NCBI RefSeq assembly: GCF_003044035.1
Contig: NZ_NVQC01000016.1
Span: forward strand, 90,001 to 122,000
Direction of reading: 5' to 3'
From: Candidatus Methylomirabilis limnetica
GTDB lineage: Bacteria > Methylomirabilota > Methylomirabilia > Methylomirabilales > Methylomirabilaceae
DNA: 32,000 nucleotides
Shown here: positions 1 to 32,000 of the stretch, one piece after another
Layout: the number at the start of each line of letters is the position of its first letter
How positions within the stretch are numbered: the stretch's first letter is position 1
Position numbers and translations under genes: made by a program
Notes under the pieces: model-generated
What the model was told of the DNA's origin: nothing
The model's input: only the letters and a program-made list of their open reading frames with translations
The model's database searches: none

Positions 1-2
1 CC

Positions 3-242
3 GGGGGTATCTGGCAACTGTGGGACGTATTGACCAACGGCTACTGGCACGCACGCGGCGCGGAGTTTATGAACCAACCGTTCGTGCGCCGCCTCGAATG
101 GCTGCGCCTTCCGGGGGATGCGGTGTTCATAGCGCTAGGCGCCGCTCCCATGGCGCTGGCGGCGGTTATGACGTACAGATTCACGCAAGCGAACAGGGGG
201 CGTCGTCATGAAGCGGATCATGTCCACAGTCATCTTGCTTGA
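3..242 (+). CDS. C-terminal fragment (5' end outside window) of a heme-copper oxidase subunit I / nitric-oxide reductase NorB(qNor)-like membrane protein
   Basis: Frame is open from the window edge to TGA 240-242. The tail ...LTNGYWHARGAEFMNQPFVRRLEWLRLPGDAVFIALGAAP... matches my recollection of the NorB/qNor C-terminal region (GYWHAR..EF, LEW.R.PGD..F). Family call is recall only. Confidence 0.5.
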   Translation, partial: GGIWQLWDVLTNGYWHARGAEFMNQPFVRRLEWLRLPGDAVFIALGAAPMALAAVMTYRFTQANRGRRHEADHVHSHLA

Positions 243-387
243 AACCGGCGCGACGTTAACCTCGGAGAAGTATTACGGCAAAAGAAACTCTGAACTGGAA
301 ACCGAGAACATCGGAGACGCAGACCGCCAAGTACTGGACACGGCGATCAGTGACTTCGAGACCATTTCACTCAAAGGAGAAGCGGCA

Positions 388-783
388 ATGAATTTCCTGC
401 GAAAAATATTCAGTTCGAAACCAATGGCAGCGCTGGAGGATAATGACGAGGCCGAAGAGGCAACGGGAGACGGTCCCGCGCGAAGGAAAGTGAAGGGTGT
501 GCTGATCCTTACTCGTCGACCCCTGGGTGACCAACACAGATTGATGGAACAAATCATTGACCTCCAGCGCTCTCAAGGTCACGATATTGCTTGGGACTTG
601 ATCTCAAGGACAGCGGTGACTCAAGGAGACTTTGATGATAAAGCATTTCTTGAGGCAACGATTCTAAAACAATTCGTGAAGCTTGGCAGTGATGACATCA
701 TGGGTAGGACAGAAGTGATTCCATGTCAAGATTCGCTTGGTAACTCTGGCGTATATTGCATCATCTTCAGTCGTCGCCCATAG
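388..783 (+). CDS. hypothetical protein (no family recognised)
   Basis: ORF track gives 208..783. ATG at 388 is preceded by AGGAGA (375-380) at 7-nt spacing, whereas ATG 208 overlaps the upstream gene by 35 nt and has no SD. G+C is lower than in neighbours by eye. No motifs recognised. Confidence 0.4.
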   Translation: MNFLRKIFSSKPMAALEDNDEAEEATGDGPARRKVKGVLILTRRPLGDQHRLMEQIIDLQRSQGHDIAWDLISRTAVTQGDFDDKAFLEATILKQFVKLGSDDIMGRTEVIPCQDSLGNSGVYCIIFSRRP

Positions 784-1233
784 TGTGAAGTTTTACCACG
801 CCTGGCTCTCATATCGCGGGGCGCGGGCTAACCCGTAATGGTTGAGACGACCGATAGAGACGGCCACCTTGAAGCCATCGTTGGCACTGGACTTCAGTGT
901 GGCCTCGGTGGCGCTTGCGGTAGCCCTATTCTCCCCTCTGCCACTGCTCTACCCAACCCCTGGTATCGTGTTTCGTAAATTCATCAACGTTCCGTTCGTG
1001 GTGAGCCTGTCGAACCCTGAACGTAACACGTTGAAAAAGCTCGCCCTTCTACAAGCTCATGGTTAATGGCCCATGTAACCGTATTTATTAAATGCTCCAG
1101 TAGATGACAGCTGTGGGAAGGTCTCTCTGCTGAAGTGCCAGGTCTCTCCTGAGGGGCCGTAGGTCCAAAAGCATACCCCATTTGTTCCTCACTGCAGATC
1201 GCCATGGTGCGCCTGCCTCCATTTCGAAAATAG

Positions 1234-1262
1234 TTGACACGCTAACCCGGATACCATAGGTT
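1234..1262 (+). promoter_or_regulatory. candidate sigma70-type promoter upstream of the Yip1-like gene
   Basis: TTGACA (1234-1239), 17-nt spacer, TAGGTT (1257-1262), about 125 nt upstream of the start at 1389. Sequence pattern only. Confidence 0.3.
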
Positions 1263-1388
1263 TGCATCGTAAGAGCATTTTTTGCGCGAAGACTTCAATC
1301 AGCGATCAAGGAACGATCCATTCGGCATTCGACTCGATAGACGCAACAGACGCTTTCTCAAGAAGTGTAGCGGCGTGGAGGGGAAGAG

Positions 1389-1922
1389 GTGATTAAGAGG
1401 ATGGGCGAGCGGATGCTCCGAGCCGCCAAGCTGGATGGAAGTCTCTATGATGAAATAAAGACTGATCGGCACGCCCCGCTACAGGCCGCGATGGTAGTGA
1501 TCCTATCATCCGCAGCCGCCGGGATCGGTGTGGGCGTTCATAGCGGGCTAGGCGGCTTCTTTTTTGTGACTATGCAGGCGATGGTGCAGTGGTATGCCTG
1601 GGCGTTCTTCACCTACCTGGTTGGCACGCGATTGCTCCAGGAGCCACAGACCAAAATGGACTGTGGTGCGATGATACGGATCATCAGTTTTGCCAGCGCT
1701 CCGGGAGTAGTGAGGCTGTTGGGCGGCATCCCTTACCTGGGCGGCTTCGTCTCTGGACTGGCATCGGTATGGATGCTGGGAGCCACGGTCATTGCGGTGA
1801 GAAAGACCCTCAACTACACGACAACTTCGAGGGCGGCGGGAGCGTGCGTGATTGGATGGGTCGCGCAGTACCTTTTTATGGGCATCTTAGAGAATCTGAG
1901 AGATTCGACTCCAGGGGCCTGA
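1389..1922 (+). CDS. Yip1-domain family integral membrane protein
   Basis: GTG 1389 is preceded by GGAGGG (1377-1382). The N-terminus ...LRAAKLDGSLYDEIKTDRHAPLQAAMVVILSSAAAGIG... followed by about 5 hydrophobic segments fits bacterial Yip1-like proteins (recall). Confidence 0.7.
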   Translation: MIKRMGERMLRAAKLDGSLYDEIKTDRHAPLQAAMVVILSSAAAGIGVGVHSGLGGFFFVTMQAMVQWYAWAFFTYLVGTRLLQEPQTKMDCGAMIRIISFASAPGVVRLLGGIPYLGGFVSGLASVWMLGATVIAVRKTLNYTTTSRAAGACVIGWVAQYLFMGILENLRDSTPGA

Positions 1923-1944
1923 ACACACGCGATCAGCCTTCAAC

Positions 1945-1975
1945 CGTAGGTCGGGTTAGCGCAGCGTAACCCGAC
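1945..1975. repeat. 31-nt hairpin repeat, copy 1 (identical to 30704-30734)
   Basis: cgtaggtcgggttagcgcagcgtaacccgac. Stem is gtcgggtta/taacccgac (9 bp) with an 8-nt loop. It starts 23 nt after the Yip1-like stop codon. Confidence 0.9.
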
Positions 1976-2043
1976 AACTCGGCCAGGGCGACGGTGGGTA
2001 TCAGAAGCTGATAGCTTATCGCTGAAAACGGAAAGCTTATCTC

Positions 2044-2952
2044 ATGGCACAGCTACACATCCTCGTCACAGGATCAACCGGGTTCGTGGGCTCGGCGCTG
2101 GTTCCGTTTCTCGCGGCCGGTGGACATCGTGTCACGCGCCTGGTTCGCGCCACCCCTGAGCACGGGATTGCAGAGGTTCAGTGGGACCCAGAGGCGGGAG
2201 TGATGGATATCGCCCGCCTCGAAGGGCTGGATGCGGTGGTCCACCTCGCGGGAGAAAACATTGCGACTGGAAGGTGGACGGCCGAGAAGAAGGCGAAGAT
2301 CCGCGACAGCCGGGTGGGCGGCACCAGGTTACTCTGCGATTCGCTCGCCGGGCTGAAGCAGCCGCCCAAGGTGATGGTGTGCGCGTCTGCTATTGGCTAC
2401 TACGGCGATCGCGGCGATGAACTCCTCACTGAGGAGAGTGCCCCGGGAACGGGCTTTCTCGCCGGGGTCTGCTGCGAATGGGAGGCCGAGGCCAAGCCGG
2501 CCGTCCAAAAGGGGATCCGCGTCGTTCATCCCCGCTTCGGAATGGTACTGAGTGGAGCAGGTGGGGCGCTGGCGAAGCTGCTCCCGCCGTTCAGAATGGG
2601 TCTTGGAGGGGTGCTGGGGACGGGGCGCCAATATATAAGCTGGATCGCCTTGGATGACCTCCTGGGTGTGATTGCACACGCGCTTGCGACTGAGGCGCTC
2701 CAGGGTCCGGTCAATGCGGTGACGCCTAATCCGGTGACCAATCAGGAATTTACGCAGACGTTGGGGCGGCTTCTCAGCCGAGTTACCCTGTTTTCGATGC
2801 CCGCCGTCGCAGCGCGTCTCGCCTTTGGCGAAATAGCTGACGAAGTACTGTTGGCCAGTCAGCGCGTCCAGCCCACCCGGCTCCTGGCAACAGGGTATCG
2901 CTTCTGCTACCCTGATCTCGAAGGCGCACTTCGGCACTCGCTTGGGGAGTAG
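2044..2952 (+). CDS. SDR-family epimerase, YfcH/TIGR01777-like (NAD-binding N-terminus plus DUF1731-type C-terminus)
   Basis: ILVTGSTGFVGSALVPFL Rossmann motif, about 300 aa, C-terminal ...LLATGYRFCYPDLEGALRH typical of the family (recall). Confidence 0.85.
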   Translation: MAQLHILVTGSTGFVGSALVPFLAAGGHRVTRLVRATPEHGIAEVQWDPEAGVMDIARLEGLDAVVHLAGENIATGRWTAEKKAKIRDSRVGGTRLLCDSLAGLKQPPKVMVCASAIGYYGDRGDELLTEESAPGTGFLAGVCCEWEAEAKPAVQKGIRVVHPRFGMVLSGAGGALAKLLPPFRMGLGGVLGTGRQYISWIALDDLLGVIAHALATEALQGPVNAVTPNPVTNQEFTQTLGRLLSRVTLFSMPAVAARLAFGEIADEVLLASQRVQPTRLLATGYRFCYPDLEGALRHSLGE

Positions 2953-2984
2953 CGCAGCATCCCAGAGGTCTCTTTCCTTTGATT

Positions 2985-3041
2985 GTCATTCCGGGCTTGA
3001 CAAGCCTGCCCCGTACTTGATACGGGGGAATCCAGGTTCAG
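2985..3041 (-). repeat. REP-like hairpin element (ggaatgac / ctggattcc family), related to 26492-26552
   Basis: Its reverse complement shares ctggattcc and tgtcaagcNcggaatgac with 26492-26552. It contains the hairpin ccccgta-cttga-tacgggg. Intergenic. Confidence 0.6.
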
Positions 3042-3077
3042 TGCGATCATCATCAGAAGCTGAGTGCTGACAGCTTC

Positions 3078-3953
3078 TTGAGCTGGAACATGGCAAACAT
3101 TCTCATAGCCGGCTGTGGTTATATCGGAACAGCGTTAGGCTCTCTGCTCGCGGCGGAAGGGCATACCGTCTGGGGACTGCGTCGCCGACCCGCCATACTT
3201 CCGCCGGACATTCGCCAATGTGCGGCCGACCTGACCTCGCCTGGCACGCTTTGCGCGCTGCCGCCGGCCCTTGATTATATCTTCTACACCGCTGCGCCAG
3301 ATACGCATGACGATGTGGCCTACCGGGCAGTCTATGTGGAAGGGCTCAACAACCTACTCGATGCTCTTATTCGGCAACGGCAGCATCCCCGGCGTCTCTT
3401 TCTCACCTCGAGTACCGGAGTCTACGCGCAAACATCTGGAGAGTGGGTAGATGAGACCGCACCAGCCGAGCCAACTGAGTTTGCCGGGATTCTCCTCCGC
3501 GAAGGTGAACGCCTCCTACTTGATGGTCCTTTCCCGGCCACCGTCCTACGACTGGGCGGCCTCTACGGTCCAGATCGCGCGGGCCTGATCGAGAAGGTGC
3601 GTCGAGGCGAGGTCGTTGGGGGTGGCGAGTCGCCCGTCTATTTCAACCGTATCCACAGGGATGACGCTGCCGGGGCCCTGCGCCATCTGATGATGTTGCA
3701 GCAGCCGGACTCCCTCTACCTTGGAGTCGATGACGAGCCAACCGAACTGATCGTTGTCCTTCGCTGGTTGGCAGGGGCGCTTGGCGTGCCGCCGCCCTGG
3801 CAGGCCGAATCTTCCCCCCTGCGGATGCCTCGCCACGGAAGCAACAAGCGTTGCCGCAACGTTAGACTCACCGCCTCCGGCTACGCGTTCCGCTATCCGA
3901 CCTTCCGCGAGGGATATGCGGCCCTGCTCACAGAGCAGGCAGGGGCCTGTTAG
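3078..3953 (+). CDS. NAD-dependent epimerase/dehydratase (SDR family)
   Basis: ILIAGCGYIGTALGSLL glycine-rich motif. TTG 3078 or, more likely, ATG 3090 (MANILIAG...). 291/287 aa. Confidence 0.8.
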   Translation: MSWNMANILIAGCGYIGTALGSLLAAEGHTVWGLRRRPAILPPDIRQCAADLTSPGTLCALPPALDYIFYTAAPDTHDDVAYRAVYVEGLNNLLDALIRQRQHPRRLFLTSSTGVYAQTSGEWVDETAPAEPTEFAGILLREGERLLLDGPFPATVLRLGGLYGPDRAGLIEKVRRGEVVGGGESPVYFNRIHRDDAAGALRHLMMLQQPDSLYLGVDDEPTELIVVLRWLAGALGVPPPWQAESSPLRMPRHGSNKRCRNVRLTASGYAFRYPTFREGYAALLTEQAGAC

Positions 3954-4079
3954 TCAGCATCTCTGCAAAACTCTCTCATCAACATAGAATTGGCTCTTCC
4001 TGTTTTTCCATCTGATCTATCTGATCTATTTGGTCTGTGACCAGAAAGACGAAATGACCAGATAGACCCAACCTCCCGC

Positions 4080-5402
4080 TTATGCCTTTACGACCTTGTC
4101 CAGGGGGATGCCCTTGAAGGCGTTCCGCGTATCTACGATCAAAGGGGCGTGCTGACGGATCAGGTCGAGGTCAAACGCCGAGTGATTCGTCACAAGGATT
4201 ACCGCATCCTGCGCCTGAAGGGTCTCTGCTGTTAGTGGTAGAGCGGTCAGGTCAAGGTCGGGATAGTGACGGTGGCCATGGCATCGGGGGACGTGAGGAT
4301 CCGAGTAATTCACCCGGGCTCCCTGTTGCCGTAGCAGCGTCAGGATCTCGAGTGCCGGGCTTTCCCGCTGATCGTCGATGTCCTTCTTGTACGCTACACC
4401 CAGAACCAGGAGGCTGGAGCCGTGCAGCGACTTGCCTCTTCTGTTCAGCGCCTCGACGACTTTTCCCACCACCCAGGCCGGCATGGCATGGTTGATTTCG
4501 CCGGCGACCTCAATGAAGTGAGTGGACAGGCCGTACTCGCGGGCTTTCCATGTGAGATAGAAGGGGTCGATAGGAATGCAGTGGCCCCCTAACCCTGGTC
4601 CCGGATAGAAAGCCTGAAAGCCAAAGGGCTTGGTGGCAGCAGCGTCGATGACCTCCCAGATGTTAATTCCCATGCGGTCCGAGAGTATCTTGAGCTCATT
4701 CACCAGCGCGATGTTCACCGCTCGGTAGATATTCTCCAGGAGCTTGGTCATTTCGGCCTCCCTGGGAGAGGTGACCCGCACTACGGTGGCCACAATCGTT
4801 CCGTAGAGCGTTTCGCCTAATTCCCCACAGGCATCCGACACCCCTCCGAGGACCTTGGGGATAGTAGCCAAGCCGAAGTGTGTATTCCCTGGATCTTCCC
4901 GCTCTGGTGAGAAGACGAGAAAGAAGTCTCGCCCTACCTGAAGGCCCGTTGCCTCAAAGCGGGGCTGAAGGATTTCCTCAGTGGTGCCGGGGTAGGTGGT
5001 ACTCTCCAGGCAGATGAGCTGGCCGGCTCGCAGGGTGCCGGCAATGGCGTCGGCGGTCTGTACGACGTACTGGAGGTCGGGGTTTCGATGGCGCGTCAGT
5101 GGTGTGGGAACACAGATGAGAATGGCATCGGCCTCTCTGAGGCGGGCGAAGTCGGTGGTAGCTTCGAACCGGCCTGACCTAACCAGGGAGGCTACCCGAT
5201 CTGCCGGGAGATGCTGGATGTAGCTCTCTCCGGCGTTGATATGCTTCACTTTGTCAGGGTCGACGTCAAAGCCCAGGACGCGAAAACCCACCTCCCCGAA
5301 GCGCAACACTGCCGGCAGCCCGACATACCCCAAGCCAATGACGCCGACCGTATAGTCTCGGCGTCCGATACGTTCTTTCAGATGCGGGATGAGCGATGTC
5401 AT
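4080..5402 (-). CDS. nucleotide-sugar dehydrogenase (UDP-GlcNAc/GalNAc 6-dehydrogenase-like, WbpA/TviB-type)
   Basis: 440 aa. VGVIGLGYVGLPAVL NAD motif, a GGHCIPIDP catalytic-Cys motif and the C-terminal UDPG_MGDP_dh architecture. Confidence 0.9.
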   Translation of the reverse strand: MTSLIPHLKERIGRRDYTVGVIGLGYVGLPAVLRFGEVGFRVLGFDVDPDKVKHINAGESYIQHLPADRVASLVRSGRFEATTDFARLREADAILICVPTPLTRHRNPDLQYVVQTADAIAGTLRAGQLICLESTTYPGTTEEILQPRFEATGLQVGRDFFLVFSPEREDPGNTHFGLATIPKVLGGVSDACGELGETLYGTIVATVVRVTSPREAEMTKLLENIYRAVNIALVNELKILSDRMGINIWEVIDAAATKPFGFQAFYPGPGLGGHCIPIDPFYLTWKAREYGLSTHFIEVAGEINHAMPAWVVGKVVEALNRRGKSLHGSSLLVLGVAYKKDIDDQRESPALEILTLLRQQGARVNYSDPHVPRCHGHRHYPDLDLTALPLTAETLQAQDAVILVTNHSAFDLDLIRQHAPLIVDTRNAFKGIPLDKVVKA

Positions 5403-5507
5403 CGTGTGTCCTTTCTTCTCATAAGGCGAGGGCCCTCGGTGGCGCCATAGAGGCCAACCGGCTGTGGTGAGGTTTCACGAGTTGTTTTCCGCAGGCAGCA
5501 CAACGAA

Positions 5508-6140
5508 TCATAACGACCAGAGCAGCAGTGCGACGATGAGACTCGCAATTACGATCGCGACGATGGGCGCGACTCTTGTCAATCTCGATTGAGCGCTACT
5601 CTCCGAGGCAGAACGGGTAGTGCGATCTAGTGTAAGAAAATCCGTGGCCCCCGCTGTCCTGGGCCCGCTTCTCATCCGTACTTTTCGTCTGGCATTATAC
5701 TCTCGTCGCTTCTCCGGATCCTTGAGGACTGCGTACGCCTCGTTGAGACTCCAGCTCTGCTCGGTGATCCACCCCGTTGGGTCCTCGTACTTGTCAGGGT
5801 GATAGATGCGCATCTTTTCGATCCATTTCTCATGAATTGTATCGGCGGAGGCGTCCCGGTCCACATCGAGGATCGCGTAGTAATCCGCACTGGAAGCGAG
5901 GTGCATCGATGCGAGCAGTGCTTCGGCCTTCTGGACCAGGTGGCGGACATCGAGATGCTGGAGTTCTGCCGCATCGCGGAGTTCGGCGTAGCAGGGGGAT
6001 CTTAGGCCCTTCCGAATGTCCAGGAGGATGCTGGTCAGCTCTCGCCGATCAGGACACAAGGCGGAAAGGTCGGGAAGGGGCTTCGGCTGGGCCAGCCTGG
6101 TGATGATTTCCTTAACCCTGATCTCAGTTATACCGCTCAC
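5508..6140 (-). CDS. J-domain (DnaJ-like) protein with a C-terminal transmembrane anchor
   Basis: DYYAILDVDRDASADTIHEKWIEKMRIYHPDKY...LNEAYAVLKDPEKRREY is a J domain with the HPD motif. The C-terminal VAPIVAIVIASLIVALLLWSL is hydrophobic. The ORF-track start at 6395 overlaps the upstream gene. GTG 6140 (5 nt after that gene's stop) was chosen, so the start is uncertain (next ATG is 5906). Confidence 0.65.
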   Translation of the reverse strand: MSGITEIRVKEIITRLAQPKPLPDLSALCPDRRELTSILLDIRKGLRSPCYAELRDAAELQHLDVRHLVQKAEALLASMHLASSADYYAILDVDRDASADTIHEKWIEKMRIYHPDKYEDPTGWITEQSWSLNEAYAVLKDPEKRREYNARRKVRMRSGPRTAGATDFLTLDRTTRSASESSAQSRLTRVAPIVAIVIASLIVALLLWSL

Positions 6141-6145
6141 GCTGC

Positions 6146-7597
6146 TTACAAATGCTCTGACTGACCATTGGAGCCTCGTCCTGAGGCCGTGACGCGGGCC
6201 GCGTTGAGGGTGACGGAAAGCACTGTGACCGTGACGATGGCATTCGCTGGGATGTGTAGGTTGAAATCGGTTAGGCTGTGAATAAGCATCGCAAACACGG
6301 CGGTCATACCGGCTAACGCCATGTACTCTGCAAGAGGATCGTGTCGCCTCAACCACCTGGCGGTCACCTCTCGATACCACACGACTATGAACCACACAGC
6401 AAGACCAAAGGCCACGACGCCCCCCTCAGCCAGCAGTTGCAGGTAGTCATTGTGGGCGTACTGGAAGATCATCTGGGCAGTGGAGGTCTTGTACGCCGGG
6501 AACACCTCCTCAAAGGTGTTGAAGCCCGAGCCAAAGCGCACGTAATCGTTCGACATCCGCAAGGTATCCCGCCACAGGATCGCTCGTTCTTCTGTGGATG
6601 GCTCCTGAAATGTCTTCTCGAGCCGTTCCAGTGACAGGAATGCACTATTCCCACCAATCCAGACCGCGGCGATCAGGACGAGGCCACAGCAGGCCAGGGC
6701 CAATCGTACCACCCGTGAACGCGCAGTTCGCTTCATGACCGCCATGATGATGAAAAAGACCATGGAGCCCGAGAAACTTATGAGGCCGCCGCGCGAGCCG
6801 GTCAGCAGGAGTGCTGCGCCCATAAAGATCGCAGCGAAAAGTAGGAGTATCGACTTGCTGGTGTGTTGGGACGTCCACAGGAGGAGCCGTTCCCTGATAG
6901 ACAGTCGATCGGTACGCAAGGGCGACTGAGCCAGGATATAGCCGATGGTCAGGGGGATGGCGATCTCCATGTAGCCGGCGAAGTGATTGCGGTTGACATA
7001 GGGACCGAAGGGCTCGCCGCCTTGCGCGGTCTCGCGGATCCAATAGATCTTGCCATTCGACGAATACTTTTGAATGATCGCGAACACCGCCAGGAAAAAC
7101 CCAACACCGATGATGGTCACGACAACCCTCTCGATCTGCTTTCGCTCTCGCAAGTAGTTGAGCAAGATCCAGAACAGTATGGCGTAAGTCAGTAGCCTCA
7201 GAAGCTCTTCACGAGTGGCGCCCGGATTAAGCGAGATCGTCCGCCACCCCACCTGGATGTTGAGGGCAGATGCGGCATCACTGTAGACCGAGTACGCTGC
7301 AGGCGAGAGCATTTTGATCGTGTTCAGGGGCAACGGAAGCATCTGGAAGAGTATCAGCGCCAGGAAGGAGAGGATCAGGAGGGTGAACGGTGTCCGCTCG
7401 AATTGTATCTGTCCATCACGGATCATTTGAGCGACCCAGACGGTCCCCATAACGAGCACCAGCAGTTCAGCAAGCGCGATCGACCAGACCTCAACGGTGC
7501 CAAAGGCAAGCGGTGTGAACAGGAGGAGAATCGTCAGCGCCCACAGGAGAAGGCGGTCGGACCACATCACCGGGTGGGTATCACCCTGTTGATACAT
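6146..7597 (-). CDS. O-antigen ligase / O-antigen polymerase (Wzy_C)-like polytopic membrane protein
   Basis: About 10-12 hydrophobic segments and a central loop ...YVNRNHFAGYMEIAIPL... typical of the O-antigen ligase family. The ORF-track start 7771 lies inside the upstream epimerase gene. Likely starts are ATG 7597 (MYQQGD..) or ATG 7567 (MWSDRLLL..). Confidence 0.75.
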   Translation of the reverse strand: MYQQGDTHPVMWSDRLLLWALTILLLFTPLAFGTVEVWSIALAELLVLVMGTVWVAQMIRDGQIQFERTPFTLLILSFLALILFQMLPLPLNTIKMLSPAAYSVYSDAASALNIQVGWRTISLNPGATREELLRLLTYAILFWILLNYLRERKQIERVVVTIIGVGFFLAVFAIIQKYSSNGKIYWIRETAQGGEPFGPYVNRNHFAGYMEIAIPLTIGYILAQSPLRTDRLSIRERLLLWTSQHTSKSILLLFAAIFMGAALLLTGSRGGLISFSGSMVFFIIMAVMKRTARSRVVRLALACCGLVLIAAVWIGGNSAFLSLERLEKTFQEPSTEERAILWRDTLRMSNDYVRFGSGFNTFEEVFPAYKTSTAQMIFQYAHNDYLQLLAEGGVVAFGLAVWFIVVWYREVTARWLRRHDPLAEYMALAGMTAVFAMLIHSLTDFNLHIPANAIVTVTVLSVTLNAARVTASGRGSNGQSEHL

Positions 7598-8579
7598 GCA
7601 TCGCCCATTCGCGGTTGGCTTGATACCATCGCACCAGCGCGCCGACGCCATCCTGGAATGTCGAGTGCGGTTGCCAATCCAGTAATCGCCTGGCTTTGCT
7701 GATGTCAGCCCAAGTCGCCGATACGTCGGCTGGATGACGGGCGGTGTTGACGATGACCGCCTTCTTCCCAATTAATGCTTCAATGAGCCGAATCGCATCC
7801 ATCAGGACAACGGGCGCGTCGGAACCCAGGTTGATGACCTCATATCCCAGCGGCTTGAGGCCGGCGATCGTACCTCTGGCGATATCGTCCACGAAGGTGA
7901 AGTCGCGGGATTGTTGGCCGTCGCCATACACCAGTACCTGGTGCTCTTCGCTGATCCACTGCACGAAGCGAAAGAGGCTCATATCAGGTCGCCCGGAGGG
8001 ACCGTAGACGGTAAAGTACCGAAAAACCGTCACGTCGATCCCGTACAAGTAATGATAGGTATAGCAGAGTGTTTCGGCGGCCTTTTTGGAGGCGGCGTAG
8101 GGCGAAAGGGGGGCGTCGGTATTTGCGTCTTCCCGGTAGGGCAATTGGTTGTTTTGGCCGTACAGGCTGGAGGTGGAGGAGAGGATAAATTTGTTGATGC
8201 CGAGTGTCCGGCAGAGGTCCAACAGATTGAGCGTCCCGGTGACGTTGGTGTCGTAGTACACCCAGGGGTCTTCAACGGATTGGCGTACGCCGGCGCGAGC
8301 AGCCAGGTTGATAACGGCGACTGGACCGCGACCATGGGGTCCACATGCTGCCTCAAAGGGCGCGCTCAGAGCCGCCCGGTCGCTGATGTCGAGCTGGTGG
8401 AACTGAAAGCTGGGATGGTGGAGGATCTGATCGAGGCGCCGCTGCTTGAGCCGGACGTCATAGGCGTCGTTGAGGTTGTCGATCCCGACGACGAGGTGGC
8501 CGGCATGGAGGAGCAACTCGGCGACCTTGCAGCCGATGAAGCCCGCACAACCTGTCAGCACAACGGTCCTTGGTTCCAA
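7581..8579 (-). CDS. NAD-dependent epimerase, UDP-glucuronate 4-epimerase-like
   Basis: VLTGCAGFIGCKVAELLL Rossmann motif, YAASKKAAE catalytic YxxxK, 332 aa. Resembles CapI/LpsL-type UDP-GlcA epimerases (recall). Confidence 0.85.
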   Translation of the reverse strand: MEPRTVVLTGCAGFIGCKVAELLLHAGHLVVGIDNLNDAYDVRLKQRRLDQILHHPSFQFHQLDISDRAALSAPFEAACGPHGRGPVAVINLAARAGVRQSVEDPWVYYDTNVTGTLNLLDLCRTLGINKFILSSTSSLYGQNNQLPYREDANTDAPLSPYAASKKAAETLCYTYHYLYGIDVTVFRYFTVYGPSGRPDMSLFRFVQWISEEHQVLVYGDGQQSRDFTFVDDIARGTIAGLKPLGYEVINLGSDAPVVLMDAIRLIEALIGKKAVIVNTARHPADVSATWADISKARRLLDWQPHSTFQDGVGALVRWYQANREWAMHVSTG

Positions 8580-8720
8580 AGCTCGCTCCTTGGCGCGCTA
8601 TAGTCCAGCTCGGGATGATGCTCTGGGAGCCGCCTTCGGTGCCATTGCGCAATCTGAGCGATCGATTTCGGTGTGCAAAGATGTCAAGGGAGGTCAACCG
8701 CGAAATAGTGAGTACATAAA

Positions 8721-8807
<87 letters not shown>

Positions 8808-8863
8808 CCGGTGTATAATGGCAACTGCGGCCGTTATCTGTCAATGAAAATGTAAGCGGAAGG

Positions 8864-9018
8864 GTAACCATTCAGTTAGGGGTGGAAAATCTCCCCTAAC
8901 CCCTCTTTTCCAAAGAGGGGGACTAACCGTTTCCCCCTTTGAAAAGGGGGATTAAGGGGGATTTTATAAAAATACCACATTTTATTTAATGATTTGCGCC
9001 CTCTCACTGAATGGTTAC
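8864..9018. repeat. 155-bp element bounded by perfect 13-bp terminal inverted repeats, carrying three G/C-tract hairpins (MITE/REP-like)
   Basis: gtaaccattcagt (8864-8876) and actgaatggttac (9006-9018) are exact inverted repeats. Inside are the hairpins ttagggg..cccctaa, cccctctt..aagagggg and cccccttt..aaaggggg, then gggggattaaggggg, a module also seen at 30367-30380. Confidence 0.55.
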
Positions 9019-9210
9019 GCGGAAGGAGTCAGGGTCCGAGTGCGGGGGCGGGATTCAAGACCTGGAACTTTGCCTTGAATCCTCCCGCCTCTCTCGGTAT
9101 AGTCATCGGTGTCCAATGAACCGCGTAAGAGGCCTGAGAACAGTTCGGGAAGGGATGCCGAGCTTTGGTCTGGGCGTGGGGATGAGCCATGGGGACGAAA
9201 CGGAGGCGGA

Positions 9211-9870
9211 ATGGGGGAACGCTGGTGGATGAGTGTCGGATGGGCAGGGCTCCTGTGCCTGGTGTTCGTTGCGGTCGGATGCGCAACGGCCCAGATTGCG
9301 GAGCAACGGGTCGTCAGCGGCCGGATTACCGATCAACAGGGCCGGCCCGTGCCGGGAACGCCCGTGCTGGTGGTGGGACGGCGGCTTGATTTCACCACGA
9401 AGTTTGACTACGCGGAACTTGACCGGCGGGGGCTGAAAGTCCTGACTGCCGACGACGGCTGGTACAGGGCCGAGTTCATCCCCAGCGAACTCGGAAATAA
9501 CCTCTACCTATTCTTCCATGCCGAAGAGGGGTTCGATGGTGTCCGGTTTCAAAAGCCGGAAGGGATCGACATCACCAAGCGGCTAAAGGAGGGCAGAGAG
9601 CTGAGATTAGATCAACTGCTTCTCGACCATCCGCAATGGAAGGAGGTACAGCGACAGATCGCGGAGTTCGGGGCGGATTCAGCAAGGGGAAAGGTCCTGC
9701 GTCAGTTGGGTCTTCCGGAGCGAATCGACCGTGGAGCCGGCAACCAGCCCGCCGAGACTTGGTGGTATTACGGTAAGGGGATCAGCTACCGTTTTGCCGG
9801 GCCTGTGATCGGGGGTTCGTATACGTTCCAGCCTATCCGAGGCGTGCTGCCGCCTGTCCCCACGAAGTAA
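9211..9870 (+). CDS. secreted protein / possible lipoprotein with a carboxypeptidase-regulatory-like beta-sandwich motif
   Basis: ATG 9211 is preceded by GGAGG (9202-9206). The signal-like N-terminus is MGERWWMSVGWAGLLCLVFVAVGCATAQ. GRITDQQGRPVPGTPVLVVG resembles CarboxypepD_reg repeats. The ORF-track start 9109 lacks an SD. Confidence 0.6.
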   Translation: MGERWWMSVGWAGLLCLVFVAVGCATAQIAEQRVVSGRITDQQGRPVPGTPVLVVGRRLDFTTKFDYAELDRRGLKVLTADDGWYRAEFIPSELGNNLYLFFHAEEGFDGVRFQKPEGIDITKRLKEGRELRLDQLLLDHPQWKEVQRQIAEFGADSARGKVLRQLGLPERIDRGAGNQPAETWWYYGKGISYRFAGPVIGGSYTFQPIRGVLPPVPTK

Positions 9871-9878
9871 CGCAAAGG

Positions 9879-9912
9879 TATAGCCTTCAGCTTTCAGTCT
9901 AAACACCTAATC
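9879..9912. repeat. REP-like arm (agccttc..cttcagtcta..cacct family), just upstream of uvrA
   Basis: tatagccttcagctttcagtctaaacacctaatc aligns with 30900-30927 (acagccttcgaccttcagtctatccacct). It is the reverse complement of the arm type at 17918-17946 and 30858-30878. Confidence 0.6.
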
Positions 9913-9930
9913 TGTAGGGGTTGGTCACGT

Positions 9931-12552
9931 ATGGCAAACAACAAGATTCTTATTCGGGGTGCGCGAGAGCACAACCTTCAGTCGATTGACCTGGAGATCC
10001 CTCGGGACAAGCTTGTGGTCATCACCGGCGTCTCCGGCTCCGGGAAGTCGTCGCTGGCGTTCGACACCATCTATGCCGAGGGTCAGCGTCGCTACGTCGA
10101 GTCGCTTTCTACGTACGCCCGTCAGTTCCTGGAGCAGATGGATAAACCGGACGTAGACCTGATCGAGGGGCTCTCGCCGGCGATCTCCATCGAGCAGAAG
10201 ACCACCAGCAAAAACCCCCGTTCGACCGTGGCGACAGTGACGGAGATCTACGATTACCTCCGCCTCCTGTTTGCCAGGGTGGGTAAGCCGCACTGTTACG
10301 CCTGCGGTAAGCCGATCGCGTCCCAGACGGTGCAGCAGATCGTGGACCAGGTGATGGCACTGCCGGATGGAAGTAAGTTCCAGGTCCTGGCCCCGGTCGT
10401 GCGAGGGCGGAAGGGGGAGTACCGCCAGGTCTTCGCTGACCTGCGCCGGCAGGGATTCGTCCGCGTTCGTGTCGACGGTAAGCCTCGGGAATTGGAAGAG
10501 TCGATCGAGCTGGACAAAAATAAGAAGCACACGATCGAGGTGGTGGTGGATCGGCTCGTTCTGAAGGCGGATATTCAAAAACGGCTGGCTGATTCGCTCG
10601 AGACCGCGCTCAAGCTCAGCGAGGGGATTGTGGTAGTCAACCTCCTCGATCCGTCGAAGGATCTGACCTTCTCCGAGCGCCTGGCCTGCATCGACTGTGG
10701 CGTCAGCTATCCGGAAATCAGCCCTCGCATCTTCTCCTTCAATAGCCCGCACGGCGCCTGCCCCACGTGCGACGGCTTGGGCACGAAGCTGGACGGACGG
10801 ATGGACGATCTCCCGGGTATCCTGGAGCCGTGGCACGGTAAAGCGAACATCCACTATCTGGACCGCCGCTATAAGGAGACCTCTTCATCCAAGGTGCGGG
10901 AAGAGATTGAAGACTACGTCAAGCACTTGGCCAACGTCCGCCCCTGCCCGGATTGTCAGGGGACGCGCCTGCGGCGGGAGTCACTGGCTATCAAGGTAGA
11001 TGGCAAGTCGATCGCGGACGTGACGCATTACTCGGTCAAGGCGGGGCTGCGGTTCTTCCAGGACCTACAGTTCAGCGAGAAAGACCATGAGATCGCCCGC
11101 CGCATCCTGAAGGAGCTACGGGAGCGTCTGACGTTCCTCGTGAACGTCGGCCTCGACTACCTGACCCTGGACCGGACTGCGGCCACCCTGGCCGGCGGAG
11201 AGGCGCAACGAATCCGCTTGGCGACGCAGATCGGTAGCTCACTGGTCGGCGTCCTGTACATCCTGGACGAGCCCAGCATTGGCTTGCATCAACGGGATAA
11301 TGTCCGCCTCCTGGATACCCTGAAGCGGCTCCGCGATTTGGGGAACACGGTCCTGGTTGTGGAGCACGACGAAGAGACGATCCGTCTTGCCGACTATGTC
11401 ATCGATATGGGCCCAGGGGCAGGGGTTTCTGGTGGGCGAGTCGTGGCGTGCGGGAGCCCTCGGGACATCATCAGACATAAGAGTTCGCTGACCGGTCAGT
11501 ACCTGTCGGGACGCATGACGATTCCTGTTCCTGCCCTTCGACGGCGAGGGAACGGGCGCGTCCTCACCATCATCGGAGCGCGAGAACATAACCTCAAGAA
11601 CATCGAGGTGGAGATCCCCCTGGGTGTGTTGACCTGCGTGACGGGCGTGTCCGGTTCCGGGAAGAGCACCCTGGTGAACGAGATCCTGCGGCGGGCGCTC
11701 GATCGCAAGCTCTACGGCTCTCGGGAGCGACCGGGAGCGCACGACAAGATTCTTGGCGCCGAGCATATCGACAAGGTGATCGATATCGATCAGTCGCCCA
11801 TCGGCCGCACCCCCCGCAGCAACCCGGCGACCTATACGGGCGTCTTCAATTTCATCAGGGAGCTGTACGCGCTGGTTCCGGAATCGCGTATCCGGGGCTA
11901 CAAGCTTGGCCGCTTCAGTTTCAATGTCAAGGGCGGCCGATGTGAGGCCTGCCAGGGCGACGGGCTGATCCAGATCGAGATGCACTTCCTCCCAGATGTC
12001 CACGTCACCTGTGATATCTGCAAGGGGGCCCGCTACAACCGGGAGACGCTGGAGATTATCTATAAGGGCAAGAGCATTGCCGATGTATTGGATATGACCG
12101 TACAAGAGGCGCTGGCCTTCTTTCAGCCTGTCCCCAAGATCAAGGAGAAACTTCAGACCCTTTTTGATGTTGGTCTTGGCTACATTAAACTGGGCCAGTC
12201 GGCCACGACGCTCTCTGGCGGTGAGGCGCAGCGAGTCAAGCTGTCGCGGGAACTCAGCAAGCGAGGGACCGGCCAGACCCTGTATATCCTGGATGAGCCG
12301 ACCACCGGGCTGCACTTCCACGATATCCGCCAACTCCTGGAGGTCCTGCACCGCCTGACCGATGCTGGCAACACCGTCGTAGTGATCGAGCACAACCTCG
12401 AGGTGATCAAAACGGCTGACTGGATCATCGACCTGGGCCCGGAGGGCGGCGATGAGGGAGGGCATGTCGTCGTAGCAGGCCAGCCGGAGGAGGTGGCCGC
12501 CCATCCGACCTCCTACACCGGCCAATTCCTGGCACGCACCCTGAAAGGCTAA
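9931..12552 (+). CDS. uvrA: excinuclease ABC subunit A (UvrA), 873 aa, with a shortened insertion domain
   Basis: N-terminal [52 protein letters not shown], two Walker A sites (GVSGSGKS twice), two LSGGE signatures and Zn modules CYAC/CIDC, CPTC/CPDC, CEAC..CDIC. Confidence 0.95.
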
Positions 12553-12794
12553 GAGGGGTAGAGACCACGCGTGTACCCGCCACTTTTTGGCGCAACTCAT
12601 CAACCCGCCGCCGACCCTTTCACCCCAGCACCCCACTGCGAAAGTCGACTCCTCAGGAGAATCTATGGGTAGATTCTGGCCCGGGTAAAGCGCCAAGCGT
12701 ATGATGCAAGGCGATTTCAGTCGCATGATAGGTTCGAGAACCATACGCTTTTCTGGTAGTCAGTTTCGCTTTGGTGCTAAAACCCTCCACCTCT

Positions 12795-12938
12795 CTATGT
12801 CTGGCGGTTCACCTCTACCCCCAGGATGTCAGAGGCTTTTGTTTGGAGTTCTACCAATGCCTCGGCCCGCTCTGCTCTGGCTCTGAGCCGCGCCTTCTCC
12901 CTATCCCTATCCCTCTCCATCACCGACACGTTCCTCTC
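12795..12938 (-). pseudogene. possible transposase coiled-coil fragment (family uncertain)
   Basis: Minus-frame ...MERDRDREKARLRARAERAEALVELQTKASDILGVEVNRQT* resembles the leucine-zipper/ELQKK-type N-terminal segments of some DDE transposases. Recall only. No complete ORF. Confidence 0.2.
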
Positions 12939-13145
12939 CAAGTGATCTTTTCCCCTTGGTGTCGGCCCCCGTTGCTTGGGCGTAAGTCATGTGACCTCAC
13001 CCAAAAATAGAGATCGCCATAGCCGAGACACTGCTATACGCCGATCACCGCCGTTTTACGACCTCATGACATATGATGTACCCCGAAAACCGGACAGGGG
13101 GGGGGTGAGTGAGAATCTTCCGTGTCTGGAGTATCACCAGAGTAG

Positions 13146-13330
13146 GTGCGGATCATGACGAGAAGTCTCAGACGGCAACACAGTGAGGAGGTCAAGGCGT
13201 GGGCAGTGTTGGAGGCGCATCCAGTCCAGATGAGCCAGTGGAAGAAGCTAGCGAAGGAGGGTCTTCAGGATCTGTTCTCTCGACGGAAAGACTTGTCCAT
13301 CAAGGCGGAAGCAGAATTATCAATTCGACG
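13146..13330 (+). pseudogene. IS3-family OrfA (HTH transposase) remnant with an internal deletion
   Basis: RRQHSEEVKAWAVLEA / HPVQMSQWKKLAKEGLQDLFSRRKDLSIKAEAE matches the IS3 OrfA pattern FSPEFKAKVALEAL...VHPNQISQWKRQLLEG..FS (recall). The HTH core between the two blocks is missing, and there is no OrfB/DDE part. Confidence 0.45.
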
Positions 13331-13722
13331 GCGTCGTCGTGGTCGGTCAGACGGTGATCGTAGCGCTGGACCTCACCCGCGACAGGGAGAAGAAGCTCCA
13401 TGGACTGACTGCCCCTTTGGTCTACGGAAATAACGCCGATTTCTTATAGGAAAGCGGCGAGGTTGTCGAACGGGTTCATCGCAGTCAGCGCATTGGGAAT
13501 AGGTGTGATCTCAGCTCCTTTTACGCTAGCACATGACACTTTATGTCATACGCAGTGCTACTTATTAGCAATAGCTCTCCCACTCTAAGCTAGTACGTAT
13601 TGGTAAGTAGCGGTTTTACTGCTGTTTAATTGTGGTCCAATCTTTGCAGATAGGCTTAAGTGGTTTACCTCTCGCAATGTGTTTTGTGGGTATCGGTGTC
13701 AACGAGAAGAAGAGACAGTTCA

Positions 13723-14118
13723 ATGAGATGCTTGGCGAATTTAAGCAGGTCGAAAAGAAACATTATGATCTGCTTGGTCGCACAGCTTGTATTTATCACA
13801 GGATGCGGACTTCATTCGGAAGTTCCGGCGATCTCAGGCGAAGTCAGTACGCCAGGGTTTGCACTAACTACATCCGCCGAGCACCGAGTGCATCTTTCTG
13901 GGTGGCTACACATCATCTGGAACGGTGAGCCTCGGTTCGTCCTTATTGACGACCAGGGTACGGCTACCCATGTTGTCATCGATGAAACTGTAGCCAAAAC
14001 CTTCGGAGGACCTAGAAAGCTGAATCAGAAGCGCGTGATCATTACAGGAGAGCGCATGGACGAGCCAATCGAGACGATCCGAGTTCTATCGATCGAAATG
14101 GGAAAGGATGGGAAGTAA
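13723..14118 (+). CDS. small lipoprotein, paralogous to the N-terminal domain of the downstream metalloprotease
   Basis: MRCLANLSRSKRNIMICLVAQLVFITGC has a basic n-region and an ITGC lipobox. The stop lies 2 nt before the protease ATG. Shared blocks with protease residues about 66-150: SG.LHI, L(I/L)DD, G.P..(L/I)NQ(K/Q)RV.(I/V)TG. Alternative start ATG 13765. Confidence 0.55.
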   Translation: MRCLANLSRSKRNIMICLVAQLVFITGCGLHSEVPAISGEVSTPGFALTTSAEHRVHLSGWLHIIWNGEPRFVLIDDQGTATHVVIDETVAKTFGGPRKLNQKRVIITGERMDEPIETIRVLSIEMGKDGK

Positions 14119-14120
14119 AC

Positions 14121-16397
14121 ATGCTAAAGGGAGAACAGATAATCAGGCAATGCCATAAACGTCTGCACGCAGCGCTCCTTCTCTTCACCTTCAGCTTGCT
14201 GTCGTTAACTCCAAGCACTATGTACGCGAACAGCGATACTCTCCCTGCGACGAAGGGGCTATCAAGGACCGCGCAACTGGCGAACAAGTCCCTGCTAAAT
14301 GTTGGGCCAACGGAAACCTTCTCTGGTCGGCTCCATATTCTCTATGGAGATGCTCCTTCTGGATCGGGACTCCCCCCGACCTCCGGTTACATGTTGCTCG
14401 ACGATCATGCTCGGGCCATCGAATTATTTTTTGGTGAGCAGGCACAGGGCCTTCTCGGGTCTCCAATGGAGATCAATCAGCAACGAGTCTCCGTGACGGG
14501 TCGAGCGGCCATCCTTCCGATTGCGAATGGTCACACGCCTGTGCCGCTAGTAACCGTCCAGGCGCTTCAACACGAGGGGTTGAAGCCTGCCGCCAACGCG
14601 GTGGCAGCGGCATTGGCCGTGAGCGGGTCCCAGCCTTGGGCAACGCTTCTGTGTCGATTCAAAGATTCTGCAGAGGTTACGCCACATCCTGTCGAATGGT
14701 TTAAAACCCTCATGTTGGGTACCTCCGCTCCAGGGTTGGAACACTATTGGAGAGAACTCTCCTTCAATAACGTCAATCTCGCCGGTAGCGCGGTCTACGG
14801 GTGGTACACGCTTCCTAACCCACGCTCCTATTACGTCTCTGGAAGTCCCGAACAACTTAACCACCAAAAAGCTGCCACCGACTGTACGGCCGCCGCGAAT
14901 CCTGATGTGTTATTCCCAACGTTTGTCGGCATCAACCTCATGTTCAATGGTCAGCTTGATGGCTACGCCTGGGGGGGAAGCTGGACCATGACGCTAGACG
15001 GGGTTACTAAGTCTTTTCGCATGACATGGCTTCCCCCATGGGGATATGAGAACCAGGGACCGGTTGGACACGAAATGGGGCATGGATTTGGGCTTCCACA
15101 CTCCTCCGGTGACTATGGCCAGACCTATGATTCCCGGTGGGATGTCATGAGCGATATTTGGGACAACTGTAGGGTATCGCGTGATCCGATTTACGGATGT
15201 GTCGGTCCCCACACGATCTCCTACCACAAAGACTTCCTTGGGTGGGTCCCAAGCGCTCAGAAGTATACCGCTAGTCCCAACACAGATCAAACCATCACCA
15301 TGGATCACATTGGCCAACTCGCGTCAGGGACCAACTATCTGATGGCGCAGATTCCGATCAATGGGTCGACGACCCAGTTCTATACGGTTGAGACTCGACG
15401 CCTTGTGGGATACGACGCGAAACTCCCGGGTGAGGCCATAGTCATTCATCGCGTCGACACGGCCCGGTGGGATTCGGACGCACAAGTGGTCGATCCAGAT
15501 AGAAACGGTAATCCAAACGATGTGGGAGCAATGTGGGTGACGTCCGAGACCTTCGTCGACCCGACAAACGGCATTTCCGTCTCAGTACTCTCCTCTACAG
15601 CCACGTCGTTTGTGGTGCGAATCATGCTCGGCGACGCAAGACCGCCTTCGCCAGATCTGGTGATGTTTAATGTGGTCAATCCGCCGGCAACCGTTGCGAT
15701 GGGTGGCAGCTTCTTGACTGGCGACTCCATCTATAACTCGGGAACGGCAGCAGCAGGAGCATCAACTACCCGCTACCGACTGTCCATAGATGCGACCATC
15801 ACCGGCGGAGATATCCTCTTGACCGGCACTAGGAGCGTTCCAAGCCTAGCAGCAGGGATCAGCCACAGCGGTAGCGTGACCGTCACAGTACCTACGAGCG
15901 TTCCAGTGGGAACCTACTTCCTCGGTGCCTGCGCTGACGATCTCGGTGCTATCATAGAATCCAACGAGACGAATAACTGTCTCGCCTCGAAGACGACGAT
16001 CCAAGTGCAGGCTGTTCCAGCGCGACCCGACCTAGTGGTCAGTAAACTCAGCTTCAAGATAACCGCTGTGCGGAGAGGCGCCAGATTGACGGTGACCGAC
16101 ACCACCAAGAACGCTGGATCAACGGCAGCAGGAGCATCAACTACCCGCTACCGACTGTCCATAGATGCGACCATCACCGGCGGCGATATCCTCTTGACCG
16201 GCACTAGGAGCGTTCCAAGCCTAGCAGCAGGGATCAGCCACAGCGGTAGCGTGACCGTCACTGTACCTACGAGCGTTCCGGCGGGAACGTATTATCTCGG
16301 TGCGTGCGCTGACGATCCCGCTGTGGTGGCAGAAGCGAACGAGGGCAACAACTGTTTGGTCTCCAACAACCCGAAGCAGATCATAGTACGGAATTAG
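14121..16397 (+). CDS. secreted zinc metalloprotease (M6/InhA-like domain, HExxHxxGxxH motif) with two C-terminal CARDB domains
   Basis: Signal-like N-terminus. ATLLCRFKDS...LEHYWRELSFNNVNLAGSAVYGWYTLPNPRSYY resembles the M6-family domain. Zinc site is GHEMGHGFGLPHS. Two 125-aa units PDLV...NETNNC / PDLV...NEGNNC fit CARDB. Confidence 0.85.
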   Translation: MLKGEQIIRQCHKRLHAALLLFTFSLLSLTPSTMYANSDTLPATKGLSRTAQLANKSLLNVGPTETFSGRLHILYGDAPSGSGLPPTSGYMLLDDHARAIELFFGEQAQGLLGSPMEINQQRVSVTGRAAILPIANGHTPVPLVTVQALQHEGLKPAANAVAAALAVSGSQPWATLLCRFKDSAEVTPHPVEWFKTLMLGTSAPGLEHYWRELSFNNVNLAGSAVYGWYTLPNPRSYYVSGSPEQLNHQKAATDCTAAANPDVLFPTFVGINLMFNGQLDGYAWGGSWTMTLDGVTKSFRMTWLPPWGYENQGPVGHEMGHGFGLPHSSGDYGQTYDSRWDVMSDIWDNCRVSRDPIYGCVGPHTISYHKDFLGWVPSAQKYTASPNTDQTITMDHIGQLASGTNYLMAQIPINGSTTQFYTVETRRLVGYDAKLPGEAIVIHRVDTARWDSDAQVVDPDRNGNPNDVGAMWVTSETFVDPTNGISVSVLSSTATSFVVRIMLGDARPPSPDLVMFNVVNPPATVAMGGSFLTGDSIYNSGTAAAGASTTRYRLSIDATITGGDILLTGTRSVPSLAAGISHSGSVTVTVPTSVPVGTYFLGACADDLGAIIESNETNNCLASKTTIQVQAVPARPDLVVSKLSFKITAVRRGARLTVTDTTKNAGSTAAGASTTRYRLSIDATITGGDILLTGTRSVPSLAAGISHSGSVTVTVPTSVPAGTYYLGACADDPAVVAEANEGNNCLVSNNPKQIIVRN
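15750..15904 (+). repeat. intragenic near-identical repeat, copy 1 (core of CARDB domain 1)
   Basis: 153 of 155 nt are identical to 16125-16279 (offset 375 nt = 125 codons). Flanking parts of the two CARDB units are strongly diverged. Confidence 0.9.
16125..16279 (+). repeat. intragenic near-identical repeat, copy 2 (core of CARDB domain 2)
   Basis: See 15750-15904. The only mismatches are ggag/ggcg and cacagt/cactgt. Confidence 0.9.
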
Positions 16398-16468
16398 GGT
16401 CAGCGCGAACTTGATTCTTCGCGGTGTCCGGAGGAAGTGACCTACACGGCGTGGGACTTAGGACCATT

Positions 16469-16512
16469 CGCCAAGGTGGAATCTGTCGATGGTTGCAGAT
16501 TCCACCTTGGCG
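16469..16512. repeat. perfect 17-bp-stem hairpin (10-nt loop) downstream of the protease gene
   Basis: cgccaaggtggaatctg (16469-16485) and cagattccaccttggcg (16496-16512) are exact inverted repeats. There is no T-run on either side, so it is not a canonical intrinsic terminator. Confidence 0.85.
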
Positions 16513-16794
16513 TCAGTATGGAGCGTAGAGCTTCCTCACTTACGGATGCTGGACTGATCAAGATCGCTTTTCAGGCGGTACCAGCACGGGCCCATAAAGT
16601 CCGCATGAAGAAACGAAGGCATAGTGTGGACAGTATGCGCGGGCAGGGTGGAGAGTCAATAGTAGTGTGGGAGCACGCGCGGTGCGGCGCCGAGGCCGAT
16701 CTGAACACCGACGCGGACCTGTTGTGCTGCGAGCCGGGCCGCACGTCGGCAGACCGCTCCGATCGCGATGGTCGTACCCGTTTGCGTACATTCT

Positions 16795-17100
16795 TACAGG
16801 GTCAGTGTCGTCATCAGGGACAGGGTCATCAAGACGGGGCACGATGACCCTGCCCGACATCTCAGGCGATGCGTTGGCTGAAGAGACGCGCACACCTCTG
16901 CTCCCACAATCCGAGATGGCGAAGGATGCGCTCGATGCCCTGCCCCGGAGACCCGCCGCTATTAATCCCCGTGATTTCGGTGTCAAGTTCTTCAATCTGA
17001 CCCCCTTAGGGCGCACAAACCCCAGCGTGACCCGGCCACGGCCCTGAGGAGCGTGTTCGCGCAGTAGAGGAACACGGGTCCCGAAGTTGTCCTTAGGTGA
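16795..17100 (-). pseudogene. IS91-family (HUH/Y2 rolling-circle) transposase C-terminal remnant, with in-frame stop and frameshifts
   Basis: Minus-strand frames give ..ANTLLRAV.. / CAP*GGQI...ITGINSGGSPGQGIERILRHLGLWEQR / ..PRLDDPVPDDDTDPVRMYAN. These match my recollection of the IS91-type tail (WA.LL.RVF..D...CP.CGG.M.IIAFI....I.KIL.HLGLW....DDP.PD.D). The N-terminal two-thirds are absent. Recall only. Confidence 0.35.
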
Positions 17101-17405
17101 CCGTACCGGCGCGAGGCTCTACCCCGAGTTCTTCCAACGCGACAAGGCGTTGGCTCGTCGCGATCCTCCTCGCCCTCCTATGGCAAGACCGCCACCTTAC
17201 CCGTCGGGTACGTCTTCCTGAGGACCTGGCAACGGCATGTCCCGCCTGAGCACCCCCTCTAAACTGAAGTTCCTGCCAGCGCATAGCGAACGTTCCCTGT
17301 CTTTTCCGTTGATTAGCGCAAGAGTGGGGTTGTATTTTCTGTCTACACGTTGATCTGCTGAATCTGTTCGAGTGCACGCTTTTGCGTTGGGTTGAGGCTG
17401 GTGAT

Positions 17406-17909
17406 GACGCTGGAGATTATCTATAAGGGTAAGAGCATCGCCGGCGTCTTGGACATGACCGTGGAAGAGGCGCTCCGCTTCTTCCAGCCTGTCCCCAAGA
17501 TCAAGGAGAAACTCCAGACCCTGTTTGACGTCGGGCTTGGCTATATATCACACTGGGCCAGTTGGCCACGACGCTCTCGGGCGGTGAGGCGCAGCGGGTC
17601 AAGCTGTCGCGGGAACTCAGCAAACGAGGGACCGGCCAGACCCTGTATATCCTGGATGAGCCGACCACCGGGCTGCACTTCCACGATATCCGCCAACTCC
17701 TGGAGGTCCTGCACCGCCTGACCGATGTTGGCAACACCGTCGTAGTGATCGAGCACAACCTGGAGGTGATCAAGACGGCCGACTGGATCATCGACCTGGG
17801 CCCGGAGGGCGGGGATGAGGGAGGGCATGTCGTCGTAGCAGGACAGCCGGAGGAGGTGGCCGCCCATCCGACCTCCTACACCGGCCAGTTTCTCAAGCGG
17901 ATGCTTTAA
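17406..17909 (+). pseudogene. uvrA: displaced 3' end of uvrA (last ~168 codons), frameshifted
   Basis: Aligns end to end with 12045-12530 of the intact uvrA. A 2-nt indel patch at 17539-17557 (ggctatatatcacactggg vs ggctacattaaactggg) splits it into ORF-track frames 17392..17721 and 17562..17909. No 5' 2.1 kb. Confidence 0.9.
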
Positions 17910-17917
17910 GGGTAACT

Positions 17918-17946
17918 ATTCAGGTGTTTAGGCTGAAGGCTGTTAG
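17918..17946. repeat. REP-like arm (gtttaggctgaagg family), just downstream of the uvrA 3' pseudogene
   Basis: attcaggtgtttaggctgaaggctgttag aligns with 30855-30883 (cttaggcgtttaggctgaaggttgttagg) and with the reverse complement of 9879-9912. Confidence 0.6.
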
Positions 17947-18247
17947 TCATTGCGCATGGACCAAATCAAGGCACCCAGAACCTTTTCGGTCTCCATCATT
18001 GTCGCGTTGTATTCGGAAACGCTTGGCTCGTCTGTGCGTGTTCCCACAGTCTAAAAGACTACAGTCTATCTACCTAAGTAGTTATCTTTGAGGTTGAGAT
18101 GTCCAAGTGACAGTGCGACCCCTTTTGCCTCGTCCTTCGTGGATTTCTTACGTCTGCGCATCCAGGACCGCGATCTGACCCAGACTGTGGTTAAGCTGGC
18201 GGAGGCGGGGACCACGCCGTCTGCTGCAGACAGTGCCGAACCAGTCG

Positions 18248-18553
18248 CTATGCACGTACCGGAGCAGGCTGGTAGCGCCGGACACGGATCGTACGCTCGC
18301 GCTGACGCGCTTGCGCGATATCGTAGGACGATTGCATGCGCATGAGCGTCTCCATGTCCACACCGAAGGCTTTTTCGAGACGTAGTGCCATGTCGCCGGA
18401 AAGGGAAGCCTTGCCGTTGAGCAAGCTGGACAGCGCTGGCCGGCTCACACCCAATGTCTGTGCGGCAGCAGTCACGGTCAAGCCGTGCGCGTCGATGATT
18501 TCGGTACGAATAAAGTCGCCCGGATGAGGCGGGTTCAACATACGCATCGTCAT
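18248..18553 (-). CDS. higA: HigA-family antitoxin (XRE-type HTH), module 1
   Basis: MTMRMLNPPHPGDFIRTEIIDAHGLTVTAAAQTLGVSRPALSSLLNGKASLSGDMALRLEKAFG is the typical HigA/VapI HTH. It lies 8 nt downstream of the toxin gene. Confidence 0.85.
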   Translation of the reverse strand: MTMRMLNPPHPGDFIRTEIIDAHGLTVTAAAQTLGVSRPALSSLLNGKASLSGDMALRLEKAFGVDMETLMRMQSSYDIAQARQRERTIRVRRYQPAPVRA

Positions 18554-18561
18554 GTCTCCTG

Positions 18562-18846
18562 TCAGTGATAGTCCTCGAAATTCACGTCATGGATTTCGTC
18601 GTCCTCGACGCGTAATGTGAGCCGCCAGTTCCGCGTCACGTGTAGGCTCCATGTGCCTTTGCGGCTGCCGGTTAATACATGCGCCTTCCACGCCGGGAAC
18701 GCGCGAAGCGTTTCCACATCCTGTACGTCCTGCAGGAACGCCAGCATCTTACGGAGCTTGTCCACGGCCTCGGACGGAAGACCTTTCGTCACGTCTTCTG
18801 CGTAAAGCCGTCTTAAGGGCTTGTGGGTGAAGCTCCGGATCTTCAC
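18562..18846 (-). CDS. higB: HigB-like toxin (plasmid-maintenance killer / RelE superfamily), module 1
   Basis: VKIRSFTHKPLRRLY...LRAFPAWKAHVLTGSRKGTWSLHVTRNWRLTLRVEDDEIHDVNFEDYH fits the HigB pattern (..DYEDYH tail). GTG 18846 was chosen because a TTGACA-17-TACATT promoter ends 6 nt upstream. The ORF-track start 18951 lies upstream of that promoter. Confidence 0.8.
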   Translation of the reverse strand: MKIRSFTHKPLRRLYAEDVTKGLPSEAVDKLRKMLAFLQDVQDVETLRAFPAWKAHVLTGSRKGTWSLHVTRNWRLTLRVEDDEIHDVNFEDYH

Positions 18847-18852
18847 TCTATC

Positions 18853-18881
18853 AATGTAGCCTGTTAGGCGACACTTGTCAA
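18853..18881 (-). promoter_or_regulatory. sigma70-type promoter of higBA-1 abutting the start codon
   Basis: Minus strand reads TTGACA (18881-18876), 17-nt spacer, TACATT (18858-18853), then gataga and GTG at 18846. Confidence 0.5.
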
Positions 18882-19191
18882 TAACACAACACCCCCTCCT
18901 TCCCCCTCGCCCCATCGGCTGCGCCATGTACGCTAGAAGGCGTGTTGACACTAGGGTCGGTGTCTGCCAGAGTCACCGGCAGTTTGCCGGGCCGCCTGAT
19001 TCCACCGCCTTTTCCTTGATAGGGGTAGGGTAGCTTTCTATACTCCCGCGAGTGATAACCAGACGAATATAGTGCAACTGGTGTAAGACTTCCGCAGTGG
19101 AGGGGTCGGATGATTGCCGACGGCCACGGTGGTGTCATATGGAATCAAGCGAACGCGCCTGACAGATATGATAAAAATGAGCCCCGCCATC

Positions 19192-19220
19192 TTTTGGCTA
19201 TCCGGATTGATCTGTGAAAT
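19192..19220 (+). repeat. 29-nt direct repeat, left copy (flanks the MITE-higBA-MITE unit)
   Basis: ttttggctatccggattgatctgtgaaat recurs at 20703-20732 with one extra g (ctgtgGaaat). Confidence 0.9.
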
Positions 19221-19238
19221 CCGCTGCGTGTAAAATAG

Positions 19239-19532
19239 AAAATAGGGACAGACACTATTATCGTGACGATTCGTGGTGTTCGCGGTCATGATCGGCATGC
19301 CACGGATTACTCGAACCGTTGCAGCCAGCCACCCGTAGCATGTGAGACAACGAGGGAATTAGCACCAGACGGTCTTTCAAAACGACAGCGATGCGAAGGC
19401 ACACGATGACAGAGCGGCCACTGCAAAGAGACGGGTTCATCTGGGAGGTGCGCAGGACACTGGACGAGTAAGACACGTGGTGCAGAGGGGAAGACCAAGA
19501 AAGGATCTCAATAAATAGTGTCTGTCCCTATA
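19239..19532 (+). mobile_element. 294-bp TIR-bounded non-coding element (MITE-like), copy A
   Basis: Left end is aaaatagggacagacactatt and right end is aatagtgtctgtccctat (inverted). It differs from copy B (offset 1163 nt) at 5 positions by hand alignment. No credible ORF. Confidence 0.75.
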
Positions 19533-19626
19533 TCCAATATCTTCTAACGTCGGCTTTTGAAAAAGATCACCACCGGCAGGTAATGGCCGATTGGAGCTAA
19601 ATCCTAAATCTGTTCAGGTGTAGCCC

Positions 19627-19655
19627 TTGCAGCGAGTATATCTTTTTGATATAGT
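19627..19655 (+). promoter_or_regulatory. sigma70-type promoter of higBA-3 abutting the start codon
   Basis: TTGCAG (19627-19632), 17-nt spacer, TATAGT (19650-19655), then cgtgct and ATG at 19662. No SD. Confidence 0.55.
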
Positions 19656-19661
19656 CGTGCT

Positions 19662-19964
19662 ATGCACATCATTTCACTGAAGATGCTGCGTGACTTCTGG
19701 CACAGGCATCCTGAAGCCGAGCAGTCTTTGCGCAACTGGCACACCGTCGCCGAGAATTCTCGCTTTGCTGACTTTGCTGATCTACGGCAGAGCTTTTGTG
19801 GTGCCGATTATGTTCCGCCTTATACCGTGTTCGATGTCGGCGGCAACAACTATCGGGTTGTTGTCATCGTTCGCTACCGCGATGGCAAGATATTCGTGCG
19901 TTGGGTAATGACTCACCGGGAATACGACAACTGGTGCAAGCTTTACAGGAAAGGCAAGGTGTAA
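19662..19964 (+). CDS. higB: HigB-family mRNA interferase toxin (E. coli HigB/YgjN type), module 3
   Basis: MHIISLKMLRDFW...YTVFDVGGNNYRVVVIVRYRDGKIFVRWVMTHREYD parallels E. coli HigB (..VFNVGGNELRVV....YIREVMTHKEYD), from recall. Confidence 0.8.
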   Translation: MHIISLKMLRDFWHRHPEAEQSLRNWHTVAENSRFADFADLRQSFCGADYVPPYTVFDVGGNNYRVVVIVRYRDGKIFVRWVMTHREYDNWCKLYRKGKV

Positions 19965-19966
19965 AC

Positions 19967-20395
19967 ATGACAACCGCTACTGCGACTCTGGACATCAAGG
20001 CGCTGCAAAAGACTTGGGCCGCGTTTGATCGCGTCGCCCATTTGCGTCCGATCCGTACCGAGGAAGAGTATGACCGTACTGTTTCGCTTATGAACTATCT
20101 GTTGGACATGGTCGGCGACCGGGAGAATCACGCCTTGTCAGGGCTTCTTGATCTCGTCAGCGAACTGGTGGCGGACTATGACACCAACCACTTCGCCATC
20201 GAAGCTTCCGAACCCAATGAGGTTTTGCGCTACCTGATCGAATTACGCGGTCTGAAGCAAGGTGATCTGGCGGAGATCGTCCCACAGAGCAACCTTTCAG
20301 CGATTCTTTCCGGCAAGCGAAAGATCAGCGCAACCCTGGCGGGGAAGCTGGCCAAGTTCTTCAACACCAGCCCAGCGGTATTCGTGCCTGGCTAA
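19967..20395 (+). CDS. higA: HigA-family antitoxin (E. coli HigA/YgjM type, C-terminal HTH), module 3
   Basis: ATG 19967 lies 2 nt after the toxin stop. The C-terminal LRYLIELRGLKQGDLAEIVPQSNLSAILSGKRKISATLAGKLAKFF is an XRE HTH. The ORF-track start 19796 lies inside higB. Confidence 0.8.
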   Translation: MTTATATLDIKALQKTWAAFDRVAHLRPIRTEEEYDRTVSLMNYLLDMVGDRENHALSGLLDLVSELVADYDTNHFAIEASEPNEVLRYLIELRGLKQGDLAEIVPQSNLSAILSGKRKISATLAGKLAKFFNTSPAVFVPG

Positions 20396-20401
20396 ATAGG
20401 G

Positions 20402-20695
20402 AAAATAGGGACAGACACTATTATCGTGACGATTCGTGGTGTTCGCGGTCATGATCGGCATGCCACGGATTACTCGAACCGTTGCAGCCAGCCACCCGTA
20501 GCATGTGAGACAACGAGGGAATTAGCACCAGACGGTCTTTCAAAACGACAGCGAATCGGAGGCACACGATGACAGAGCGGCCACTGCGAAGAGACGGGTT
20601 CATCTGGGAGGTGCGCAGGACACTGGACGAGTAAGACACGTGGTGCAGAGGGGAAGACCAAGAAAGGATCTCAAAAAATAGTGTCTGTCCCTATT
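20402..20695 (+). mobile_element. 294-bp TIR-bounded non-coding element (MITE-like), copy B
   Basis: Same orientation as copy A. The TIR extends to 21 bp here (aaaatagggacagacactatt / aatagtgtctgtccctatttt, through 20697). It starts 7 nt after the higA-3 stop. Confidence 0.75.
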
Positions 20696-20702
20696 TTTGA
20701 TT

Positions 20703-20732
20703 TTTTGGCTATCCGGATTGATCTGTGGAAAT
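20703..20732 (+). repeat. 30-nt direct repeat, right copy
   Basis: ttttggctatccggattgatctgtggaaat. See 19192-19220. Confidence 0.9.
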
Positions 20733-21022
20733 AGTCGAATGAATCCCGGATCCATTTGGACTGCAATCTCCCAGGCCGTCCGATGCTGGTGCAGATTAGT
20801 GATCTAATGTACGCTCCTCCGATCCGAGGAGGAGGATGTAAGGGAACCTTAGTGGAACCCGGCGACTAATGGCGCAGAAAACGCTTGACATCTCTGGGGG
20901 GGGGCTATCCTTGCACGAGTTGTTTTCATGCTTGACATTCGGAGCATGTGATAAGTTGCCGTCCCTATCCGTGAAATACTACGGGATTTGCAGTACACAG
21001 TAGAGATAAGGAGACCCCAACG

Positions 21023-22210
21023 GTGACCCGTCTCGCCCGCTTTTACGTGTGTGCCACCGCCCTGCTCCTTGCCTGCGCGCTCGCCCCGGCCTTTGCCGCT
21101 GAAGCCGCCACTCGCTTCGTCGCCACCACAGGTAGTAACGCCGGGCCAAATACTTGCCTCGCATCCGGGTCACCCTGCAAAACGATCACCTACGCCCTCA
21201 TCACCCAGGCCGTGGCCAACGACACGATCTCGGTCGCGGCCGGGACCTACAATCCCGCCCTGGGCGAGACCTTCCCCCTCGTGATCGCCGTCAACCTGAC
21301 CCTCACCGGCGCGGGTGCGCCTGGTACGATCATTGATGCCGGAGGGACGAACCAGGTAGTCCAGAACAACTTCGCGACCGTGACCATCTCGGGGGTGACG
21401 ATCACGGGCGGCGATTTCGCCCAAGGTGGTGGTCTCTCCAACTTCGGCACGCTCACCCTGACGAACAGCACCGTGAGCGGGAATACGGCAAGCTGCGCGG
21501 CAACGACACTCTCCTGCTTCGCCCAAGGTGGAGGCATCTACAACAACGCCGGCACGCTCACCCTCACCAACAGCACCGTGAGCGGGAATACAGCAAGCTG
21601 CTCGGCCAGCGGCAGCGGCAACGGATGCCGCGCCGAAGGCGGCGGCCTCTACCTCAACAGCGCCACGACCCTTGCGAACAGCACCGTGACCGCGAACACG
21701 GCGAGCTGCACCACCAGCGCGGGCGCCTCCTGCAGCACCGGCGGCGGCGGCACTTTCAGCGATGGAGAAGGAACATCGGTCCTGAGCCTCGGGGCCACGA
21801 TTGTCGCGCTCCAGCTCGCGGGGGCGGACTGCGACGGCGACGCCAGCACCTCGAACGGCTTCAATCTTGACAGCGACACCACTTGCGGCCTGTCCGGGAC
21901 TGGGGATCAGTCGGGGGTGGTAAACCCCCTTCTCGGGCCCCTCCAAAACAACGGGGGGCCGACCAACACCCACGCGCTCCTCACCGGGAGCCCCGCCATC
22001 GACGCCGTGACGAGCGGCTGCCCGCCGCCTGCCACCGACCAGCGCGGCATCACGCGCCCTCAGGGTCCCGCCTGCGACATCGGGGCGTATGAGGTCCAAA
22101 CGGCGGCGGCCGGCATCCCCACCCTGTCCGAGTGGGCCCAGATCGGCATGGCGGCCCTGCTCGTGGGCGGCGGGTTGCTCGCCCTCAGACGGAACAGGCA
22201 GCTATCGTGA
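21023..22210 (+). CDS. secreted parallel-beta-helix repeat protein with a choice-of-anchor-Q-like region and an IPTL-CTERM sorting signal
   Basis: GTG 21023 has AAGGAG 9 nt upstream. Signal peptide is ..LLLACALAPAFAAEA. There are NSTVSGNTASC repeats and TDQRGITRPQGPACDIGAYE. The C-terminus is IPTLSEWAQIGMAALLVGGGLLALRRNRQLS, that is motif, TM helix and basic tail. Confidence 0.85.
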   Translation: MTRLARFYVCATALLLACALAPAFAAEAATRFVATTGSNAGPNTCLASGSPCKTITYALITQAVANDTISVAAGTYNPALGETFPLVIAVNLTLTGAGAPGTIIDAGGTNQVVQNNFATVTISGVTITGGDFAQGGGLSNFGTLTLTNSTVSGNTASCAATTLSCFAQGGGIYNNAGTLTLTNSTVSGNTASCSASGSGNGCRAEGGGLYLNSATTLANSTVTANTASCTTSAGASCSTGGGGTFSDGEGTSVLSLGATIVALQLAGADCDGDASTSNGFNLDSDTTCGLSGTGDQSGVVNPLLGPLQNNGGPTNTHALLTGSPAIDAVTSGCPPPATDQRGITRPQGPACDIGAYEVQTAAAGIPTLSEWAQIGMAALLVGGGLLALRRNRQLS

Positions 22211-22251
22211 GGACTGACTAAACGCCGTGGGCTGACGTCTCTTTTTATCCC

Positions 22252-22764
22252 ATGCGCACCATACCGCAGCAGAATCTCCTGAAGCAGCAACAGGGCCTGT
22301 ACTTCTGCCTGCGCTTCGGCCTCTACACCCTGCTTGCCTTCCTGTTCCTGTATGCCCTGGACGATCGGCTCGTCGTGCCGTTTACCCGTGTCATCGCCTG
22401 GCTGTCCCACACCCTCCTCACGATCCTGGGTGCCCGAAGCTGGGTTGCAGGCGCCTCCGTCGGCATCCCCGGCTTTGCGGTCGAGATCAAGAACAACTGT
22501 AACGCGATCTATGAGATCGGCCTGTACGCCTCAGCGGTCTTCGCCTACCCCGCGACCCTCACGCAGCGCATCCTCGGATGTCTCTCAGGCGCAGTTGTGC
22601 TGTTCCTGGTCAACCTCCTGCGCGTGCTCAGCCTGATCGGCATAGGCCGGTACTTTCCTGGAGGGTTTCAGATTGCCCACCTCTACCTCTGGCAGGCCCT
22701 TTTCCTCGCCCTCGTCGCCGCCTGCTGGCTTATCTGGCTTAGCCGGATTCGCAGACTCGCTTAG
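22252..22764 (+). CDS. short exosortase-family transpeptidase (exosortase H-like; subtype inferred from the adjacent IPTL-CTERM substrate)
   Basis: 170 aa, polytopic. Candidate catalytic residues are Cys83 (VEIKNNCNAIYEIG), Arg124 (VNLLRVLS) and His143 (FQIAHLYLW), in the Cys...Arg...His order of exosortases/archaeosortases. It starts 42 nt after the substrate gene. Confidence 0.7.
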   Translation: MRTIPQQNLLKQQQGLYFCLRFGLYTLLAFLFLYALDDRLVVPFTRVIAWLSHTLLTILGARSWVAGASVGIPGFAVEIKNNCNAIYEIGLYASAVFAYPATLTQRILGCLSGAVVLFLVNLLRVLSLIGIGRYFPGGFQIAHLYLWQALFLALVAACWLIWLSRIRRLA

Positions 22765-23419
22765 AGCGTCCTGGCGGGGCTTCATCCTCCGTGCAGGCTC
22801 CCTCTTTATCCTCCTCGCGTTGCTGTGGGTTGTCCTCGCACCCGCCTACGCCCACCTGCTCGCGGCCTTCGCCTCCCCCCTGATCCCCTCGATCGAATCC
22901 TCCCCCGGCACTCGCTATCTTGTGGAGGGCACCACCATCATCGCCGTGCGCCCCATCATGCGGCAGACCTCCGAGACGGTCACCGTCAGCCGCCTCCTAC
23001 TGCGAGATACCTCCGGCGACTACCCCCTGGCCCTCCTGGCCGCGCTCGTGTTCGCGACCCCGGCCTGGTCACTCACGCGACGGGGCAGAGTCTTCGCCGT
23101 GACCGTGGGCCTGCTCATCCTCACCCAGTTCCTCTCGTTGCTGGTCAATATCGAGTACACCAAGCTATGGCCGCAGAAGACCGCAGCCGGCATTGTGGTC
23201 TCTCTCGACTACTCGAAGGCGAAGATGATCCTGTTCGATTGGCTCTACGCCTTCCTGGAGTTCATGGGGAGGGGCTTCTTTGCGCTGCTGCTCTACTTCG
23301 GGGCCATCGCCCTTGTGTGGGGACGCCCGGAGCCGGGATCAATGAAGGGCTCAGTGGGCAGAAACGAGCCCTGCCCCTGCGGAAGCGGCATCAAGACCAA
23401 GCGGTGCTGTGGGAGGTGA
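22673..23419 (+). CDS. polytopic membrane protein with a C-terminal SEC-C metal-binding motif (exosortase-associated by position)
   Basis: The ORF ends ..GRNEPCPCGSGIKTKRCCGR (SEC-C motif). There are about 5 hydrophobic segments. The start is uncertain. TTG 22673 overlaps the exosortase gene by 92 nt. I see no ATG or GTG in frame near the exosortase stop, and TTG about 22820 would trim the first helix. Confidence 0.55.
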   Translation: MPTSTSGRPFSSPSSPPAGLSGLAGFADSLRASWRGFILRAGSLFILLALLWVVLAPAYAHLLAAFASPLIPSIESSPGTRYLVEGTTIIAVRPIMRQTSETVTVSRLLLRDTSGDYPLALLAALVFATPAWSLTRRGRVFAVTVGLLILTQFLSLLVNIEYTKLWPQKTAAGIVVSLDYSKAKMILFDWLYAFLEFMGRGFFALLLYFGAIALVWGRPEPGSMKGSVGRNEPCPCGSGIKTKRCCGR

Positions 23420-23546
23420 GGGGGTGATGAACCGATCCGGGCAAAGCGCGGAAGGCGACAGGCCCTCGCCCCCCGCGCCCTCTCCGACCTCCCGGATCTT
23501 TGCCGACAGTCGCTGTATCGCCCCGCAGTAAGACCGGACAGCCTTC

Positions 23547-23837
23547 TTACGCCGCCTCAAGCCGCCTCAGTTGTTTGAACCGGTCGGTGGGGACGCGGGT
23601 AAGGTCGTATTGTGCCTGCTGGAGCAGCCAGCTTTCGGCGCTCCCTCCGAAGACCTTTGACAGTCGTACGGCCATTTCCAGAGAGATGCCGCGCTTCCCG
23701 TTCACGAGTTCGGACAGGGTGGTACGCGTGACGCCGAGGGCCGCGGCGGCCTCGGTTATAGTCAGGCCGAGCGGCTCGATACAGTCGTGTAGCACAACAC
23801 CGCCGGGATGAGGGGGGTTCTTCATGCGCATGGTCAA
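23547..23837 (-). CDS. higA: HigA-family antitoxin (XRE HTH), module 2
   Basis: [64 protein letters not shown]. Paralogous to module 1 antitoxin. Confidence 0.85.
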
Positions 23838-23843
23838 GCCTCC

Positions 23844-24122
23844 TTAGTGGTAATCCAGATAATCCACGTCCCACGCCTCGCCCTCGGCGAAGCGAAAGAT
23901 GGTACGCCAGTTCGCGTGAACGGTTACGGCATGAAAGCCCTGAAGGTCGCCTCTGAGCGGGTGCAGCCGATACCCCGGCAAGTCCATGTCGGACGCCGAC
24001 CGCGCCGCATTCAGCCTTGCCAGAATACGTCGCAATTTGTCGGCATGCTCGGCGGCTACGCCACGTGCGTCATCGTTCTCGAACAGCCTTCGCAAGCCTT
24101 TATGCCGGATCGAACCAATCAT
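23844..24122 (-). CDS. higB: HigB-like toxin (plasmid-maintenance killer type), module 2
   Basis: MIGSIRHKGLRRLFENDDARGV...LPGYRLHPLRGDLQGFHAVTVHANWRTIFRFAEGEAWDVDYLDYH is the canonical HigB pattern. Confidence 0.85.
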   Translation of the reverse strand: MIGSIRHKGLRRLFENDDARGVAAEHADKLRRILARLNAARSASDMDLPGYRLHPLRGDLQGFHAVTVHANWRTIFRFAEGEAWDVDYLDYH

Positions 24123-24127
24123 GCGTC

Positions 24128-24156
24128 AGTGTAATGAGTTACGTGACGCGTGTCAA
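24128..24156 (-). promoter_or_regulatory. sigma70-type promoter of higBA-2 abutting the start codon, with an overlapping palindromic operator candidate
   Basis: Minus strand reads TTGACA (24156-24151), 17-nt spacer, TACACT (24133-24128), then gacgc and ATG at 24122. GCGTCA-N15-TGACGC (24123-24149) spans the -10 box and spacer. Confidence 0.55.
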
Positions 24157-24611
24157 TCATGACGTTCGCGGCATGGTGCGTGCACATAGTTCCTGCGCTA
24201 CGGACACCCCGGAATGGATGATTGCACGACCTGACCTCAATCGTTTACTGCTGAAAACTGACCGCTGATGGCTGAGAGCGTATTTCTGCTTGATATGGGA
24301 GGGGGCATGGCTACACTGGAGCCCTCCAACTCGCAGCCGCACTGGTTTCGAATTGTGTGGTGTATCTCACGAACGACAGGGATCTTCCGCCCGTACCCGG
24401 TCTTCGAATTCTGCAGCTCCACGACTATCTCCCAACACTGTAAAGCCGTCAGGCCCGCAATCTACCGGCTCCCCACGTTCAGTACACTGCCCGGGAGGTG
24501 GTGAGTGGGCTGAAGGCGAAGTGGTGCTGCGGGGGGGGCTAGGGCGATTGAATCCGAACTTTCGATAGCAGCGAGCGTCCACGAGCCAGTCCACTTAGAC
24601 CCGGGCCGAGC

Positions 24612-24640
24612 TTTACACGAGTAGGTACCTTGGGTATAGT
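24612..24640 (+). promoter_or_regulatory. sigma70-type promoter abutting the RqcH-like start codon
   Basis: TTTACA (24612-24617), 17-nt spacer, TATAGT (24635-24640), 8 nt, ATG 24649. No SD. Confidence 0.45.
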
Positions 24641-24648
24641 TGCGTGTC

Positions 24649-26448
24649 ATGGATGCTTTTTGTCTAGCCGCGATCATTCAGGAACTGCAAGCCATTCTCC
24701 CTGGTGCCAGGATCAGTCGCCTTCAGCAACTCGATCGGTGGAGTCTGCTTCTGGTCTTTCATAGGGGACGTGGGCAAGAGGGGCTCTTGCTTTCTGTCGA
24801 GCCTGGCGCGCCCAGGGTCGAGTTGCTCTCGCCGCCACGTAAGCCTTCTGTATCCTCGTCGAGGTTTGGGGATTTCGTCGCCTCGAAGACGAAGGAGGCG
24901 CTGATTGAGGCGGTTGAACAGGTGGGGTTGGACCGGATCACGGCGATAGAGATGAGCGGCGGCCCGCTGCCTGGTTCGACGAGGCTCACCACAGGCGAGG
25001 CGGCCATGACCCTGTATGTGGAGATGCTTGGGCCTGCGAGCAACTTTATCCTCGTCGATCGAGTCACTGGAACGGTCATCGACCGCCTTCGCTCGACCTC
25101 CGGAAGAACGAGGGGTAAGACGCCGGAACCGGGTGAGCCGTATCAGTCCCCCTTTGATTGCAGTCGCGTCGATCCCAGGTGTGTCAAAGAAGACGAATTT
25201 CAAGAACTGGTCCGCCCGCGCCTCGCTGAAGGGGTCGAACCGGCGCGCGCACTCGCGACCTGCTTTACAGGGTTCAGCTCATTGATGGCGACGGAACTGG
25301 TAGCCCGTTCCGGCCTCTCGACACTCGCCCCCCTCGACGAGCAAGCGCGCGCCCTGTGGAAGCCGTTTCGCGATCTCATGGGTCGTGTGGCTACCGCGTC
25401 CTTCAAGCCCAGGCTTATCATAGGGAGCAATGGGGAGTCGGCCGGGATCGCGGCCTTTCCGCTGATCACAGTTGCGGATAACCATCAGGTTCCTTATTCC
25501 ACCATGGCTGAGGCGCTTGCTGCCTACCATGGAAGCCGCGATCAGGTTGAGCGGCCGCAGACCATTCTGGCTGGGTTGCTACGCCGCCTGCAGAGTGAGA
25601 TCAGTGCGGCGGAGCGGCTTTCGGCCAGTCTCGGACAGGAGGCAACTCTCTATCGTGAGGGCGAGCTCCATGCGCGGAAGGGTCAGCTTCTGCTTGCCAA
25701 TCGGGCCGGGATTCGGCGCGGAGAACAGACAGTCGAACTTGTCGACTACGCTGATCCAGGAACGCAATTGCTGCGAATCGAGCTGGACCCCGCATGCTCC
25801 ATCGAGGAGAACGCCAAGCGATACTTCGCGCTGCACCGCAAGGCTAAACGCGGAGGGGGAATCGTCGAAAAGCGTCTTGAAGAGGCCACCAGGCGGCTGG
25901 CCACGCTCCGGTCGCTGGTGCAGGAAGCGGAGACGGCGAAGGATGTGGGCGAGTTGCAGCGGATTGACGCCGCCTTAGCTCGTGTGGCGAGGCGCCGCCC
26001 CATTCAAGGGCCTGCAGCGTCGCGTGTTCGGGAATCGGAAGGCCCCGAACCGCGCACCTTCCGCTCCTCGGATGGCCTGGCGATCCTGGTTGGTAAAAGT
26101 GGGGCGGGTAATGATCACCTGACCTGGAGGCTTGCCCGACCTCACGATCTGTGGCTTCACGCCCAAGGCATCCCCGGCTCGCATGTCCTCGTTCGCCTGG
26201 CGAAAGGAAAGCAGACCCCACCGCGAACCTTGTGCGAGGCGGCGCAACTCGCGGCCTACTACAGCCGGGCGCGCGGGCAGGTCAAGGTGCCGGTGGACTA
26301 TGCCCTGCGGAAATTCCTGAGGAAGCCGAAGGCTGCTGCGCCAGGGGCGGCGCTGCTATCGCGGGAGAAGACGATCACTGTTCGGCCCGAGGCCGACCTG
26401 GTCCGCCGACTGCATGCCGCGGAAGACGCTCTCCGCACAGAGGGTTGA
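24649..26448 (+). CDS. rqcH: NFACT-family protein (FbpA/RqcH-like, ribosome quality control) with a C-terminal NFACT-R/DUF814 domain
   Basis: The N-terminus MDAFCLAAIIQELQAILPGARISRLQQ is typical of NFACT-N. A central coiled coil follows. The C-terminus ..FRSSDGLAILVGKSGAGNDHLTWRLARPHDLWLHAQGIPGSHVLVR.. is the DUF814 signature. Confidence 0.8.
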   Translation: MDAFCLAAIIQELQAILPGARISRLQQLDRWSLLLVFHRGRGQEGLLLSVEPGAPRVELLSPPRKPSVSSSRFGDFVASKTKEALIEAVEQVGLDRITAIEMSGGPLPGSTRLTTGEAAMTLYVEMLGPASNFILVDRVTGTVIDRLRSTSGRTRGKTPEPGEPYQSPFDCSRVDPRCVKEDEFQELVRPRLAEGVEPARALATCFTGFSSLMATELVARSGLSTLAPLDEQARALWKPFRDLMGRVATASFKPRLIIGSNGESAGIAAFPLITVADNHQVPYSTMAEALAAYHGSRDQVERPQTILAGLLRRLQSEISAAERLSASLGQEATLYREGELHARKGQLLLANRAGIRRGEQTVELVDYADPGTQLLRIELDPACSIEENAKRYFALHRKAKRGGGIVEKRLEEATRRLATLRSLVQEAETAKDVGELQRIDAALARVARRRPIQGPAASRVRESEGPEPRTFRSSDGLAILVGKSGAGNDHLTWRLARPHDLWLHAQGIPGSHVLVRLAKGKQTPPRTLCEAAQLAAYYSRARGQVKVPVDYALRKFLRKPKAAAPGAALLSREKTITVRPEADLVRRLHAAEDALRTEG

Positions 26449-26491
26449 GTCCACAGGGGGTCCATTCCCCGCGGCGTGCCGCGAGTTAGTC

Positions 26492-26552
26492 ATACCGGTG
26501 GAAGCCGGTATCCAGAGGGCCAGACTGGATTCCGTGTCAAGCACGGAATGAC
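26492..26552 (+). repeat. REP-like hairpin element (ggaatgac / ctggattcc family), related to 2985-3041
   Basis: Hairpins ataccgg-tggaag-ccggtat and attccgtg-tcaag-cacggaat. Shares ctggattcc and tgtcaagcNcggaatgac with the other copy. Confidence 0.6.
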
Positions 26553-26616
26553 GGGCCAGAACAGAAGACGATACCCAGCAACTTGCTGCGGGGTAGTTCA
26601 TTCTACTGGGGGTTCA

Positions 26617-27561
26617 TTGGCGGTCTATGCGGCTATCGATGTCGGGACCAACACCCTCCGTCTGCTTGTGGCCGACGCGGTGAGTCCTGATCACTTCACC
26701 GTCCTTCATGAGGAACAGACGATTCCTCGCCTCGGCGAAGGATTGATACCAAGCCGGCTGCTCCAGGATGCGCCAATCCGGCGAAGCCTGACGATCCTTA
26801 AGAGGTTCGCTGAGGTGGCTCGCCGCCTCAAGGCCACGCACGTGGCGGCGGTCGCCACCAGCGCAGTGCGGGAGGCGGGCAACCGCGAGGAGTTTGTCGC
26901 TGCGGTGCTTCTGGAGAGCGGGCTCAGCATCCAGGTGATCGACGGCAGCGAGGAGGCGCGGCTGACCCTGCTCGGCGTTCGGCACGGGCTTCGCCTCGGG
27001 TCGAGCCGGGTCCTGGTCATGGACATCGGCGGGGGGAGCACCGAGTTCATCCTGGCCAAGGGGGAGACGATTGAGGCGATCGTGAGTACTGGCCTGGGCG
27101 TGGTCAAGCTGACGGAGGCACATCTCACAAGCGATCCTCCTACCCCCGGCGAGTTGCAGGCCATGGAACGGGTTGTCGCGGACCGGGTTGGCCGGCTTCG
27201 AGACGAATTACCTGACCTCCAGGGGACGGCGCTCATCGGCGCCGCTGGGACCCCGACAACCCTCGCTGCGATTGATCTGGGGCTCACCGTCTATACCCCC
27301 GATCGAGTAGACGGCCACCGGCTGTCGATGACTCGGACCAGGCAACTGCTTCACGAGTTGGCGACGAAACCGCTGGCCGAACGGAGTAAGATACCGCTCT
27401 TGGAACCAGGGCGCGCCGACCTGATTGTTGCGGGAGCTACCCTTGCCGTAACGGTCATGTGCATGCTTGGCTACGATGAGTTCATGGTGAGCGACAGTGG
27501 TCTGCGCGAAGGAATCCTCCTCGACCTCCTCAGGCACCACAAAAAATCTCCCCCCCTTTAG
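26617..27561 (+). CDS. Ppx/GppA-family phosphatase (short form)
   Basis: (M)AVYAAIDVGTNTLRLLVAD and ..VLVMDIGGGSTEF.. are the ASKHA phosphate-1/2 motifs of Ppx/GppA. TTG 26617 was chosen because the ORF-track N-terminal extension (26476-) is translated from a REP-like element. The start is uncertain. Confidence 0.8.
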   Translation: MAVYAAIDVGTNTLRLLVADAVSPDHFTVLHEEQTIPRLGEGLIPSRLLQDAPIRRSLTILKRFAEVARRLKATHVAAVATSAVREAGNREEFVAAVLLESGLSIQVIDGSEEARLTLLGVRHGLRLGSSRVLVMDIGGGSTEFILAKGETIEAIVSTGLGVVKLTEAHLTSDPPTPGELQAMERVVADRVGRLRDELPDLQGTALIGAAGTPTTLAAIDLGLTVYTPDRVDGHRLSMTRTRQLLHELATKPLAERSKIPLLEPGRADLIVAGATLAVTVMCMLGYDEFMVSDSGLREGILLDLLRHHKKSPPL

Positions 27562-27582
27562 AAAAAGGAGTTGGGGGGTTTT
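27550..27582 (+). terminator. possible intrinsic terminator after the Ppx/GppA gene
   Basis: A C7 tract (27550-27556) can pair with a G6 tract (27573-27578), followed by TTTT (27579-82). The loop is long, so the call is weak. Confidence 0.35.
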
Positions 27583-27682
27583 GTGGCGGGCCTTTTCTTT
27601 GCGTTGACAACGTCTTTGTTGTGTGCTAAGGATCATACGACTATAGGGGGATTCGCAAGCGCTGAGCCTACTGAATCACTCG

Positions 27683-28228
27683 ATGGATGCTGACAAAGTA
27701 TTGGTATTGAATAACTCGTTTGCACCCCTCCACGTCTGCACTACGCGAAGAGCAATTGTTCTCCTGTATACCGGAAAGGCCGAACGGATCGAGGATAGTC
27801 CAAGCATTGTTCACTCCCCCTCGGTCGCCTTTGTCATCCCTTCCGTAATCCGCCTCCATCGCTATGTGAAGCTTCCGATCATCCCCTCAATCGCTTTCAG
27901 CAAGAAAAATATTCTGAGGCGGGACGCCTATACCTGCCAGTACTGCGGTCGTAACAGCGGTGAACGGATGACCATCGACCATGTGATTCCCAGATCGCTG
28001 GGGGGACGAACCATCTGGGAGAATGTGGTGAGCGCGTGCCGCGCCTGCAACGTGAAGAAAGGGAACACGCCCCTTCACGAGGTCAGGATGAACCTGCTCC
28101 GCAAGCCCTCCAAACCGGCCTCCATCTTTTACCTGGGGATCATGGCCCATTCTCCACACCGGATCATCTCCTGGAGCACGTATCTCCCCCGCGACGGTGG
28201 CGGGGACCTCCAGGGTGCCCGTTCTTGA
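27683..28228 (+). CDS. HNH endonuclease-domain protein
   Basis: [46 protein letters not shown] is an HNH motif with flanking Cys pairs. A possible promoter TTGACA (27604-09), 17 nt, TAAGGA lies upstream. Confidence 0.8.
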
Positions 28229-28239
28229 CCGCCCTGACT

Positions 28240-30240
28240 ATGCCTAGTTTCAAGCTCGTCTGCGACTATCAGCCAAAGGGCGATCAACCCCAGGCGATCA
28301 GGAAGCTGGTTGAAGGGTGTTTGCAGGACAGGCCTCACCAGGTGCTCCTGGGGGTGACGGGTTCGGGCAAGACCTTTACCATGGCGAACGTCATCGCTGC
28401 GATCGAACGCCCAACGCTGATTATTGCCCATAACAAGACCCTGGCGGGACAGCTCTATGAAGAGTTCAAGGCGTTTTTCCCGCACAACGCCGTTGAATAC
28501 TTCGTCAGCTACTACGACTACTATCAGCCAGAGGCGTACCTGCCTGTCACCGACACCTTCATCGAGAAGGATTCCATGATCAACGATCACATCGATAAGC
28601 TTCGCCATTCAGCCACGCGTTCGCTGCTGGAGCGGCGCGACGTGGTCATCGTGGCCTCCGTCTCATGCATCTATGGCTTGGGTTCCCCGGAAGCCTACCA
28701 TGGGATGATGATCTTCCTGGAGCGGGGCGGCTTGTGTAATCGAGAACAGATGCTCCGGAAGCTGGTGGAGATCCAGTATCAGCGGAACGACTACGATTTG
28801 CATCGCGGCAGCTTCCGGGTGCGGGGGGACGTGGTGGAGATCTTCCCCGCCTACGCCGATACGGTGGTTCGGGTGGAGCTGTTCGGCGACGAGGTGGAAG
28901 GGCTGTGGGAGGTCGACTCGCTCACAGGCGCGCGGCTCCAGGGACTCCATCGGGTTCCGATCTATCCGGCCACACATTACGTGACTCCACACGACCGTCG
29001 AACGGAGGCTCTTGCGGCGATTCTCGAGGAGCTGAATGAGCAGGTCGCGGCCTTTGAGAAGGCCGGGAAACTCCTTGAGGCGCAGCGGCTGAAGCAGCGG
29101 ACCTTTTTCGACCTGGAGATGATGCGGGAGATCGGGGTCTGTAAGGGCATCGAGAACTATTCGCGCCATCTTTCGGGCCGGACCCCGGGCGAGCCGCCCC
29201 CTACACTGATGGACTACCTGCCTAAGGATGCCCTGGTGATCATCGATGAATCCCACCAGTCGATCCCCCAATTCCGCGGTATGTATCACGGCGACCGCTC
29301 CCGCAAGGGGACGCTGGTTGATTACGGGTTCCGCCTCCCGTCCGCCATGGACAATCGCCCGTTCACCTTTGAGGAGTTTGAGCGGGCTGTGCACCAGGTC
29401 ATCTATGTGTCGGCGACACCAGGGCCCTATGAGCTTGCGAAGGTCAAGGGGGAGATCGTGGAACAGATTATCCGCCCCACCGGGCTGATCGACCCCGAGA
29501 TCCAGATCAGGCCGATCCGCGGGCAGATCGATGACCTGATTGGCGAAGTCCGGGCGGTCACTGCCAGGGGCCATCGGGTCTTGATCACGACGCTTACCAA
29601 GCGAATGGCCGAGGACCTCACAGACTACCTTGCCGAGGTCGGGATCAAGATCCGCTACCTGCACTCTGACATCGATACCCTGGAGCGGAATGAGATTATC
29701 CGCGAGCTCCGGCTTGGGAAGTGTGACGTGCTGGTTGGGATCAACCTCTTGCGGGAAGGACTGGATCTCCCTGAGGTGGCGCTGGTGGCCATCTTGGATG
29801 CCGACAAGGAGGGGTTCCTTCGCTCTACTGGATCCCTCATCCAGACCATCGGCCGGGCCGCAAGGAATGTTGAGGGACGGGTGGTGCTGTATGCCGACAC
29901 CATCACAGACTCGATGAAGCGTGCCATTGAGGAGACCGAACGGAGACGTGAGGTCCAGATGGCCTATAACCTCGAGCATGGAATCACTCCGGAAAGCATC
30001 AAGAAGTCAATCTCTGATGTCCTCTCAAGCGTCACCGAGAAGGACTACTATACCGTCCCAGCCACGTCCGACGTCGAGAAGGCTGGCCGCCTTACGAAAG
30101 AAGAGCTGTCAGCTCAGATCGAGCAGTTGGAGAAAGAGATGCGGGCGGCGGCGAAGCGGCTCGAGTTCGAGCGGGCGGCGAAGTTCCGGGATCAAATCCG
30201 GGAGATGGAGAAGCACCACCTCGGCATTGTCGAGGGCTAA
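28240..30240 (+). CDS. uvrB: excinuclease ABC subunit B (UvrB), 666 aa
   Basis: [36 protein letters not shown] Walker A, DESH box, YADTITDSM and the C-terminal UVR domain ..[18 protein letters not shown]. The ORF-track start 28036 lies inside the HNH gene. Confidence 0.95.
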
Positions 30241-30255
30241 GGTAGTGCGTCCACA

Positions 30256-30388
30256 AAATCCCCCCCCATCCTCACCTTCCCCCTCCTGGGGGGAAGGGAC
30301 AGCTTGCGTAGATTCCTCCCCCCTTGCGGGGAAGGGACGCCTCACGCAAACTCCTCCCCCCTTGAGGGGGAGGATTAAGGTGGGGGGT
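30256..30388. repeat. cluster of G/C-tract hairpins, same module family as 8877-8965
   Basis: Hairpins cttcccc..ggggaag, nested ttgcgt...acgcaa, and tcctccccc-cttga-gggggagga followed by attaaggtgggggg (compare gggggattaaggggg at 8946-8960). Intergenic between uvrB and the csp gene. Confidence 0.55.
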
Positions 30389-30489
30389 AATGGGTCCGGA
30401 AATGTGAGGTTCGGGAAAAGGAATCCTGTCTATAGTGGACAGGGCATTGAAAGGCTGCGGGTTCTTAACGACAAGAGGAGGTTAAGAGT

Positions 30490-30693
30490 ATGCAAGGTAA
30501 GGTGAAGTGGTTCAACGTAACGAAGCGGTTCGGGTTCGTCGTGCGGGACGATGGGGGACAGGATGCGTTCGTCCACGCGAGTGACGTGGAGGGGGGTACC
30601 ACGCTGAAGGAAGGCGACACGGTCGAGTTTGACCTGGGCCAGGATGATAGTGGCCGCGCGAAGGCGGTCCGGGTCCGGGTCGTACAGGGGTAA
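30490..30693 (+). CDS. cold-shock domain protein (CspA family)
   Basis: MQGKVKWFNVTKRFGFVVRDDGGQDAFVHASDV carries RNP1/RNP2-like motifs. 67 aa. AGGAGG lies 8 nt upstream. Confidence 0.9.
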   Translation: MQGKVKWFNVTKRFGFVVRDDGGQDAFVHASDVEGGTTLKEGDTVEFDLGQDDSGRAKAVRVRVVQG

Positions 30694-30703
30694 TCATCAG
30701 TCG

Positions 30704-30734
30704 CGTAGGTCGGGTTAGCGCAGCGTAACCCGAC
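30704..30734. repeat. 31-nt hairpin repeat, copy 2 (identical to 1945-1975)
   Basis: cgtaggtcgggttagcgcagcgtaacccgac, starting 11 nt after the csp stop codon. Confidence 0.9.
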
Positions 30735-30857
30735 GGATCAAACGAGTCGAGCAGGTCGGCCCCGCGAAACATCCAGACCTACGTGGACGATTATTCGCTC
30801 AAATCGCGCCGGGAGGAGATCGCTCCCAGCACACTATACGTGTTTCCGTACTACTTA

Positions 30858-30927
30858 GGCGTTTAGGCTGAAGGTTGTTAGGGGTAAAGCAGCGATCATA
30901 CAGCCTTCGACCTTCAGTCTATCCACC
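30858..30927. repeat. REP-like element with both arms (gtttaggctgaagg ... ccttcagtcta), forming an imperfect long hairpin
   Basis: The left arm ggcgtttaggctgaaggttgt and right arm acagccttcgaccttcagtctatccacc are imperfect inverted repeats. Single arms occur at 17918-17946 and 9879-9912. Confidence 0.6.
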
Positions 30928-31013
30928 TGACCTCTGACCCCCACTTTCCTTTTGACTCCTCACGCTCCCTGTGCCAGTATTCGATACCTAACGGCTTACG
31001 AGGAGAGTGCGGC

Positions 31014-32000
31014 ATGCATCATTTCCAGTATCGTGGCGATCACCTCATGTGCGAAGAGGTGCCGATCGAGCGGATAGCTGAGGAGGTCGGCACCCCGTTC
31101 TATTTGTATAGCCACGCGACGCTCACGCACCACTTCCAGGTCTTTGACCAGGCGTTCGCCGACATTCCCCACCTGGTCTGCTTCGCGATGAAGGCGAACT
31201 CCAACGTCGCGACCTTGAAGCTCTTCGCCGATCTTGGGAGCGGAGCCGATGTCGTGTCGGGTGGGGAGCTCTATCGTGCCTTGCGGGCCGGCATCCCGCC
31301 GAGCCGGATCGTCTTTGCGGGAGTGGGCAAGACCCGCGAGGAGATGGGGTTCGCCCTGAAGTCCGATATCCTGATGTTTAATGTGGAGTCTCCCCAAGAG
31401 CTTCGCCTGCTGAATGACGTAGCTGGGGCTATGGGGACGAAGGCGAGGGTGGCGCTACGGATCAACCCGGACGTCGATCCGAACACTCATCCGTATATCG
31501 CCACCGGGCTGAAGAAGAGCAAATTCGGCATCGACATCTCCTTGGCCATGGAGGAGTATCGGGTCGCCAAGGAACTGCAGCATATCGAGGTCGTTGGGGT
31601 CCATCAGCATATCGGTTCCCAGATCACCGAGATCGCGCCCTTTGTGGACAGCCTGGTCAAGGTTGCGGGACTGATCGCCGAGCTCCGGGATCATGGTTTC
31701 GCGATCACGTATCTGGATGTCGGCGGCGGGCTCGGGATCACCTATAAGGATGAAAATCCACCTGTGCCACGGGTCTTTGCGGAAGCTATGATTGCGGTCA
31801 TCAAGGACCTGGGCTGCACCATCGTGCTGGAGCCCGGACGGGTGATTGTTGGGAATGCGGGGGTCCTGGTGACGAAGGTGCTCTACGACAAGCGCACTCC
31901 CGCCAAGCACTTTATCGTGGTTGATGCCGGGATGAACGATCTGATCCGTCCCAGTCTCTACGGCTCATTCCATTCCATCCTGCCCGCGCGGCAGGAGACA
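31014..32000 (+). CDS. lysA: diaminopimelate decarboxylase (LysA), 3' end outside window
   Basis: ATG 31014 has AGGAGAG 6 nt upstream, and the frame is open to the window end. MHHFQYRGDHLMCEEVPIERIAEEVGTPFYLYS, ..CFAMKANSN.. (PLP lysine), ..HQHIGSQI.., ..LDVGGGLGI.., ..EPGR.. are LysA motifs. It is absent from the ORF track because it has no stop. Minus-strand ORFs here are shadows. Confidence 0.9.
   Translation, partial: MHHFQYRGDHLMCEEVPIERIAEEVGTPFYLYSHATLTHHFQVFDQAFADIPHLVCFAMKANSNVATLKLFADLGSGADVVSGGELYRALRAGIPPSRIVFAGVGKTREEMGFALKSDILMFNVESPQELRLLNDVAGAMGTKARVALRINPDVDPNTHPYIATGLKKSKFGIDISLAMEEYRVAKELQHIEVVGVHQHIGSQITEIAPFVDSLVKVAGLIAELRDHGFAITYLDVGGGLGITYKDENPPVPRVFAEAMIAVIKDLGCTIVLEPGRVIVGNAGVLVTKVLYDKRTPAKHFIVVDAGMNDLIRPSLYGSFHSILPARQET

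Follow-up and report, generated by a model that had tools for sequence, protein, structure and literature searches.

A working uvrA gene of Candidatus Methylomirabilis limnetica (NC10) is separated by 4.85 kb of foreign DNA from a broken second copy of the gene's own last 508 bases. We found this arrangement in a stretch of 32,000 nucleotides, referred to here as the window, whose positions serve for all coordinates. Our preferred reading, to which we give a probability of about 45%, is that this islet is a decayed remnant of DNA brought in by one reciprocal crossover within uvrA (a Campbell-type event), likely made by a recombinase. The footprint, an insert that supplies a replacement end for the gene it enters, is known from other systems; here it occurs at a new target, uvrA, in the absence of an integrase and alongside a sister allele without the insert.

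The duplicated uvrA end and the DNA between its copies

The uvrA ORF stays intact despite the islet 3' of the gene, and its product shares 92–96% amino acid identity with Ca. Methylomirabilis UvrA. Comparing the end of this gene (copy A) with the displaced end (copy B) by repeat finder and alignment revealed direct repeats with 93.0% identity over 488 columns (12045-12530 versus 17406-17893), offset by 5361 nt up to, and by 5363 nt beyond, a 2-nt TA insertion in a TATATAT run (17542-17548) that frameshifts copy B. Over 483 codon-aligned nucleotides the copies differ by 32 substitutions, 25 synonymous and 7 non-synonymous (Nei-Gojobori), with 6 amino-acid differences. A preliminary description of this DNA had already recognised two diverged uvrA ends bracketing an islet, the 2-nt indel and the differing tails (FLARTLKG* versus FLKRML*), all of which our alignment confirms; its estimate of ~30 substitutions, ~20 of them synonymous, and ~5 replacements was close to the computed values. 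Even the tails match at 15 of 24 aligned nt, and opposite the TAA stop of copy B, copy A reads AAA, the next in-frame TAA being common to both; homology therefore extends to 12552/17915. The left edge of the repeat is sharp, similarity being absent left of 12045/17406.

Table 1. Features of the uvrA islet and its surroundings, in window positions
Feature	Position	Strand	Basis or remark
Intact uvrA, 873 aa	9931..12552	+	ORF list; Pfam UvrA_inter and ABC_tran; aa identity
Copy A, last 508 nt of working uvrA, putative imported surrogate end; tail FLARTLKG*	12045..12552	+	
Identical 24 nt at left edge of repeat, candidate crossover or core site	12045..12068 (= 17406-17429)		
Longest run identical in A and B, 103 nt	12262..12364 (= 17625-17727)		
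Switch from copy-A to copy-B markers in L111	12400..12410		
Flank of copy A, 94 nt	12553..12646		Counterpart absent from fetched relatives
ISL3-family remnant: terminal inverted repeat (12647-12673) and last 44 transposase codons	12647..12790	-	
95-codon ORF	13146..13433	+	No Pfam match
Cargo: upstream region, small putative lipoprotein gene (ends 14118), metalloprotease	13440..16397	+	
M6-like metalloprotease with two CARDB domains	14121-16397	+	Pfam CARDB; homologue names
1 kb of islet DNA joining copy B at right end	16398..17405		Scans empty
Copy B, displaced 5'-truncated uvrA end, pseudogene; tail FLKRML*	17406..17915	+	
MITE, 174 nt, inserted at stop codon of copy B	17912..18085		
Ancestral flank downstream of uvrA	18094..18210		Flank of relatives

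The MITE at the stop codon of copy B has terminal inverted repeats GTAACTATTCAGG and ATAACTACTTAGG and an 8-bp target duplication (CTTTAAGG at 17904-17911 and CTTTGAGG at 18086-18093), and a sister element of the same family lies at 8864-9018; the REP-like arm reported earlier after copy B is real, being one end of this element. Beyond the MITE lies the flank that relatives have after uvrA: the antitoxin gene of which a remnant occupies 18122-18205 sits 36 nt past the uvrA stop in contigs L087 and L095, and a motif of the same flank also follows uvrA in L102 and a displaced uvrA remnant in L101. Copy B is a pseudogene with a native flank, and its frameshift, its tail (the usual one of the clade) and this downstream sequence support the view, put forward in the preliminary description, that it is the displaced resident end.

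Within the islet, ISL3 debris begins 94 nt past the uvrA stop; it matches a Paraburkholderia ISL3 transposase (tblastn, E 7e-13) and is 90% identical in nucleotides to full-length ISL3 elements in L110 and L112, the homology stopping at 12646. An ISL3 composite or passenger transposon, which would be bounded by two terminal inverted repeats and an 8-bp target duplication, was rejected as an explanation of the islet, as there is only one inverted repeat, 94 nt from uvrA, and none at 17405. The metalloprotease has homologues named M6 family metalloprotease-like (nearest at 73% amino acid identity), and the two-gene lipoprotein/metalloprotease module recurs on an unrelated contig of 53% G+C (L107). 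G+C in the cargo part is 0.47-0.56 as compared to about 0.59-0.62 in the flanks, bearing out the lower G+C noticed before, and the cargo is foreign both compositionally and phylogenetically.

Six-frame scans of 12553-13660 and 16398-17405 against Pfam (E ≤ 1), and of 16398-17405 also against PHROGs, detected no integrase or recombinase domain, nor did the islet ORFs contain one; none was found between uvrA and NFACT in five relatives, and the relatives compared included neither an intact version of the islet nor an autonomous integrase-bearing relative. The 1 kb that adjoins copy B gave no gene, repeat or homologue in these scans or in plasmid and locus comparison, no terminal inverted repeat pairs its 17405 end with the left end of the islet, and the right-arm junction had no exact match in viral contigs. 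ISL3 is the sole verified insertion sequence; the IS3-like and IS91-like debris of the preliminary description produced no Pfam match in six frames (E ≤ 1), the IS91/ISCR Y2/HUH rolling-circle transposase included. The 95-codon ORF may be the IS3-like fragment meant there, and by eye its QWKK...LFSR stretch resembles IS3 orfA.

Origin and divergence of the two ends

Between the copies dN/dS is 0.08 and dS 0.24, rising to 0.50 within the first 183 nt, which indicates that each was part of a functional gene in a separate strain while they diverged, and each copy has variant sites in common with different relatives; divergence under selection in separate genomes, as proposed earlier, accords with both results. 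One of the two ends is foreign at the level of strains. The FLARTLKG* tail of copy A is absent from all 133 of the 133 related UvrA proteins retrieved, while the tail and residues of copy B occur also in the intact UvrA proteins P0003, P0122 and P0123. Copy B alone has the replacements D718G and S757L; its A812V also occurs in some relatives.

Comparison with relatives revealed a boundary where the repeat begins on its left side. Against L102, its closest relative, the window's uvrA diverges by 0.5% in 11461-12015 but by 8.4% in 12016-12264, a jump that falls within about 30 nt of the left repeat edge; nucleotide diversity among six close lineages climbs abruptly at 12045, from 0.022-0.026 to 0.095, making 12045-12228 the diversity maximum of the whole gene; and divergence between L088 and L096 also jumps, at 12048-12055. 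The diversity profile and the L088-L096 jump suggest that exchange has recurred here with its left limit fixed. At 12016, slightly upstream of the repeat, the window has a substitution of its own, so the imported tract could begin before 12045.

In 12045-12228 each copy differs from L102 at 16 of 184 sites and neither matches it, so that native and foreign cannot be cleanly read from the nearest neighbours. Over the same interval L096 comes closest to copy A (13/184) and L100 to copy B (9/184), the two copies differing from each other at 22/184. Copy A is L096-like over most of this part with an L101-like patch at 12102-12123; in 12229-12524 it groups with copy B and L088, and every relative there is closer to copy B than to copy A. 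The 508-nt segment is a recombination mosaic, and donor and resident strains both fall in one Ca. Methylomirabilis clade of roughly 95-97% identity. The earlier expectation that the other end would group with a different lineage has to be modified: the imported end does not stem from a distant one, both ends belonging to this clade.

An islet-free allele and the uvrA-NFACT hotspot

The arrangement was reassembled at 99.98% identity over 22.6 kb in two other assemblies (24x and 684x coverage; contigs of 158 kb and 85 kb), and partial contigs from two further samples, L083 and L091, agree with it; L091, from a third sample, starts at 12263, where the 103-nt identical run begins. L111, a near-isogenic contig from a sample other than the window's and the same as that of L091, has no islet: an intact hybrid uvrA, with copy-A markers through 12399 and copy-B markers from 12411 on, leads directly into the flank of copy B. 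Over the central 3.3 kb it differs at 2 sites (0.06%) from the product predicted for deletion of the islet, and its hybrid uvrA indicates that the repeats recombine. The check for an empty site suggested in the preliminary description therefore has a positive outcome, as L111 runs from uvrA straight into the sequence at 17910 onward, and the corresponding interval of relatives is empty or differently filled.

This interval, between uvrA and NFACT, is a hotspot for accessory genes: it ranges from 128 nt (L098, where NFACT follows uvrA) to 12 kb, with cargo that differs in every lineage, and the core-gene end adjoining it shows raised recombination. A second lineage, L101, holds an independent displaced uvrA remnant of 85 nt adjoining NFACT, which is degenerate and has a left boundary different from that of the window's repeat.

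How the islet may have entered uvrA

In our preferred reading, the incoming molecule would have brought along its own copy of the terminal ~508 nt of uvrA, acquired from a sister strain within the resident's Methylomirabilis clade, and a crossover located at, or close to, the left end of this segment (12045-12068) would have fused the 5' part of the resident gene to the imported end. The gene would have remained intact, its own end being moved 5.36 kb downstream, where copy B, freed from selection, could have gained its frameshift and two unique replacements. Ordinary homologous recombination between the 93%-identical repeats now also excises the islet, with a functional hybrid such as that of L111 as the product. 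For the original crossover we lean towards a site-specific recombinase, whose gene has since disappeared or acts in trans, rather than towards host homologous recombination, after the design of e14 and phage 21 in icd or of tRNA islands. Several findings count against this: the integrase is absent from the islet and from the intervals of five relatives, a surrogate end of 508 nt is unusually long for a site-specific system, the sole observed recombination point (L111, 12400-12410) lies away from the proposed core, copy A is mosaic, neither copy matches L102 in 12045-12228, and the L101 remnant, though degenerate, does not have the same left boundary. Since the segment is mosaic, the original crossover point cannot be fixed. 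Of the integrative element at uvrA that had been proposed at the outset, the surrogate-end architecture holds up; neither an integrase nor a remnant of one was found here or between uvrA and NFACT in any relative, and as the suggested search for an intact islet carrying one also found none, we use the term only as an interpretation.

In E. coli, e14 and phage 21 lie within the 3' end of the housekeeping gene icd, leaving the pseudo-fragment icdC; they supply a diverged, mostly synonymous replacement end, and their loss gives a functional chimeric gene (PMC6379469, PMC13626634). The uvrA islet is alike in its surrogate end and in the 5'-truncated displaced copy at its far side, with L111 resembling the chimeric icd. 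It differs in its target, in its NC10 host, in the length of the duplicated end (about 508 nt as compared to about 163 nt), in having no integrase or phage genes, and in a hybrid junction that lies inside homology and not at a defined core. Direct repeats, a functional foreign end and an unoccupied site (L111, L098) were all found as in surrogate-end elements; a tyrosine or serine recombinase gene was not (ORFs and six-frame scans). Islands at tRNA and tmRNA genes, as well as their att-flanked, integrase-less derivatives (cis-mobilizable elements, CIMEs), also have foreign cargo between direct repeats that consist of the 3' end of the target; int is frequently missing from decayed islands, and a single site may accumulate several elements in succession. 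The uvrA islet shares with them the flanking 3'-end repeats and the missing int, but its repeats are far longer and diverged, and no integrase-bearing autonomous relative was found.

Integration of a suicide plasmid by a single crossover with a gene-fragment circle reversibly leaves an intact and a truncated copy around the insert, and in complex class 1 integrons ISCR1 regions have a duplicated 3'-CS around theirs. The uvrA islet, too, is flanked by an intact and a truncated copy and has been reversed within homology (L111). It is possible, if somewhat doubtful, that no integrase ever took part: a sister-strain circle of a uvrA 3' fragment and the 4.85 kb, perhaps itself looped out of a similar repeat pair, would have been integrated by host RecA-type recombination, with the uvrA end as a portable homology arm and the same homology allowing re-excision. 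That imported and resident ends share 93% identity and come from one clade, that an integrase was found nowhere in the hotspot, that L111 records recombination inside the homology, and that a mosaic within 508 nt fits repeated homologous exchange all argue for such an origin. However, it requires a prior event creating the 17405/12045 junction and the circle, which for this islet is hypothetical; homologous crossovers should prefer the 103-nt identical run over the outermost 24 nt; diversity should peak mid-segment, whereas it peaks at the left edge (0.095/0.091, against 0.051-0.056 in the middle); and, unlike at ISCR1, no IS91/ISCR rolling-circle transposase was detected (six-frame Pfam).

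We regard it as improbable that linear donor DNA was inserted illegitimately in a single step, anchored by homology, or that a more complex IS-mediated rearrangement took place. In this scenario the left end would have recombined homologously in uvrA near 12016-12069, and 17405 would have joined resident uvrA illegitimately at 12045, duplicating its end. The unique substitution at 12016 and ISL3 copies active in sister strains near the locus speak for it; yet a left crossover and a join would coincide by chance in about 6% of cases (our estimate, for a breakpoint interval of ~150 nt within the 2.6 kb of the gene), neither the jump in diversity across the population at 12045 nor the L101 case is accounted for, and 17405 lacks any insertion-sequence end, inverted repeat or target duplication. 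A chimera assembled from two co-occurring strains is very unlikely: these are metagenome assemblies, contigs of other samples break within the repeat and both alleles co-occur in one sample, but the same 22.6 kb recurs in two other assemblies and 17405/17406 joins unrelated sequences without a common stretch to mislead an assembler. Least probable of all is a local duplication of the uvrA end that then diverged in place. It would produce direct repeats about 5.4 kb apart, as seen, but is contradicted by the dS of the pair next to the 0.06% of near-isogenic L111, by differences that are mostly states found in other lineages and not new mutations, and by a dN/dS of 0.08 and more unique changes in functional copy A than in pseudogene copy B. 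Such a segmental duplication in situ was rejected, the copies not being each other's closest relatives and changes not being concentrated in the non-functional copy.

A wider proposal, which we think unlikely, is that strains swap small integrase-less islets through host recombination, each islet carrying ~0.5 kb copied from the 3' end of uvrA as a portable arm for attachment. If true, each passage of an islet would swap part of the UvrA C-terminal ATPase module between strains, and this would explain both the diversity peak from codon 706 and why alleles with the islet coexist with hybrid alleles without it in a single population. Like other core-gene accessory hotspots, the uvrA-NFACT interval combines variable cargo with raised recombination at the adjoining core-gene end; unlike at uvrA, turnover by double crossover leaves no duplicated core-gene end. 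The other inserts of this hotspot (toxin-antitoxin cassettes, MITEs and ISL3) look like independent insertions.

Two uvrA ends and the DNA between them

The UvrA encoded in the window is 92-96% identical to proteins named Candidatus Methylomirabilis (phylum NC10), and gene order is that of M. oxyfera (FP565575): sugar epimerases, Wzy/DnaJ, uvrA, NFACT, Ppx, HNH, uvrB. The Wzy_C (O-antigen ligase-like) and DnaJ-domain parts, at 5508-7771 on the minus strand, are split between two ORFs, adjacent or overlapping, in the window and in a relative (L088), and form a single 737-751-aa gene in M. oxyfera and another relative (L103). UvrA is short in this clade (869-917 aa among the listed relatives), that of E. 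coli having ~940 aa; because Pfam matches just the final ~20 positions of the UvrA_DNA-bind (insertion) domain in the window protein, this domain appears to be reduced or replaced in the clade.

The preliminary description proposed that an integrative element had entered the 3' end of uvrA, leaving a direct repeat whose second copy is frameshifted. Both features of the repeat were confirmed: 12045-12530, within the end of the working gene (copy A), and 17406-17893, within the displaced and truncated end (copy B), are 93.0% identical over 488 columns, and copy B carries a 2-nt TA insertion within the run 17542-17548. With this insertion removed, 25 synonymous and 7 non-synonymous differences remain in 483 codon-aligned nt, giving a dN/dS of 0.08 (dS 0.24, dN 0.020). 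Synonymous divergence is uneven, at 0.50 in 12046-12228 and 0.13 in 12229-12531, and the copies share an identical run of 103 nt at 12262-12364. At its abrupt left edge the repeat starts with 24 nt that are the same in both copies; at the right, the tails FLARTLKG* (copy A) and FLKRML* (copy B) align at 15 of 24 nt, the copy B stop reads AAA in copy A, and the next TAA is common to both, so homology extends to 12552/17915. Behind its frameshift, copy B holds a 115-codon ORF (17562-17909) that reaches from the signature motif through Walker B to the C-terminus of ATPase domain II; it is called as a gene in another assembly (L081) and is probably a pseudogene.

Features of the uvrA locus and the islet, in window coordinates
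Feature	Position	Size	Strand	Description
uvrA ORF	9931-12552	873 aa		
Copy A flank	12553-12646	94 nt		without match in any relative
ISL3-family insertion-sequence end	12647-12790		minus	terminal inverted repeat and last 44 transposase codons
Debris without assignment	to about 13433			no Pfam support in six frames
Cargo	13440-16397			small putative lipoprotein gene; M6-like metalloprotease with two CARDB domains
Right end of islet	16398-17405	1 kb		no detectable gene, repeat or homologue
MITE	17912-18085	174 nt		directly behind copy B stop; terminal inverted repeats
Antitoxin gene remnant	18122-18205			gene lies 36 nt past uvrA in relatives L087 and L095

The islet between the copies begins with unmatched DNA and an ISL3 remnant (tblastn E 7e-13 against a Paraburkholderia ISL3) that is 90% identical in nucleotides to full 1.42-kb copies in sister strains, homology stopping at 12646. 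A reading of the copy A tail out of this ISL3 end was rejected, the IS terminus lying at 12646/12647, 94 nt beyond the stop. The IS3-like and IS91-like debris of the preliminary description found no Pfam support in six frames. The cargo has a G+C content of 47-56%, against ~60% in the flanks; its closest protease homologue, only 73% identical, belongs to a two-gene module of the same make-up on an unrelated contig (53% G+C), with neither uvrA nor an integrase in its neighbourhood, so the protease homologues led to no intact version of the islet. Nothing was found in six-frame Pfam scans of both non-coding islet parts, in a PHROGs scan of the right-hand one, by blastn of that right-hand 1 kb against plasmids, or in searches of viral contigs for the right-arm junction and the protease, and a test for terminal inverted repeats between the two islet ends was negative. 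The earlier observation that the islet lacks an integrase agrees with these scans.

The resident end and an islet-free allele

Copy B had been suggested to be the native terminus, and it indeed has both the clade's usual tail and the ancestral post-uvrA flank. Its tail is the ending of most UvrA proteins of the clade, exactly FLKRML in three (P0003, P0122 and P0123), of which P0123 carries the entire copy-B haplotype but for a V/I difference and the three replacements D718G, S757L and A812V of copy B. The copy A tail, by contrast, is unique among 133 related proteins, and the copy A flank has no counterpart. The REP-like arm noted behind copy B proved to be one end of the MITE, which is of the same family as an element at 8864-9018 and is bounded by an 8-bp target duplication (CTTTAAGG/CTTTGAGG) with the copy B stop codon within it; the family termini, GTAACYATTCAG, give 3 motif matches against 0.14 expected by chance. 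Beyond the MITE, the motif GGTTGAGATGYCCAAG also occurs behind uvrA in the closest relative (L102) and behind a uvrA remnant in L101, a further relative. The 8864-9018 copy lies between tRNA-Leu(GAG) (8721-8807) and uvrA. Two sister-strain contigs, L110 (1473-2890) and L112, carry a full-length ISL3 (1.42 kb, 417-aa transposase) inserted 8 nt inside the right MITE end beside HigA (window-equivalent 18077/18078); they have this ISL3-MITE junction in common and different DNA past the other IS end, perhaps through IS-mediated rearrangement or through assembly joins made across a repeat.

Divergence between the window uvrA and L102 jumps from 3 differences in 11461-12015 (0.5%) to 21 in 12016-12264 (8.4%), so the imported tract seems to start at the left edge of the repeat. 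Nucleotide diversity among six close lineages stays at 0.022-0.026 across 11769-12044 and reaches 0.095 and 0.091, the gene maximum, within 12045-12228; divergence between two of the relatives, L088 and L096, likewise jumps at 12048-12055. Calling native and foreign ends by nearest neighbour gave no clean result, the closest relative changing every ~100-200 nt of the 508-nt segment. In 12045-12228 each copy differs from L102 at 16 of 184 positions, neither matching it; here copy A is L096-like, except for a patch at 12102-12123 common to L101 and outgroups, and copy B is like L100 and L088. In 12229-12524 both copies group with L088, and copy B is nearer than copy A to 9 of 9 relatives. The 508-nt uvrA 3' end is thus a recombination mosaic across a clade of ~95-97% identity. 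The proposed import from a separate genome stands, with a sister strain of the same clade, and no distant lineage, as the donor. The matches listed for the UvrA C-terminus in a genome-contig scan were all from distant phyla (best 82%).

An exact look-up of the HigA protein encoded at 18248-18547 retrieved a near-isogenic contig, L111 (sample ERZ27287891), that supplies the empty site: an intact uvrA runs directly into the copy B tail, the MITE and HigBA, with the islet absent. Its markers are of copy-A type to 12399 and of copy-B type from 12411, a switch point to the right of every copy B defect, so the hybrid gene is intact. The deletion product that the window predicts differs from L111 at only 2 sites in the central 3.3 kb. 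A partial islet contig (L091) comes from the same sample, and islet-bearing and islet-free alleles thus coexist. A single exchange between the repeats relates the two alleles, and loss of the islet by homologous recombination would be the simpler direction.

Origin of the islet

The architecture points to one reciprocal crossover that joined the chromosomal uvrA to a uvrA-end segment on incoming DNA. We tentatively favour a site-specific origin (probability roughly 0.45), with the core at the left edge of the repeat. The recombinase gene is assumed to have been lost or to act in trans, with GACGCTGGAGATTATCTATAAGGG as a candidate att-like sequence. This preference draws on the sharp shared boundary at 12045, the 24-nt identity, the edge-peaked diversity and a recurrence in L101. 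A dif/Xer-type site at the 24-nt edge seems unlikely, there being no resemblance to dif by eye.

The main rival, an integrase-free Campbell insertion by host recombination, is consistent with the missing integrase, with a donor among sister strains and with the switch point in L111; the diversity profile suits it less, it requires an unexplained founding event, and we consider it the less likely of the two. Illegitimate insertion anchored by homology ranks lower and is improbable. An assembly chimera is very unlikely, since this 22.6-kb stretch recurs at 99.98% identity in two other assemblies, L081 (24x coverage) and L082 (684x), two further samples gave partial contigs consistent with it, and the 17405/17406 junction joins unrelated sequences. 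Least probable is an in-situ duplication of the uvrA end, which dS, dN/dS and the states common to other lineages all contradict.

Under the favoured site-specific origin, the islet would work like e14 and phage 21 at icd (PMC6379469) and like islands in tRNA genes, and the hybrid uvrA of L111 resembles the chimeric icd that remains after e14 loss (PMC13626634). It differs from the e14/phage 21-icd kind in having no element-borne recombinase, a feature of membership; the surrogate-end architecture originally proposed is upheld, and we describe the islet as a representative of that kind which is decayed or non-autonomous and has a new target. In literature searches, uvrA did not come up as an attachment site, nor did any account of Methylomirabilis islands. 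Because the architecture is textbook (e14 in icd), we regard the find as useful and not surprising: uvrA, a core nucleotide-excision-repair gene, is identified as an insertion site, and provides a concrete setting in which to ask if the end of a core gene can act as an attachment arm without a dedicated integrase. The repeat also accounts for assemblies of these organisms breaking inside uvrA and offers a strain marker.

The uvrA-NFACT interval

In Ca. Methylomirabilis, a nitrite-dependent methane oxidiser, the interval between uvrA and NFACT emerges as a hotspot for accessory genes. Its length ranges from 128 nt (L098) through 1.9 kb (L101), 2.9 kb (M. oxyfera), 3.3 kb (L103) and 4 kb (L105) to 12.1 kb (window); its cargo differs in each lineage compared, and none of these six intervals holds an integrase. 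At 4574-4700, L101 carries an 85-nt degenerate uvrA fragment (equivalent to window 12384-12468) plus a uvrA stop; ATGTTTTGA and the usual flank follow the fragment. This remnant lies just upstream of NFACT and 1.7 kb downstream of the intact uvrA, with two response-regulator genes between, and is an independent displaced uvrA end.

Direct repeats of ~294 nt (98% identical; 19238-19531 and 20401-20694) with inverted termini AATAGTGTCTGTCCCTATT flank higBA at 19662-20395. The HigA region recurs, 98% identical and in opposite orientation, downstream of the uvrA of L092, a uvrA that is itself only ~89% identical; the same toxin-antitoxin pair is annotated downstream of uvrA in L103, and L100 has the ~300-nt repeat without the cassette behind uvrA. 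The HigB/HigA unit resembles a mobile toxin-antitoxin cassette, flanked by MITEs, that moves within the hotspot. Also within the variable interval, 21023-23419 encodes an IPTL-CTERM/DUF1565 protein, an exosortase fragment of 170 aa to which the EpsH model aligns in its C-terminal half only, and a protein with a SEC-C motif; these genes are absent from the uvrA-NFACT interval of L098, L101, L103, L105 and M. oxyfera, and a short SEC-C ORF also lies behind uvrA in L100.

Follow-up and report, generated by a model that had tools for sequence, protein, structure and literature searches.

A higBA toxin-antitoxin cassette between two deletion derivatives of a RAYT unit forms a mosaic insertion in a rearrangement-prone intergenic gap

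We analyzed a window of 32,000 nt from the genome of Candidatus Methylomirabilis limnetica (contig NZ_NVQC01000016.1, positions 90,001 to 122,000) and found that the segment bounded by direct repeats near positions 19192 and 20732 is an insertion of mosaic make-up, located between genes of this Candidatus Methylomirabilis-type genome in a gap that is prone to rearrangement. The parts of the insertion are all of known kinds, and nothing points to a new type of transposon. A preliminary description had reported a direct repeat, an element A, the higBA genes, an element B, and a second direct repeat, in that order, and this layout was confirmed by the sequence coordinates and a repeat search (Table 1). 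Elements A (19238-19531) and B (20401-20694) are, as previously described, 294 nt each, lie in the same orientation, and differ at 5 positions (98% identity). The outer repeat TTTTGGCTATCCGGATTGATCTGTG has exactly two occurrences, at 19192 and 20703, both on the + strand, and an exact match was obtained in 0 of 100 shuffles. Its 25 identical nucleotides resume as AAAT past a 1-nt indel, which bears out the earlier reading of 4 further matching positions, and the spacers between repeat and element were likewise as stated, 18 nt on the left and 7 nt on the right (5 to 7 nt by choice of ends).

Table 1. Features of the insertion and its flanks, in window positions
Feature	Position	Strand	Remarks
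Resident toxin-antitoxin pair, left flank of the site	18248-18927	-	HigB-like toxin (PF05015) 18562-18927; HTH antitoxin 18248-18547
X1, a truncated copy of repeat X	19189-19226	+	T-run, GGCTATCCGGATTGATCTGTG-AAAT, and about 6 X-like bases (CCGCTG)
Left direct repeat of the preliminary description	19192-19220	+	Inside X1
12-nt spacer CGTGTAAAATAG	19227-19238	+	Contains a partial tandem copy ("stutter") of the outer end of A (AAAATAG)
Element A, internally deleted RAYT unit	19238-19536	+	Inverted repeats 19239-19259 and 19512-19532
46-nt spacer between A and the cassette	19537-19582		
higBA cassette, imported	19583-20395	+	About 90.5% nucleotide identity to Accumulibacter-type loci L158, L159, and L161
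Putative promoter TTGCAG-N17-TATAGT	about 19627-19656, with the palindrome below	+	Predicted from sequence
Putative operator palindrome TATATC-N5-GATATA	about 19627-19656		Overlaps the putative -10; a sequence-based prediction
higB	19662-19964		PF09907, E 1.8e-25
higA	19967-20395		HTH_3, E 1.6e-8
Stutter ATAGGG and element B, then a T-run	20396-20697	+	Inverted repeats 20402-20422 and 20677-20697
Spacer TGATT and X2, a complete short form of X	20698-20812	+	Terminal repeat 20705-20730; terminal hairpin GTGCAGATTAGTGATCTAATGTAC
Right direct repeat of the preliminary description	20703-20732	+	Inside X2
Right flank	21023-22764	+	DUF1565/IPTL-CTERM secreted protein 21023-22210; exosortase 22252-22764

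The same A-higBA-B layout was present in three independent assemblies (L001 to L003), and the left junction was also found in four further ones (L171, L173 to L175), so that an assembly artefact is unlikely to be the source of the arrangement. In the allele designated L166, the left flank, a single copy of the 29-mer, and the right flank are contiguous. This empty allele joins both flanks via one 29-mer, supporting the earlier proposal that the 1.5-kb unit is a genuine insertion and providing the empty site with one repeat copy that the proposal called for. L166 is the only empty allele and belongs to a more distant relative (92% identity in the left flank and 83% in the right); it was reached via a 68%-identical DUF1565 homologue. 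Searching via the exact flanking proteins yielded no empty sites, as the contigs break inside the repeats. The DUF1565 and exosortase genes of the right flank are syntenic in L166, and the resident toxin-antitoxin pair on the left adjoins the site in all alleles examined.

Elements A and B were compared with longer relatives that resemble RAYT/REP/REPIN, or REP-associated tyrosine transposase, systems (PMC3337134, PMC5581495). The full-length relatives are about 750 bp and consist of a RAYT gene between inverted 21-nt repeats, as observed in L050, L107, L073, L081, and L117. The protein of L050 matched Pfam Y1_Tnp (E 1.5e-16) and gave a borderline pass against NCBIfam REP_Tyr_transpos (80.6 bits, cutoff 80). 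Alignment with the full-length units L073, L107, and L050 indicated that A and B lack 455 nt internally; only the first ~20 and last ~30 codons are left, with stop codons present, and A has kept a degenerate promoter and a remnant ORF (MPRITRTVAASHP-stop-HVRQRGN-stop). On this comparison, A and B are internally deleted RAYT (Y1 HUH transposase) units and not generic MITEs, with which they share short length, 21-nt terminal inverted repeats (100% complementary in B), the lack of a transposase, and diverged copies. The preliminary description had asked whether the 294-bp element occurs elsewhere and whether an autonomous element with the same terminal repeat exists. Copies of the 294-nt derivative, with 84 to 92% identity, were found in L011, L052, L056, L085, L086, and L134, and the full-length RAYT relatives supply the autonomous form. 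The copies elsewhere align colinearly over the full 294 nt and apparently have the same deletion, and the derivative has spread.

The 21-nt repeat AAATAGGGACAGACACTATT has no internal palindrome as read from its letters. An identical 17-mer with extended context was found in MAGs of Methylomirabilota, Nitrospirota, Elusimicrobia, Omnitrophota, Planctomycetota, and Desulfobacterota, and hairpin doublets of the repeat were present in 8 contigs of one Elusimicrobia MAG and in several Omnitrophota MAGs. Repeat pairs were also inspected for cargo: those of L081 and L117 contain just the RAYT gene, and the 171-aa gene that L048 has between a doublet and a RAYT unit is uninformative on this point. 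No viral contig matched the RAYT repeat. No target-site duplication was found at the flanks of A, B, the L056 copy, or others; there was only a one-sided stutter, a pattern seen beside many members of this repeat family. Rfam, with gathering and E-value thresholds, gave no match for A, B, the 29-mer region, or the X elements, and a structured RNA reading of B was rejected, its fold z-scores of -3.6 and -5.3 being explained by the 21-bp terminal pairing. The 21-bp terminal stem of B and the T-run could act as a terminator for higBA.

In the 813-bp cassette the gene for the RelE-fold HigB toxin lies upstream of the antitoxin gene with a gap of 2 nt, in one operon, as in type II HigBA modules. 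Over 814 nt it aligns to the three Accumulibacter-type loci named in Table 1, and the homology stops at the higA stop codon; protein identity to the Accumulibacter-type modules is 95% for HigB and 94% for HigA. The DNA identity to these loci shows that the cassette is foreign, acquired horizontally from a Rhodocyclaceae/Accumulibacter-like source. Among the Accumulibacter-type loci the cassette occurs in at least three contexts. The 46-nt spacer that precedes it in the window had no match in the fetched loci except the same locus in other assemblies. The pair is predicted, from family knowledge, to be an ordinary type II addiction module, in which HigB would be an mRNA interferase that depends on the ribosome, and HigA, an HTH protein, would be both antitoxin and repressor. 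The candidate HigA operator sequence is TATATCTTTTTGATATA; the putative promoter and operator were not called in a consensus promoter scan.

By sequence comparison, the 29-mer is the terminal repeat, conserved among copies, of another non-coding repeat that is ISL3-like, here called X. A 20-mer of this terminal repeat was found on 23 contigs from metagenomes; the sequence to its left is of at least 10 unrelated kinds, and the sequence to its right is conserved. The gap of L166 contains one X of ~108 nt, to which X2 is positionally orthologous, and X2 is 78% identical to a copy in L143 over 96 nt and 72% identical to one in L056 over 89 nt, both with unrelated flanks. Only one independent case of X with both terminal repeats and a target duplication (8 bp, CTTTTTTT) was seen, the complete copy in L152. 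L134 contains an ISL3 element whose DDE_Tnp_ISL3 transposase gene is intact, and the X terminal repeat agrees with the end of this element at 15 of 26 positions; GGCT and ATCTGTGG are among the matches and have the same offsets in both. The ISL3-like ends, the 8-bp duplication, and the multiple copies are consistent with X being an ISL3-derived MITE; paired ends (outside L152) and transposase remnants are the traits it lacks. Both the short and long forms of X have one terminal repeat only, no inverted partner of the 29-mer with up to 10 mismatches out of 26 was found in the window, and tblastn with an ISL3 transposase detected no remnants in the X loci. An interpretation of X as a TnpB/IscB guide-RNA scaffold was rejected, as no long ORFs are adjacent and the L152 ends and 8-bp duplication point to a DDE element, and a sigma-54 promoter reading of TGGC...TTGA was dropped because the spacing is off by one.

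The 29-mer is thus not a unique att core, nor did the 294-bp elements duplicate it; it belongs to a different multi-copy element, X, which is resident at the site. The suggestion in the preliminary description that the ~29-nt repeat marks a recombination junction rather than a transposase target duplication was supported. The direct repeats run on as different X variants, the left one (DR1) with the tail AAATCCGCTG, like L166 and L056, and the right one (DR2) with the tail AAATAGTCG, which is not what a clean 29-nt target duplication predicts.

A local precedent for integration by a single crossover is documented 7 kb away. There, a 488-nt, 93% identical duplication of the 3' end of uvrA (12045-12530 and 17406-17893) surrounds a 4.9-kb insert, and the near-identical strain L171 has a single uvrA-end copy that equals copy 1 on its left and copy 2 on its right, a clean hybrid pattern. 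L166 provides a second analogous case in the same hotspot, a vapBC cassette between two 246-nt copies that are 92.7% identical. At the 29-mer itself, the corresponding comparison is with the one copy of L166, but this allele is too diverged (92% and 83% in the flanks) for a hybrid pattern to be read.

We consider a single crossover in the X terminal repeat, that is, a Campbell-type insertion-duplication, to be the most likely mechanism, giving it somewhat short of an even chance. The ancestral gap would have contained one ~108-nt X, as in L166. To this, ~1.5 kb has been added, comprising the two sister RAYT derivatives, the 813-bp higBA cassette between them, and short spacers, and the first ~29-35 nt of X (T-run and terminal repeat) are now present on both sides. 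The incoming molecule may have been a circular or looped DNA that already had A, higBA, B, and a short X end, and one crossover, either by host homologous recombination or by an ISL3 transposase acting on its terminal repeat, would leave an X end on each side with different inner tails. The excised circle would have the junction B-TGATT-TTTTGGCTATCC...GTG(G)AAAT-CCGCTGCGTGTAAAATAG-A. The simple Campbell pattern would imply an empty site of the form left flank-29-mer-AGTCGAATG, and a CCGCTG-tailed empty site would argue against it.

Several points weaken the crossover model. At only ~29-35 nt, the shared homology is at the margin of what RecA-type recombination can use. Neither a circle junction nor a donor locus was found, and the model leaves the assembly of A-higBA-B to a donor that was not seen. 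B directly follows the higA stop codon, a hint that the RAYT-derived element took part in the joining. L166, the one empty allele, comes from a more distant relative, and its X tail (CTGCTG) resembles DR1 and not DR2, the opposite of the simplest Campbell prediction. This tail mismatch is avoided if the resident X of the window differed from that of L166.

A possible though unlikely alternative is that independent events piled up, with RAYT-derived elements entering or landing next to X, higBA arriving separately, and the second X end being formed by local duplication, the symmetry being partly coincidence. Slippage during replication, a template switch, or an ISL3 transposase reaction that was aborted or directed at the terminal repeat could then have produced the second end. 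Polymorphism at the locus is high, and five or more alleles were seen (the window, L134/L177, L166, L176, and L171). Inside the X terminal repeat of L134 and L177 lies a RAYT-derived element that is independent, inverted, and 89.6% identical to A, which shows that element insertions into X happen independently and to that extent weakens the crossover model. Both L056 and the right end of L152 have two tandem X-end motifs, 46 to 58 nt apart, without cargo, X2 contains GGAAATAG, a motif seen as stutter beside RAYT units, and the window has an ISL3 remnant at 12647-12791. Against such a pile-up, A and B are 98% identical versus 84 to 92% for the other family copies, which marks them as sister copies and not random arrivals; the empty allele L166 has one X end only; and several separate events are needed for a layout that one crossover explains.

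It is also conceivable, but improbable, that the ISL3-like X end and the RAYT 21-nt repeats are portable joining sites that swap toxin-antitoxin cassettes at this hotspot, and, in the strongest form of this idea, that A-higBA-B is a REPIN-like composite mobilized in trans by RAYT. If true, a class of transposases regarded as domesticated would for the first time be credited with moving cargo.

We judge it very unlikely that A and B are the ends of a composite transposon in which a trans-acting transposase moved higBA and duplicated ~29 nt of target. The cargo is bounded by two same-orientation sister copies, full-length RAYT units with the same terminal repeats are present in a related species (L073, Ca. 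M. oxygeniifera), and the junction of B with the cassette falls exactly at the stop codon of higA. Composites built from MITEs, a layout that the preliminary description had not seen described for this element type, are already known for Tn3-derived TIMEs, which are another element class (PMC4133298). However, the direct repeats lie 18 and 7 nt off the element ends and do not abut them, and the 29-mer is the terminal repeat of another element that was at the site beforehand. RAYT/IS200-type HUH enzymes act on single-stranded DNA and have no known ability to duplicate their target. A single genomic context of A-higBA-B was found, all contigs with the exact HigB being the same locus, and the closest Accumulibacter-type loci (L158 to L165) have the same cassette without A, B, and X. 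These findings speak against the tempting view of the region as a new composite transposon of MITEs that duplicated 29 nt of target. It is likewise very unlikely that the 29-mer is an att core, used by a recombinase of the tyrosine or serine type whose gene lies elsewhere, and that the 1.5 kb is a small cassette of an integrative kind, similar to those of integrons or of Xer/dif systems. In favor of this reading, the repeat is near the length of dif/att cores, a one-copy empty site exists in L166, and serine recombinase genes, identified by eye only, adjoin X ends in L153/L148 and L136/L156. Against it, the window ORFs scanned against Pfam included no integrase or recombinase, the X tails of DR1 and DR2 differ, and the 29-mer acts as the end of a transposon, the L152 copy having an inverted partner and a target duplication of 8 bp. 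The Xer/dif (IMEX) idea was rejected on the 29-mer being unlike the XerC/D arm consensus, with no XerD-arm similarity, and on the lack of a sustained switch in GC skew at the site.

The region illustrates in detail the passage of toxin-antitoxin cassettes between phyla, from Rhodocyclaceae-type bacteria to the NC10 phylum, and their lodging in an intergenic hotspot. It suggests that the short conserved ends of dead mobile elements, and not dedicated att sites, can mark junctions. The RAYT family described here combines a 21-nt repeat that is identical across phyla, multiplying deletion derivatives, and stuttered end copies, three traits that sit uneasily with RAYTs as single-copy, vertically inherited, domesticated genes.

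Among known systems, the relatives of A and B resemble RAYT/REPIN systems in that they encode a Y1 HUH transposase scoring just above the cutoff of the NCBIfam RAYT model, the gene lies between inverted short repeats, and the same genomes have many short, REPIN-like hairpin doublets. Classical REP/RAYT pairs are lineage-specific and vertically inherited, and the REP unit is an imperfect palindrome, whereas the 21-nt repeat of the A/B family is not itself a palindrome and is identical across several phyla, while the proteins appear, by eye, to be roughly half identical. Further differences are that A and B are internally deleted gene copies that multiplied, an insertion-sequence-like behavior, and that stuttered partial end copies are often found on one flank of the units. 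TIME-COMPs, which are composites of two Tn3-derived MITEs and have been shown to transpose with 5-6-bp duplications directly at their ends (PMC4133298), are similar in that two non-autonomous copies in the same or opposite orientation flank cargo; in contrast, no duplication abuts A or B, the elements are of the HUH class, and no second location of A-higBA-B was found. X is like ISL3 insertion sequences and MITEs in its end, which starts with GGCT and has ATCTGTGG, in the 8-bp duplication of L152, and in its many copies, but most X copies have one recognizable terminal repeat and a conserved hairpin at the other end, and X is without a transposase remnant. The cassette matches HigBA systems, with a HigB_toxin (PF09907) gene upstream of an HTH_3 antitoxin gene, a 2-nt gap, and a palindrome over the putative -10, and nothing notable sets it apart, its proteins being 94 to 95% identical to those of Accumulibacter-type modules. 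In Campbell insertion-duplication and in IS26-style translocatable units, the added DNA lies between direct copies of a sequence that is single in the recipient, a layout shared with the A-higBA-B insertion, and the neighboring uvrA case has a hybrid pattern of this kind. The difference is that just the outer ~29-35 nt of a MITE are repeated around A-higBA-B, in place of a whole insertion sequence or a long homology.

The preliminary description had placed higBA between two direct 294-nt elements (A and B) inside a pair of outer direct repeats, and this layout was confirmed. Named homologues and neighbouring proteins assigned the window to Candidatus Methylomirabilis (phylum NC10). The content between A and B consisted of higB (PF09907) and higA (HTH_3), and each element had 21-nt inverted repeats (AAAATAGGGACAGACACTATT) at both ends. 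The outer 25-mer TTTTGGCTATCCGGATTGATCTGTG, with exactly two copies in the 32 kb and 0 matches in shuffled sequence, resumed as AAAT past a 1-nt indel, giving the left and right 29-mers (DR1 and DR2). An assembly artefact is unlikely, since three independent assemblies had the same layout and a further four had its left junction. GC content was 48-55% over the insert versus about 58-65% in the surroundings. Three HigB/RelE-type toxin-antitoxin pairs were located inside 6 kb of the window. The DUF1565/IPTL-CTERM protein gene on the right flank contained three ~105-nt tandem repeats (21416-21751; 67-70% identity; LTNSTVSGNTASC... units) and was followed by a presumed exosortase partner gene.

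Features of the higBA locus and of related loci (window positions unless a locus is named)
Feature	Location	Strand	Remarks
Element A	19238-19531		294 nt; same orientation as B, 98% identical to B
Element B	20401-20694		294 nt; same orientation as A, 98% identical to A
Toxin-antitoxin pair, PF05015/HTH	18248-18927	-	
Toxin-antitoxin pair, PF09907/HTH	19662-20395	+	imported
Toxin-antitoxin pair, PF05015/HTH	23547-24122	-	
4.9-kb insert between uvrA copies	12531-17405		ISL3 end remnant 12647-12791; CARDB protein gene 14121-16397
PIN/MazE-type toxin-antitoxin insert	L166 3462-4414		about 30 nt left of X
X, short form	20705-20812; L056, L143, L166		~105 nt
X, long form	L135 (321-~685), L136, L139, L140		about 360 nt; non-coding, conserved
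X copy with both terminal repeats	L152 640-1753		1114 nt; far repeat inverted
Full-length RAYT units	L050 3745-4496; L107 2258-3009; L073 169-918; L081 4749-5523; L117 549-1343		
Hairpin doublets of RAYT repeat	L007, L009, L040, L041, L058, L097 and others		
Stutter sites	19229-19238, 20393-20401; L052 ~165-190; L090, L104, L105, L009, L083, L115		
Donor-like ~1.56-kb unit	L158-L165, about 2317-3879 (locus coordinates)		upstream 108-aa ORF

Further copies of the 294-nt element and an autonomous relative, both of which the preliminary description had proposed to look for, were found. In the full-length units, inverted copies of the repeat ~750 nt apart enclosed a gene for a ~225-aa protein with an HVH motif and a tyrosine in YVERNPVRAG. 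This protein matched Pfam Y1_Tnp (E value of 1.5e-16) and barely passed the NCBIfam model for REP-associated tyrosine transposases (RAYTs), with 80.6 bits against a cutoff of 80. The start codon was just within one repeat, downstream of a TTGACA-N17-TAATGAT promoter, and the stop codon fell in the other together with a C-terminal AT-hook-like PRGRPKK. Upon alignment, A and B matched both ends of these units with the middle 455 nt missing, and contained the remnant reading frame MPRITRTVAASHP*HVRQRGN*. Further copies (84-92% identity) were present in Methylomirabilis sp. bin48, a Patescibacteria-labelled MAG and another strain of this species; because the full 294 nt aligned colinearly, they apparently carry the same deletion. 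Such copies in several genomes indicate that the derivative is a multiplying non-autonomous family. Two contigs of DATMXF01 (Patescibacteria group label; L085 and L086) had the Methylomirabilis-type derivative at 85-89% identity, which probably reflects misbinning and not transfer between phyla. On one side, RAYT units and derivatives often exhibited a "stutter", in which partial copies of the repeat's outermost 6-10 nt (AAAATAG, AAATAGGG, GATATAG) stood 1-3 times in tandem; stutters may record either repeated rounds of insertion and excision or alternative cleavage.

The 29-mer had a different origin. A metagenome scan with GCTATCCGGATTGATCTGTG found 23 contigs with one copy apiece, and their unrelated left flanks (at least 10) and conserved rightward sequence argue that the 29-mer is the left end of a repeat family, designated X. 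A conserved hairpin (GTGCAGATTAC..GTAATCTGCAC) closed both its short and long forms, the latter having only one ISL3-like terminal repeat besides the hairpin. The copy with both terminal repeats was bounded by an 8-bp duplication (CTTTTTTT) and contained a passenger ORF of ~150 aa, lipoprotein-like by eye. The X end and the terminal repeat of an ISL3 element in L134, which has an intact DDE_Tnp_ISL3 gene, had GGCT and ATCTGTGG in common at equal offsets. From this end likeness and the one duplication seen, we infer that X is ISL3-derived. No transposase remnant was found at the X loci, and an Rfam search of X gave no match. The terminal end was the most conserved part of X, and the 25/25 identity of DR1 and DR2 is therefore uninformative on the age of the duplication.

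An empty site, also sought by the preliminary description, was found in L166, which was reached via a homologue (68% identical) of the DUF1565 protein encoded on the right flank. L166 4415-4723 matched window 18916-19226 (92% identity) and L166 4686-5478 matched window 20700-21503 (83% identity). Since these matches overlap on one X end, the 1.5 kb is genuinely inserted DNA when compared with an allele carrying a single X. Past the shared 29 nt, DR1 continued as AAATCCGCTG, resembling X of L166 (AATCTGCTG) and L056 (AATCCGCCG), and then stopped, while DR2 continued as AAATAGTCGAATG, leading into a full X positionally orthologous to that of L166. A plain 29-nt target duplication predicts insert-specific sequence after DR1 instead of the X-like tail observed, and a 37-nt duplication would require six adjacent changes in DR2. 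One crossover joining an X fragment on incoming DNA to the resident X would be expected to leave two X ends that differ in ancestry.

An insert between diverged target copies was observed in two more cases, one in the window and one in L166. In the window, the uvrA 3' end was directly duplicated (12045-12530 and 17406-17893; 488 nt, 93% identical). A near-identical strain, L171, had an intact uvrA whose single copy equalled copy 1 in its left part and copy 2 in its right part, switching where both copies are identical, and the 4.9-kb insert was a present/absent polymorphism among 98-99% identical strains. Single-crossover integration of a circle with a diverged homologous fragment produces just such a left-copy-1/right-copy-2 hybrid, and the uvrA case is a clean Campbell-type signature. 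In L166, a 246-nt duplication (3216-3461 and 4415-4658; 92.7% identical) of window 18916-19161 flanked the PIN/MazE-type cassette, and the resident HigB-like toxin gene had a 121-nt deletion (window 18769-18889 absent). The gap held different toxin-antitoxin cassettes in different strains. By analogy with these two cases, we suggest as the likeliest origin, though at slightly under an even chance, that the higBA unit was gained by a single crossover in the conserved end of X. The incoming DNA would have been a circle or loop already carrying A, higBA, B and a short X end, with the resident X as its partner; either host recombination or an ISL3 transposase working at its terminal repeat could have made the exchange. 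The homology available for this crossover was short (about 29-35 nt), and no circle or donor locus for the higBA unit was seen.

The locus was extremely polymorphic, as would suit a stepwise pile-up of elements with local duplication of the X end: L134 and L177 had an inverted RAYT derivative, 89.6% identical to A, inside the terminal repeat of X, L176 joined window 18897 to 23240, and tandem X-end motifs were present elsewhere. We regard this history as unlikely, though a real contender, and it gives no reason for A and B being sister copies. In L134 (1-347) and L177, from another strain of the same species with a 98% identical flank, the terminal repeat broke after GGCTATCC (window-equivalent 19203), and a further partial copy followed the inverted derivative. 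The L134 contig also had a complete ISL3 (417-aa transposase) adjoining the resident antitoxin gene. In L176, one short contig, the region of the SEC-C protein gene directly adjoined the beginning of the gene for the resident HigB-like toxin, implying a ~4.3-kb deletion allele without X, A, higBA, B and the DUF1565 and exosortase genes, or else a rearrangement.

The cargo (window 19583-20395) shared about 90.5% DNA identity with loci whose HigB is named for Candidatus Accumulibacter (protein identity of 95% for HigB and 94% for HigA). The homology began 79 nt upstream of higB and stopped exactly at the higA stop codon, where the stutter of B (ATAGGG) began, overlapping that codon. In donor-like genomes, the cassette was inside a conserved ~1.56-kb unit that occupied three or more contexts. 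Some of these units were lined up with other toxin-antitoxin pairs (Phd/PIN_3, FitA/PIN), with short GC-rich repeats (GGCCGCTTGTGGCC...) at the borders; this may be a cassette array.

Two of the origins raised in the preliminary description fared poorly. RAYT/IS200-type enzymes work on single-stranded DNA and are not known to make target duplications (family background in PMC3337134, PMC5581495, PMC6006769). A MITE-bounded composite transposon carrying higBA is very improbable, given the spacers separating the direct repeats from A and B, the identity of the 29-mer as the end of another family (X), the single context of the A-higBA-B unit and the enzyme class (RAYT/IS200-type). Site-specific integration at an att core is, if anything, more remote still, since no recombinase was found among the window ORFs scanned against Pfam and the 29-mer behaves as a transposon end.

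Every part of the locus has known counterparts: the higBA module, the non-autonomous element derived from a RAYT unit, the ISL3-like MITE and integration through recombination. The insertion is real and well resolved but is no new class; composites built from MITEs are themselves known, in the Tn3-derived TIMEs (PMC4133298). The most unusual thing found was the RAYT family, which merits separate study for its cross-phylum identical repeat, multiplying deletion derivatives and stuttered ends. Species-representative genomes (596 Gb) were scanned with the 17-mer TAGGGACAGACACTATT, and the matches listed included Methylomirabilis, Nitrospirota, Elusimicrobia, Omnitrophota, anammox Planctomycetota and Desulfobacterota MAGs, most with a common extended AAA...TTT context. 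As ~70 chance matches are expected in 596 Gb, single matches without this context are probably noise. By eye, the RAYT proteins looked much more diverged than their repeat, at roughly half identity. Short hairpin doublets of the repeat, present in many genomes, resemble REPINs. In contrast to described REP/RAYT pairs, which are lineage-specific, the 17-21-nt repeat of this family was identical across Methylomirabilota, Nitrospirota, Elusimicrobia, Omnitrophota, Planctomycetota and Desulfobacterota MAGs.
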